A DNA stretch of 63,878 nt from Sphaerodactylus townsendi. Taxonomy: Eukaryota. Position 1 is the first letter of the stretch. Every line of letters starts with the position of its first letter. The notes below the pieces were generated by a model. That model did not search any database. It saw only the letters and a program-made list of their open reading frames with translations, and had not been told where the DNA came from. The DNA is taken from positions 34,348,001 through 34,411,878 of the forward strand of contig NC_059439.1 of the NCBI RefSeq assembly GCF_021028975.2, written 5' to 3'. Positions 1-63,878 of the stretch are shown here, piece by piece. The position numbers and the translations under genes are program-made.

Positions 1-925
1 GATATGCTGGTAGTTGTGAGTCAGGAACCTGCAATGAGAGCAGATGACTTCAAGCAAAAAATGAAGTCTTCTTCTATCTGATTCCAGCCCAACATAACTG
101 CTATCAACACCTAACTATATCTGAGACTCCAGAAAGACAATATCTGCAGAATGTGAAGAGTTCTACTTGAGAAAATAGACCTTGTAATACGTTACAGCTC
201 TGTGGAGATGAAGAATATCCTTCCCCCAGAAAAGAAGACTAAAACATTATCTAAGTGATAAGTAAATACCTTGCAGGAATCATCAGAATGTGAACAAAGC
301 AACAAACAGAAATGACACTTAATACACGTTCAGGCCAGTCTGATTAAAATATTTCCCAAGCTACATATGCGATCCTTATCCGGTAGATTGAATGAAGAAT
401 ATCTCTTGGGAGAATCTAGGGAGGCTGACCATAATTCTGCTAAACAAAGCTTCAAAAGTGGCCAACGTGATAGACTTAACAGCAACATAACATGGAAAGG
501 TAAGAAGGAAGTTCACACATCCCAGCAACATTTAGATTTTGAAATCAAGAACGAAAAGCAAGTACTGAACACAGTGCCAACCATTTCCCAGCACACCGAG
601 TCTCCCTCAAACCTACATGCATGATAGGAAGAAAACGAGCATTTTCTTACGCAAGGTCAGTGAACAGTTCCTCAGAGGGGCGTTTGTCAAATGTGATTGG
701 ACTGATGGCTACATAGATCTGGGACAAAATGGCAGCAATGATGAGGTCTCCCGGTTTATAGTATTTGTGAACTATAGGAAGGGGATCTCCTGTGGGGCGT
801 TTACTAAGAGGAACCTTACACATTGCCAGAGGCACGATTGCAAATTCCACCACCACAAACAACAGCTGCTTCAGTGAAAAAATCAGTTCTGGAAACAAAT
901 CCAACTGCTCAGACATTGTTCTCAT
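1..925 (-). CDS. V2R gene A, partial (exon 1 651-916/925; exon 2 begins at 28 and runs off the window)
   Basis: Exon 1 encodes signal peptide-like sequence plus [24 protein letters not shown] and ends in a GC|GTAAG donor. Acceptor ttgcag|G at 28 continues in frame as FLTHNYQHI. Paralogous to genes B and D. Confidence 0.9.
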
Positions 926-1321
926 TTGTCTCTGACTATCCAGATTTGAATGATGGGGCCTTTTGACCAATAGTTCCTAATGTCAGGGCTGTGCTTGATG
1001 AATTCTTCTGTGTCCCTTACCCCTGCTCTGAATGACATGGGGACTATTAATAGTTTCCTCCAATCTTTTGCCTACAGCTGCTGAATCGCTGTGATTAAAT
1101 GAGGTTAATTTGATGATTACAGGGATGATAATAATCAGCCCCACCATACTGCAGAAAAAAAGCATTATGATGTCATTTCCCTTGGACAGATGTGTTTGAA
1201 TTAATAGTATATTATTTTCTTGTATAATGCTGTCAAAATGCCTGGGGATTTACATTGTCCATGGAAACAGCTCCTTGATTCCATGAACTTGTGATGGACA
1301 GTTCCTGGAGTAATACACTAA

Positions 1322-2129
1322 TTTGCTGCCTGAGGGAAATAGCTAAGAACCCTCCTAAACTTACAATAACTTTGAGTACAACATGCTTGCTTGTGTGGTA
1401 AAAAGTTGGCCATAGCCATTTTATTTAACAAAAATTGGTTCAAGGCAAACCAAGCGTACTGCGCTGCATGTCATGCCTGCATACTGGGGGTCTGATCTGT
1501 GTGCTACAAGTCCTGAGGGCTGTCCCCTAGACACCTAAATGTTTCTACAGCACGCCTGCTGATGAAAAAATTCATCCATCGCCTTGAGCAGCCGTGAGAT
1601 TCCAGGATGGGCGGTTGCCACTCCCTGGAAGACTTCATTTGTGCTGCCAGGGCTTAGCTTCATAGAAGCTTCCACGCCGCCTGCGGCAGGCGGTGACCCT
1701 TTGGTTTGCTCCTGCAATTCCCCTAAACCTCAGAAGCGGAGGTTCTCAATAAAGCCCGGTATTTTCACCCGCTTCGACCCCAAATCTAAAGATCAGTCCC
1801 CCCATGCGCTTAAATCCGGGCCAACCCCGGTTAACAAAACAAACATGCCATTAACAAATAACAAATACAGGGAGGGGAAGGGCTGGAGACGCTGCGGCGT
1901 TCCAGTGTCAAATGGGGAGGAGGCAAAGCCGGGCCTAGCCTTAAATAGGCTGCCCGGCCCTCCTCTCAGGTGACGTCAGGGCGCCCAGCATCACTGCCAG
2001 GCGCCCTAGAAGACCAAAAGCCTCACAAGCAGAGGGAGCTCGCGAGGCAGCCGGGAAGGTGGCAGCCCATGGGAGGCTGTCCCTTCCCCAGCAGCAATGG
2101 CGACCACGGTACGTCGCGGCCGCTTTTTT
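1322..2129 (-). mobile_element. About 0.8-kb solo repeat, possibly DIRS/Ngaro-derived
   Basis: Absent from the paralogous spacer at about 14380; diverged second copy at 36752-37498; T-run junctions; no clear TSD and no TG..CA ends. Confidence 0.6.
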
Positions 2130-2483
2130 GAAGTAAGTGATCTCTGTATTGTTGCCAGTCTGCCACAAAGACAGGGAATCTCCTGTTCCCTGCTCTTAAT
2201 GACAACAAAAGAAGAATAAAGTAAAAAAATGGCCACCAGATCTATGGCATGATGTCACTCCTATAGAGAACCGGCATCACTTCTGGGTTCCCCCACAGAT
2301 TGAGGCAGACAGCTAGACCATGTGTGGAAGTCCAAATATGAGCATGCTAGGTGGGAGGATTGATTAAAGAAGAAGAACTTAGGTGGGCTGATGGAGCCAC
2401 CTGAGCGAAAGCCTATCTTCCATAGGGCTGGTTCAACAAAGGCTGAGCAGCAGCCTTTTGACGTTATCTGGTAAAGAGACTTG

Positions 2484-2624
2484 GGCCCCTTCCGCACACA
2501 CAAAATAATGCGTTTTCAAACCACTTTCAGAACTGTTTGCAAGTGGATTTTGCCATTCCGCACAGCTTCAAAGAGCACTGAAAGCAGTTTGAAAGTGCAT
2601 TATTCTGCATGTGCGGAATGAGCC
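2484..2624. mobile_element. 141-bp Harbinger-like MITE
   Basis: TIR GGC(c/t)c(c/a)TTCCGCACA; nine copies in the window. Confidence 0.85.
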
Positions 2625-3113
2625 TAAGTTATGGCAGAAGTTTACATTATCGGGTCCACCAAACATCAGTCAATTACACATGGTCAAGGGTTTGAGGGAG
2701 CTCTGGAGGCTTTGGAAAAATGCTCTTAATCAAGAGTACTTTTGCAATTGCACCCCACAAATGATGATTTCTCGCCTGATGACCCCTAGCCTGGAAGAAG
2801 TCCCATCAGCCTCAAGCAAGGAGAGGGCTTTTTCGGTATTGCAGTATAGTAACACAGTTTTATTTATGATGCCCTTAGTTGTTGCCTAATCAGGGGGCAA
2901 ATGAGAAATCGAAAGGGAAAGAAGCTGAAAAAGTTCTACCGTCCTTTTCCTAAGGAGAAGAGACTGCAGATTCAAGGAGGGGTAGAGTCCCATGCACTGT
3001 TCCAGAAGCTGTGCTATTCCCATTTTGTGAGTCCCAAAAATTCCTCACTATTTGCAATTCCCTTTCCCAGTATTTGATTTCAGACTAGATATTAACGTGG
3101 ATATTTTATCCGA

Positions 3114-3690
3114 GGCCCTTTCTGCATCGGTATTCTTTGCTGCTCTCACGCCGGCAAGTTTAATTCCCCTGCAGGCGCATGAGGGCAATGAGGTCGGTTG
3201 TTGCACGCGAAGCGCGCTATGAAATGTACCAGGAGAGGCTGGTAGATTTGACAGGCGGCTCCTTTGATGGAGCCGCTGTTCTTCCAGCCTTCCCTTTCCT
3301 TATTTTATTTGAACTCGCCATCAGCCTGTTGGTTTCCGTGAAGTTCGCGGGCTTACCATGCTGCCCTCCAACCTCCAGGGGTCGGAGGGACAGCCGGTAG
3401 GAGGGGCTTCGAGGCCGTTGCAGGTCGGCTGACGGGGACAAGGTAAGTGGGAAAGGGAAGGGAAACAAAGCGTGTTCCCGGGCAAAAGTACTGGGTTTGC
3501 ACCGCGTCACTGGAAGTTTTTTTTTGTGGCTGCGGCCTGGACGCCACCCCTGAGGGAGGGGAAGGGCAGCCAGGCTCGGGCGCTTTCGCTGCATTTCCAG
3601 CAGCCGCCGCTTCAGCGAATCGGCGGCCTGGGGGCGGCGCTTTACCGCCTGGTCAGGTCCGCCGCTTTTGGCCCGCATATGGAAATGGCC
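3114..3690. mobile_element. GC-rich non-autonomous Harbinger-like element
   Basis: Imperfect GGCC..TTTC/GAAA..GGCC termini; absent in paralogous spacers. Confidence 0.65.
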
Positions 3691-4231
3691 TCCAAGCTTC
3701 CTTGCAGCAGCCTGTTCTGAGGATATCTCAAGGAGGGAAAGGCAGAGGTCTGGAAGGGATATCCTCACTTTAAAAGATGGAACAAGTAAGCCTCAAGCTC
3801 TTAACTCTGGCTGTTCAGTGTATGCGGATTAAATAGGAGTGTTATTTATTTTTTGCTGACCTACTGGTTGAGCATTCTTTTGTTATGATTCCAGTTTAGA
3901 CAATCCAATGATTTTTTTCAGTATTATAAATTAAAAATAAAGAAGAATGCTCCAAAATAGCTCCAGAAATACAAACATTCATGGTGCATCTGGAAATGCA
4001 AAGTACAAAGGAAAGCAAATTGCAATCAGCTTGGGACTGCCTAATGCATTTATTTCCATGGCTTCTAATAATTTATTATACAACCATTGATACAATCTGA
4101 ACATCTGGGACTGTTACACCCAGTAAAAATCCAGAAACAGCCACATTACAGCCTTAAGCAAGGAGTAAACCACTCCTTTAAAATGTTAGCTGAGTATAAT
4201 AAAATATATCCTGGGATTTGCGTCATAAGAT

Positions 4232-5133
4232 TTAAGACTTTGTTTTTATCAGCTGTCCTCTTTTGTTCATCTCAGGTCTTACTATAATGATGTAGCATTT
4301 TGGGCAAAAAATGCAGCCCAGTAGCCCAGCACTGGAGGTTAAGATGGAGAAGATCTCCACAGCCACCATGGATTTCCCCTTGGTGCTCAAGTAGCTTGGA
4401 ACGAAGGAGACCCACACACTGCAAAAGACCAACATGCTGAAGGTGATGAACTTGGCTTCATTGAAACTGTCCGGTAATTTCCTGGCTAAGAAAGCCACAG
4501 TGAAGCTGGTAACGGCTAGGAAGCCAAGAAAGCTCAGGACACTGTAAAACATGGTGACAGACCCCTCTTTACATTCCAACACAATTGTCTCCGTCATTGA
4601 GTGCATGTCAGAACCTGGAAAGGGGGGAGATGTTGCCAACCACACGGTACAAATAGTAGCTTGTGAGAGGGAACATGCAAGGACAATGGAACTGGACAAC
4701 CTTTTTCCCAGCCATCTCCTCATTCTGGATCCTGGCTTTGTGGCCATGAAAGCCAGAACCACAACAACTGTTTTGGCTAAAACGCAAGAAACAGCCACTG
4801 AGAAGATGACGCCGAAAGCCACTTGTCGAAGGAGACAGGTCCACTTCTCAGGCTGGCCAATGAATAGCAAAGCACAAAGGAAAGACAAGAGGAGAGAGAT
4901 GAGGAGAGTGTAGGTGAGGTCCCGGTTGTTGGCTTTGACTATAGGAGTTTCCCGGTGCTTAATAAAGATCCCGAGCACCACAGCTGTGATGACAAAGAAG
5001 GAAACAGCGACAGTGGCCAAGCTGATCCCCAAAGGTTCTCCATAAGATAAAAAGCTGATCTCTTTCTGCAAGCATGAATTCTGGCCTTTGTTTGGATACT
5101 GACCTTCAGGACACTCAAAACATTCATTCATAT
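4232..5133 (-). CDS. V2R gene B exon 6 (7TM)
   Basis: 299-aa ORF with class C GPCR 7TM motifs TPIVKANN and PKCYII. Confidence 0.95.
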
Positions 5134-8100
5134 CTGGAAATGGAAATGCAATGGCAAGTTGATAATAATATGACCAAGTATTCCGAAAGTGCTGCTCAAG
5201 AAGTCAGACAACTAAGATTTCTCACTTTATTTTCAATAATATGAGAACAAATTTAGGCTCAGTGGTGTCTTCAGAGCACACCAGAGTTTTGGAGATTGTA
5301 GTAATGGGCCTTTGGGTACACTAAAATGATCACAAAGCAGACTGGTGCCTATAACATGTCTGTCCCTGCCTTACTTGCTTCTTTTTGTCTCAGTCAACAC
5401 ACCACTGTTTGAAAGAGCAATTGCATAGCTGTCCATATTGAATATTGTTTCCTTTTCTAATAAAAATCACAGAATCAAAAAGAAGTGGTCAACTTTAAGT
5501 AGCTGCAAATGCCATCCTTCATAAATAAATGAATAAAAATGACATTTGATTCTGAGTCAACTTGCTCTGTTCATTTGTTTGTTTTTTAATAAGGAAATGT
5601 TTATTAGGAGATTGAGACAAAGTCGAAGGAAGTCTGTCCAGATGTTTTAAACAAAAATCCAACCAAGGAATCTACTACATTCATTAATACCAACATTCCA
5701 ATCTATATTAACAATGAAAAATAAACAGTGTTTAGAAACATAAAACCTAAAACATTTTTCTGGCTTTACCTTTGATAATGGAAAAATTAAACAGTGACTC
5801 ATAAGAGTCTTTAGGGTCCTGTAGGCTTTGTGAGTTGAACTTAAGCCACTGAATAGACCTTCTGTGGCCCACTTTGGTCTAACTCAATTTACTTAGGCTG
5901 TTTCCGCATGGAGGCAGAAACGGCTAGGTCGGCGCATTTCGCGCTGACCCGACGATGCTGGGACCGTCCGCATGGGCGGTCCTGGAAACAGTCGGGCAGC
6001 CGGTGCCACGGAGCGCCGGCGCCCGGCCGACCCGGCATGTCCCCGGGCCTCCGGCATGTCGCCGAGGCCTGGGGACACGCCCCCTGGCCCTGCGCTCCTG
6101 CTCCAATCTTCGACAAGCGGCTTTTGGAGGCCCGGGGACAAGGTAAGTGCCGGGAACAAGGCGGGGGTGGAGGCGTCGTGAAGCCGCTGCCGCTCACGCC
6201 GGGCAGCGGCTTGACGGGCGGCGCTCGGTAAAAGAGCGCTCTGGGGAAACGCCGGCTTCATGACGGGCGGGCGGCACGAGGGCGGCGCGGCTGCGATGCA
6301 GCTGCGCCCCCTGTGCGAATGGCGGCCTGGAAACGGCGTTTTTGCCGTCTCCAGGCCGCCATTAAATGCCCGTGCGGAAATGGCCATAGATTGCAGGTAT
6401 TAACTATTGCAGTATATCACAAACTATGGGCTTCTTCTGGAAAGTTAACACTTGGATTGTGCAAAACATGAAATTCAGGCGATGTCTACAGGGCCATTCT
6501 CACCATTCTAATTTTGAACGCTTATTTCAGAAAGAATGGAACATTGCTTTTGGATCGACCTGCTATGGATAGCTTCAAGCGTCTATACGCCTTTGTACAT
6601 ACTGAAATACAATGAATGTATCTGATACTCGAATCTCTTACCCTTCTCATTTGAAATCTTCCCTGATGGACACGGAAGACAATCATAACAGCAAAAAGGC
6701 CTGCCTTCGATCTTTCTTTTGCTGTAACCAGAACGACAGCATTCATTGCAAACCGAAAGGGGCTGCACCTGGCCCAAATGAAAGATACGTATCAAATACA
6801 CAAGTTCTCATCTGTTTTTCCAAATGTATATATGATTATATTGTCAAAGGCTTTCATGGCCAAAATCGCTGGGGTGGGTGGGGGTTTCCAGGGTGTATGG
6901 CCGTGTTCCGGGAGCATTTTCTCCTGGCGTACATATTATTGGTGTAATTGGAGTTATAATAGGTTGACATGGTCTGATACCATGACTGCAGTGGAACATT
7001 CAGAGTGCAATGGAGAATTGAAACGTTTGTATTCTTTTGTAAGAATTTGCACCATTTCAAATCTTCCAGCTTCATTCTCTCTTGGCTGAGATCCCATGCC
7101 AGTCAAGTCAGCAAAATCAAAGATAAAGGTCCAAGCAAGAGCTGAAGTTCACAAAATTGATGTGAATAGTGTTGAGAACTTCTGCTTTATGTTTAGCAGT
7201 TCACAGCCCTATCTAACCAGTGGTGGGATCCAAAATTTTTAGTAACAGGTTCCCATAGTGGTGGGATTCAAACAGTGGCGTAGCGCCAATGGGGCTGGGC
7301 GGGGCACGATGGTGGCATGGCCGGGCATTCCAGGGGCGGGGCATTAATAATTTCTCTGTTACTGTAAAAAACTCTTACTGCAAAAAAAAGTTCCTAATTT
7401 CCAGCTGGTATCTTTCTGTCCATAATTTAAACTCATTATAGCAAGTTATATCGTCTCCTGCCAACAGAAACATCTACTTCTCCTCTAATTGACTGCCTGT
7501 CAAATACTTAATACTTTCAAATACTTAATTTTGTTTCTAGAAATCAAAAGAAGGATACTTTCCTTAAACAAGGAACTTGACCATATTTCTAAAACATGTC
7601 TTTAAAACAGCCCAACAGGGAGAATTATCCCGTTTTCTACCTTCGCTAACCGGCCACATAGGAAACAACAGGACTTTTATGATTTTGGGACCTAATGGAA
7701 TTTCTAACGGAAAAGCAGACCCAATTAGTAACCCCCTCTCGGCACACACCAATAATTAGTCACCCACTCTCGGGAACTGGGGAGAACCTGCTGGATCCCA
7801 CCTCTGCATCAAACGATCAGGTGTCCAGAAGTGGTGTTACGGCTACACCAGCCTGCAACTCCCAAGGAGGTTTTCCAGTGGGGTGGGGAGGCTAAAATTG
7901 CAACCAAACCTCCCCACTGCTGGAAAAGCCCCCACTGGGCTTTAGGCCCTTAAGCCTAGTGGCAGGGAAGGCCAATTCTGAGCTGCTTTGAGGCTCCTTA
8001 TGGCAGAGATAAGTGCAGTATAAAAACAAGTTATTCTTTTCGTTTGATCAAGCTGTGCCTTTCCATGAGAATACTACTATGCCTTGTCATTTTTTTCTAG

Positions 8101-11100
8101 GCGCCTTCTCTATATATCTAAATCTATATTTATTTGTGATCTCTTCTGCTTGGAAGGAACACAAAGGATGTTAATGCCATCACCAAAAATACACTAAAGA
8201 TCATCTCCTGGAACATTGCTGGGTGGGCAAATAAGACATTGAACTCTGAATTTACCCACTGCCTCACCCAATTTCATATCATTCTTTTACAGGAGACATG
8301 GATGACCTCCCCAATCAATATTCCTGGTTACAAATCATTTGCACTCCAGGCCTCAACTTTAAAGAAGAGAGGCAGACCATCAGGAGGCTTAGTAACATTT
8401 ATATCTCAAGGAATTGCCTCAACTGAACTTGATGTGTGTGAACCACTAAAGCATTTTTTCAAAGCTTTTCCTAGCAACAGTTTTAGAAGAAAATGATGGT
8501 TTAACTATTCATCCCCTAATCAGCAGAACAAACACAGAGAAAAACATTAGTATGTGAATATTTTATTCCTGTTTCCACACTGGGAGCATTACTTGAGGTT
8601 TCTTAGAGCATTTAAAAATCTTACCTGGTCGAACATAGCGGGCCATACAATGGCCTTGTCATTAACGATGAATATTTTTTTGGGATGAGCCGTTGAGTCG
8701 GCCTTTCCCACTTTGACTCGAAGAAAGGATTGATTTGGGAAGGTGACCCAGTTGACAATATCCAAGTTGGTCACTAGTTCCCCATTTGTGTCGAAGGAAA
8801 TGCTTTCCCCAGCGCTGTTGTTGAAGGAGACACTTCTCAGAAAGTGGTAGAGCTAAAGGCAGACAAAAAGTAGAACACCCGTTCGTACCAATATGCAAGA
8901 TATGCAAATATGAAATGGGATGATACATTTCCAAACAAGAGGACTGCTGCTATTGTTTTCCTTAAATCTATGTTCAGGTACACAACAGGGAAACTTACAA
9001 ATTTAATATGTGAACATACCAGTGAGAGCCAATGTGGTGAAGTGATCAGGAGTAGATGGACTCTAATCTGGAGAAATGGGTTTGATTCCCCACTTGTCTA
9101 CATAACTGGTGGACACTTTCCTGGTGAACTGGATTTGGTTCCTTACTTCTACAGATGAAGCCTGCTGTGTGACCTTGGGCTAGTCATGGTTCTCTCAGAA
9201 CTCTCTCAACCCCACCTACGTGTTGTTTGCTTACAGGAGAAAAAGCCGAGGTATAAATCCAAATACTTCTTCATGTCTTCTACCAAATTCAAGTCAGAGA
9301 AAACCAGAAAATACTACTGGCAGCCTAAAAAGTGTTACATTTGAGCACCATAAAGTGATGGAAAGTCATAACCCATTTATGACGACCTGATAGTCTCCCA
9401 TTCAAGTACTTTGAAAGGTGAACTTAGCTAAGGCTGATTCCGCATGGGCCAAAAACAGTCGTGTGAAAACGGTGTGAAAACAGTATAAACCCTTTTACAC
9501 CCTTTTAAACCCTTTTACACCATTTTCACACCGTTTTCACACTGCTGTTTTTGGCCCATGCAGAATCAGTCTAAGCTTCCATGAGTTGATGAGGTCTGGT
9601 AGCTTCAGCCAATCAGGTCAGAGCCCCCCCCCCCCCCATCCCAATGCAGTGGTAAAGCTAAATTACTCTTTAAGCTGCTTTGAAGCATCACAGTTAGCAA
9701 GACAAGAGAGTTAAATTTAATGAATACAATAGTTAAAAAATAAAATCTAGCAGAACACCATAAAGATTTCAAATAACGTAACCAATTAGTCTGTGTAAGA
9801 TAGCAAATGTAAAACAGCTCCATTACAGAACCAATTAATTGATACCTTGTGAAGCAGGTTGGTTTAAGAGAGTTTAAAAAGAACTCTGACACAAGGACAT
9901 CTAGGAGGCTTCATGTGTAGGACTGGATAAACAAATCTGGTCCACCAGATTAAAGTCCACCACTCACATGGAGGAGTGGGGCATCAGACTTGTGCCTGTA
10001 GTGTAGTGATGGCGAACCTATGGCACGGGTGCCAGAGGTGGCACTCAGAGCCCTGTCTGTGGGCACGCGCAGAGTTCCCCCCCCCCACATATCTAGGCTT
10101 GCCTGGGCCACTGGGCTCGATTATTAGCATTAAACCTTAGACCTAAGCTGATTCTGCATGGGCCAAAAACAGCGGTGTGAAAACAGTGTGGAAACAGTAT
10201 AAACCCTTTTACATCGTTTTAAACCCTTTTACACCGTTTTCACACCGTTTTCACACTGCTGTTTTTGGCCAATGCGGAATCAGCCCTAGTTTTGGGGAGG
10301 CAGTGTAGGTAATCCTGTTAAGTGCTGTTAAACCCCACTGATTTTCATGCGAAGAACTAAAGTGCGATCCTTTACCTGGGAGTAATCTCGTTTGCTGACA
10401 ATGGGGCTTGCTAGGGTCGTGATTCACCTGTTGGAAGAGTTGCATGGTTGCTTCAAAGCAAAGCCACCGACTACCATCATGCTTACTCCCAAGTAACGCA
10501 TGCCTCGGAGCCAACCGTTTTTCTAAACTAAAACCTCAGTATTCAGGTTAAATTGCCGTGTTGGCACTTTGCAATAAAAAGTGGGTTTGGGGTTTCAATT
10601 TGGGCACTCGGTCTCGAAAAGGTTCGCCATCACTGCTGTAGTGGTTTGTTTGTTACCTATCGTACATTCGTAGAGAAAAGAGGGTGCACATGTTTTAGGC
10701 AACAAATCCATCTAACAATGAAGTGAGTGTGAGTAGAATGTGGGGATAGGGTGGGATATAAATAAAAATAAATAAATAAGAAATAAATGTCACCTGCCAC
10801 CCCTCTTGGCCTAGGAGATTCCATTGCCTGCTGTTCGCTGTTACTGTATGTCTAAAACTGGAGAACTGCCAATCTTGTAAAGCATACGCCACAGCATAAA
10901 CTCCGTTGTAGATGCTGTAGCTGTGGGCAGTTGTGATGGTTTCAAAAACAGATCCAGGAAGGTCCTTCAGTTTCTCCTCTCCAGTACAGATTTCCCCATC
11001 CCCTTGGACTGCTGTGGAGTTGAAGAATGAACAAAGAAAAACCAGCTGCCAGAATAGTCTGATGAAGTCATCGTTTTCTTTAGAGTTAGGATTTCTCTCC

Positions 11101-13952
11101 TGAATAAATTCCTGGAATCCTGAGAGCTCCACTGAGTGAACTGCGAAGGATATGGCACCGTGGATAGAACTGATGTCCCAGCTTCTTTCAAAGGCTAGAG
11201 CGGTGAAGTCCATCTGAGCTGTCAATATCCAGATTTTCCCTGTTGCCTTCACTGACATATCCTCAAGTTCTGGGAGCTGGAGGAACAATCTTAAAATGAT
11301 CATGGTGTGAATTTCCCCATGGAGGACCAACACTTTGGCAGTGCTTCCCATGACAACATTATACATTTCAACCATCTCAGCCACTACCTCAACAACTTCA
11401 CTGGAAAAAGCTATTTCTGGCATTGTGGCTATGAAGTCCACACAGATGCCATTCTCAGAAAGCATAGGAACCATCTCCTGTACAAATCTTCCTCCTGTCT
11501 CATCAGGCAGGGATATCATCCCAATCCATGTCCACCTGAAATACAACAGAAGTTGGAGAATCCCTATATTTTGATGGGTCTGGCTTGGAAACATTTGGTG
11601 AAAGAAAACAGCCTGCATTTGGTTGTCCGTCCTGGGTGCAGAGCCATATAAGATCTAGAGACACAGTAGCAGGGGAAAGATTTCAAAACTACTTACTGTT
11701 AGTGTTTACGCCGTTTCCATATCACATTATCGACTGTATCATTTGACCTGCCAACTAAACTTGCTTTTTGTGTTATACTGGAGCACAAGATGAGCTACTC
11801 AGGCTCTACATTCTTATATCATTGAACATACACAAAAGGATCTGAATCATTTGATTTTATAAGTGCTGAGGAATGTAATAAATTATGTTCTATGTACAAA
11901 CTTTCAGCTACACATGAACTCTACCTAGCCCTACAGTGATGCCGGTCCTTTTTTTGCAAAACATATCTAAATGACCAGAAAAAGTGTGAAGGTCTTACTA
12001 AAGTTTCATTTTGCATGGTTACACCTTACCTGTGGGATCTTGTAGAAGCAGAGAATAGTTGCCGCATAGAGACAGATGTCAGAGTTAGGTCCTGTGATGG
12101 CTGCAACTGGACGGTTATTGGCAGCAGACTTGTAGTTGGGGATGAACCTGTCCTGTGTGGAGAGAAGTTCCATTGAGGCAAGATAGGTCCACCTTGGATT
12201 GAAATGGCTGTTGTAGATGTCAAATCCCAGAGTGATGTTGGGTAAGAGCTGAGGATTTTCATTGATCTGCTTCACAGCAAAATCCAAGGCTAGGATATGC
12301 TGGTAGTTGTGAGTCAGGAACCTGCAATGAGAGCAGATGACTTCAAGCAGAAAGTGAAGTCTTCTTCTCTCTGATTCCAGCCCAACATAACTGCGATCAA
12401 CACCTCACTATATCTGAGACACCAGAAAGGCAATATCTGCAGAATGTGAAGAGTTCTACTTGAGAAAATAGACCTTGTAATACGTTACAGCTCTGTGGAG
12501 ATCAAGAATATCCTTCCCCCCAGAAAAGAAGACTTAAACATGCTCTAAGTAATAAGTAAATACCTTCCCAGGGACCATCAGAATGTGAACAAACAGACAA
12601 ACAGAAATGACACTTAATACACATTCAGGCCAGTCTGATTAAAATATTTCCCAAGCTACATATGCGATCCTTATCCAGTAGATTTGAATGCAGAATATCT
12701 CTTGGAAGAATCCAGAGCGGCTGCCCAGTTATAATTCTGCTAAACAAATCGTCAAAAGTGGCCAACGTGATAGACTTAAGAACATAAGAACATAAGAACA
12801 AGCCAGCTGGATCAGACCAGAGTCCATCTAGTCCAGCTCTCTGCTACTCGCAGTGGCCCACCAGGTGCCTTTGGGAGCTCACATGCAGAATGTGAAAGCA
12901 ATGGCTTTCTGTGGCTGTTGCTCCCGATCACCTGGACTGTTAAGGCATTTGCAATCTCAAATCAAAGAGGATCAAGATTGGTAGCCATAAATCGACTTCT
13001 CCTCCATAAATCTGTCCACGCCCCTTTTAAAGCTATCCAGGTTAGTGGCCATCACCACCTCCTGTGGCAGCATATTCCAAACACCAATTACACGTTGCGT
13101 GAAGAAGTGTTTCCTTTTATTAGTCCTAATTCTTCCCCCCAGCATTTTCAATGAATGTCCCCTGGTTCTAGTATTGTGAGAAAGAGAGAAACATTTCTCT
13201 CTGTCAACATTTTCTACCCCATGCATAATTTTATAGACTTCAATCATATCCCCCCTCAGACGTCTCCTCTCCAAATTAAAGAGTCCCAAACGCTGCAGCC
13301 TCTCCTCATAGGGAAGGTGCTCGAGTCACTCAATCATCCTTGTTGCCCTTCTCTGCACTTTTTCTATCTCTTCAATATCCTTTTTGAGATTCGGCGACCA
13401 GAACTGGACACAGTACTCCAAGTGCGGTCGCACCACTGCTTTATATAAGGGCATGACAATCCTTGCAGTTTTATTATCAATTCCTTTCCTAATGGTCCCC
13501 AGCTTAACAGGAACATAACATGGAAAGGTAAGAAAGAAGTTCACACAACCCAACAAGATTTAGATGTTGAAATCAAGAATGAAAAGCAAGAACTGAACAC
13601 CGTGCCAACCATTTCCCAGCGCACTGAATCTCACTCAACCCGACATGCACGACGGGATGAAAATGGCATTTTCTTACGCAAGGTCAGCGAACAATTCCTC
13701 AGAGGGACGTTTTTCAAATGTGATTGGATCGATAGCAATGTAGATCTGAGACAGAATGGCAGCAATGTTGAGATCCCCCGATTTATCGTATTTGTGAACC
13801 ACAGGAAGAGGATCCCTGATGGGGCATTTACTAAGAGGAACCTTACACATTGCCGGAGGCACTAAGGCGAATTCCACCAGCACAAACAACAGCTTCTTGA
13901 GTGAAAAATTAAGTTCTGGAAACAAGTTCAGCCATTCAGACAATGTTTTCAT
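4232..13952 (-). CDS. V2R gene B, complete (894 aa)
   Basis: Exons 13678-13952, 12030-12321, 10794-11654, 8625-8852, 6642-6768, 4232-5133. All introns GT-AG, phases consistent, total 2685 nt. Venus-flytrap, nine-cysteine and 7TM ([16 protein letters not shown]) motifs. Start codon inferred. Confidence 0.93.
5896..6385. mobile_element. GC-rich non-autonomous Harbinger-like element
   Basis: TIR ggctgtttccgca / tgcggaaatggcc, TTA/ATA flanks. Confidence 0.75.
6642..6768 (-). CDS. V2R gene B exon 5
   Basis: 127 bp cysteine-rich PLSVC...CCYDCLPCP. Confidence 0.93.
7218..7806. mobile_element. Non-autonomous hAT element (589 bp)
   Basis: TIR cagtggtgggatcc / ggatcccacctctg, imperfect 8-bp TSD. Confidence 0.85.
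8195..8438 (+). mobile_element. Isolated LINE endonuclease N-terminal fragment
   Basis: [10 protein letters not shown]...ILLQETW...GRPSGGL; absent from gene D intron 4. Confidence 0.75.
8625..8852 (-). CDS. V2R gene B exon 4
   Basis: 228 bp, [13 protein letters not shown]...[13 protein letters not shown]. Confidence 0.93.
9432..9571. mobile_element. 140-bp palindromic Harbinger-like MITE (second family)
   Basis: TIR ggctgattccgcatgggccaaaaacag, TAA TSD; second copy nested at 10147-10285. Confidence 0.85.
10004..10635. mobile_element. Non-autonomous hAT element with a nested MITE
   Basis: TIR agtgatggcgaacct, TSD CTGTAGTG. Confidence 0.85.
10794..11654 (-). CDS. V2R gene B exon 3
   Basis: 861 bp, [11 protein letters not shown]...[16 protein letters not shown]...WQ. 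Confidence 0.94.
12030..12321 (-). CDS. V2R gene B exon 2
   Basis: 292 bp, [20 protein letters not shown]...YKIPQ, AG/GT flanks. Confidence 0.93.
12776..13502 (-). mobile_element. 5'-truncated CR1 LINE in gene B intron 1
   Basis: ORF2 end ([28 protein letters not shown]), TTCTTATG tail, CTTAA duplication; absent in the gene A intron. Confidence 0.93.
13678..13952 (-). CDS. V2R gene B exon 1
   Basis: MKTLSEWL...[13 protein letters not shown] donor, phase 2. Confidence 0.85.
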
Positions 13953-14497
13953 GTGTCTCTGACTATCCTGATTTGAGTGATGGGACATTTTGACTGTAGG
14001 TTTGCATTTCCTAATGTCAGGGCTGAGCTTGAGGAATTCTTGTGTGTCTGCTGCCCCTGCTCTGAATGGCATGGGGACTCTTAATAGTTTCCTTCAATCT
14101 TCTGATAATGGCTACTGACTCTCTCCAAGGAATTGGAATAGATGTAGAAGTAATTGTGGTTAATTTGATGATTGCAGGGATGATAATGATCAAACCCCAA
14201 CATATTGCAGAAAAAAAAAGCATTATGATGTCATTTCCCCCAGATGGAAGTGTTTGAATTAATATTATATTATTGTCTTGTATAATGCTATCGAAATGCC
14301 TGGGGATTTACAAACTGCAAGGAAACAGCTCCCTGCTTCAGTGAACTCTAAAGGGACAGTTCCTGGAGTGATACACGGATTTGAAGGAAGTGATCTCTGT
14401 AGTGCTGCCAGTCTGTCACAAGGACAGTGAATTTCCTGTTCCCTGCTCTTAATGACAGCAAAAGAAGAATAAAATTAAAAATGGCTGCCAGATCTAT

Positions 14498-14638
14498 GGC
14501 TCATTCCGCACATGCAGAATAATGCACTTTCAAACTGCTTTCAGTGCTCTTTGAAGCTGTGCGGAATGGCAAAATCCACTTACAAACAGTTGTGAAAGTG
14601 GTTTGAAAACACATTATTTTGTGTGTGCAGAAGGGGCC
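14498..14638. mobile_element. 141-bp Harbinger-like MITE
   Basis: Same family, reverse orientation. Confidence 0.85.
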
Positions 14639-15264
14639 AATGGTATGATGTCACTCTTAAATAGAGCCGGCATCACTTCTGGGTTCCCCCACTGATTGAG
14701 GCAAACAGATATACACCTTAGACCACATGTGGAAGTCCAAATATCAGCATGCTGGGTTGGAGGATTGAGCAAAGAAGAAGAGCTTAGGTGGGCTGATGGA
14801 GTCACGTGTGTGAAAGACTGGCTTCCGTAGGGCTGGTTCAACAAAGGCTCAACAGCAGTTTTGTGACGTTATCAGGAAAAGAGATTGAGTTACGGCAGAA
14901 GTTTACATTATCAGGTCCACCAAACGTCAATCAATTACACATGGCCAAGGGTTTGAGGGAGCTCTGGAGGCTTTGGAAAAATGCCCCTTAATCAAAAGTA
15001 CATTTCCAATCGCACTCCACACATGATGATATCTCGCCTGGTGGTCCCTAACCTCGAAGATGACCCCTCAGCCTCGATCAGGGCCAGGGCTTTTCGTCAC
15101 TGATCCGAACCAACATAAAATGGTCTTGCAGTAAAGTAACACAGTTTTAGTTACAACATACTTAGTTGTTGCCTAATCTGGGGGGCAAATGAGAAATCGA
15201 AGAGGAAAGAAGCTGAAAAAGTGATAGTGTCCTATTCCCAAGGAGAAGAAACTCCTGATTCAAT

Positions 15265-15550
15265 TTCGAATACCTTTAATTGCATATAAATTGTTTAAGA
15301 TTAGCTTAGCAAGATAATAACAGCCTTTACAACTTTACAATTTCTGACGAGTTAAAATAACACCATTTAAAAATTTAGCCACCGCTTCCCACAGCTCGTC
15401 GTTGTGGCTGTTTAAAAGATATATAACCTTCTGTTTATCTGTAATGCCTTCACTTCCATGCAGGAAGGGGATTATGTGCTTCTTCCTACCTATCTCATAA
15501 AAAGGACAATTCAACAGCATATGAGATACTGTTTCCACAGAACCCATGCC
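15265..15550 (-). mobile_element. RTE-X-like LINE 3' end
   Basis: VETVSHMLLNCPFY; TSD AACTCCTGATTCAA. Confidence 0.75.
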
Positions 15551-15624
15551 AACTCCTGATTCAAAATAGGATCTGCTAGGATGGTAGGAAACAGGATGGT
15601 AGAGTCCCATGTGTCATTCTAGAA

Positions 15625-16092
15625 CAGTGATGGTGAACCTATGGCAAGGGTCCCAGAGGTGGCACTTGGAGCCCTCTCTGTGGGCACGCGCACACAGAGT
15701 TTGTCATGTGGGGGGCAGGAAATAACCTTCCCCAAAAAACATCTAGGCTGGCCTGGGCTACTGAGCATGACATGCGTGCACCGCGGTGACCAGAGAGGAT
15801 TCCGCTGGCAGGCCTGGTGCCTGTGCTCTGGGTGGCTGTTGCCTGAGGGGAGTGCGCAGAGGAGGCCGAGATGCTAGAGAGGCACAGAGCGGTGCACATG
15901 GGACTTGCTGCAGGCTAGAGCAGGCTGACTGCTGCTCGAGCGGGTGGGGTGGAGGAAGAGGGAGCCAACTGGGTTTTTTTAAACGAAAACCTCAGCATTC
16001 AGGTTAAATTGCCGTGTTGGCACTTTGCGATAAATAAGTGGGGTTTGGGTTGCAATTTGGGCACTCGGTCTCAAAAAGGCTCACCATCACTG
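15625..16092. mobile_element. Non-autonomous hAT element (related to 10004-10635)
   Basis: TIR cagtgatggtga; imperfect 8-bp TSD; absent in paralogous spacers. Confidence 0.82.
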
Positions 16093-16938
16093 TAATAGAA
16101 GGTGTGCTGTACCCATTTTGTGAGTCCTAAGAAGTCCTCAACATTTGCAATTCCCCTTCCCAATTGTTGATATCAGGCTGGATATTAACCTGCATTTTTT
16201 ATCCAGGCCTCTGGATAAAATACCCCGTTCTGAGGATATCTCAAGGTGAAAATAGGCAGAGGTCTGGATGGGAGATCCTCAAATATAACAGTTTCAGAAC
16301 AAACCTTTAACAGAAGAACCGAGCAAACCTCAAGTTCTTACTCTGGCTGTTGGAGATTAAATTGGAGCGTTATTTTCTTTTTTGCTGACCTCCTGATTGA
16401 GCAAAGTTTTGTTATGATTCCAGTTACAATGGTCCAATGATTTTTTCAGGATAATGAATTTAAAATAAAGAAGAATACTCCAAAATAGCTGCAGAAATAC
16501 AAACATTCGTGGAGCATCTGGAATTGCCAAGTTCAAAGGAAAGTAATTTTCCATCAGTTTCGGACTTACAAATGCATTTATTTCCAAGGGGTCTAATAAT
16601 TTATTATACAACCATTGATACAATCTGAACATCTGGTACCATTACACTCATTAAAAATCCAGAAACAGCCAACATTACAGGCTCAAGCAAGGAGTAAACC
16701 CCTCCTTTAAAAAGTTAGTTTCAAGATTGTGGATGCTTTGAATACTAACAGAATGGACAATTGACAAGTTTTGGAAACCCAGCTATAAATGTGCTCCCTC
16801 ATTCCCAGATGAAATGCACAGCTCACACTAAGTATACATTGTGATGAAGAAACAATTGGCTCAGAAGAAGACATAAGCCCCCCAGTCCAAGTACAGTTGA
16901 ATATAATATAATATATCCTTAGGTTTGCATCATAAGAT

Positions 16939-17840
16939 CTAAGTCTTTGTTTTTATCAACTGTTCTCTTTTGTTCATCTCAGGTCTTACTATAATGATGT
17001 AGCATTTTGGGGAAAAAATGCAGCCCAGTAGCCCAGCACTGGAGGTTAAGATGGAGAAGATCTCCACAGCCACCATGGATTTCCCCTTGGTGCTCAAGTA
17101 GGTTGGAATGAAGGAGACCCACACACTGCAAAAGACCAACATGCTGAAGGTGATGAACTTGGCTTCGTTGAAACTGTCGGGTAACTTCCTGGCTAAGAAA
17201 GCCACAATGAAACTGATGATGGCCAGGAAACCCAGGAAGCTCAGGACACTGTAAAACATGGTGACAGACCCTTCGTTACATTGCAACACAATTTTCTCAG
17301 ATAATGAATCCATGTCATAATCTGGGAATGGAGGAGATGTTGCCAACCACACGGTACAGATAGTAGCTTGGAAAAGGAAACATGCAAGGACAATGGAACT
17401 GGACAACCTTTTTCCCAGCCATCTCCTCATTCTGGACCCTGGCTTTGTGGCCCAGAAAGCCAGAACCACAATGACCGTTTTGGCTAAAACACAAGAAACA
17501 ACCACCGAGAAGATGATGCCAAAAGCCACTTGTCGAAGGAGACAGGTCCACTTCTCAGGCTGGCCAATGAATAGCAAAGGACAAAGAAAAGACAAGAGAA
17601 GGGAGATGAGGAGAGTGTAGGTGAGGTCCCGATTGTTGGCTTTGACTATGGGAGTTTCCCGGTTCTTAATAAAGATCCCGAGTACCACAGCTGTGATGAC
17701 AAAGAAGGAAAAAGTGACAACCGCCAAGCTGATCCCCAAAGGTTCTTCATAAGACAAAAAGCTTATGTCCTTTGGCAGGCATAAATTCTGTTCTTTATTT
17801 GGGTACTGACCTTTTGGACACTGAAAACATTCGTTCATGT
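16939..17840 (-). CDS. V2R gene C exon 6 (7TM)
   Basis: 299-aa 7TM ORF, ttttcag acceptor. Confidence 0.95.
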
Positions 17841-19881
17841 CTGAAAAGGAAGAAGAATCCTTTGTGATACACAGAAATCCTGTTCAGAGCTCAAGACACT
17901 ATGACCAAGTGTTCAAAGAGCGCTGCTCAACAGAAGGCATTTAAGAATGCAAGGGAGCATTTAGGCTCACTTTGGCTAGCAAAGTACACAGTACAATACA
18001 ATACAATGCAATAAACCTTTAAGGGCATGTTATTAATACACAGGAAAAATATAAAATGGTTAAATGAGTAAAAACTATATATTACATGATTAGATTAAGA
18101 TCACTTATTAACAACCAATTCAAGAAACCTTGTAGTTTGTTCTAAGATGGCTCCAGAGCTGGTATTTAATAAATATACCATCTTTTGCTGGTCAGTCCTG
18201 TGATCTGTGCTGCTCAAATAGGGTGATATTAGCGACATTAGGGGGTAGGGAATCAAAACACAATTCACAGATTCTTCACAAGGCATCTCATAGATGCACA
18301 GTATTTCATGATGTGGTACTTCTTTAACCCTTCCCTGTCTTAAAGAAGAGGGNNNNNNNNNNNNNNNNNNNNNNNNNNNNNNNNNNNNNNNNNNNNNNNN
18401 NNNNNNNNNNNNNNNNNNNNNNNNNNNNNNNNNNNNNNNNNNNNNNNNNNNNNNNNNNNNNNNNNNNNNNNNNNNNNNNNNNNNNNNNNNNNNNNNNNNN
18501 NNNNNNNNNNNNNNNNNNNNNNNNNNNNNNNNNNNNNNNNNNNNNNNNNNNNNNNNNNNNCATCCTTTCTCTCCTGTAGGAGACTCAAAGGGGCTGACAA
18601 TCTCCTTGCCCTTCCCCCCTCACAACAAACACCCTGTGAGGTAGGTGGGGCTGAGAGAGCTCCGAGAAGCTGTGACTAGCCCAAGGTCACCCAGCTGGCG
18701 TGTGTGGGAGTGTACAGGCTAATCTGAATTCCCCAGATAAGCCTCCACAGCTCAGGCAGCAGAGTGGAGAATCAAACCCAGCTCCTCCAGATTAGATACA
18801 TGAGCTCTTAACCTCCTACGCCACTGCTGCTCCTGTAAAGAGAGGGCCTGGCAAAGTTTGGGCTCAGAAAGGAGAGATAAATATTCAGCTGTGCCGGGAC
18901 CATTTGGGATACCTAAGAAAAGAGGGGAGCAGAATTTATGAGCCTGGACAAGCAAGTAAGAACATAAGAACATAAGAATAAGGTATTGACGTTCAGACTC
19001 ACACAATCTGGCCCTGATGCTTTTAAGAATTTCACTTGGTGACAACATGGCCAGTGTGTCAGAAGATAGGTCAAGAGCTCAGAGCTTTGCCTCAATATAG
19101 GCCCACCAATCAGTAGAGTGCAGATTGGTTAGGGCCAACGAGGAAAGACTCTGATTTCTGTGCCTGAAGCAGAGGTGTTAGCAAAGCACACAAGATTTTA
19201 CTAGATGGTGCCAAATGGCTTTTTGTTCCACTCTAGGAATCACAAACGAGATAGATGTCTCCAGCCTGTTTGGATATGCTGTAGTTTTGTTCTTTTTTTC
19301 CCCCGCCAGTCATCTGAGGTGCCTTTTGAAAGAGCCCTTGCATGTCTGTGCATGCAAAAAAATGGTTTCTCTTTGCAATAACCACCACAGACGCAGCAAG
19401 TAATACGCAACGGCGATACGGCTGGCCTCCACACGGGCCAGAGCATTTATGGCTCAGGCCCCGGCCTGGTGGAACGCTCTTCCTCCACCTGTCCGGGCCC
19501 TGCGGGACCTCGGTGAGTTCCGCAGGGCCTGTAAGACGGAGTTGTTCCACCGGGCCTTTGGAGGAACCGGCCATTGATGGTGCCCCCCCCCTTCTCTGGC
19601 CCTGACATCTGGGCCAACTGTCATCTCAGACTCGCCATTCCTCCCTTTTGGAGGGGGAGGGAATTTTTAGAATTAGAACATTGGACACCATTTCCCCCAC
19701 CCTTAGGGGAAGGGAGGGAATTATAATAGTAGACTGCTGAACGCCACTTATCTTATTGTAATTTATTATATTTACTAGAAATGTTTTTATGGCTGTCGCT
19801 GCTTTTAAATGTTTTAATTGCCTACATTGTTTCCTTTTGTGTTGTACATCGCCCAGGGCCCTTCGGGGATGGGGCGGTATA

Positions 19882-19965
<84 letters not shown>

Positions 19966-22900
19966 ATTCAATATGAAGGAGCTGGGGTTTCCATCTTGAT
20001 AACACTTTCCTGGAGGGAAGCACAGCTGAGTAAAATGAGACTTGCCTCCAGACAGGCCTGTTTTGGATAGCCCCAGGGTCTGCATGCAAGCGTCCACACT
20101 GAATTACTACAAAGATATTCGATAGGTGGCTCTCTTACCTTTGTCATTTGAAATCTTCCCCGGTGGACACGCAAGGCAGTCATAGCAGCAAAAAGGCTTC
20201 CCTTCCTTCTTTCTCCTGCTATAACCAGCAGGGCAATTCTCGTTGCAAACAGAAAGAGGCTGGACCTGGACCCAATGGAAGAGAAACGGATTTGGCAGGG
20301 CCTGACTTCGAGTTAACATTTGGAGTGCAATGGATGGTTGAAAATTCCACAGTTCTATCAGAGCGGCCCATGCAGTAATAGCATTGGGGTGGAAGGACAA
20401 AAAAATCTGGACAATGCAGAAATGGTTGGAATATATATGGGAGCAAACACAATTAGAAATTTTTGACATAATGTCCAGAAACCAAATATGGCAAGAAAAA
20501 CAAAAAGACATGAAGTGGATCTGGACGGAACTCAAAGACTGGCTAAATGAAATTGGAATTACAGAAGAAAACTGGATAAGAAAATTAAAAAGAATGGACC
20601 TGCTGCTGCACATCTAAAGAAGAAAAGAAGAGGGGGGAGGGGAGGGGGGAAAGGGGTAAAAAGATATGGAGGATGAAATATAAGATGTACAATATAAATC
20701 TGTAACAATCCGAAATATCAATAAAAAATTATTTAAAAAAATTCCACAGTTCTTTCAGTTTTACCGCAGCGTCGTGGAATAGGTAGAGTCTGTGGCAGTC
20801 TTGCTGTTTTCAAAGTTCAAGATCAGGCTGATTTTTGATAGTAAGTTTCTAGAGGTGGGTTGAAGGGCAGTTGCATGATCTTTGTGGTCTACAATTCTTC
20901 CAGTTTACCAATAATCTTTCTCGGGGAAATTGTTTATGTGATCTGGATTTTGTGATGGATACTGCAAGTGTCACTGAGCTGGGGCATATCTCTGAGTTTG
21001 GCCCTGCCAACATAGGGAGGCTAAACGGGTGATAGAAGCTGACAAAGGTCAGCTCCATCCCCAGACATAAGAACATAAGAACATAAGAACTAGCTTGCTG
21101 GATCAGACCAGAGTCCATCTAGTCCAGCACTCTGCTACTCGCAGTGGCCCACCAGGTGCCTTTGGGAGCTCACATGCAGGAGGTGGAAGCAATGGCCTTA
21201 AGAACATAAGAACGAGCCTGCTGGATCAGACCAGCGTCCATCTAGTCCAGCACTCTGCTACTCACAGTGGCCCACCAGGTGCCTTTGGGAGCTCACATGC
21301 AGGAGGTGGAAGCAATGGCCTTAAGAACATAAGAACGAGCCTGCTGGATCAGACCAGCGTCCATCTAGTCCAGCACTCTGCTACTCGCAGTGGCCCACCA
21401 GGTGCCTTTGGGAGCTCACATGCAGGAGGTGGAAGCAATGGCCTTAAGAACATAAGAAAGAGCCTGCTGGATCAGACCAGAGTCCATCTAGTCCAGCACT
21501 CTGCTACTCGCAGTGGCCCACCAGGTGCCTTTGGGAGCTCACGTGCAGGAGGTGAAAGCAATGGCCTTAAGAACATAAGAAAGAGCCTGCTGGATCAGAC
21601 CAGAGTCCATCTAGTCCAGCACTCTGCTACTCACAGTGGCCCACCAGGTGCCTTTGGGAGCTCACATGCAGGAGGTGAAAGCAATGGCCTTAAGAACATA
21701 AGAAAGAGCCTGCTGACTGTGACCAGAGTCCATCTTGTCTAGAACTCTGCTACTCACAGTGGCCCACCAGGTGCCTTTGGGAGCTCACGTGCAGGAGGTG
21801 AAAGCAACAGCCCTAAGAACATAAGAACAAGCCAGCTGGATCAGACCAGAGTCCATCTAGTCCAGCTCTCTGCTACTCGCAGTGGGCCCACCAGGTGCCT
21901 TTGGGAGCTCACATGCAGGAGGTGAAAGCAAGGGTCTTAAGAACATAAGAAAGAGCCTGCTGGATCAGACCAGAGTCCATCTAGTCCAGCTCTCTGCTAC
22001 TCGCAGTGGCCCACCAGGTGCCTTTGGGAGCTCCCATGCAGGATGTGAAAGCAAGGGCCTTAAGAACATAAGAACAAGCCTGCTGGATCAGACCAGAGTC
22101 CATCTAGTCCAGCACTCTGCTACTCGCAGTGGCCCACCAGGTGCCTTTGGGAGCTCCCATGCAGGATGTGAAAGCAAGGGCCTTAAGAACATAAGAACGA
22201 GCCTGCTGGATCAGACCAGAGTCCATCTAGTCCAGCACTCTGCTACTCGCAGTGGCCCACCAGGTGCCTTTGGGAGTTCACGTGCAGGAGGTGAAAGCAA
22301 TGGCCTTAAGAACATAAGAAAGAGCCTGCTGGATCAGACCAGAGTCCATCTAGTCCAGAACTCTGCTACTCACAGTGGCCCACCAGGTGCCTTTGGGAGC
22401 TCACATGCAGGAGGTGAAAGCAATGGCCTTAAGAACATAAGAAAGAGCCTGCTGGATCAGACCAGAGTCCATCTTGTCCAGAACTCTGCTACTCACAGTG
22501 GCCCACCAGGTGCCTTTGGGAGCTCACGTGCAGGAGGTGAAAGCAATGGCCTTAAGAACATAAGAACAAGCCTGCTGGATCAGACCAGAGTCCATCTAGT
22601 CCAGCTCTCTGCTACTCGCAGTGGCCCACCAGGTGCCTTTGGGAGCTCCCATGCAGGATGTGAAAGCAAGGGCCTTAAGAACATAAGAACGAGCCTGCTG
22701 GATCAGACCAGAGTCCATCTAGTCCAGCACTCTGCTACTCGCAGTGGCCCACCAGGTGCCTTTGGGAGCTCACGTGCAGGATGTGAAAGCAATGGCCTTC
22801 TGCTGCTGCTGCTCCTGAGACAGTTCCCCTGTCATGTCCCCTGCCATGCCCCCCTCAGTCTGTGGCCGGGTGCTTGCTCAGGGTGGGCCGAGCCAGCCGA

Positions 22901-24815
22901 TGGAGAGCTGTGCACCGTGGCTGGGCATCCCAGGGCTCTGCCGTGGCCGGGCTTTGGCGGGTTTGCTCCTTCCCTGGTATAAGTGCCCTGTAGACAGCAA
23001 AGCCACCGCTGTAAGCCTGCGCCACCTTTATAGAGGGACTCCCCACCCCCCCAATCGTGCTGTCAATTTGTTTTTGTGGTTTCTGTATATTTTATTTTGT
23101 TGTTGTTTGATTGTCAGCCAGGGTGAAGAGTGGCACAAAGAGGGTTTTTTAAGATTACCCCCCTCCCCCATATTTTAACCAATTACGCGAGCCATCTCAA
23201 AGGGTTTTCCAGCATCCTGTTCCATGAAAACACTCAAACCATGATACCATAATATGCGACCTTTTGGTGGAAGCCGGCAAGTGTTGGTCGGCAAAACTAA
23301 ACTTGCTCATCAGGGTAATTTCGAGTCGAGTGGCTCTATTGGCACGTGTGGCCAGGAAAATGAGGTTGAAAACTGACGTTAGCATGTAATGCTATTGTTT
23401 TTAAACTAATTTAATCTATTCTTTAATGCATATATGGATGGTATAGGTTCTTTAAGATGGTATATCAACGATTGGACGACATTGACTACCAAAATGATAA
23501 TGCCTCATTTCCTGCTCTATATAGACCATTGAAATCTGGTAGTGGTACAGTAATGGCCCCCTACATTCAACATATTACCATAGCCAAATACCGATGGGCC
23601 TTTTCTAGAGCACGGTTTGACGCATTTCCATCATCTATGCTTATAGGCAGATTTGGGAAAACCCCTTGGCATTTGAGGAAATGTGTTTGTAATTCTGGGG
23701 ACGTTGATTCTATGATACATATCTTGTTACACTGCATGCTGCATAAGGCAGAAAGAGAGCTCTTTATTTTACCTCTGCTTGTGCAACACAGCTTGATAAT
23801 TGCAAAGGATCCTGACCAAGAGATTAGGAAAATGCTGTTGGAAGACAAGGATGCAACCATCTCCCAGCAGGTAGCAAAGTTCTGTGCACTGGCGTATAAA
23901 AAACGCAAGGGCCTACTTAATCAGGGATGAGCTGAAAGCCAAACATTCATGTAAATGGTTAGCTGTAATAATTGTTGTAATTTGCTGTTGTGGACGTGTG
24001 CTGTTGTTTTGTTTTGTCTTTGCTGGCCTTTTGCCGTATTAAACTATCTATCTATCTATCTATCTATGGTATAGGTTCTGTGTTACTGTAAGACATTGTG
24101 ATGGCCAATGGCCAACAATAAAATCTATCTTACTTATCTTACCTACTCCTCAGGGTATGGCTAACCTTGATATTATTTTTCTGTGCTCCTCCTGTATACC
24201 TGAACATATGTATTTCTAATCCATAGGTGTCAAACTCACGGCCCTCCAGATGTTATGGACTACAGTTCCCATCATGCTGGCAGGGGATGATGGGAACTGT
24301 AGTCCATAACATCTGGAGGGCTACCAGTTTGACACCTGTGTTCTAATCCCTTTCCCCCTGAAGAACCACAAAACATCATGAGAACATGCAGCCAAATACA
24401 CCCTAAAGTATTACAGCTTTCCAAAATGTTCTCAAACTGTATTTAAGGAGAAAATGATTGCTGGAGCAACCCTCACTTAATGAACAGCACGAAAACAGAG
24501 AATCATTTCCATCGATGAATACGTCACTGTTATTTTTAACACTGGAGAAAATTACCTGAACTACCCCAAAGCATATACAAATGCTACCTGGTTGAACACA
24601 GTAGGCCACGCAATGGCTTTGTCATGAATGATGAACTTTCTGTCAGGAGGAGCCTTTGAATCCGTCTTTCCAACTTTGACTCGAAGGAAGGACTGGTTTG
24701 GGAAGGTGACCCAGTTGACAACATCAAATTCGGTGACTAATTCCCCATTTTGGTCAAAGGAAATCTGTTCCCCAGCACTGTTATTGAAGGAAACACTTCT
24801 GAGAAAATGGTGGAG
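16939..24815 (-). CDS. V2R gene C, partial (exons 4-6; exons 1-3 not in the assembled sequence)
   Basis: Exons 24588-24815, 20139-20265, 16939-17840 are open with GT-AG flanks. Upstream sequence ends in a CR1 fragment and an N-gap at 26153. Confidence 0.9.
17985..19215 (-). mobile_element. RTE-X-like LINE fragment split by a SINE and a gap
   Basis: (TATTG)n tail; degenerate ORF pieces at 18101-18286 and 18846-19048. Confidence 0.6.
18561..18833 (-). mobile_element. tRNA-derived SINE (Squam3-like)
   Basis: Reverse complement of the 60946 family. Confidence 0.8.
19385..19967 (+). mobile_element. L2-like LINE 3' end with a (TAAA)n tail
   Basis: [15 protein letters not shown] motif; microsatellite 19887-19967. 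Confidence 0.7.
20139..20265 (-). CDS. V2R gene C exon 5
   Basis: 127 bp [14 protein letters not shown]...CCYDCLACP. Confidence 0.92.
20357..20740 (+). mobile_element. L1-like 3' end
   Basis: IALGWK..WT..KW ORF2 tail, G-rich UTR, A-rich end, TSD AAAATTCCACAGTTCT. Confidence 0.8.
21066..22817 (-). repeat. Tandem array of about 14 x 123 bp CR1 3'-terminal units
   Basis: Unit taagaacataagaa...gcaatggcct matches the 3' end and (TTCTTATG)n tail of CR1 copies at 12776 and 26030-26152. Confidence 0.95.
23451..24065 (+). mobile_element. RTE-X-like LINE 3' end
   Basis: ORF 23457-23930 with CVC...HILLHC zinc knuckle, (CTAT)n tail, TSD ATGGTATAGGTTCT. Confidence 0.8.
24222..24340. mobile_element. Palindromic hAT MITE
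   Basis: Whole element folds back; TSD TTCTAATC. Confidence 0.88.
24588..24815 (-). CDS. V2R gene C exon 4
   Basis: 228 bp [20 protein letters not shown]...WPTVFNQ. Confidence 0.92.
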
Positions 24816-24863
24816 CTGCATGGGGTGAAAGCGGTATACCAGTTTATTAGGATGAATACAGTA

Positions 24864-25306
24864 TCACACCCCCGAAATCTAGCCCTGCTGTATATTTAGT
24901 ACAGCTTGTTAATTATAAGTGCAGATGGGTCATGACCAGAGCAAGGTGCAACTCATTCCCCTCTGTCTATCTTCAAGGTCGTTTCCTTAACATCCCACAA
25001 AGTGAGCGTTGTTTTCGGTACTGTCCCAACGCTATGGACTCAATCCCTCATATCCGGCTTTACTGTTCGAGGTATAATGATGTTAGAACCGATCTGAAAG
25101 CTTTACTACCTCTAGAATTTATGTTTTTCTCAGACAAACTAAAAATGTCTAAGCTATTGAACAGCCCTAATGTAGACATTTCTGAAGCAGTCGCTACATT
25201 TTTAATCCATGTTCTACATGATCTATGATGATCCTGTTTTTGTACTTGGAATGTATGGTACTTCTGGTTTATGCCTAATAAAGGTTTTTTGGATTGGATT
25301 GGATTG
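24864..25306 (+). mobile_element. RTE-X-like LINE 3' end
   Basis: ARCNSFPS..GRF..HIRLYC, (GGATT)n tail, TSD GAATACAGTAT. Confidence 0.75.
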
Positions 25307-25567
25307 GAATACAGTATGCCAATATGCAAACGTTCTCAAAAAGGAGAACCCGTGTAACTCTTCCCCTTGAAGCTGTCTTCAGACTCACAACTTACTCAGA
25401 ATCAAAACAGACACGGACCAGAAATCACTAACGACTAAAAGGTGATAGGGACAAATCCATAGAGACTCTCAAAGTTCCACCTTGTCCTCTTTTTGGAGGC
25501 AAATGGAAATAGGAAGCCAGAAATTTGGTTTAGAGAGAATGTATGAAATGTATTCAGGATGTTTTAC

Positions 25568-26152
25568 AAGAGAAAAAGTGCAGAGAAGGGCAACGAGGAT
25601 GATTGATTGGAGCACCTTCCTTATGAAGAGAGGCTGCAGTGTTTGGGGCTCTTTAGTTTGGAGAGGAGACGTCTGAGGGGGGATATGATTGAAGTCTATA
25701 AAATTATGCATGGGGTAGAAAATGTTGACAGAGAGATTTTTTTTCTCTCTTTCTCACAATACTAGAACAAGGGGGCATCCATAGAAAATGCTGGGGGGAA
25801 GAATTAGGACTAATAAAAGGAAACACTTCTTCATACAACGTGTGATTGGGGTTTGGAATATGCTGCCACAGGAGGTGGTGGTGGCCACTAACCTGGATAG
25901 CTTTAAAAAGGGTTTGGACAGATTTATGGAGGAGAAGTCAATCTATGGCTACCAATCTTGATCCTCCTTGATCTGAGATGGCAAATGCCTTAGCAGACCA
26001 GGTGCTCCAGAGCAGCAGCAGCAGCAGAAGGCCATTGCTTTCACCTCCTGCCTGTGAGCTCCCAAAGGCACCTGGTGGGCCACTGAGAGTAGCAGAGTTC
26101 TGGACTAGATGGACTCTGGTCTGATCCAGCAGGCTAGTTCTTATGTTCTTAT
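25568..26152 (+). mobile_element. 5'-truncated CR1 LINE
   Basis: [11 protein letters not shown]...; ends in a ttcttatgttcttat tail at the gap. Confidence 0.92.
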
Positions 26153-26235
26153 NNNNNNNNNNNNNNNNNNNNNNNNNNNNNNNNNNNNNNNNNNNNNNNN
26201 NNNNNNNNNNNNNNNNNNNNNNNNNNNNNNNNNNN
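26153..26235. other. Assembly gap (others at 18353-18560, 44885-44970, 49750-49915)
   Basis: N runs. Confidence 1.
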
Positions 26236-26655
26236 AATTCTTTGGACTCACAAAATGGGAATAGCACAGCTTCTGGAACGATGCATGGGACCCTACCGCA
26301 CTGTTTCCTGCCATCCTGGTAAACGCTATCTTGAATAAGCAGTTTCTTTTCCTTGAGAAAAGGACAGTACAACTTTTCCAGCTTCTTTCCCCTTTGATTT
26401 GCCTCCTGATAAGGCAACAACGAAGGGCATCATAATTAAAACTGTGTTACTTTATGGCAAGATCTTCTTATGCTCATTGGGGCATGAGCCAAAAAAGCCC
26501 TGGCCCGGCTCAAGGCTGATGGAACTTTTTCCAGGCTAGGGAGAGGGAAGGACAGGCCCACTGCTCTGGGGCTTTGAAAGCCCCCTTGCACCTCCTCCCC
26601 TGGGAGACGGAAGGACGGGATTTTTAGCACCTCAGAGCAGCTGCTGAGGAACTCT

Positions 26656-26791
26656 GGCCCCTTCCGCACACGCAAAATAATGCGTTTTCAAACCACTTTC
26701 ACAACTGTTTGCAAGTGGATTTTGCCATTCCGCTTCAAAGAGCACTGAAACCAGTTTGAAAGTGCATTATTCTGCATGTGCGGAATGAGCC
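26656..26791. mobile_element. 141-bp family MITE
   Basis: TCT 3-bp TSD. Confidence 0.85.
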
Positions 26792-27071
26792 TCTGAAAGC
26801 TCCCTTGCGTTCCCTCCCCTGGGAAAGGGAAGGACAGGGCTTTTAGCTGGCTGCTCCGGGTCTCTGAAAGCCCTCTCACTCTGCCTCCTCTGGGAGAGGG
26901 AAGGATGGGGCTCATAGCAACTCAGAGCAGATCAAACTGGAGCAAACCGGCTGAATCCCAACACTGGTCTAAGTGTATATCTATCTGCCTTAATCTATGT
27001 GGAAACCCAGAACTGATGCCAGTTCTCTATAGGTATCACCAGAAACTCAATGAAGTTTCTAGGGTTTCCTA

Positions 27072-27212
27072 GGCCCCTTCCGCACACGCAAAATAATGCG
27101 TTTTCAAACCACTTTCACAACTGTTTGCAAGTGGATTTTGCCATTCCGCACAGCTTCAAAGAGCACTGAAAGCAGTTTGAAAGTGCATTACTCTGCATGT
27201 GCGGAATGAGCC
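27072..27212. mobile_element. 141-bp family MITE
   Basis: CTA/TTA flanks. Confidence 0.85.
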
Positions 27213-27259
27213 TTAGAGAGGCGTAATGTAACTTCAGAACTCTCCCAAAAAGTGACATC

Positions 27260-27800
27260 ACACCATAGATCTGGCAGCCATTTTTATTTTATTCTTCTTT
27301 TGTTGTCATTAAGAGCTGGGAACAGGAGATTCCCCGTCCTTGTGGCAGACTGGCAACAATGCAGTAAGATTACTTGCTTCAGTTCAGTGTATTACTCCAG
27401 GATCTGTCCATTGGGAGTTCACAGAAGCAGGGAGCTGTTTCCTTGGACTTTGTAAATCCCCAGGCATTATGGCAGCATTGTACAAGAAAATAATATAATG
27501 TTAACATCGGTTTGAGGGAAATGACATCATAATGCTTTTTTTCTGAAATACGTTGGGGCTGATTACTATCATCCTTTCAATCATCAAATTAACCACAATT
27601 ACTTCCATGTCTATTCCAATTCCCTAGAGAGAATCAGCAGCCATTAGTAAAAGACTGAAGGAAACTATTAATAGTCCCCTCCATGTAATTCAGAGCAGGG
27701 GCAAGGGACAGAGAAGAATTCATCAAGCTCAGCCCTGACATTGGGATATACAAATGTACAATCAAAATGCCCGACCATTCAAACAGTATAGTCAGAGACA
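27260..27800 (+). promoter_or_regulatory. Putative V2R promoter/5'UTR block shared by genes A, B and D
   Basis: Homologous to about 930-1320 and 13955-14490; shared TCCCCAGGCA and TGACATCATAATG motifs. Confidence 0.4.
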
Positions 27801-27801
27801 C

Positions 27802-28076
27802 ATGGAAACTTTGTCTGAACAGCTAAACTTGTTTCCAGAACTAATTTTTTCACTCAAGACGGTGTTGTTTCTGGTGGTTGAATTTGCATTAATGCCTCTG
27901 GCAATGTGTAAGGTTCCTCTTAGTAAATGCCCCATCAGGGATCCACTTCCTATTGTTCACAAATACTATAAATCAGGGGATCTCATCATTGCTGCCATTC
28001 TGTCTCAGATCTACATTGCTATCGATCCAATCATGTTCGAAAAATGTCCCTCTGAGGAACTGTTTGCTGACCTTTC
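27802..28076 (+). CDS. V2R gene D exon 1
   Basis: METLSEQL...[13 protein letters not shown] donor. Confidence 0.85.
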
Positions 28077-31000
28077 GTAAGAAAATGCCCATTTTCATCC
28101 CCTTGTGCAAGTAGATTTGAGTGAGATTCAGGACGCTGGAAAATGGTTGGCACATAGTTCTGTTCTTGCTTTTCATTCTTGATTTCAAAATTCAAATGTT
28201 GTTGGGATCTGTTCTTCTCTTTCCGTGTTATGTTGCAGTTAAGTCTATTATGTTGGCCATTTTGAAGATTTGTTTAGCAGAATTATGACTGGTCAGCCCT
28301 CCTTGATTCTGCCAAGAGATATTCTGCATTCCAATCTACTGGTGGAGGAGCACGTATGTAGTTGGGAAATATTTTAATCTGACTGCCCTGAATGTGTATT
28401 GAGTGTCCTTTCTTTTTGCTTCTTTGTTGGTTCAAATTCCGATGGTCCCTGGGAAGGTATTTACTTATTACTTAGAGCATTTTTATGTCTTCTTTTTTGG
28501 GGGAAAGAATATTCTTCATCTGGTTGTGGTGGGTTTTCCAGGCTGTGTGGCCGTGGTCTGGTGGATCTTTCTCCTAATGCTTTGCCTGCGTCTGTGGCTG
28601 ACATCTTCAGAGGTATAGCACAGCAAGAAGTCTGTTACACACTGTGTCAAGAGAGAAGGGATTAGACACAGTCTGTAACAGACTTCCTTCTGTGATACAC
28701 CTCTGAAGATGTCAGCCACAGATGCAGGCGAAACGTTAGGAACAAGATCCACTGGACCATGGCCACGCAGCCCGGAAAACCCACCACAACCAGTTGAAAC
28801 CATCCGTGAAAGCCTTTGACAATATTCTTCATATCTACAGAGCTGTAAGATATTGCAAGGTCTATTTTCTCAAATGCAACTCTTCACATTCTGCAGATAT
28901 TGTCTTTCTGGCGTCTCAGATATAGTGAGGGGTTGATAGCAGCTACGTTGGGTTGCAATCAGACAGAAGAAGATTTCATTTTCTGCTTGAAGTCATCTGC
29001 TCTCATTGCAGGTTCCTGACTCACAACTACCAGCACATCCTAGCCTTGGATTTTGCTGTGAAGCAGATCAATGAAAATCCTCAGCTCTTACCCAACATCA
29101 CTCTGGGCTTTGACATCTACAACAGCCATTTCGATCCAAGCAAGACCTATCTTGCCTCAATGGAACTTCTCTCCACACAGGGCAGGTTCATCCCCAACTA
29201 CAAGTCTGCTGCCAAGAACCGTCCCATCGCGGTCATCACAGGACCTCACACTGACCTCTGTCTCTATGCGGCAACCATTCTGTGCACCTACAAGATCCCA
29301 CAGGTATGGTATAACCATGGAGAATGAACCATTAGCAAGCACTTTTTCTGGCCATTTAAATATGTTTTGCAGACAAGGAAAAGCATCATTGCAAGGTTAG
29401 GTAGAGCTCATATGTAGCTGAAAGGTTGTACACAGAACATAATTAGTTACATGCCTCTGTATTTATGTAATCAAACGATTCAGAGTGAATCCTTTTGTGT
29501 ATGTACCCATGATATAAGAATGTAGAGCTTGTGTACCTCATCTTGGCCTCCATTAATACAAAAAGTGAATTTAGTTGGCAGGTCAAATGATAGGTTCAAT
29601 AAAGTGTTATGGAAGCCGCGTAAACACGAATAGTAGTTTTGAAATCTCTCCCCCGCTACTCTGTCACTAGATCTCATACGGCTCTGCACCAAGGTCAGAC
29701 AACAAAATGCAAGCTGTTTTCTTCAACCAAATGTTCCCGAGACAGACTCACCAAAATATAGCGATTCTCCAACTTCTGTTGTATTTCAAGTGGACATGGA
29801 TTGGAATTATTTCTCTGCCTGATGAGGCAGGAGAAAGATTTGTACAGGACATGGTTCCTATGCTATCTCAGAATGGCATCTGCGTGGACTTCATAGCCAT
29901 AATGCCAGAAGTAGCTTTTTCCAGTGAAGTTGCTGAGGGAATGGCTGAGGCGGTTGAAAAGTATAAAGTTGTCATGGGAAGCACTGCCACAGTTTTGGTC
30001 CTCCATGGGGAAATTCACACCATGATTCTTTTAAGATTGTTCCTCCGATTCCCAGATACTATGGATATACCATTCAATGCAACCGGTAAACTCTGGGTTA
30101 TGACAGCTCAGATGGACTTCACCTCTCTACCCTTTCAAAGAAACTTCGACATCAGTTCTATCCATGGTGCCATATCCTTCGCAGTTCACTCAGTGGAGCT
30201 CTCAGGATTCCAGGAATTTATTCAGGAGAGAAAGATTAACTCTGAGGAAAAAGATGGCTTCATCAGACTCTTCTGGCAACTGGCTTTTCTTTGTTCATTC
30301 ACTGACTCCACAGCAGTCCAAGAGGATGGTGAAATCTGTACTGGAGAGGAGAAACTGAAGGACCTTCCTGGATCTGTTTTTGAAACCATCACAACTGCCC
30401 ACAGCTACAGCCTCTACAATGGAGTTTATGCTCTGGCACATGCTTTGCGAGATTGGCAGTTCTCCGGTTTCAGACACAGAGTAACCGCACACGGCAGGCA
30501 ATGGAATCTTCTGGATCAAGAGGGGTGGCAGGTGACATACCTTTATATATATATCCCACCCTATCCCCACATTCTAACCATACTCACTTATTTGTTAACT
30601 GGATTTGTTACCTAAAACATTTGTACCTGCTTTCCACAAGGAACTTATGATAGCTAACAAACAAACCACTGCAGGCACAACGTACCAAAAAATGAATTCT
30701 GGCCTTTTCAATCGCTGTAAAATATCCTGAATACATTTCATACAGGAAATTTCTGCATTCATATTTCCATTAACCTCCAAGAAGAGCTATTGGAATAGCT
30801 ATGCTAAAGGGAGGAAGTGAATGTGTTACCATGGTATCTCTGGAATGAACTAACTTCCCGAGAAAAGGCAGAGGAATAACAAACCTCTCTGAGGATTGGA
30901 GTAGTGAGTTTGTATGTTTAGCGGTAGTTAAAGTTTCCAAGTCATTTTAATGGCAATCCCAATTAAAATCCCATTTCAGTAAACCGTATCATAAGTTACA

Positions 31001-34000
31001 GCGGCTGGGAGTGGTGCATCTAATTCAACAGAATAATAGTGGGGGAAATATGATTTATATGAAAAAGAAGATGGCTCCATCAGGGACTTCTGGAAACAGT
31101 GGCTCCTTCCGCACATGCAGAATAATGCACTTTCAAACTGCCTTCAGTGCTCTTTTAAGCCTTGCAGAATAGCAAAATCCAATTGCAAACTGTTGTGAAA
31201 GTGGTTTGAAAACACGTTATTTTGCATGTGCGGAAGGGGCCAAAGTTTCGGTGTACCTTCTCCAACTCCACAGTTGACACGAATGGAGAAATGAGTACTG
31301 GAGAGGAGAAGTTGGAAGGTCTTCCGGGATCTGTTTTTGAAACAATCACAACTGTCCACAACCACAAACATACATATTACATACATCAGCCTTAATTGGC
31401 ATAAGATACACAGAAAAGAAATCAATAGACAAACCAGTCTGCCAGACATGTGGAAAGAGGAAAGAGTCCGCCACACATATGGAGGAGTGGGGAATCAAAC
31501 CCAGTTCTCCAGATTAGAGTCCACCTGCTCCTGTTCAGTACACCACACATGTTCTCACTGGTATGGTGACATATTAAATTTTGTAAGTCTTGCCATTGTG
31601 CACCTGAACATAGATTTAAGGAAAACAATAGCAACAGTTCTCTCGTTTGGCAATGCATCATCCCATTTCATATTTGCATATCTTGTGTATCTGTATGAAC
31701 TGGTGTTTTGCTTTTTGTCTGCCTTTAGCTCCACCACTTCCTGAGAAGTGTCTCCTTCAACAACAGCGCTGGGGAAAGCATTTCCTTCGACGCAAATGGG
31801 GAACTAGTAACCAACTTGGATATTGTCAACTGGGTCACCTTCCCAAATCAGTCCTTTCTTCGAGTCAAAGTGGGAAAGGCCGACTCAACGGCTCTTCCCG
31901 AAAAAATGTTCATCGTTAATGGCAAGGCCATTGCATGGCCCGCTATGTTCAACCAGGTAGGATTTTTAAATGTTCTAGGACATAGGTGTCAAACTCGCGG
32001 CCCTCCAGATGTTATGGACTACAGTTCCCATCACCAGCTGGCAGGGGATGGACTACAGTTCCCATCACCAGCTGGCAGGGGATGATGGGAACTGTAGTCC
32101 ATAACATCTGGCAGGGTCATGAGTTTGACACCTGTGTTCTAGGATATCTCGAGTAACTCTCCCAGTGTTGAAACAGGAATAAAATATTCCCATATTATTA
32201 TTTTTTTCTCTGTGTTCCTCTGCTGATGAGGTGATGAACAGTTAAAACAATCACTTTCTTCTAAAACAGTTGTTAGGAAAAGCTTTGGCCCCTTCCGCAC
32301 ACACAAAATAATGCGCTTTCAAACCACTTTCACAACTGTTTGCAAGTGGATTTTGCCATTCCGCACAGCTTCAAAAAGAGCACCGAAAGCAGTTTGAAAG
32401 TGCATTATTCTGCATGTGCGGAATGAGCCTTTGAAAAAACGGTTCGCTGTATTCTGGGTGATGGCATTAACGTCCTTTGTGTTCCTTCCAAGCAGAAGAC
32501 ATTAGAAATAAATATATATTCAGATAAATAGAAGGAGCAGGGAAAAGAAATACAAAGCATAGTAGTATCCTCACGGAAAGGCAGGGAAGAACTGGTTCTC
32601 ATGCCCCACTTTTCTCTGCCATAAGGAGCCTCAAAGCAGCTAAGAATTGGTCTTGCCTTCCCTTCTCTTCCACAAGGCTTAAGTCCATAAAGCCCAATGG
32701 GGGATTTCCAGCAGTTGGGGAGGTTTGTTTGCAATTTTAGCCTCCCCACCCCACTGGAAAATCTCCTTGGGAGTGGCAGGCTGGTGCAGCCATGGCGTCA
32801 GATCTGGATGCCTGATCGTTGGATGGCGCTGTGAACTGTTAAACATAAGGCAGAAATATATCCACCACATCAACTTTGCAAATTTCAGTTCTTGCTTGGG
32901 CCCTTATCTTTGGCTCCTTCCGCACATGCAGAATAATACACTTTCAAACTGCTTTCAGTGCTCTTTGAAGCTGTGCGGAATGGCAAAATCCACTTGCAAA
33001 CAGTGGTGAAAGTGGTTTGAAAATGCATTATTTTGCGTGTGCGGAAGGGGCCTTTGATTTTGCTGACTTGACTGGCATGGGATCTCAGCCTCGAGAGACT
33101 CCATTGCAGATGCGGTAGCTGTGGGCAGCTGTGATTGTTTCAAAAACAGATCCAGGACGTTCCCTCAGTTTCTCCTCTCCAGTACAGATTTCTCCATCCC
33201 TCTGGAATGTTGTGGAGTTTGAGAATGAATAAAAAGAAGCCTGTCTCCACAATAGTCTGATGAAGCCATCTTTTTCTTCAGAGTTAAGCTTTCTCTCCTG
33301 AATAAATGTCTGGAATCCTGAGAGCTCTACTGAGTGAACTGTGAAGGATATGGCACCATGAATAGAACTGATGTCCCAGCTTCTTTCAAAGGGTAGAGAG
33401 GTGAAATCCATCTGGGCTGTCATAGGCCGTTTCCCCACTTTGGTCGTTTCCCCTTTGCTGTGCACTACTCTCAGCGCACGTCATTTCTGGCGCGCGTCCG
33501 GGCTTCCCCAGAGCGCGGGGTCATCAAAAGGCGCCATTTTGAAGAGCGCCAGGAATGACGCGCGCGGAGGGGGCGCGAGAGTGGCAGCGTCGGGGCGGCT
33601 GCGTTGTCGCTGCCCCTGTAGTGGGGAGTGCCGCTGGACCCTGCGCTATTTGGGGAGAGTAGCGCGCAGCAGAAGGTAAGTGGGGAAAGGCCCTCAATCC
33701 ACAGTTCAGCTGTTGCATTTAGTGGTGTATCCTCAATTTCTGGGAATCGGAGGAACAGTTTAAAAAGTATCATGGTGTGAATTTCCCCATGTAGGACCAA
33801 AACTGTGGCACTGCTTCCCATGACAACTTTGTACTTTTTAACCACCTCAGCCATTCCCTCAGCAACTTCACTGAAAAATGTTACTTTGGGCATTATGGCT
33901 ACGAAGTCCATGCAGGTGTCATTCTGAGATAGCATAGGAACCGTGTCTTGTACACATCTGTCTCCTGTCTCATCAGGCAGAGAAATCATCCCAATCCACG

Positions 34001-36626
34001 TCCACTTGAAATACAACAGAAGGTTATCGTCTCGAATAAAAAACTACAAAAGTTTCAATTCTCCATTGCACTAGAAATGTTCTGTTGAAGTTGTACTGCC
34101 ATGCCATGCCAACCCATTCTAACTGCAATTACACCAAGAATATATACATTTGGAAAAGCATATGAAACTGTGTGGGTTTAATATGTATCTTTCATTTGGG
34201 CCAGGTGCAGCCCCTTTCTGTTTGCAATGAATACTGTCGTTCTGGTTACAGCAAGAGAAAGATCGAAGGCAGACCTTTTTGCTGTTATGATTGTCTTCCG
34301 TGTCCATCAGGAAAGATTTCAAGTGAGAAGGGTAAGAGATTCAAGTATCAGATATGTACATTCAGAGGTGGGATCCAGCAGGTTCTCACCAGTTCTCGAG
34401 AGTGGGTTACTAATTATTTGTGTGTGCCGAGAGGGGGTTACTAATTGGGTCTGCTTTTCTGTTAGAAATTCCATTAGGTCCAAAAATCATAAAGTCCTGT
34501 TGTTTCCTATGTGGCTGGTTAGCGAAGGTAGAAAACGGGATAATTCTCCCTGTTGGGCTGTTTTAAAAACATGTTTTAGAAATATGGTCAAGTTCCTTGT
34601 TTAAGGAAAGTATCCTTCTTTTGTTTTCTAGAAACAAAATTAAGTAATTGAAAGTATTAAGTATTTGACAGGCAGTCAATTAGAGGAGAAGTAGTTGTGT
34701 CTGTTGGCAGTAGACGATAGGACTTGCTATAATGAGTTTAAATTATGGACAGAAAGATACCAGCTGGAAATTAGGAACTTTTTTTTTACAGTAAGAGTTT
34801 TTTACAGTAACAGAGAAATTATTAATGCCCCACCCCCAGAATGCCCAGCCACGCCCCCGTCGTGCCCTGCCCAGCCCCATTGGCGCTACGCCACTGTTTG
34901 AATCCCACCACCATGGGAACCTGTTACTAAAATTTTTGGATCCCACCACTGTGTACATTGTATGTCAGTATGTACAACGGCATATAGGCACTTGAAACAA
35001 TCCAAAGCATGTCTATCCGGAAGCAAATTCCACTCTTTCTGAAATGAAATGGTGAGAATGGTCCTGTAGACATGAATTTAATATTTTGCACAACCCAGGA
35101 GTTAATCTTCCAGAAGGTAACCTGTCTACGTAAATTTAGTGAGACCGAAGTGGGCCACAGAAGGTCTCTTCAGTGGCTTTAGTTCAACTGACAAAGTACA
35201 TGGGACCCGAAAGAATATATTTGTTTAGTCTCTGCTTTATCAAAGGTATTCTTCTTGATTCCATGGTGTTTATTGGAAAAGGAAACAATATTTGATATGC
35301 ATAGATATGCAAGTGCTCTTACAGATCGTGGTCAGTTGACTGAGACAAAAAGAAGCAAGAAAGGCATAGGCACACATGCTGGGGGCACCAATCCAGTTTG
35401 GTACAATCTCCAAAACTCTGGGGTGCTTTGCAGGTGCCACTGAGCCTAATCTTGTCCTCGTATTATTAAAGACAAAGTGAGAAAGCTTAGTGGTTAAGAG
35501 CAGGTGCACTGTAATCTGGAGAACCGGGTTTGATTCCCCACTCTGCCACTTGAGCTGTAAAGGCTTCTCTGGTGAACCAGATTAGCCTGTGCACTCCCAC
35601 ACACGCCAGCTGGGTGACCTTGAGCTAGTCACAGATCTTCAATTGAGCAGCACTTCAATTGAGCAGCATTTCTTGAATACTTGGTCATATTAGTATCAGC
35701 TTGCCATTGCATTTTCATTTCCAGACATGAATGAATGTTTTGAGTGTCCTGAAGGTCAGTATCCAAACAAAGGCCAGAATTCATGTCTACCGAAAGAGAT
35801 CAGCTTTTTATCTTATGGAGAACCTTGGGGGATCAGCCTGGCCGCTATCGCTCTTTCCTTCTCTTTCATCACAGCTGTGGTGCTCGGGATCTTTATTAAG
35901 CACCGGGAAACTCCCATAGTCAAAGCCAACAACCGGGACCTCACCTACACTCTCCTCATCTCCCTCCTCTTGTCTTTCCTTTGTGCTTTGCTTTTCATTG
36001 GGCAGCCTGAGAAGTGGACCTGTCTCCTTCGACAAACGGCTTTCGGCATCATCTTCTCAGTGGCTGTTTCTTGTGTATTAGCCAAAACAGTCATTGTGGT
36101 TCTGGCTTTCATGGCCACAAAGCCAGGATCCAGAATGAGGAGATGGCTGGGGGAAAAGTTGTCCAGTTCCATTGTCCTTGCATGTTCCCTTTTCCAAGCT
36201 ACTATATGTACCGTGTGGTTAGCAACATGTCCCCCCTTCCCTGGTTTTGACATGCACTCAATGACGGAGACAATTGTGCAGGAATGTAAGGAGGGCTCAG
36301 TCACCATGTTTTACTTTCTCCTGAGCTTTCTTGGCTTCCTGGCCCTTATCAGCTTCACTGTGGCTTTCTTAGCCAGGAAGTTACCAGACAGTTTCAACGA
36401 AGCCAAGTTCATCACCTTCAGCATGTTGGTCTTTTGTAGTGTGTGGGTCTCCTTTGTTCCAACCTACTTGAGCACCAAGGGGAAATCCATGGTGGCTGTG
36501 GAGATCTTCTCCATCTTAACCTCCAGTGCTGGATTACTGACCTGCATCTTCTTCCCAAAATGCTACATCATTATAGTAAGACCTGAGATGAACAAAAGAG
36601 GACAGTTGATAAAAACAAAGACTTAG
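27802..36626 (+). CDS. V2R gene D, complete (894 aa)
   Basis: Exons 27802-28076, 29012-29303, 29671-30531, 31729-31956, 34205-34331, 35725-36626. Same sizes and phases as gene B, GT-AG throughout, no stops. Confidence 0.93.
28520..28820. mobile_element. Penelope-like element remnant (inverted pseudo-LTRs) in gene D intron 1
   Basis: About 120-bp inverted arms, flanked by an AATATTCTTCAT duplication; absent in genes A and B. Confidence 0.8.
28700..28740 (+). ncRNA. Minimal type I hammerhead ribozyme-like motif
   Basis: CCT-CTGAAGA-(stem II)-GAAA-C-GTT-AGG inside the Penelope repeat. Confidence 0.55.
29012..29303 (+). CDS. V2R gene D exon 2
   Basis: 292 bp [10 protein letters not shown]...YKIPQ. 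Confidence 0.93.
29671..30531 (+). CDS. V2R gene D exon 3
   Basis: 861 bp ISYGSAP...EGWQ. Confidence 0.94.
31062..31367 (+). pseudogene. Degenerate V2R exon-3 fragment in gene D intron 3
   Basis: [12 protein letters not shown] [MITE] CTFSNST...[18 protein letters not shown]. Confidence 0.8.
31101..31241. mobile_element. 141-bp family MITE
   Basis: Interrupts the exon-3 fragment. Confidence 0.85.
31729..31956 (+). CDS. V2R gene D exon 4
   Basis: 228 bp [10 protein letters not shown]...MFNQ. Confidence 0.93.
31981..32136. mobile_element. Palindromic hAT MITE
   Basis: TSD TTCTAGGA; internal duplication. Confidence 0.88.
32287..32429. mobile_element. 141-bp family MITE
   Basis: TTT TSD; single TTT at the empty site in gene B. 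Confidence 0.88.
32912..33052. mobile_element. 141-bp family MITE
   Basis: TTT TSD; empty site in gene B near 7120. Confidence 0.88.
33099..34021 (-). pseudogene. Inverted partial V2R exon-3 copy inside gene D intron 4
   Basis: [10 protein letters not shown]...[15 protein letters not shown] on the minus strand, split by an insertion at 33425-33693. Absent from the homologous intron of gene B. Confidence 0.92.
33425..33693. mobile_element. GC-rich Harbinger-like MITE
   Basis: TIR ggccgtttccccactt / aagtggggaaaggccc; splits the inverted exon copy. Confidence 0.78.
34205..34331 (+). CDS. V2R gene D exon 5
   Basis: 127 bp cysteine-rich exon. Confidence 0.93.
34363..34951. mobile_element. Non-autonomous hAT element (589 bp)
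   Basis: Same family; perfect 8-bp TSD TGTACATT. Confidence 0.9.
35725..36626 (+). CDS. V2R gene D exon 6 (7TM)
   Basis: 299-aa 7TM ORF. Confidence 0.95.
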
Positions 36627-36751
36627 ATTGTATTATACAAACACCGGGATACATTGTATTATATTCAACTGTGCTGGGACTGGTGGGCCTATGTCTTCTT
36701 CTGGGCCGATTGTTTCTTCATTACAATGTGTACTTTGTGTGAGCTGTGCAT

Positions 36752-37498
36752 TTGCTGCTTGAGGGAAGTAACTAAAAGCCCTCCTAGCCATTCCAGGAAT
36801 AAATGAGAGTACAACATGCTTTTGTGCGGAGAAAAGTTGGCCATAGCCATTTTATTAACAAAAATTGGTTCAAGGTAAACAAAGCGTAAGGCGCAGCATG
36901 GGGGTCTGAGCTGTGTACTGGGCAGCCCGAGTGCTGTCCCCCAGACACCTACATTTTTCTACAGCACGCCTGCTGATGAAAAATTATCACACGCCGGAGC
37001 AGCTGTGAGATTCCAGATGGGCAGTTGCCACTTCCTGAAGACTCTTTGCTGCCAGGGGTGCAAGCCATAGAAGCCCATGTCTGGGCAGGTTACCCCTTGG
37101 CTTGCTCCACCCCAAACCTCATAAGGAGGTTCCAATAAAGCGGGTATTTCACCCGCTGAGCCCAAGCTAAAGCTCAGTCCCCCATGCACAATCCGCCAAC
37201 CCTCTAACAAAACAGGCCTGCATTAACATAAGGCCAAAACAGGGAGAGGTGGGCGGGAAACAAGTGTGCTCAGGCAAAATGGGGGAGGTTGCAGACCAGG
37301 CCTGGTCTTATGTAGACTGCCTAGGCCCACCTCCCCACTGACGTCAGGGCACCCAGCGTCACTGCTCGGCACCCTTAAACCCAAAAACTCATGAGCACTT
37401 GGGAGCTCGCGAGGTCACGGGGGAAGGCAGCAGCCACGAAGGAGGCTGTCCCTTCCGCAACAGCAATGGCGGCCGTGGTCAGTCGCGGCCGCTCTTTT
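36752..37498 (-). mobile_element. About 0.75-kb solo repeat, same family as 1322-2129
   Basis: Insertion relative to the gene C 3' flank (gcatttcatctggg). Confidence 0.6.
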
Positions 37499-37810
37499 AG
37501 TCTGGGAATGAGCGAGCACATTCATAGCTGGGTTTCCTGAACTGGTCAATTGTCCATTCAGTTTGGGTTTAAAGTGTCCACAATCTTCTTGAAAATCCTT
37601 GTTTGGCCATTTCTTAAATGTTAACTAACTTTGAATAGGAGGAGCAAGGAATACTTCTTGCTTGTGTCTGTAATGTTGGCTGTTTCTGGATTTTTAATGA
37701 GTGTAATGGTACCAGATGTTCAGATTGTATCAATGGTTGTATAATAAATTATTAGAACCCCTTGGAAATAAATGCATTTGTCAGTCCAAAACAGATTTCA
37801 AATTGCTTTC

Positions 37811-38136
37811 TGTAAAGGATTCAATGGTGTTGATGATCGGGACAGCCGCCTGGCCTTGACTGCATTCCATAACCCGGGCGATGGGCCAGCATCTGCGGCG
37901 GAGACTCTGGCGGAGACCTTATCTCTGCGAGAGAGTTGAGAACTCCGTTCCCATGGGAATCCGGGAGGGGGGATGGGATGGACAGAGTTATAACCTGTGC
38001 TTCTGGCGGGAGACTTTATTCCTGCCGCCCACGTGCGTTAATGTACGTGAGGCTTTTCTAGGATGTCTGTGAATAACTTCGGTCTTTTTACACCAAAATA
38101 GCACTTTTATTTCTGCTTCTATGGGAATTCCTTACA
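37811..38136 (+). repeat. 5' LTR
   Basis: Direct repeat of 44138-44444. Confidence 0.95.
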
Positions 38137-41100
38137 TTGCTGGCAGGAATCCTAGTTACATCCCTATCTTCCCAGTGCGAAAGCGGACCCTCTGGTGTTT
38201 TACGGCATGGAGAGGAGTTGAATATTCCTACCAATCTGCAATGGAACGGAAGATGCGGTAGCCCCAAAGAGAGGCTCCGAAGCTTTCCCTTCTGGATTTG
38301 GAGGAACCGGCGGGAGAACGGGTCTCGCTGGTAACTCTTTCCCGATCCTCGTATCTGTACCACGGAGTCTTCCCTTACTCTGTTGGGGCCGAGGGCGAAG
38401 AGACGATCATATGGACTTGCGCATGAGTGCGTTTGGGCGCTGTCTATAGGATCGAGCGCCTGTGGATCGGATATCTGCCCGTTTCCGTGTAGTTACAAAC
38501 CTCAGATGCAACCTGTAACGGAGGAGACGGGCCTGACCACCTTTCATGCGGCAACACCAGGAGGTCCATTGAGCGATTCCTGGACTAAATATTTTGGTGA
38601 TGCTCCCAAGAATCCCACGCAATGGCATAGCACTGGGGCCCGTCCTAAGACCACCCGTTAGAAACCGGGACTATATCGGGGATTGGGAGAGGTATCCGTT
38701 ACCAGCTTCTGATCGGACCCCAGATCCCGGATCAGCAGCTGCACCTGAGGCACCCCGTGGAGACGCCTAGCGGTGGAACCACGAGGTGCTGCATTTTGAT
38801 GAAGAGGAATCCGAGAGAAAGCCTGCCTTCCCATCGGCGGATCTATTCCCCTCCCGTCAAAAGGCTGGGATGAGGAAGTGGGCCAACTCACGAGATGCCC
38901 AGGAAGCATGGAGCCCGTGAGCGCCAGCTATGGGAAGAGGAGCGGGAGCAGCTGCGACAAACAAGCGTGAAAACCTGCAAAAGACCACGGGAACAGCGAA
39001 GCGCCAAAGAAATCCAACTTCGAATTGGACCCGTGCCAAAGGCTTGGCTGCAACGGCAATATATGCAGAGATCTATCAGTCCATGATAAGGTCCTGGAAC
39101 ACTCCAAACTGGACTTAGGAAGAAACGTCAGCGGCGAAAGCGTTAAGAGCCATCGCGTCGCATAAAGTGAACTAACTGCAGCTATTCCAGCGGGGCGAAC
39201 TGGCCAAACTGGAGCGAGAGAAAGCAGCTTTGCATCGCATACCAGGATACGCCATTGACTCTTAAGGAAAGGAGACTTAGCAGCCTTGGAAAAGGAGCTG
39301 AAGAAGCGGCAGGACAAAGATGCCCCAAAGTTGGAGTCTCACGGCTGTCACTGGCTTTAACAGCCAACAGCGCCAGAGAGGCGACGTTGCTGGGACCTGC
39401 TACTTGCGTATCTGCCACCTTCAAGACCTGCTCCCCAGGGCAGCCAGCGGCGCTGGCGTTGGTGCCCCACACCTCCACCGATTCCGGCCCTCCCTGCGCC
39501 GCTGCCTCAACCTCGCGCTTACGCGCCGCTAGCGGTAGCCAAAGGGGAGCGATGGAGAGAGGATATTACAGACCTCAATACCTGCCCGTTTACGATGGGA
39601 CGCTTCCAAACTCCCCTACTTCATCCTACAACTCGATGCCCACTTATGGAGGGGACTATATTGGCGATTTGTACCCGGTCTGAGCAGCGAAAAAAATCAC
39701 GGGACATCGGTTCCGTCTTAGATGGAAAAGCGGCAGCCGACTGGTTCGTGACTCTTTTGATCTGCAAAGGGGAGGATACTCGCATGGTGCCTCGCGTTCC
39801 TCCAAGCCTTAAAGGGCTTTCGCTTCAAAGATCCAGAAGGTGCTTTGAAAAATGAAGCCATCTGCACCATCAAATCTATTCAACAAGGCAACGGCTCCTT
39901 TGCGAATTGCCCGTAATGAATTTACGTCGCTTGGCGGCTGCTTCGACTCCCTCCTGAGTGGCCTGAGCACATGGAAATGTGAGATACTTCACCGGATGCC
40001 GTCGGCGGCAATGACTGCGTGAAAGCGGTGTTCCTTATTCGGATCCCCGCACTATTGCTGGAATTGGATCGAATTAGGATCTCGAAGTGGCGTCGTCGTT
40101 TGGATTACGCTCGTGCCAGGGGGCATACGCCCAAAACCACGCTACGACAGCACGCTTCGACTCACAAGCCAGAAGCCCAGCAGCCTCTGCGAAACCACCT
40201 CCGGCGTCGTCGCCGTCTGGGATTAATGTCTTTACTCGCGGAGGACCGGGTCATCCTAGCTGCCAACTGCCGAAAAAACAGAAGCCAACCGCTCCGGCCG
40301 CGCGCATCCCCATCTGCCAAGCCACCACGCAAATCCGGGCCGCCCCCCAACTGGTTCGTCTAAGGCGGTAACGAAAGCGACCCAGAAGAGGGAACGCAGC
40401 TGTTTTGACTCTCTTCAGCCCCCATGGATATGGGTTACGACTCCAGATCACGATTACGGTAGAAGGCGAAGCGCTCCCCATTCACGATTCAAGCGTTTCT
40501 GGCCAACCCCGCTAAAGCACACTTTCGTATTATAGCCTCCCAGCCCTTGCTTGTAAGATTCTGGGTGCTCCCCATTGTTTAATCTTTTGGTAGCCCCATT
40601 TGGGTGGCCGGAGGAACTTGGAACTAGAACCGAATCCCCTGGCTAAGCCCATACCCGTTCACCCAAATGGGCGGCAGCCCTCTCAGGGCGAAGGACCGGC
40701 CCAGTTCAAAGCGCATGCCGGTCCTCCTCAGCTGCGCTGACCATTTAGGGAGAAAATTAGATTTTATTCTGGCTGCCCGGTAATGAAACCTCCATAGTCT
40801 TGGGCATGCCACCATAGGTTGTTGTTGCATGAACCAAAATTCATTTGGGGAAAGAAGCCTCCGGATCTTAGAGATTCCACTGAGAGGCCACTCCCTGCAA
40901 GGAGAACACATGAATTAGGGAAAACTCACCTCCTAATGACATACCCTGAGAAGCTCCAGGTCAGCGGTGCACGCATCCAATTGCTCCGAGAGCTACCGGC
41001 ATTCCACCCCGGCTTCACCAAAGATTTAGCCAAGGGGTATTTCAGGAACAAGAATGCAATCAATTGCCACCCCATAGGAACACTGAGCTGCAAAATCATT

Positions 41101-44100
41101 ATTACAGCCATGGGGCTCAACTGCCCAAGGGATAGAATCTACGCATGAGTCCCCAATGAGGGAGAAGGAACTTACGTTGCCTTCTTAGACAAGAACCTTA
41201 TGCTTTCGTGGGTTCATGCGTGAGCTACCAAATACACACATGCTGCTCCTGTATTATTTGTTAAAAAAAAAGGAGGCCGGGTCTTTAAGGCTCTGCATGT
41301 GGATTACCGAGGACTCAATCGCGGTTTCCCTGTCAATAAATACCCTTTGCCATTAATCAAAAAGGACCTTTTGGATGCATTGGGCAAGGGACGAATTTTT
41401 TACTAAGTTGGACTTAAAGAGAAGCTTATTACAGGGTCAGGATTCGCGAGGAAGGCTATGAACATTTGACTGCATTTAACACAAAATTTGGACAAGTATG
41501 AATACTTAATAATGCCATTAGGGTTAGAAGTGGGGCCCCGGAGCTTTTATATGGCCCATATCAACGAAGTTCTACATGATTTATTATACCAAAGGGAGTA
41601 GTGGTAATAGCTTAGATGATGTTTTAATTTATTCACAAACCATGGAAGAGCATAGAAGCCTTGGTTGGGAAGTATTGATAAGCGGCTTGCTCAACAACTC
41701 CCTCTTTGCCAAACTTTCTAAATGTTGTTTCCACCAAACCTCTACTCGACTATTTTGGGTTGCGGATCTCTTCAAAGGGGCTAAAATGGATCCTGCTAAG
41801 ATTGAAGCTTAGTCCTCCAATGGCCTGCCCCTACCAATCGGAAGGAACTCCAATCTTTCCTAGGGTTTGCTAATTTCTATCGTGACTTTATACCCCAATT
41901 CGGCTGAACTGACTCTCCCCACTCACAGACCTCTTGCAGCACTAAGGGTAAAAGATCCACACAGGCTGCCAAGCCCGGGGCCCCCCTTTCCTGGTCTAAA
42001 GAATGTCAGACAGCCTTTCAACTTTTAAAATCAGCTTTTACTACCGGAACCTATCCTAAAACACCCTGACCCAGATCTTCCGTTTGTGGTTCAGCGTGGA
42101 TGCCTCGGACAAAGCTTGGTGCAGCCTATTTGCAGAGAAATAAAGATGATAGGCTGGTTCCGTGTGCTTATTTATCAAAGAAATTCTCGGTGCTGAGCTC
42201 AACTGGACTAGTAGGGATGCAAAGAGACTTCGCGGCCATCAAAGTAGCACTCCTTCCACTTGGCTGTATGCACTGGCTGGAGGGCTCGCTATACACCCCT
42301 TTCAAGTTTGAGTGGGATCACAAGAACTTGGCAGCGCCCTTTTCCACCCTCAAGATGTCCATAAAACAACTCCGTTGGGCCGATTTCTTTTTCTCGTTTC
42401 GTCTTTCACTGTCCATTTTTTCCCGGGAAAAAACCAATAAACTGGCTGCACAATGCGGCTCTGCAGCCTGCCCGGGGAGGGTGGAGCTGCCTTACGGGAT
42501 ATCCCGCGCACTGTTCTCTCCCCTCCCAATTTGGGGCTGTGGCTGTCACTTTCGATCTCAGGCGTCCTCCTCCTTCTCCACCCATTTCCCAGCCACTGGT
42601 CTCTCGCTTTCCTCACGAGAACTTCGAGGAGGCGGGGCTGCTTATGAGCCATGGCAGCCGGAGGAGAAGGTGACTCCCAATTAAGCCTGGAGAATGGTGT
42701 TGTTGGCTTATGAGAGGATTGTTGAGTACGATGCCTCCCCTCCGTAAGCAGGTTCACCGAGGCCTGTCCTTGATGCCATTTCGGCTGGACATTTTTTGAA
42801 AGCTTCAGAAAAACTCTGCATTTGGCCCGCCGTCAATTTTGGTGGCCAGCTTAGCGATCATAAAGAGACATTGAGACATATGTCAAAAGGTTGCTCTGTT
42901 TGTGCGGAAGCCAAATCCGTTCAGGGAAAACCCCATGGTCTGTTGAAGCCTCTTCCGGTGGCCTCCCGCCCCTGGGAGGTCATCTCCATGGATTTTATTA
43001 CGGATTTGCCAGGAAAGTCAGGCTTAACCGCGGTCTTGTGGGTGGTGGTGGACTTATTTTCTAAACTAGCCGGTATTTCATCCCATGATAGCTTCCATCC
43101 CCTCCGCTCCTAAGTTAGTAGCGTCTGTTCATTTCAGCATATTATTGCTCGTCTACACTCCGCCCCCGTTAAAGGTGGTCTCGACGCGCTTGGAGCCCCA
43201 ATGAATTCATTTCAAAGAGTTCTGAAACTTTTCACTGGGCTTGTTGAGGGGCCGCCCGGCGAATTGCAGCCCCTACCGCGTTCAAAGTGACCGGGTGGAG
43301 CCGAGGAGAGAGCAAGACAAGAACCCTGGAGCGAAGTATTTACGTTGTTACACCAACTATCACGCAAGACAATTGAAGTGCGAGTTAATTCCGTTTGCAG
43401 AATACGCCTATAATAATCGCGGTTCATATGAGTACAAAAAAAACCCCGCTTCGAAATTGTGTCACAATGAATTGATCCAGCTTCCCTCCGTTGCGCAACT
43501 ACCTGCGGAAGGCGTTGAATCCTCCGGAGTTCCAACAGTGGATTTCATCTGGCCGAGGGGTGGAAAGCGGTCCAGACCGCCTTACAGCAGAGCTAAAGAC
43601 TCCCAAAAACTTCAAGCCCGGATAAGCACATACACGGATTTCCCGCTTCGTGTAGCAGGCCTGGGTGTATATTGTCTACCAAAAATCTCCAGAGATGTGC
43701 ATAAATTTTCCAAAAGAACTGGGCAAAAGATTCGTGGGACCTTTTACAAGATTACTAAAGTGATTAATGATGTCACTGCCGATTGGACTTTGCCTGAATT
43801 CTCTAAGTAATAGCCATCCTGTCTTCCATTCCAGTTTGCCCAAGGAGGCCCCCGTTCCCGATGCCTGGCACGACCGGCCGGAGAGACCCCCGCCCGGAAG
43901 GCTATAATTGATGGCCTTTAAGCATTCACCGAAATTGGCGCCATCCCTGGACTCTACGTTTTTTAATGCAAAGCGGCTTGCAATGGCTTTAGTCTCTTGG
44001 AATTTGGGATATTCCTCTGGGTATAATCAATGGGTTTATTCCGAGAAATATTGGCGCCCCTGCCCTCATTTCTGCTTTCCATCGCACCTTTCCGCACAAA

Positions 44101-44137
44101 CCTGGGGGGGGAGAAGTCTTTCTTAAGGGAGGCAGAG

Positions 44138-44444
44138 TGTAAAGGATTCAATGGTGTTGATGATCGGGACAGCCGCCTGGCCTTGACTGCATTCCATAAC
44201 CCGGGCGATGGGCCAGCATCTGCGGCGGAGACTCTGGCGGAGACCTTATCTCTGCGAGAGAGTTGAGAACTCCGTTCCCATGGGAATCTGGGAGGGGGGA
44301 TGGGATGGACAGAGTTATAACCTGTGCTTCTGGCGGGAGACTTTATTCCTGCCACGTCGTGTACATGAGCTTTCTAGGATGTCTGAATAAACGGTCTTTT
44401 ACACCAAAAAGCCTTTTATTTCTGCTTCTATGGAATTCCTTACA
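44138..44444 (+). repeat. 3' LTR
   Basis: Direct repeat of 37811-38136. Confidence 0.95.
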
Positions 44445-45205
44445 CTTTCCTTTGAACTTGGCATTTTCAGATGCACCATGAAACTTTGTATTTCTGGAGC
44501 TATTTTGGAGTATTCTTCCTTATTTTGAATTTATTATCCTGAAAAAATAATTGGACCATTTTAACTGGAATCATAACAAAAGAATGTTCCATCAGTAGGT
44601 CAGCAAAAAAGAAATAACACTCCTATTTAATCCCCATACAGTGAACAGCCGGAGTTAAGAGCTTGAGGATTACTTGATTCATCTGTTAAAGTTTCATTCT
44701 CAAACTTATATTTGAGAATCTCCCATCCAGATCTCTGCCTATTTTCACCTTGAGATATCCTCAGAACGGACTGCCAGGGACCTGGATAAAAAAAAATTCA
44801 GGTGAATATCTAGCCTGATATCAAAAATCCAGGGGAATTGCAAATGGTGAGGAATTCTTTGGACTCACAAAATGGGAATAGCACNNNNNNNNNNNNNNNN
44901 NNNNNNNNNNNNNNNNNNNNNNNNNNNNNNNNNNNNNNNNNNNNNNNNNNNNNNNNNNNNNNNNNNNNNTTGCATTTCTAATCCGGGTTACTGCTGATTT
45001 AACATTCATTGTTCATCATTTTGTGACAGTGACATCGGTCATGTGGTTTGTAAACTGTTGCTGCTGCCAATTAAAATTAGCCTGATGTTCTTTTGTATAT
45101 TTTGATTGTAGGGCTACATTTTATTGAATTTGCTCTCTGATACTGTGGGTTGTTGTGAGGGTATCTTAAAAGGATAGGAAAAACTGTTACATATAAAATG
45201 TCTTC

Positions 45206-45346
45206 GGCTCATTTCACACATGCAGAATAATGCACTTTCAAACTGCTTTCAGTGCTCTTTGAAGCTGTGCGGAATGGCAAAATCCACTTGCAAACAGTTG
45301 TGAAAGTGGTTTGAAAACGCATTATTTTGCCTGTGCGGAAGGGGCC
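45206..45346. mobile_element. 141-bp family MITE
   Basis: Absent in gene F intron 1. Confidence 0.85.
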
Positions 45347-46820
45347 TTTCCTTCCCTAATGGGAGCCTGCCACCGTTTTCAAAATTGTCCTCCCTTCTTG
45401 CATTTTATCATTATGGAAAAGCTCTGGAGGACCGGGACAATATGTGTAGTGTGCTGTTGTAACCAAGCACATAATGAATACCAATGCTATTAATGTCATG
45501 TTCTGAACATGTTGCACTGTGATACACAATATTACTCTCATTGCAGGTTTATGACACAAATGTACCAGCATATCCTTGCTTTTATATTTGCAATCAAAGA
45601 AATCAATGAAAATCCCCAGCTTTTACCCAACGTCACCCTGGGCCTCCAGATTTATAATAACTATTTCAGTCCAATGCAGACCATGCATGCCTCAATGAAA
45701 GCTCTTTCCACACACCTCCAATTCATCCCTAACTATAAATGTGACGTTCAGGACAATCCAGTGGCTGTGATTGGAGGACCCAACTCGAATATTTACTCAC
45801 ATGTTACCAATACCACATTCCATGCAGGCATCACATACAGAACCAAAAGTTCCCTCAGCTTTAAGGTATGCTTCTTGAGGTCCGATGGTTGAAAATTGTG
45901 TGGTTTAAATGTAGGGGGATGCTTCAATGCTTCTTAACAGTCAGTCAAGTGAAGAAGCATCATTCTGTCGGCTTATTCAGAGATTTGATTGAAAAATAAC
46001 TCATGTGAATTCCTTTACTCATGTACAGGCAACCCATATGAGATTGAATAGCATTCAATTTCTATGTTCTCCTGCTACTTTAACGAGTGGTTTCACGTTC
46101 CTGGAAACTTTGCAAGTACATCAAAACCAAGCAATATTATTCCTGTATTCTATACCTTTTCAGTCTATGACTGTACCACATGAAATGGGCATTTGCGTGT
46201 TCAAATAATTATATAGATTTTTTAACAAATTAAAAATCTCTTGAAAGATGGACATGATTGTGTTGGACTTTCTAGGCTGCATCCTTATATTTCTAGCATC
46301 TTAGTTTTAGAATCATTATTTAAAAACCTTTAGAAGGTCTCGGACAGTTTTTTTCACTCCATTTCAACCCAATTCTCCTCCTTCCTATAGTGTCTGTCCA
46401 ACATGGCTGTTGTCTAAATTGTTCCTATGATCCCCAGCATATCTCTAAGAGACCACTCTTCCCATTTTAATTCACAGACAAGTTGGTTGGACTCAACCTT
46501 AGCTTCTAGGCAACACTTAGGATCTAATCCAGGGTCATCTTGCCTCTAATTGACTCTTTGACAATTCAGGCATAGTCTTTTGTCATGGGTGACATTTGTC
46601 ATGAGCTGACATTTGCCAGATTTGGGTGAAAGTAGTTGAAGTCCACATCATTACAGCATTCGGTTGGATCAAAACAGACCCTCTGCTTGAAAAAGAGAGA
46701 TGAAGGTGTCCCTTTTTATTGACAAAAAGACCTTGCTGGGGATCATGGGAACTTCATGGGTAGAAGCTATATGGAATGGGGGAAATTTGGGTGTGACTGT
46801 AAAATTGGGTGTGACTGTAA

Positions 46821-46961
46821 GGCCCCTTCCACACACGCCAAATAATGCATTTTCAAACCACTTTCACAACTGTTTGCAAGGGGATTTTGCCGTTCCGCAC
46901 AGCTTCAAAGAGCCCTGAAAGCAGTTTGAAAGTGCATTATTCTGCATGTGTGGAATGAGCC
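46821..46961. mobile_element. 141-bp family MITE
   Basis: Sits within a 3x aaattgggtgtgactgta short repeat. Confidence 0.85.
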
Positions 46962-48186
46962 AGAAATTGGGTGTGACTGTAAAAAACGCAGTCGGCATCC
47001 AACCCATCGACTGCTCTTTTAACCTCCTCTCAGATTTCTCCCTCCACTTTTAGATCACCCTGGGTGATGATGAGGCATCCAACGCACCTTTCCAAACTCC
47101 CGTCAAATCGAGAAACAGCATATTGTGAGAGACAGAATTTTGGCCACGGAGTTGAAGTGCCTTCCCTACGAGGCATGCAAAAACCACACTGCGGCGGGGG
47201 GGGGGGGTCAGTTCACTGATTCTGCTGTTCTGTACACACCGATTCTCCACGTGGAGCAGCCAAATCAAAGGAACAGCTCCCAACCAATGTGGGTTTTCTG
47301 CAAGACAGTCTTTGGGTGGGCAGAGACCCTTCTTCTCCCTGCAACACCATTCCAGATTTGTTTGGGATTTCCTTTTTCTCTTTTAAAAAATAAGCTGTCC
47401 TTTGAAGCAGCTTTGTCCCTGTGACGGGCAGGAGTAGAGTCTGAGAAACCCAGAACCATGCATTGTTTAGTTTGCTGCACAGTTGTGAAATGTTTTAAAG
47501 AGCAGAAGGAGTGTAAGTTGGTTGTATTATATGTCCCACTCTCGTTGTCTTCTGGCTCTTATTCAGTGGGGTTATTTACAGGAATCAGAAAAAAAGATTG
47601 CCCCTAAACGCTCATTGAATTCTTCAAGTAAAATCTTCCCAAGCTCAGCTGCACTGCAATTTTGTAAATATATACCGCGTTTCTCCTAAAATAAGACAGT
47701 GTCTTATATTAATTTTTGCTTCCAAAGATGCACTTTGTCTTATTTTCAGGGGATGTCTTATTTTTCTGTGTTCTGTTTGTCAGGCATGCTTCCAAACCAA
47801 AACTTTGCTACGTCTTACTCTCTTTCGGGGATGCCTATATTTCTCGTGACTTCAGCAAAAAAAAAACCCTACTACGCCTCTTATTTTTTTCTAGGGATGG
47901 CTTTATATTCGTGGAAATCCGTAGCTATATTGTAACGATGCTGGATTGTGGATCTGCAAGTGTATTGGAAGCATTGGCTAACATTTTGTGCTCTGTCATG
48001 AGCAAACTGTCATAACTGTACTGGAGATTGTATTTATTACACTGGTGTTGCCATTGTTGCTGTTATATTGCTGTTGTTGTTTTAATTATGCCATTAAAGG
48101 TTTATATATATATAATATATAGCTAGCTATATATACAGTTTTTGAAAATGTCTCTTTTTTCACCTCATTTTTCATCCTACATATAG

Positions 48187-49062
48187 ATAATTTATGGCCC
48201 TGCTCCAGACGAGAATAACAAAATTCAAGATGTTTTCGTCCACTGGATGTTCCCAAATGGGGCTCATCAGTCCCGTGGTGTTCTCCAGTTATTGCTGCAT
48301 TTCAGGTGGACATGGATTGGAGTGATTTATGTCGATGTGGACATTGACCAGACATTCATACGCAACGTGCTTCCCATGTTTTCCCGGAACGGTATCTGCT
48401 TTGATTTTATAGAAAAATTTACAAAAATAGAATTTTCGGCTGAGGTCGAAACATTTGTAGAAGAGGAAACCAAGCTATGCCAAACTGTCATGGGAAGCTC
48501 GGCCACTGTTGTGGTTTTGCACGGTGAATTTCAGGCCACCATTATGTTGAGAAATTTGCCCATTATGCAGAATTTGGAGGAGTCGTTCGTGAAGACCAAA
48601 GGGAAAGTCTGGATCATGATCGCCCAGATGGATTCTTTTGCATCTGATTACTACCAAAGATATTGGGATCTAGACTTCATCCATGTGGCTCTGTCCTTGG
48701 CAGTTCACTCAAAGGACATGTTGGGATTCCAGAAATTTCTCCACCTCACACACTCTACCTCTGAAAAAGAAGATGGTTTCACCAGGAACTTCTGGGAAAA
48801 TGCATTTAACTGTTTGCTTCCTGGCAGAAAGGCTAAGGAAATCTGCAGCATGTTTGACAAGGATTTTGAGGAAACGTGCACTGGAGCAGAGAAGCTGGAG
48901 AATCTTCCTAGCACGATCTTGGAAAAGCACATGACTGCCCACAGCTACAGCATCTACAATGCAGTATATGCGGTGGCACATGCTGTGCATGCCCTCCGTT
49001 CATCTAAACCGAAGCACATATCTGTGAAGGATGGAGGGAAAAGGACACTTCTGAATTGGCAG
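48187..49062 (+). CDS. V2R gene E exon 3
   Basis: Open frame [11 protein letters not shown]...[15 protein letters not shown]; donor position inferred. Confidence 0.85.
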
Positions 49063-49353
49063 GTGTGGCAATTAAGCTTCAGATAATGTGGACTCTCTGT
49101 GTACTTCGGTGTGCCAACAGGTTCTAGGCTGTCTCAACTCACGCAAGAGATTGGGTGTCAAAGAGCTACTTCCGTGCAACAGTCTATCCACTGCAGTTCT
49201 CGCTCAGTTTAAGACCAGAGCAGACTTTAATTTTCCTTGTCAAGTCCAAATGTTATTATCCAATAGTATGGCCTCTCCCAGGAGGGAAGCGCAAGCCACC
49301 CCCTGTTCATCTTTTGCCTTGAAAACACTGCAACTGTGATTCGATTGACACAT

Positions 49354-49354
<1 letters not shown>

Positions 49355-49388
<34 letters not shown>

Positions 49389-49405
49389 CTCACTCTCACA
49401 CACAC
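49355..49405. repeat. (CA)n microsatellite
   Basis: Directly visible. Confidence 0.95.
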
Positions 49406-49629
49406 TTCTCACCAGCCCCATTGTTCACAGTGTGTGTTTTGTGAACAGTAGAGAAAGTTTTTTTTCAGCCACCAAAGCTATAGAAGGGATGCAACCATGG
49501 CTATTTTGTCTCATTCAAGCACTGATCCTGGATGTCTTCTTTGATTTGGGGCAAAAACAAGAATGGAGGGCAGATGACAGGACCGGGGGTGGGGTTAGGA
49601 ATCTAATTGCACAGAGCAAATGCGACTTC

Positions 49630-49712
49630 CTTGGTGGTCTCCCATCCAAGGAATAACCACGACTGACCCTGCTTAGCTTCTGAGATCCAACAAAATTAAG
49701 ATAGTCTGGGCC
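49630..49712 (-). repeat. 5S rRNA-derived SINE head, degenerate
   Basis: gatctcagaagctaagcagggtcag...ttggatgggagacc resembles the 5S internal promoter region. Confidence 0.55.
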
Positions 49713-52069
49713 AACAAGGTCAGATCTTATATCACAGTACAGATGATCTNNNNNNNNNNNNNNNNNNNNNNNNNNNNNNNNNNNNNNNNNNNNNNNNNNN
49801 NNNNNNNNNNNNNNNNNNNNNNNNNNNNNNNNNNNNNNNNNNNNNNNNNNNNNNNNNNNNNNNNNNNNNNNNNNNNNNNNNNNNNNNNNNNNNNNNNNNN
49901 NNNNNNNNNNNNNNNGCCCTATCCCTGAAGGGCTCAGGGCGGTGTACAGATAAAACATCAGCTAAAAACATACATATAATTAAAACAACAGTCATATCTT
50001 AAAGCATCTCGCCATGCATTTAAACCCCTCCTATCATAAATAATGGGTCCTGATGGTATTAGGACCCATGGGCATCTGAAAAGGAACAGTCTTTTCTTAC
50101 ATGTCCACCTTCCTCTTTGGGTGTCATATCGATTGGATGCTTGTTTTATTTATTTATATTTCTTAATTAAAATATTTATACCCCACCTTTTTGTAACGCG
50201 TCATGTGTGAAATGTCGAATGCAGTCACCTAAAGATGAATGTTTGGATGGTTTTAGTGAATATAACTGTTTGGTTTCCTCCACCACCGTTTAGCTCCCCC
50301 ATTTCCTGAGGAGCATCTCATTCAACAACACTGCTGGAGATACTATTTCTTTTGATCCAAATGGGGAGCTCAAAACCGGATTTGACATTGTAAACTGGGT
50401 GACATTTCCAAACCAGTCTTTTCTTCGAGTCCCAGTTGGGCAAGTGGACCCAGGTGCTCCTTCAGAAGAAACATTTGTCATTCATCAAGAGGTCATCCTT
50501 TGGCCCCGTAACTTCAACCAGGTAGGGGGCCGAACATATGTTAGATCCAGCCGGATGTTTTTCTAATGTTCAAAACTGGTTCTCTTTTTAGGCAGGGATA
50601 ATTTCCATGTGTGGAAAATTTAGATAAGGCACAGAATTATCTTCTATAGGCTATGTGATAGCTGTTGTGATGCAGTGATTAGAGTGTTGAATTTGGACCC
50701 GGGACGGCTGGGGCTGAATCTTTCACACACTCGTTGAAACCTGTCAAGTGATCTTGCGCCTGTCACAATCTCTCAGACTAAGTTATCTTCTCAAGTTTCT
50801 GTTGTGGGGGTGAAGTCCAGGAGTGGGAATGATGTGAAAAGCTACTTCAAGTGCCCCGGCAGGGAGATAAGCAGGGTATAAGAGCCAGTGTTGGTGTAGT
50901 GGTTAAGGGCAGGTGGATTCTAATCTGGAGAACTGGGTTCGATTCCCCACTCCTTCACCTGAGTGGCAGAGGCTAATCTGGTGAACCAGATGTGTATCCG
51001 CACTCCTCCATTTCTGCTGGGTGAAAGCTCAGTGGAAGCTGACTGAAGTCACCCCTGAGAATGTCCCCATCCCACCCCCTGATGTGCCAGCATGCTCTTT
51101 TATGCTATCATAGTTGCATGGCTGCAGGCTCTTCTGGGTCTGGGTTCTGCTGACCTGTGTAGCACCTCCTGCCAACGTCTTTGTCCTCTCTTCGCCAACA
51201 CAGGTGCCATTAACGCGAGTGGTGTGGAGAAACATGCCTTTGTGGTAAGATGTCTTGTGTTCCCTGCTGGGCAGAGGTTGAAACATATTTTTTTTTAAAT
51301 TTATGGACAGGTGCAGCCCATTTCTGAGTGTAATGAAGCATGTCATCCTGGTTATAGCAAAAGAAAGAAAGAGGGGGAGCCATTTTGCTGCTACGACTGC
51401 TTTCGTTGTCCAGAAGGGAAGATTTCAAATGAAAATGGTGAGAAACATAGTGTATAATGTGTTGGAATATTCAGCCTTGTTTGCATGCAGTGGTAGCAGA
51501 AGCAGCAGGGAATTCTGGGAAGCTGCACGAACATTCTAAAGGTGACAGTTAAAAACCGTTGGCAGTGTTCTGTTCCCTCACTGACTGACCGACTGAGTGA
51601 AAAGATGTTCTCTGTACTGGTGCAAACCAAATGCTATGTAAAAGTGCTCTGACAAAGATATTATATCACAACCAAACTGTAACAAACTATGAACCATGCA
51701 TGTAACTATATATTTGTGAAACTTTGTTAATGTGTATATACTGTATATGTTTTCTCTCTCAGTGAAGTAAAGTTCTCCTTATGCTTATGAACTTCTGAGG
51801 TAAAACAGCTGGTCTTTTGAGAGCTAACCACTCCTATTTAACGTGCCGCACAATCCACATTTCTGCTCGTTACTTTGCTTGACGGGTTTATATATTCTAA
51901 ATATACCCGTTTCCCTTCATAATATTAATCAAATATATTGACTGTCATACACTTGAGATTAGGATGTATATGCACTAATCCCCATGTAATGTTTCAAAAG
52001 TGTTTTTTCCCACATTTTAGGTAAATGTGATATAAGCATTGTGGATTGTGTACTTTTGTGTATATAATA

Positions 52070-52635
52070 TTTATTTGATTTATTTATTACCATATTTATA
52101 TACCACCCCATCCTCTGAGGGCTCTGGGCGGTGAACAACAAATTAATGTTACGTAAACAATAAATAATTAATATAATTAATAACATCATTAAAACATAAA
52201 ATTACAGCGTTCTACAAAAACCACTTGGCCTCCAGCATTAAAACTATCAATAAAAACCCTCCCGGAGAGGGGACGGCAGATCCAGGTGTCAGCTCCCAGA
52301 ATGTGCAAAAGGAGAGGCAAGAGGGCGCCACCATCAATGGCTGACCTCCCTAAAGCCCTCGGTGGAATAACTTCAGTCTTACAGGCTCCAGCGGAACTTC
52401 TCCAAGATCCCTCAAGAGGGCCCGGACAGTTGGAGGAGGTTCCATCAGGCAGCTGGGCTGTAAAAGCCCTGGCCCAGGGGGAGGCCAGCCGTATCATTGA
52501 GGGGTTGGGAACCATCAGTAAATTGGCCTCTGCTAATGCAGAGGCCGTGTAGGAACATATGGAGTAAAGCGGTCCCAAAGGTACGAGGGCCCCAGGCCGC
52601 GCAAAGCCTTAAAGGTTAATACCCATACCTTGTGG
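52070..52635 (-). mobile_element. L2-like LINE 3' end
   Basis: RARAF..WNLL motif and AAAT tail on the minus strand; absent in gene F. Confidence 0.65.
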
Positions 52636-52916
52636 ATATCTCACTGGATGGAACCAAACTAAGAATTACAGCTTGGCAAAATTGCCCAAGTGATTACTCC
52701 CAAGTTGAATTATCTCTTTCTTGATCAACTATGTTTGGGGTCAATACAATCTTGATCACAAGGATCCTTAAACATTGGATGATCTTGGCCAATCTTGTGG
52801 CAAATATCATGTCAGTAGGCACTTTCATCCAACACCTTGTCATATAAAGCAGTGATTGCTGAAATTGTCTGCATATAAGCCTACCAAGTACATATCGTCA
52901 ATATTTTATCTTCCAG

Positions 52917-53817
52917 ATCTCGCCGACTGTTTTCAATGTCCGGAAGATCATTACCCAAATGGCAAGCAGGACCTGTGCATTCCCAAAGTTATAACCTTTC
53001 TGTCTTTTGAAGAGCCCTTGGGGATTGCTGTGACCATTTTTTCTTTGTCCTTGTCTTCCATCACAGTTTTAGTGCTTGGAATATTCAGGAAATACCACCA
53101 CACACCCATCATCAAAGCCAATAATCGGACTCTCTCTTACACTCTTCTGATCGCTCTCCTCTTCTGCTTCCTTTGTGCTCTTCTGTTCATTGGCCAACCC
53201 ATGAAGGTGACGTGTCTTCTGCGACAAACAACATTTGTCACTGTCTTCTCGGTGGCTGTTTCTTGTATGTTGGCCAAAACCATCACTGTGGTTCTGGCAT
53301 TTCTGGCCACCAAGCCAGGATCCAGCATGAGGAAATGGGTGGGCAAAAAACTGACCACCTATCGCCCTTTGGTTGCTCCCTTATTCAAGTCATGCTTTGT
53401 AGCGTGTGGCTGGCCACATTTCCCCCATTCCCTGATCTTGACCTGCGTTCCGTAAGGGGAGAAATCCTAATGCAATGTAATGAAGGGTCGGTCTCTATGT
53501 TTTATTGTGTCCTGGGCTATATGAGCTTTTTGGCCATTGTCAGTTTTGTTGTGGCTTTCTTTGCCAGGAAGTTACCCGACTCTTTCCAGGAAACCAAGTC
53601 TATTACCTTCAGCATGCTGCTGTTTTGCACCGTCTGGTTGTCCTTTGTTCCCACCTACTTGAGCACAAAAGGCAAGTCAATGGTGGCTGTGGAGATCTTC
53701 TCCATCTTGGCATCTAGCACTGGAGTTCTGACATTGACTTTTACTCCCAAATGCTACATCACTCTGATGAGACCAGATTTGAACAAAAGGGAACAACTAA
53801 TCAAGAGTCAGAAATGA
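52917..53817 (+). pseudogene. V2R gene E exon 6 (frameshifted 7TM)
   Basis: 7TM split across ORFs 52856-53455 and 53173-53817. Confidence 0.85.
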
Positions 53818-54256
53818 GGGGGGAAAGGATGTATCTTCTGGGGTTAATTTTTGTGTGCATGTATGGTACTTTTTTTTGAGTGCTTTCTTTCTGTGACATT
53901 TTCTTTGTGGGGCATACTGTTCCTTTCAGCAGGGCTTCCAGCAGGATGCAGGTTTTGAAGCAATCTTTCCCGAGCCTGAGAAGGTTGACTGGAACTGGAA
54001 ACCATGAAAACCTAAATCAGCAACCTGTCTTTGTCAATACTGCCTGTTAGAAACTTAATCTGTTTTATGTTTGTTACTTCATCAGACCATTCGGTTGTTT
54101 CCAATAAATTATTCTTGTTCATTTCTTTGAAAACTGTTCAGAAGCTTCTGGTGCCTAATTATTTCCAAAGTCTGTGCCCCCCCCCCCATGTGGTATGAAG
54201 CTGGATGACCTGGATCACACAAAGTATTCTTCAAAATTATGTACATCATAACTTAC

Positions 54257-54383
54257 CCTTCTTATCTGAAATCTTCCCTTCTGGACATGGAAGGCAGTCA
54301 TGGCAACAAAATGGCTTCCCCTCCTTTCTTCTCCTACTATTACTGGGGTGACAGTTGTCGTTGCACTGAGAAAGAGGTTGTGT
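54257..54383 (-). pseudogene. Orphan V2R exon 5
   Basis: 127 bp TQPLSQCNDNCHPS...[18 protein letters not shown] with cag acceptor and GTAAGT donor; no partner exons seen. Confidence 0.87.
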
Positions 54384-54478
54384 CTGGACACAAACTAAAG
54401 AGGAGGGTGTTTTGAAACGCAGAAATCAGTGCTTCACAGCCTGAGAAGATGAAAAACTGGTGCAGGAACCAAAGCTAA

Positions 54479-54974
54479 GGCCGTTTCCGCACGGCCGCGG
54501 TGGGGGTTGGCTGGCGCATGACACCACTCCAACCTTCCGGACTGTTCGCATCTAATGGTCCCAATAAAACTACCAGGATGATGGCACCATGCTGTGCTGT
54601 CGCCCAATCGATTTGGCCTTCCTGCACCGCCCAACGCTACTACCAAGGCCAGGGGACGCCTCTGCCCTGTGCGCCCATTTGGAGTCGCAAGGTAGTATAT
54701 CCCCAGGCTCGCAATGCACCAGATGGTCGTGCGAGGGGATGGTAAGTCGACAAGGGGTGGGGAGGGATGGTTTCCAGCTAAGCCGTTGTTCACATCGGGT
54801 AGTGGGCAAGTAGCTACCATTTTTCCAAAACCTCGCCGGGAGGAGGGTGGAGAAATGGCTACTTCACGCCGCCAGCGACGGTCAAGAGCTGCAAAGAAGG
54901 CGCCCTGTGCTAACAGCCTCGACATCGCTTTTGCTGCCCCCAAAGCGCTGTAAAAGGCCCGTGCGGAAAGGGCC
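54479..54974. mobile_element. GC-rich non-autonomous Harbinger-like element
   Basis: TIR ggccgtttccgcacgg / ccgtgcggaaagggcc. Confidence 0.75.
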
Positions 54975-55034
54975 AGAGTCTTCTTAGATGTTTGCATGGC
55001 TTTGTGGCACTCTCCATCAAGTGAGACCTGGGGG

Positions 55035-55270
55035 CAGTGGTGGGATTCAAACATTTTAACAATCGGTTCCGATGGTGGTGGGATTCAAATAATGACTGTT
55101 AAAAAGTATTAAAAATATTTTAATATCACTTTTTTATTTTAAGTATTAAAATATTAATACTTAATACAAATATTTTAAGTATTAAAAATGATATTTTCCT
55201 CAGTTCTCTGAACTGAGATTTTAACAACAGGTTCTACAGAACCTTCGGAACCCCCTGAATCCCACCTCTG
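55035..55270. mobile_element. Short related hAT element
   Basis: cagtggtgggatt / aatcccacctctg; GACCTGGG on both sides. Confidence 0.75.
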
Positions 55271-55599
55271 GACCTGGGCCTGGTGGATTTGGCACAGTTC
55301 TGAAAGGCCTATATGACTGAGATGTTCCATCAGATTAACGGAGGGAGGATAATAATGCTTTCAAAGTAGATGGCCTGTTTACCCTACCTCCATTCCCATC
55401 TCCTGAGTAATTTCGAACATTAATTATTGAACATTAATTGCCTTGCATTAATACATAATGTATTAAATATTATTCATTAAGGCACTTGCATTGTTTCGCC
55501 ATCCTGGATGGCCAGGGTAAAGACATTTTTGCTTCATTTGCATAACCTCAGTGCCTCAACCCCTTCCTGATTATTGTTTTTATGGTTCTGTACAACTTT

Positions 55600-56398
55600 T
55601 ACCCTGTTTCTCCCAAAATAAGACAGGGTCTTATATTAACTTTTGCTCCAAAAGATGCATTCAGGATTATTTTCAGGGGTTGTCTTATATCATCATCATC
55701 AACCTTTTTATTGGCATAAGTTTAAAATACAACAGGGAGGTTGGGGAGGATCAAGTTAAAATGAGTAGGTTCGGACACTTCCAGCAGTTAAAACAATAAA
55801 TAAATAAATAAACTAAAATCTGTGGCGACCCACAGCCAGCCAGGAATTTGGCAACGTCTAGGGATCTCTGAGGAGACTGATCACAAAGCAGAAAGAAGGA
55901 TTTGACCTTGTCTGGTGAGTTGGCATAGTTCTCAGTGTATGGGTCTATATATTGTCTCTTCTAGATGAAGTATATGTCTGCAATCTAGAGGATGCCTCGA
56001 TTGTTTCAATGGCTTTTTGTGGCGGGACGCTCTTTGCTGGTATGGGATCTGGAGAAATCTGCCGCTCAGGACTGCTGAAGGTAGGGCCTCAGTGCCTCAA
56101 CCCCTTCCTGATTATTGTTTTTATGGTTCTGTACAACTTTTACCCTGTTTCTCCCAAAATAAGACAGGGTCTTATATTAACTTTTGCTCCAAAAGATGCA
56201 TTCAGGATTATTTTCAGGGGTTGTCTTATATTTTCCCATGATCTTGCTACTTCCACATGATCTCAGATCAGTCTGGCCGAATATGTAATTAGGGGCTTAT
56301 TTTTGAGTAGGGCTTTCTTTCGCCATCCTCCAAAAATCCCAAAAAATCATACTGGGGCTTAATTTCGGGGTAGGTCTTATTTTCAGGGAAACGGGGTA
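55600..56398. mobile_element. Tc1/mariner-like MITE interrupted by a LINE
   Basis: taccctgtttctcccaaaataagac / gtcttattttcagggaaacggggta; related copy at about 47673-47923. Confidence 0.65.
55691..56086 (-). mobile_element. RTE-X-like LINE 3' end with a 145-bp TSD
   Basis: (GAT)n tail and AATAAA on the minus strand; identical direct repeats 55546-55690 and 56087-56231. Confidence 0.75.
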
Positions 56399-57337
56399 GC
56401 TTTGTTTTTAGTGGTTATAATAATGTCTTTAATAGTGGTTTTATTATGGACATTTTAATCTGCTAGCCAGTTCACTGGATCTTGTGATGGAAGAAAAATG
56501 GAATATAAATTTTGTAAATACTAATAATATATAGCACTCAATGTATCAGTCTGTACTCCTCTGTAGACTTTCATTGCTTTGAACTAATTTAGGGGACTTT
56601 CGATTTCTACAGGCATTCATTTAGATACCAGTCTAAATTTCAATGAGCGGTTTTAATTTAGTCCACCAGAGCAAAATTAAGTGTATACTTCTGCACTTGA
56701 CAGTACGAACTGGAATATCTGCGACAATTAAAAAAAAATTTTCCCTTGAAAATTTAATTTTAATCAATTTTTTTGCAAATCTGGTCCAGAGGCTAAATTT
56801 TTAGTTGAGCTACATTTTAGGTGAGCTGTTCAGCCATCTCAAAAACATTTTTTTTCCTTTTGAATTTATGTTTTCTTTCTCAAAGGCTTATTTTTCAAGT
56901 CTCTATTTCTTGCTATAGTCCACTACAAACCCATGTGCTTCTAGCTCAAACCCTCTGGAGACTGAAGGAGACATTTCAGGCAATCCAGTAAACATTTTCT
57001 TCCGCTATGTCACCGAGTATCTAAGACTGAGTTAATGTGTTTAAGATAATCGTCTCTGCAATCAGCTAATTCACCATGATTGCAACAATTTCTTTGCACC
57101 CTTAGAGAGCTCTAGTGACCATCAGCAAAATTAGAAACCATGACTGAAGGATTATATTAATGTCCCCTTTCCCACTGAGGGAAGGATTTTCAAACAGACA
57201 GGCTTTCTGTTGGTTTGATGGTTTGTACATTTGTTCTGTACACTCGTATTGTGCAGACGCTGGATGTAATATGGTTCTCAAGGAATCTAATAGGTGAAAA
57301 GAGGCAAATCTGGGTCTAGTTTTTTCCCCCCAGAAAA

Positions 57338-57555
57338 ATGATAGAAATCTTAGTGTTGCTGTTAGCACTGCTGCCCCAAGCAGTGTGTAAAGTCCATCTT
57401 GTCCGGTGTCCCATTGGTGGTCCCCGTCCTATTTGTCACAAGTACTATGACTCCGGAGACTTCACCATCACTGGCATTATTTCACAGTTCTCTGTTATTT
57501 TCAGCCCAATAACCTTTCAAAACAATCCTTCCCACCAACCTGTTCATGGCTCTAC
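57338..57555 (+). CDS. V2R gene F exon 1
   Basis: Signal peptide, [10 protein letters not shown]|GTAAG donor. Confidence 0.9.
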
Positions 57556-60500
57556 GTAAGGATTTATTTTGTACCAAATCAAATTAGTTTGCATTTCTAA
57601 TCTGGGTTACTGCTGCTTTAACATTCATTGTTCATCATTTTGTGACAGTGACATCAGTCATGCGGTTTGTAAACTGTTGCTGCTGCCAATTAAAATTAGC
57701 CTGATATTCTTTTGTATATTTTGATTGTAGGGCTACAGTTTATTGACTTTGCTCTCTGATACTGTGGGTTGTTGTGAGCGTATCTTAAAAGGATGGGAAT
57801 CACCATTATATATCAATTATCTTTGCTCCCCTAATATAAACCTGCCACCGTTTTCAAAATTGTCCTCCCTTCTTGCATTTTATCATTATGGAAAAGCTCT
57901 GGAGGACCAGGAAAATATGTGTAGTGTGCTGTTGTAACCAAGCACATAATGAATACCAATGCTATTAATGTCATATTTCTGAACATGTTGGACTATGATA
58001 CACGATATAACTCTCATTGCAGGATGATTACACAAATGTACCAGCACATCCTTGCCTTCATATTTGCAATCAAGGAAATCAATGAAAATCCCCGGCTCTT
58101 GCCCAATGTCACCCTGGGCCTCCAGATTTATAATAACTATTTCAGTCCCATACAGACCATTCATGCCTCAATGAAAACTCTTTCCACACACCTCCGATTC
58201 ATCCCTAACTATAAATGTGACGTTCAGGACAATCCAGTGGCTGTGATTGGAGGACCCAACTCGAATATTTATCTCCACATGGCAGCCATACTGTGCCCAT
58301 ACAAGATTCCACAAGTAAGAGTTCCCTTAGCTTTAAGGTATTCTTCTTGAGGTCCGATGGTTGAAAATTGTGTGGTTTAAATGTAGAGGGATGCTTCAAT
58401 GCTTCTTAACAGTCAATCAAGTGAAGAAGCACAAATCTGTTGGCTCATTCAGAGTTTTGATTGAAAAATAACTCATGTGAAGTCCTTTACTCATATGCAG
58501 GCAACCCATATGAGATTGAATAGCATCCAATTTCTATGTTCTCAAGCTACTTGAATGAGTGACGTCAAGTTCCTGGAAACTTTACACGTGCATCAAAATC
58601 AAGCAGTGTTTTTCCTGTATTCTACACCTCTTCAGTCTATGACTGAACCACATCAAATGAAGGAGGCATTTTCATGTTAGAATAATTATACAGATTTTTT
58701 AAAACAAATTAAAACTCTCTTGAAGGTAAATATGATTGGGTTGGACTTTCTAGGCTACATCCTTATATTTCAACCAGTTTAGTTTTATGGTCATTATTAA
58801 ACAACTTTTAGAGGGTTCCGGACAGTTTTTTCGCTCTATGTCAACCCAATTCTCCTCCTTCCTATAGTGCCTGTCTAAGTTGTATTGTTGAAGGCTTTCA
58901 TGGCCGGGTTCAACTGGTTGTGTTGGGTTTTCCGGGCTGCGTGGCCGTGGTCTGGTAGATCTTGTTCCTAATGTTTTGCTTGCATCTGTGGTTGGCATCT
59001 TTAGAGGTGTATCACAGAGTCAAGTCTGTTACACACTGTGTCCTCTGAGAAGGGAATGTTTTTAGTGGGGTATATATTGCCCATGTCCCAGGATCTTGTT
59101 ATCTTGTGTAACAGACTTGTCTCTGAGATACAACTCTGCAGATGCGAGCCACAGATATGGGGGACAGGAGTACAGTCCGGGAAACCCAGAACCATGTGAT
59201 ATTTAGTTCGCTGCATAGTTGAGAAATGTTATAAAGAGCAGCAGTTGTATTACATATCCCACTCCCATAGTCTTCTGGCTTTTATTCAGTTATTTACAGA
59301 AATCAAATAAAGATTGCTCCTAAACGCTCACTGAATTCTTCAAATGAAATCATCCTGAGCTCAGCTGCATCGCAATTTTGTAAATATATAGCTAGCTATG
59401 TATATGCCTTCAGAGAATGTCTCTTTCTTCACCTCTTTTCCCCCCTACATATAGACAATTTATGGCTCTGCTCCAGACGGGAATAACAAAATGCAAGATG
59501 TTTTCTTCCACTGGATGTTCCCAAATGAGGCTCATCAGTCGCGTGGCATTCTCCAGTTATTGCTGCATTTCAGGTGGACGTGGATTGGAATGGTTTATGT
59601 CATTGTGGACACTGACCAGACATTTATACGCAACGTGCTTCCCGTGTTTTCCCGGAATGGTATCTGCTTTGATTTTATAGAAAAATTTTCAATAATAGAG
59701 TTCTCTAGTGGCATTGAAAAATTTGTAGAAGAGGAAACCAAGCTATGCCAAACTATCATGGGAAGTTCGGCCACTGTTGTGGTTTTGCACGGTGAATTTC
59801 AGACTGTAATTGTGTTGAGAAATTTGCTCCATTATGCAGAATTTGAGGAGTTGCCCGTGAAGACCAAAGGGAAAGTCTGGATCATGACGGCCCAGATGGA
59901 CTTTGCATCTGATTACTACCAAAGAGATTGGGATCTAGACTTCATCCATGGGGCTCTGTCCTTGGCAGTTCACTCAAAGGACATGTTGGGATTCCAGAAA
60001 TTTCTCCACCTCACACACTCTACCTCTGAAAAAGAAGATGGTTTCACCAGGAACTTCTGGGAAAATGCATTTAACTGTTTGCTTCCTGGCAGAAAGGCTA
60101 AGGAAATCTGCAGCATGTTTGACAAGGATTTTGAGGAAACGTGCACTGGAGCGGAGAAGCTGGAGAATCTTCCTAGCACAATCTTGGAAAAGCACATGAC
60201 TGCCCACAGCTACAGCATCTACAATGCAGTATATGCGGTGGCACATGCTGTGCATGCCCTCCGTTCATCTAAACCGAAGCACATATCTGTGAAGGATGGA
60301 GGGAAAAGGACACTTCTGAATTCGCAGGTGTGGTAACTAAGCTTCAGATAATGTGGACTCTCTGTGTACTTCGGTGCACCAACAGGTTCTAGGCTGTCTC
60401 AACTCACGCAAGAGATTTGGTGTCAAAGAACTACTTCCGTGCAACAGTCTATCCACTGCAGTTCTTGCTCAGTTTAAGACCAGAGCGGCCTTTAATTTTC

Positions 60501-63182
60501 CTTGTCAAGTCTGAATGTTATTAGGCGCTTGTTTTATTTATTTATTTATATTTATTTATTTATTAAAATATTTATACCCCATTTTTTTGTAACACATCAT
60601 GTGTGAAATGTCAAATACGATCACCTAAAGATTAATGTTTGGATGGTTTTAATGAATATAACTATTTGATTTCCTCCTGCACCATTTAGCTCCCCCGTTT
60701 CCTGAGAAGCATCTCATTCAACAACAGTGCTGGAGATACTATTTCTTTTGACCCAAATGGGGAGCTAAAAACCGGATTTGACATTGTAAACTGGGTGACA
60801 TTTCCAAACCAGTCCTTTCTTCGAGTCCAAGTTGGGCAGGTGGACCCAGGTGCTCCTTCAGAAGAAGCATTCATCATTTGTCATGAGGTCATCCTGTGGC
60901 CCCGTAGCTTTAACCAGGTAGGAGGCCACACATATGTGATAGCTGGGGAGCAGCAGTGGCATAGTGGCTAAGAGCAGTGGCTAAGAGCAGGCGCACTCTG
61001 ATCTGGAGGAACCGGGTTTGATTCCCAGCTCTGCCGCGTGAGTTGTGGAGGCTTATCTGAGGAATTCAGATTAGCCTGTGCACTCCCACACATGCCAGCT
61101 GGGTGACCTTGGGCTAGTCACAGCTTTTCGGGGCTCTCTCAGCCCCACCTACCTCACAGGGTGTTTGTTGTGAGGGGGGAAGGGCAAGGAGATTGTCAGC
61201 CCCTTTGAGTCTCCTGCAGGAGAGAAAGGGGGGATATTAATCCAAACTCTTCTTCGTCTTCGTTGATGCCAGCATAGACACGTGGCTGCAGGCTCTACTG
61301 GGTCTGGGTTCCACTGATCTGTGTGACTACATTATTAATCCCATGCGAGCGTGGAATTATGGCAGCATATCTTCATCCGTTGATTAATCCCACCCAGAGG
61401 AGAGCGTTGGCTACTGCAAGATGTAATGTGCTGCCATCAGCTCTGCTGGAGGGAAGATTTAAGAATATGGAACGTTCTAAAAGAGTTTGTTCATGTGATA
61501 TGACTACGGTTGAAACACTTGACCATTCTCTGTTTCTATGCCCTAAATACAATAAGATACGCATGAAATACATGAATTCCATTTTCTTGCAATGTTCTCA
61601 GTGGCATGAGTGTTATAAGAGACCCAATCTCCTGAACAGCTCTGATGTGCTCTCTTGTGAGACTGTTGCAAATTTTATACTGGAAATTAGTAATTTTAAC
61701 TGCATTTCTTAACCTTGTTTTGTTTTAAATTTTTGCCCTGTTTTGTATGCCAATAAAGGCTTGTGTTGTTGTTGACACAGATCTGTGTGGCGCCCTCTTG
61801 GCAGCGTCTTTGACCTCTCCACCAGCACAGGTGCCACTAATGCCAGTGGTGAGGACAAACATGTCTTTTTTTGTGTGATGCCTTTTATGTTCCCTGCTGG
61901 GCAGAGGATGAAAAATATAATTTTTTAAAAATTTATGGGCAGGTGCAGCCCATTTCTGAGTGCAATGAAGCATGCCATCCTGGTTACAGCAAAAGAAAGA
62001 GAGAGGGGGAGCCGTTTTGCTGCTACGACTGCTTTCGTTGCCCAGAAGGGAAGATTTCAGATGAAAATGGTGAGAAACGTAGTGTATAATGTTAAACAAA
62101 TATATTGACTGTCGTACACTTGGAGATCCGGATGCACTAATCCCCATGTCTTTCATCCCCATAGCAAATATCATGTCAGTAGGCACTTTCATCCAACACC
62201 TTGTCATATAAAGCAGTGATTGCTGAAATTGTCTGCATATAAGCCTACCAAGTACATATCGTCAATGTTTTATCTTCCAGATCTTGCCGACTGTTTTCAA
62301 TGTCCAGAAGATCATTACCCAAACGGCAAGCAGGACCTGTGCATTCCCAAAGTTATCACTTTTTTGTCTTATGAAGAGCCCTTGGGGATTGCTGTGACCA
62401 TTTTTTCTTTGTCCTTGTCTTCCATCACAGTTTTAGTGCTTGGAATATTCAGGAAATACCACCACACCCATCATCAAAGCCAATGTCCGGACTCCTCTCT
62501 TACACTCTTCTTGATCGCTCTCCTCTTCTGCTTCCTTTGTGCTCTTCTGTTCATTGGCCAACCCACGAGGGTGACGTGTCTTCTGCGACAAACCACATTT
62601 GTCACTGTCTTCTCGGTGGCTGTTTCTTGTATGTTGGCCAAAACCATCACTGTGGTTCTGGCATTTCTGGCCACCAAGCCAGGATCCAGCATGAGGAAAT
62701 GGGTGGGCAAAAAACTGACCACCTCCATCGTCCTTGGTTGTTCCCTTATTCAGGTCATGCTTTGTAGCGTGTGGCTGGCCACATTTCCCCCATTCCCTGA
62801 TCTTGACCTGCGTTCCGTAAGGGGAGAAATCCTAATGCAATGCAATGAAGGGTCAGTCACTATGTTTTATTGTGTCCTGGGCTATATGAGCTTTTTGGCC
62901 ATTGTCAGTTTTGTTGTGGCTTTCTTTGCCAGGAAGTTACCCGACTCTTTCCAGGAAACCAAGTCTATTACCTTCAGCATGCTGCTGTTTTGCACCGTCT
63001 GGTTGTCCTTTGTTCCCACCTACTTGAGCACAAAAGGCAAGTCAATGGTGGCTGTGGAGATCTTCTCCATCTTGGCATCTAGCACTGGAGTTCTGACATT
63101 GACTTTTACTCCCAAATGCTACATCACTCTGATGAGACCAGATTTGAACAAAAGGGAACAACTAATAAAGAATCATAAATGA
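57338..63182 (+). CDS. V2R gene F (about 879 aa if spliced as inferred)
   Basis: Exons 57338-57555, 58023-58314, 59455-60327, 60690-60917, 61943-62069, 62281-63182. Clear signal peptide [18 protein letters not shown]. Exon 3 needs an upstream donor, and exon 6 carries a compensated frameshift. Confidence 0.85.
58023..58314 (+). CDS. V2R gene F exon 2
   Basis: 292 bp [18 protein letters not shown]...YKIPQ. Confidence 0.92.
58884..59095 (-). mobile_element. Penelope-like fragment
   Basis: Same arm sequence as 28520-28650, more degenerate. Confidence 0.7.
59455..60327 (+). CDS. V2R gene F exon 3
   Basis: Open frame; donor CAG|GTGTGG inferred. Confidence 0.87.
60690..60917 (+). CDS. V2R gene F exon 4
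   Basis: 228 bp [13 protein letters not shown]...FNQ. Confidence 0.9.
60946..61262 (+). mobile_element. tRNA-derived SINE (Squam3-like)
   Basis: A/B-box-like head, (CTT)n tail; other copies at 18561-18833 (-), 9022-9272, 35489-35633, 50881-51024. Confidence 0.8.
61326..61776 (+). mobile_element. RTE-X-like LINE 3' end
   Basis: [23 protein letters not shown], (GTT)n tail, TSD GATCTGTGTG. Confidence 0.8.
61943..62069 (+). CDS. V2R gene F exon 5
   Basis: 127 bp [11 protein letters not shown]...CCYDCFRCP. Confidence 0.92.
62281..63182 (+). CDS. V2R gene F exon 6 (7TM)
   Basis: Open 7TM frame [16 protein letters not shown]. Confidence 0.92.
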
Positions 63183-63878
63183 AGGGGGAAAGGAATGTGT
63201 TTTATGGGGTTAAATTTTGTGTGCATGTATGGTAATTTTTCTGAGTGTTTTCTTTTTGTGACATTTTCTTTGTGGGGCATACTGTTCCTTTCAGCAGGGC
63301 TTGCCACAGGATGCAGGTTTTGAAATTCAAGCTGTGAATTCTTTTGCCCTCTGGTATGATAATTGTGGGGGAACTTCAGTTGCACTTTTTGACTCAAGCT
63401 CCAGCAACTTGTTTCGTGAACTGTGTGTCATTAAACACCCATGAGTCTCTTGCTGTTTCCCTGAAGTCTGAGATACAGCTGACAATGAAACACCGCACAG
63501 TAGGGTATATGAGAGAGTAACTAACACAGTACAGAGTTTAATAAATAAACCCTAATTTAAACCAATGCATTCTTTCTACTGTTGTCATGTCATAACATGG
63601 GGACAAAGTTTTCATAATGCAAACTGATCACTTGCAACATGTCTATCTTCAGTGTTTGGATTCCTTCTTCCCAATTTATTGGAGTTTCAAGGGTCATGGA
63701 AATCCCTCAATTTTATTTTAATTATTTATTTTATTCTGCTTTTTATCCCGCCCTGTCCCCGCACAACTCAGGGCAGGTCACAACAATTTATAATACAATC
63801 AGAAAAAAAATGTAAAATCCAAAAATTGCCAATACAGTACAGTCTTAAAACCATAAATTTTAAAACACTGCCCTGATC

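Follow-up and report, generated by a model that had tools for sequence, protein, structure and literature searches.

The window, the whole 63,878-nt stretch of Sphaerodactylus townsendi DNA analysed here, carries on its plus strand a six-exon gene (gene D) whose exons have AG/GT borders and join into an open frame of 894 codons. This gene encodes an ANF_receptor ectodomain in exon 3, a Cys-rich linker and a 7tm_3 domain in exon 6. The domain scan covered ANF_receptor and 7tm_3, and the Cys-rich exon 5 was recognised in translation. On the basis of this six-exon family C GPCR architecture we take gene D to be a V2R gene, so that the preliminary description of the host as an intact V2R gene holds. 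Its protein look-alikes are chordate, and an expansion of V2Rs is described for squamates in PMC3590772. Private changes in gene D number 15 synonymous and 26 non-synonymous, compared with 11-25 and 25-41 in its paralogs; judged by these counts, the gene resembles its paralogs and shows no apparent relaxation of selection. The features of gene D and its introns are as follows, with window coordinates unless otherwise given.

27802..28076, plus strand: gene D exon 1 (putative start codon; in-frame ATG also at 27754)
29012..29303, plus strand: gene D exon 2 (AG/GT borders, open frame)
29671..30531, plus strand: gene D exon 3 (ANF_receptor, PF01094, E 1.8e-19)
29773..30425, plus strand: part of gene D exon 3 complementary to the insert (ligand-binding ANF_receptor domain)
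31061-31366, plus strand: decayed same-strand exon-3 fragment in gene D intron 3 (pieces 31061-31129 and 31246-31366)
G000:C15:34276695, 34288045 and 34345664: the decayed fragment in introns 3 of paralogs Y, Z and A
31729..31956, plus strand: gene D exon 4 (within the predicted loop)
33098..33424, minus strand: left arm of the insert, antisense exon 3 positions ~428-754 (88.4% to gene D 30099-30425; left junction bridged in run X6)
33425..33693, no strand: MITE splitting the insert (269 nt, terminal inverted repeats, 3-bp target duplications in its family)
33696..34022, minus strand: right arm of the insert, antisense exon 3 positions ~102-428 (88.4% to gene D 29773-30099; right junction bridged in runs X3, X5 and X6)
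34023..34070, plus strand: resumed host intron with TCTCGA (34030) and CTCCATTGCA (34061), aligned to paralogs Y, Z, A and B
34205..34331, plus strand: gene D exon 5 (Cys-rich; 183 nt downstream of the insert)
35725..36626, plus strand: gene D exon 6 (7tm_3, PF00003, E 1.2e-85)

An exon-3 copy in antisense orientation within intron 4

Self-comparison of the window revealed 654 nt of V2R exon 3 lying antisense in intron 4 of gene D (33098-34022), in two arms of 327 nt that are each 88.4% complementary to gene D exon 3 (E about 2e-117) and together cover exon positions 102-754. The preliminary description had placed about 650 nt of antisense exon 3 some 2.6 kb downstream of the exon itself, bracketing exon 4; both points are borne out, with an inner gap between exon 3 and the insert of 2672 nt and exon 4 inside it. 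An addition to that description is the 269-nt MITE between the arms, presumably of the PIF/Harbinger type. With the element itself excluded, 40 of 40 scored candidates matched it at 86-93%, that is, at least 40 of the 6759 first-look candidates in the genome, and target duplications of 3 bp were present at most of the 19 other copies viewed but were degenerate (ATA/TCA) at the insert. Pfam assigned no family to either arm (108 aa each), and Rfam returned none at the gathering score over 27000-38000. Introns 3 and 4 of gene D also contain a 142-nt MITE in three copies of alternating orientation (31100-31241, 32287-32429 and 32911-33052; 89-94% alike), which form ordinary inverted pairs, one of them also bracketing exon 4.

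Six close copies of exon 3 are present in the genome, belonging to genes Y, Z, X, A, B and D. The first five lie on the minus strand at C15:34.27-34.36 Mb and gene D is the only plus-strand member. The insert is absent from Y, Z, X, A and B, gene X having no intron 4. In exon 1 of this subfamily the hydrophobic stretch starts without an ATG (window 27754-27892), and the ATG at 27802 is aligned in D, Y, Z, A and B, with ACG at that site in X. Gene X is a half gene (G000:C15:34333936-34337403, minus strand) of exons 1-3, with exon 3 still open, and a second half gene, C (window 16940-24816, minus strand), retains exons 4-6 only and adjoins the inverted gene D. In intron 4 of half gene C a 123-nt unit is repeated in tandem about 14 times (window 21063-22819); single copies of this unit, within a dispersed repeat, lie at 12784 and 26028. 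Just downstream of gene D lies a 6.6-kb element (window 37811-44444) with 326-nt direct repeats that are 93% alike, TGT...ACA ends and a 5-bp target duplication, which from its ends looks like an LTR element. Further along, a lone antisense V2R exon 5 with its AG/GT borders kept (window 54258-54383, minus strand) lies about 440 nt past the stop of a plus-strand gene ending near 53818, and is only about 70-77% alike to nearby exon 5 copies.

The insert is rare among the V2R genes surveyed. The survey spanned 1.06 Mb in four clusters, part of the repertoire, and yielded 57 complete copies of exon 3 along with 48 genes in which exons 3-6 follow in order. Counted over the exon 3-6 span by translated search, by which badly decayed pieces are missed, one of the 48 genes (gene D) has a piece of exon in antisense orientation between exons 3 and 6, and six have same-strand exon-3 pieces in intron 3. 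A decayed 3' exon-3 fragment in same-strand orientation, at about 75-77% identity, is common to intron 3 of D, Y, Z and A and therefore represents an older exon-3 copying event that preceded the insert. Similar 93-nt pieces occur in two genes at C15:24.167 and 24.187 Mb and in one at C7:112991475.

Contigs from four of the 14 public runs listed were compared with 29600-34400, X1 and X2, one of which may derive from the sample behind the assembly, being left aside; the four were X3 (organism A, sample S2), X4 (organism B), X5 (organism C) and X6 (organism D), the contigs that bridge the junctions coming from two studies. Contig-piece and indel tables were used, whilst joint and substitution tables, swamped by repeats, were set aside. 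The right junction is bridged in X3 (33984-34214, 0 differences), X5 (33961-34214, 12 differences) and X6 (33696-34240, 30 differences), and the left junction by an X6 contig (record 29, 33051-33316); the pieces shown for X4 cover the inner insert only and bridge neither junction. In favour of an assembly artefact, the locus is a tandem gene cluster and no single contig among the listed pieces of X3-X6 crosses the entire stretch, but since the junctions are bridged by contigs of three organisms on the right and one on the left, assembly error does not explain the insert, which is moreover 12% diverged from its nearest relative, and we give this explanation next to no weight. The insert is real, old and shared between species, being kept in three or four organisms that are up to about 5% apart. 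Because the match of the right-arm X6 contig breaks off precisely at 33696, 39 letters before the contig ends, the inner 269-nt MITE is probably absent from organism D; the last of the 142-nt MITE copies, at 32907-33050, is absent from that organism.

Junctions, donor and age of the insert

An uninterrupted intron 4 is kept in paralogs Y, Z, A and B, and in gene D the host intron continues on both sides of the insert. Counted by eye from the alignments, about 65 nt of intron were lost relative to Y and Z and about 35 nt relative to B, in agreement with the earlier statement that the insert replaced a short intron stretch still present in gene B. The same description drew attention to TCGAGA and TCTCGA at the junctions and to CTCCATTGCA at the left end and just right of the insert. 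These motifs are present (TCGAGA at 33091, TCTCGA at 34030, CTCCATTGCA at 33099 and 34061), but for both hexamers and the right CTCCATTGCA the paralogs have aligned counterparts in their old intron, apart from minor differences suggestive of CpG decay; these three motifs therefore predate the insertion rather than mark it. The left CTCCATTGCA is exon-3 sequence. We likewise rejected the hexamers as transposon ends or as a nuclease mark, as they are host-intron letters in the paralogs.

At the left junction, gene D tracks the old intron as far as GAGAC and then enters the antisense exon, with AC shared between the two (ACT in the state of gene A). At the right junction, the antisense exon ends in CAGAAG, followed by GTT and then by ATCGTCTCGAATAAAA, which aligns to the old intron (ATCATCTTGAATAAAA in gene A). 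The old intron contains GAAGGTT about 10 nt past the left break, which from the alignment may have been the point of return, with the deletion following afterwards. Microhomology at these old junctions amounts to 2-4 nt (AC/ACT on the left, GAAG or TT on the right) and may be a matter of chance. No target duplication, poly(A) or terminal repeat was seen at the insert's own ends. The insert thus displays the features of a templated inverted insertion: a reverse-complement copy, a return near the point of departure, a small loss, and neither target duplication nor poly(A). Priming at CTCCATTGCA is a less parsimonious route; the C in the insert matches the intron and not the paralog exons, as would suit such priming, but the route requires a duplication and two later deletions.

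Over 637 nt, the insert is 88.4% identical to exon 3 of D, 87.0% to Z, 86.8% to A, 86.7% to Y and 85.2% to both X and B, and these six local subfamily exons are the only ones above 85%. The best tree, built from the insert and the six paralog exons without an outgroup (support 22-89), groups the insert with D, and AU tests reject none of the six as sister. Sites that the insert shares with one paralog only include 4 of 13 private D changes, 3 of 24 in Y and 1 of 27 in X. Half gene C, in which exon 3 is missing, was considered as donor and is judged improbable, given that exons 4 and 5, which it retains, resemble those of D at only 83% and 80%. Private divergence of the insert is 36-37 of 637 nt, or about 6%, against pairwise intron divergence of 8-16% in the subfamily and 12-16% for D (6-8% per lineage), and the insertion therefore likely occurred early on the branch leading to D.

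The insert had been described as a mosaic of D-like (AEGMAE..KYKV) and B-like (ERSWDIS) sequence. The quoted peptide motifs are present, but a D/B mosaic origin is rejected: the ERSWDIS bases are common to Y, A and B, and the insert retains that state within exon positions 403-574, where D and Z, although 88 kb apart and on opposite strands, share 172 identical nt (permutation p=0.0001), compared with shared identical runs of 81-124 nt in other paralog pairs. The mosaic look is thus the result of later gene conversion between D and Z. This tract indicates that conversion is active in the cluster, as would be needed for the insert to act as a silent conversion donor for exon 3, a role that had been suggested for it. 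That suggestion fails, however, in the identical-run test, which found no conversion tract between the insert and D: the two are identical over 29 nt at most, the mean under the null being 39, and the longest identical run to any paralog is 44 nt (A). As the insert also has many changes at near-invariant residues, we see only a very slim chance that it serves as a donor.

We consider that the insert is an old template-switch insertion that has drifted neutrally since, with a probability of roughly three in four. According to this proposal, DNA synthesis, during replication or repair, would have departed from intron 4 near 33097 and switched to an opposite-strand exon-3 template through 2-3 nt of microhomology, the template most likely being D's own exon 2.7 kb upstream, with no candidate sister rejected by the AU tests. 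Once 654 nt had been copied, synthesis would have resumed on the intron, with about 65 nt lost on balance. The event would have taken place early on D's lineage; later, a MITE would have split the copy and D exon 3 would have been partly overwritten from, or into, paralog Z. For as long as intron 4 is present, the pre-mRNA would contain a long imperfect duplex, and any resulting editing or mis-splicing would be tolerated as a side effect rather than kept up as a device.

Sequence change since insertion

Changes within the insert were examined for signs that the copy has been maintained. Among its private changes, 8 of 36 are synonymous, close to the neutral expectation of 27% (p=0.71); for the six paralog exons the figure is 40 of 107 (p=0.11). 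Ten changes fall at residues kept in 44-49 of 49 exon-3 proteins (by exon nt position: F169C, I208T, K417E, F602L, F616S, C622Y, L694R, T723A, S738R and Y745C). Transitions that keep G-U pairing are not enriched, at 13 keeping and 9 pair-breaking (p=0.52). Counting against neutral drift, the insert has no stop codon and, in comparison with the paralogs, no indel besides the MITE, although some 3 would be expected (P(0) about 0.05); between organisms, indels within it were found at 33270 (organism C) and 33913 (organism D). In organism D, 44 of 806 nt differ in insert-containing contigs, some 265 of these nt belonging to flank and exon 5, versus 35 of 772 in introns (p=0.42). In organism C, with pieces 31505-31670 and 33961-34214 excluded as possibly paralogous or mixed, 13 of 464 insert nt differ versus 29 of 687 intron nt (p=0.26), the insert being nominally less diverged. 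Also against drift, changes of D within the complementary arm of exon 3 remove an A in 6 of 9 cases, compared with 36 of 94 in the paralogs (p=0.15, post hoc). In these tests, which at 36 changes are low-powered, we found no upkeep of pairing by selection, and the insert appears to have drifted without selection since insertion.

Predicted duplex and its possible consequences

As had been proposed, D pre-mRNA is predicted to form a long duplex, the minimum-energy fold of 29671-34204 containing 302 and 298 pairs between exon 3 and the two arms of the insert. The arm duplexes have energies of -524 and -510 kcal/mol, versus -208 and -244 for the ordinary inverted MITE pairs in the same introns; these energies are set by complementarity alone and carry no shuffle baseline. 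The duplex stops 102 and 106 nt short of the splice sites of exon 3 and thus masks neither, and 157 of the 176 adenosines in the exon arm are paired in the fold. The insert thereby has the arrangement of an editing-complementary sequence, being an intronic complement predicted to pair with an exon.

Compatible with a template switch followed by neutral drift is the possibility that the duplex acts as an incidental ADAR substrate, in the manner of inverted Alu pairs, so that exon 3 would undergo promiscuous, unselected A-to-I editing in vomeronasal neurons. The roughly 600 predicted pairs and the large share of paired adenosines are consistent with such editing, as is the account in PMC526178, in which editing of inverted repeats is set by distance and homology and all repeat types are possible targets; Alu pairs are also described as able to induce nearby editing (PMC4053975). 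According to PMC526178, however, editing of inverted Alus peaks at a spacing of 300-400 nt and falls with distance and divergence, which makes editing across the 2.7-kb loop plausible rather than assured. The duplex would, moreover, exist only until intron 4 is removed, and gene D is intact although broad recoding would likely be harmful. We therefore hold this reading tentatively, with the odds somewhat against it.

A stronger proposal is that selection has favoured the insert as an editing-complementary sequence or a splice regulator, by which the ligand-binding domain of D would be recoded or tuned. The geometry resembles that of GluR-B, whose exonic editing sites are set by an intronic complement that also couples them to splicing (PMC1920255), and the insert is both rare (one in 48 genes) and kept in several organisms. 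The lack of enrichment for pair-keeping changes, the absence of a conversion tract, the intron-like divergence and the tolerance of indels and a MITE all speak against selection, and the proposal seems improbable. In a related scenario the locus would be a self-made editing guide, in which a backward exon copy gives a 600-bp duplex and ADAR recoding then yields a spectrum of receptor variants; this model we regard as quite unlikely. If true, it would represent an editing-complementary sequence caught at birth and a means of chemoreceptor diversification at the RNA level. In a literature search that covered few subscription journals, we found no paper on vomeronasal receptor editing or on editing guides born by backward exon copying, and no direct precedent for an inverted exon copy in a V2R gene.

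The insert might instead be a source of cryptic splicing, supplying a poison exon or an early exon-5 acceptor in some transcripts. Reversal of a purine-rich exon creates pyrimidine tracts, and candidate acceptors at 33282 (9.4), 33289 (9.6) and 33977 (10.7) score close to or above the real exon-5 acceptor (9.9), whilst the MITE supplies a candidate donor, AAG/GTAAGT after 33675 (10.5); use of the acceptor at 33977 would lead to a stop at codon 11. These scores come from a crude matrix of 160 acceptors and 162 donors, under which ordinary intron positions reach 8.6, and D remains intact, so this outcome is predicted to be unlikely. Finally, by analogy with mouse Au76/Rangap1, the duplex could generate endo-siRNAs against the subfamily. 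Perfect 21-mers, counted in 597 windows, number 27 for D, 56 for A, 49 for Y, 41 for Z, 23 for B and 22 for X, and Au76 is given as about 90% identical to its target in PMC6223193. The same source links the efficient processing of long dsRNA by mammals to a Dicer isoform of the oocyte, and the duplex here needs a retained intron and would therefore likely be nuclear and brief, which renders this analogy highly improbable.

Taken as a neutral relic, the insert offers a well-bracketed case of exon pieces being scattered within tandem V2R clusters, and preserves exon states that D itself later lost. The locus also constitutes a natural experiment, as a long complement to its own coding exon is present in one of six subfamily members and absent from the other five.

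The editing complements of GluR-B/GRIA2 are short and conserved. They share with the insert the pairing of an exon by a downstream intronic complement (PMC1920255), but are site-selective, whereas the insert is long and without measurable upkeep. Alu-pair ADAR substrates, as described in PMC526178 and PMC4053975, likewise combine arms of about 300 nt, 10-15% diverged, within one pre-mRNA; in gene D, by contrast, a protein-coding exon supplies one of the arms of a predicted duplex, around a loop of 2.7 kb. With the Au76/Rangap1 endo-siRNA loci of PMC6223193, the insert has in common a dead copy, about 90% identical, that can form long dsRNA, but here the copy is intronic, lies in cis, belongs to a vomeronasal-type gene and is not known to give rise to small RNA. 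A parallel in mechanism is the template switch described in PMC5453318, in which, as here, part of the host sequence gives way to a fragment copied in reverse complement from nearby, and a new inverted repeat results. The four-point model of that study (Loytynoja & Goldman 2017) is short-range, and we reject a short-range switch for the insert, a 654-nt fragment of coding-exon template from 2.7 kb or more away; for events of longer range, the same source cites the FoSTeS/MMBIR class.
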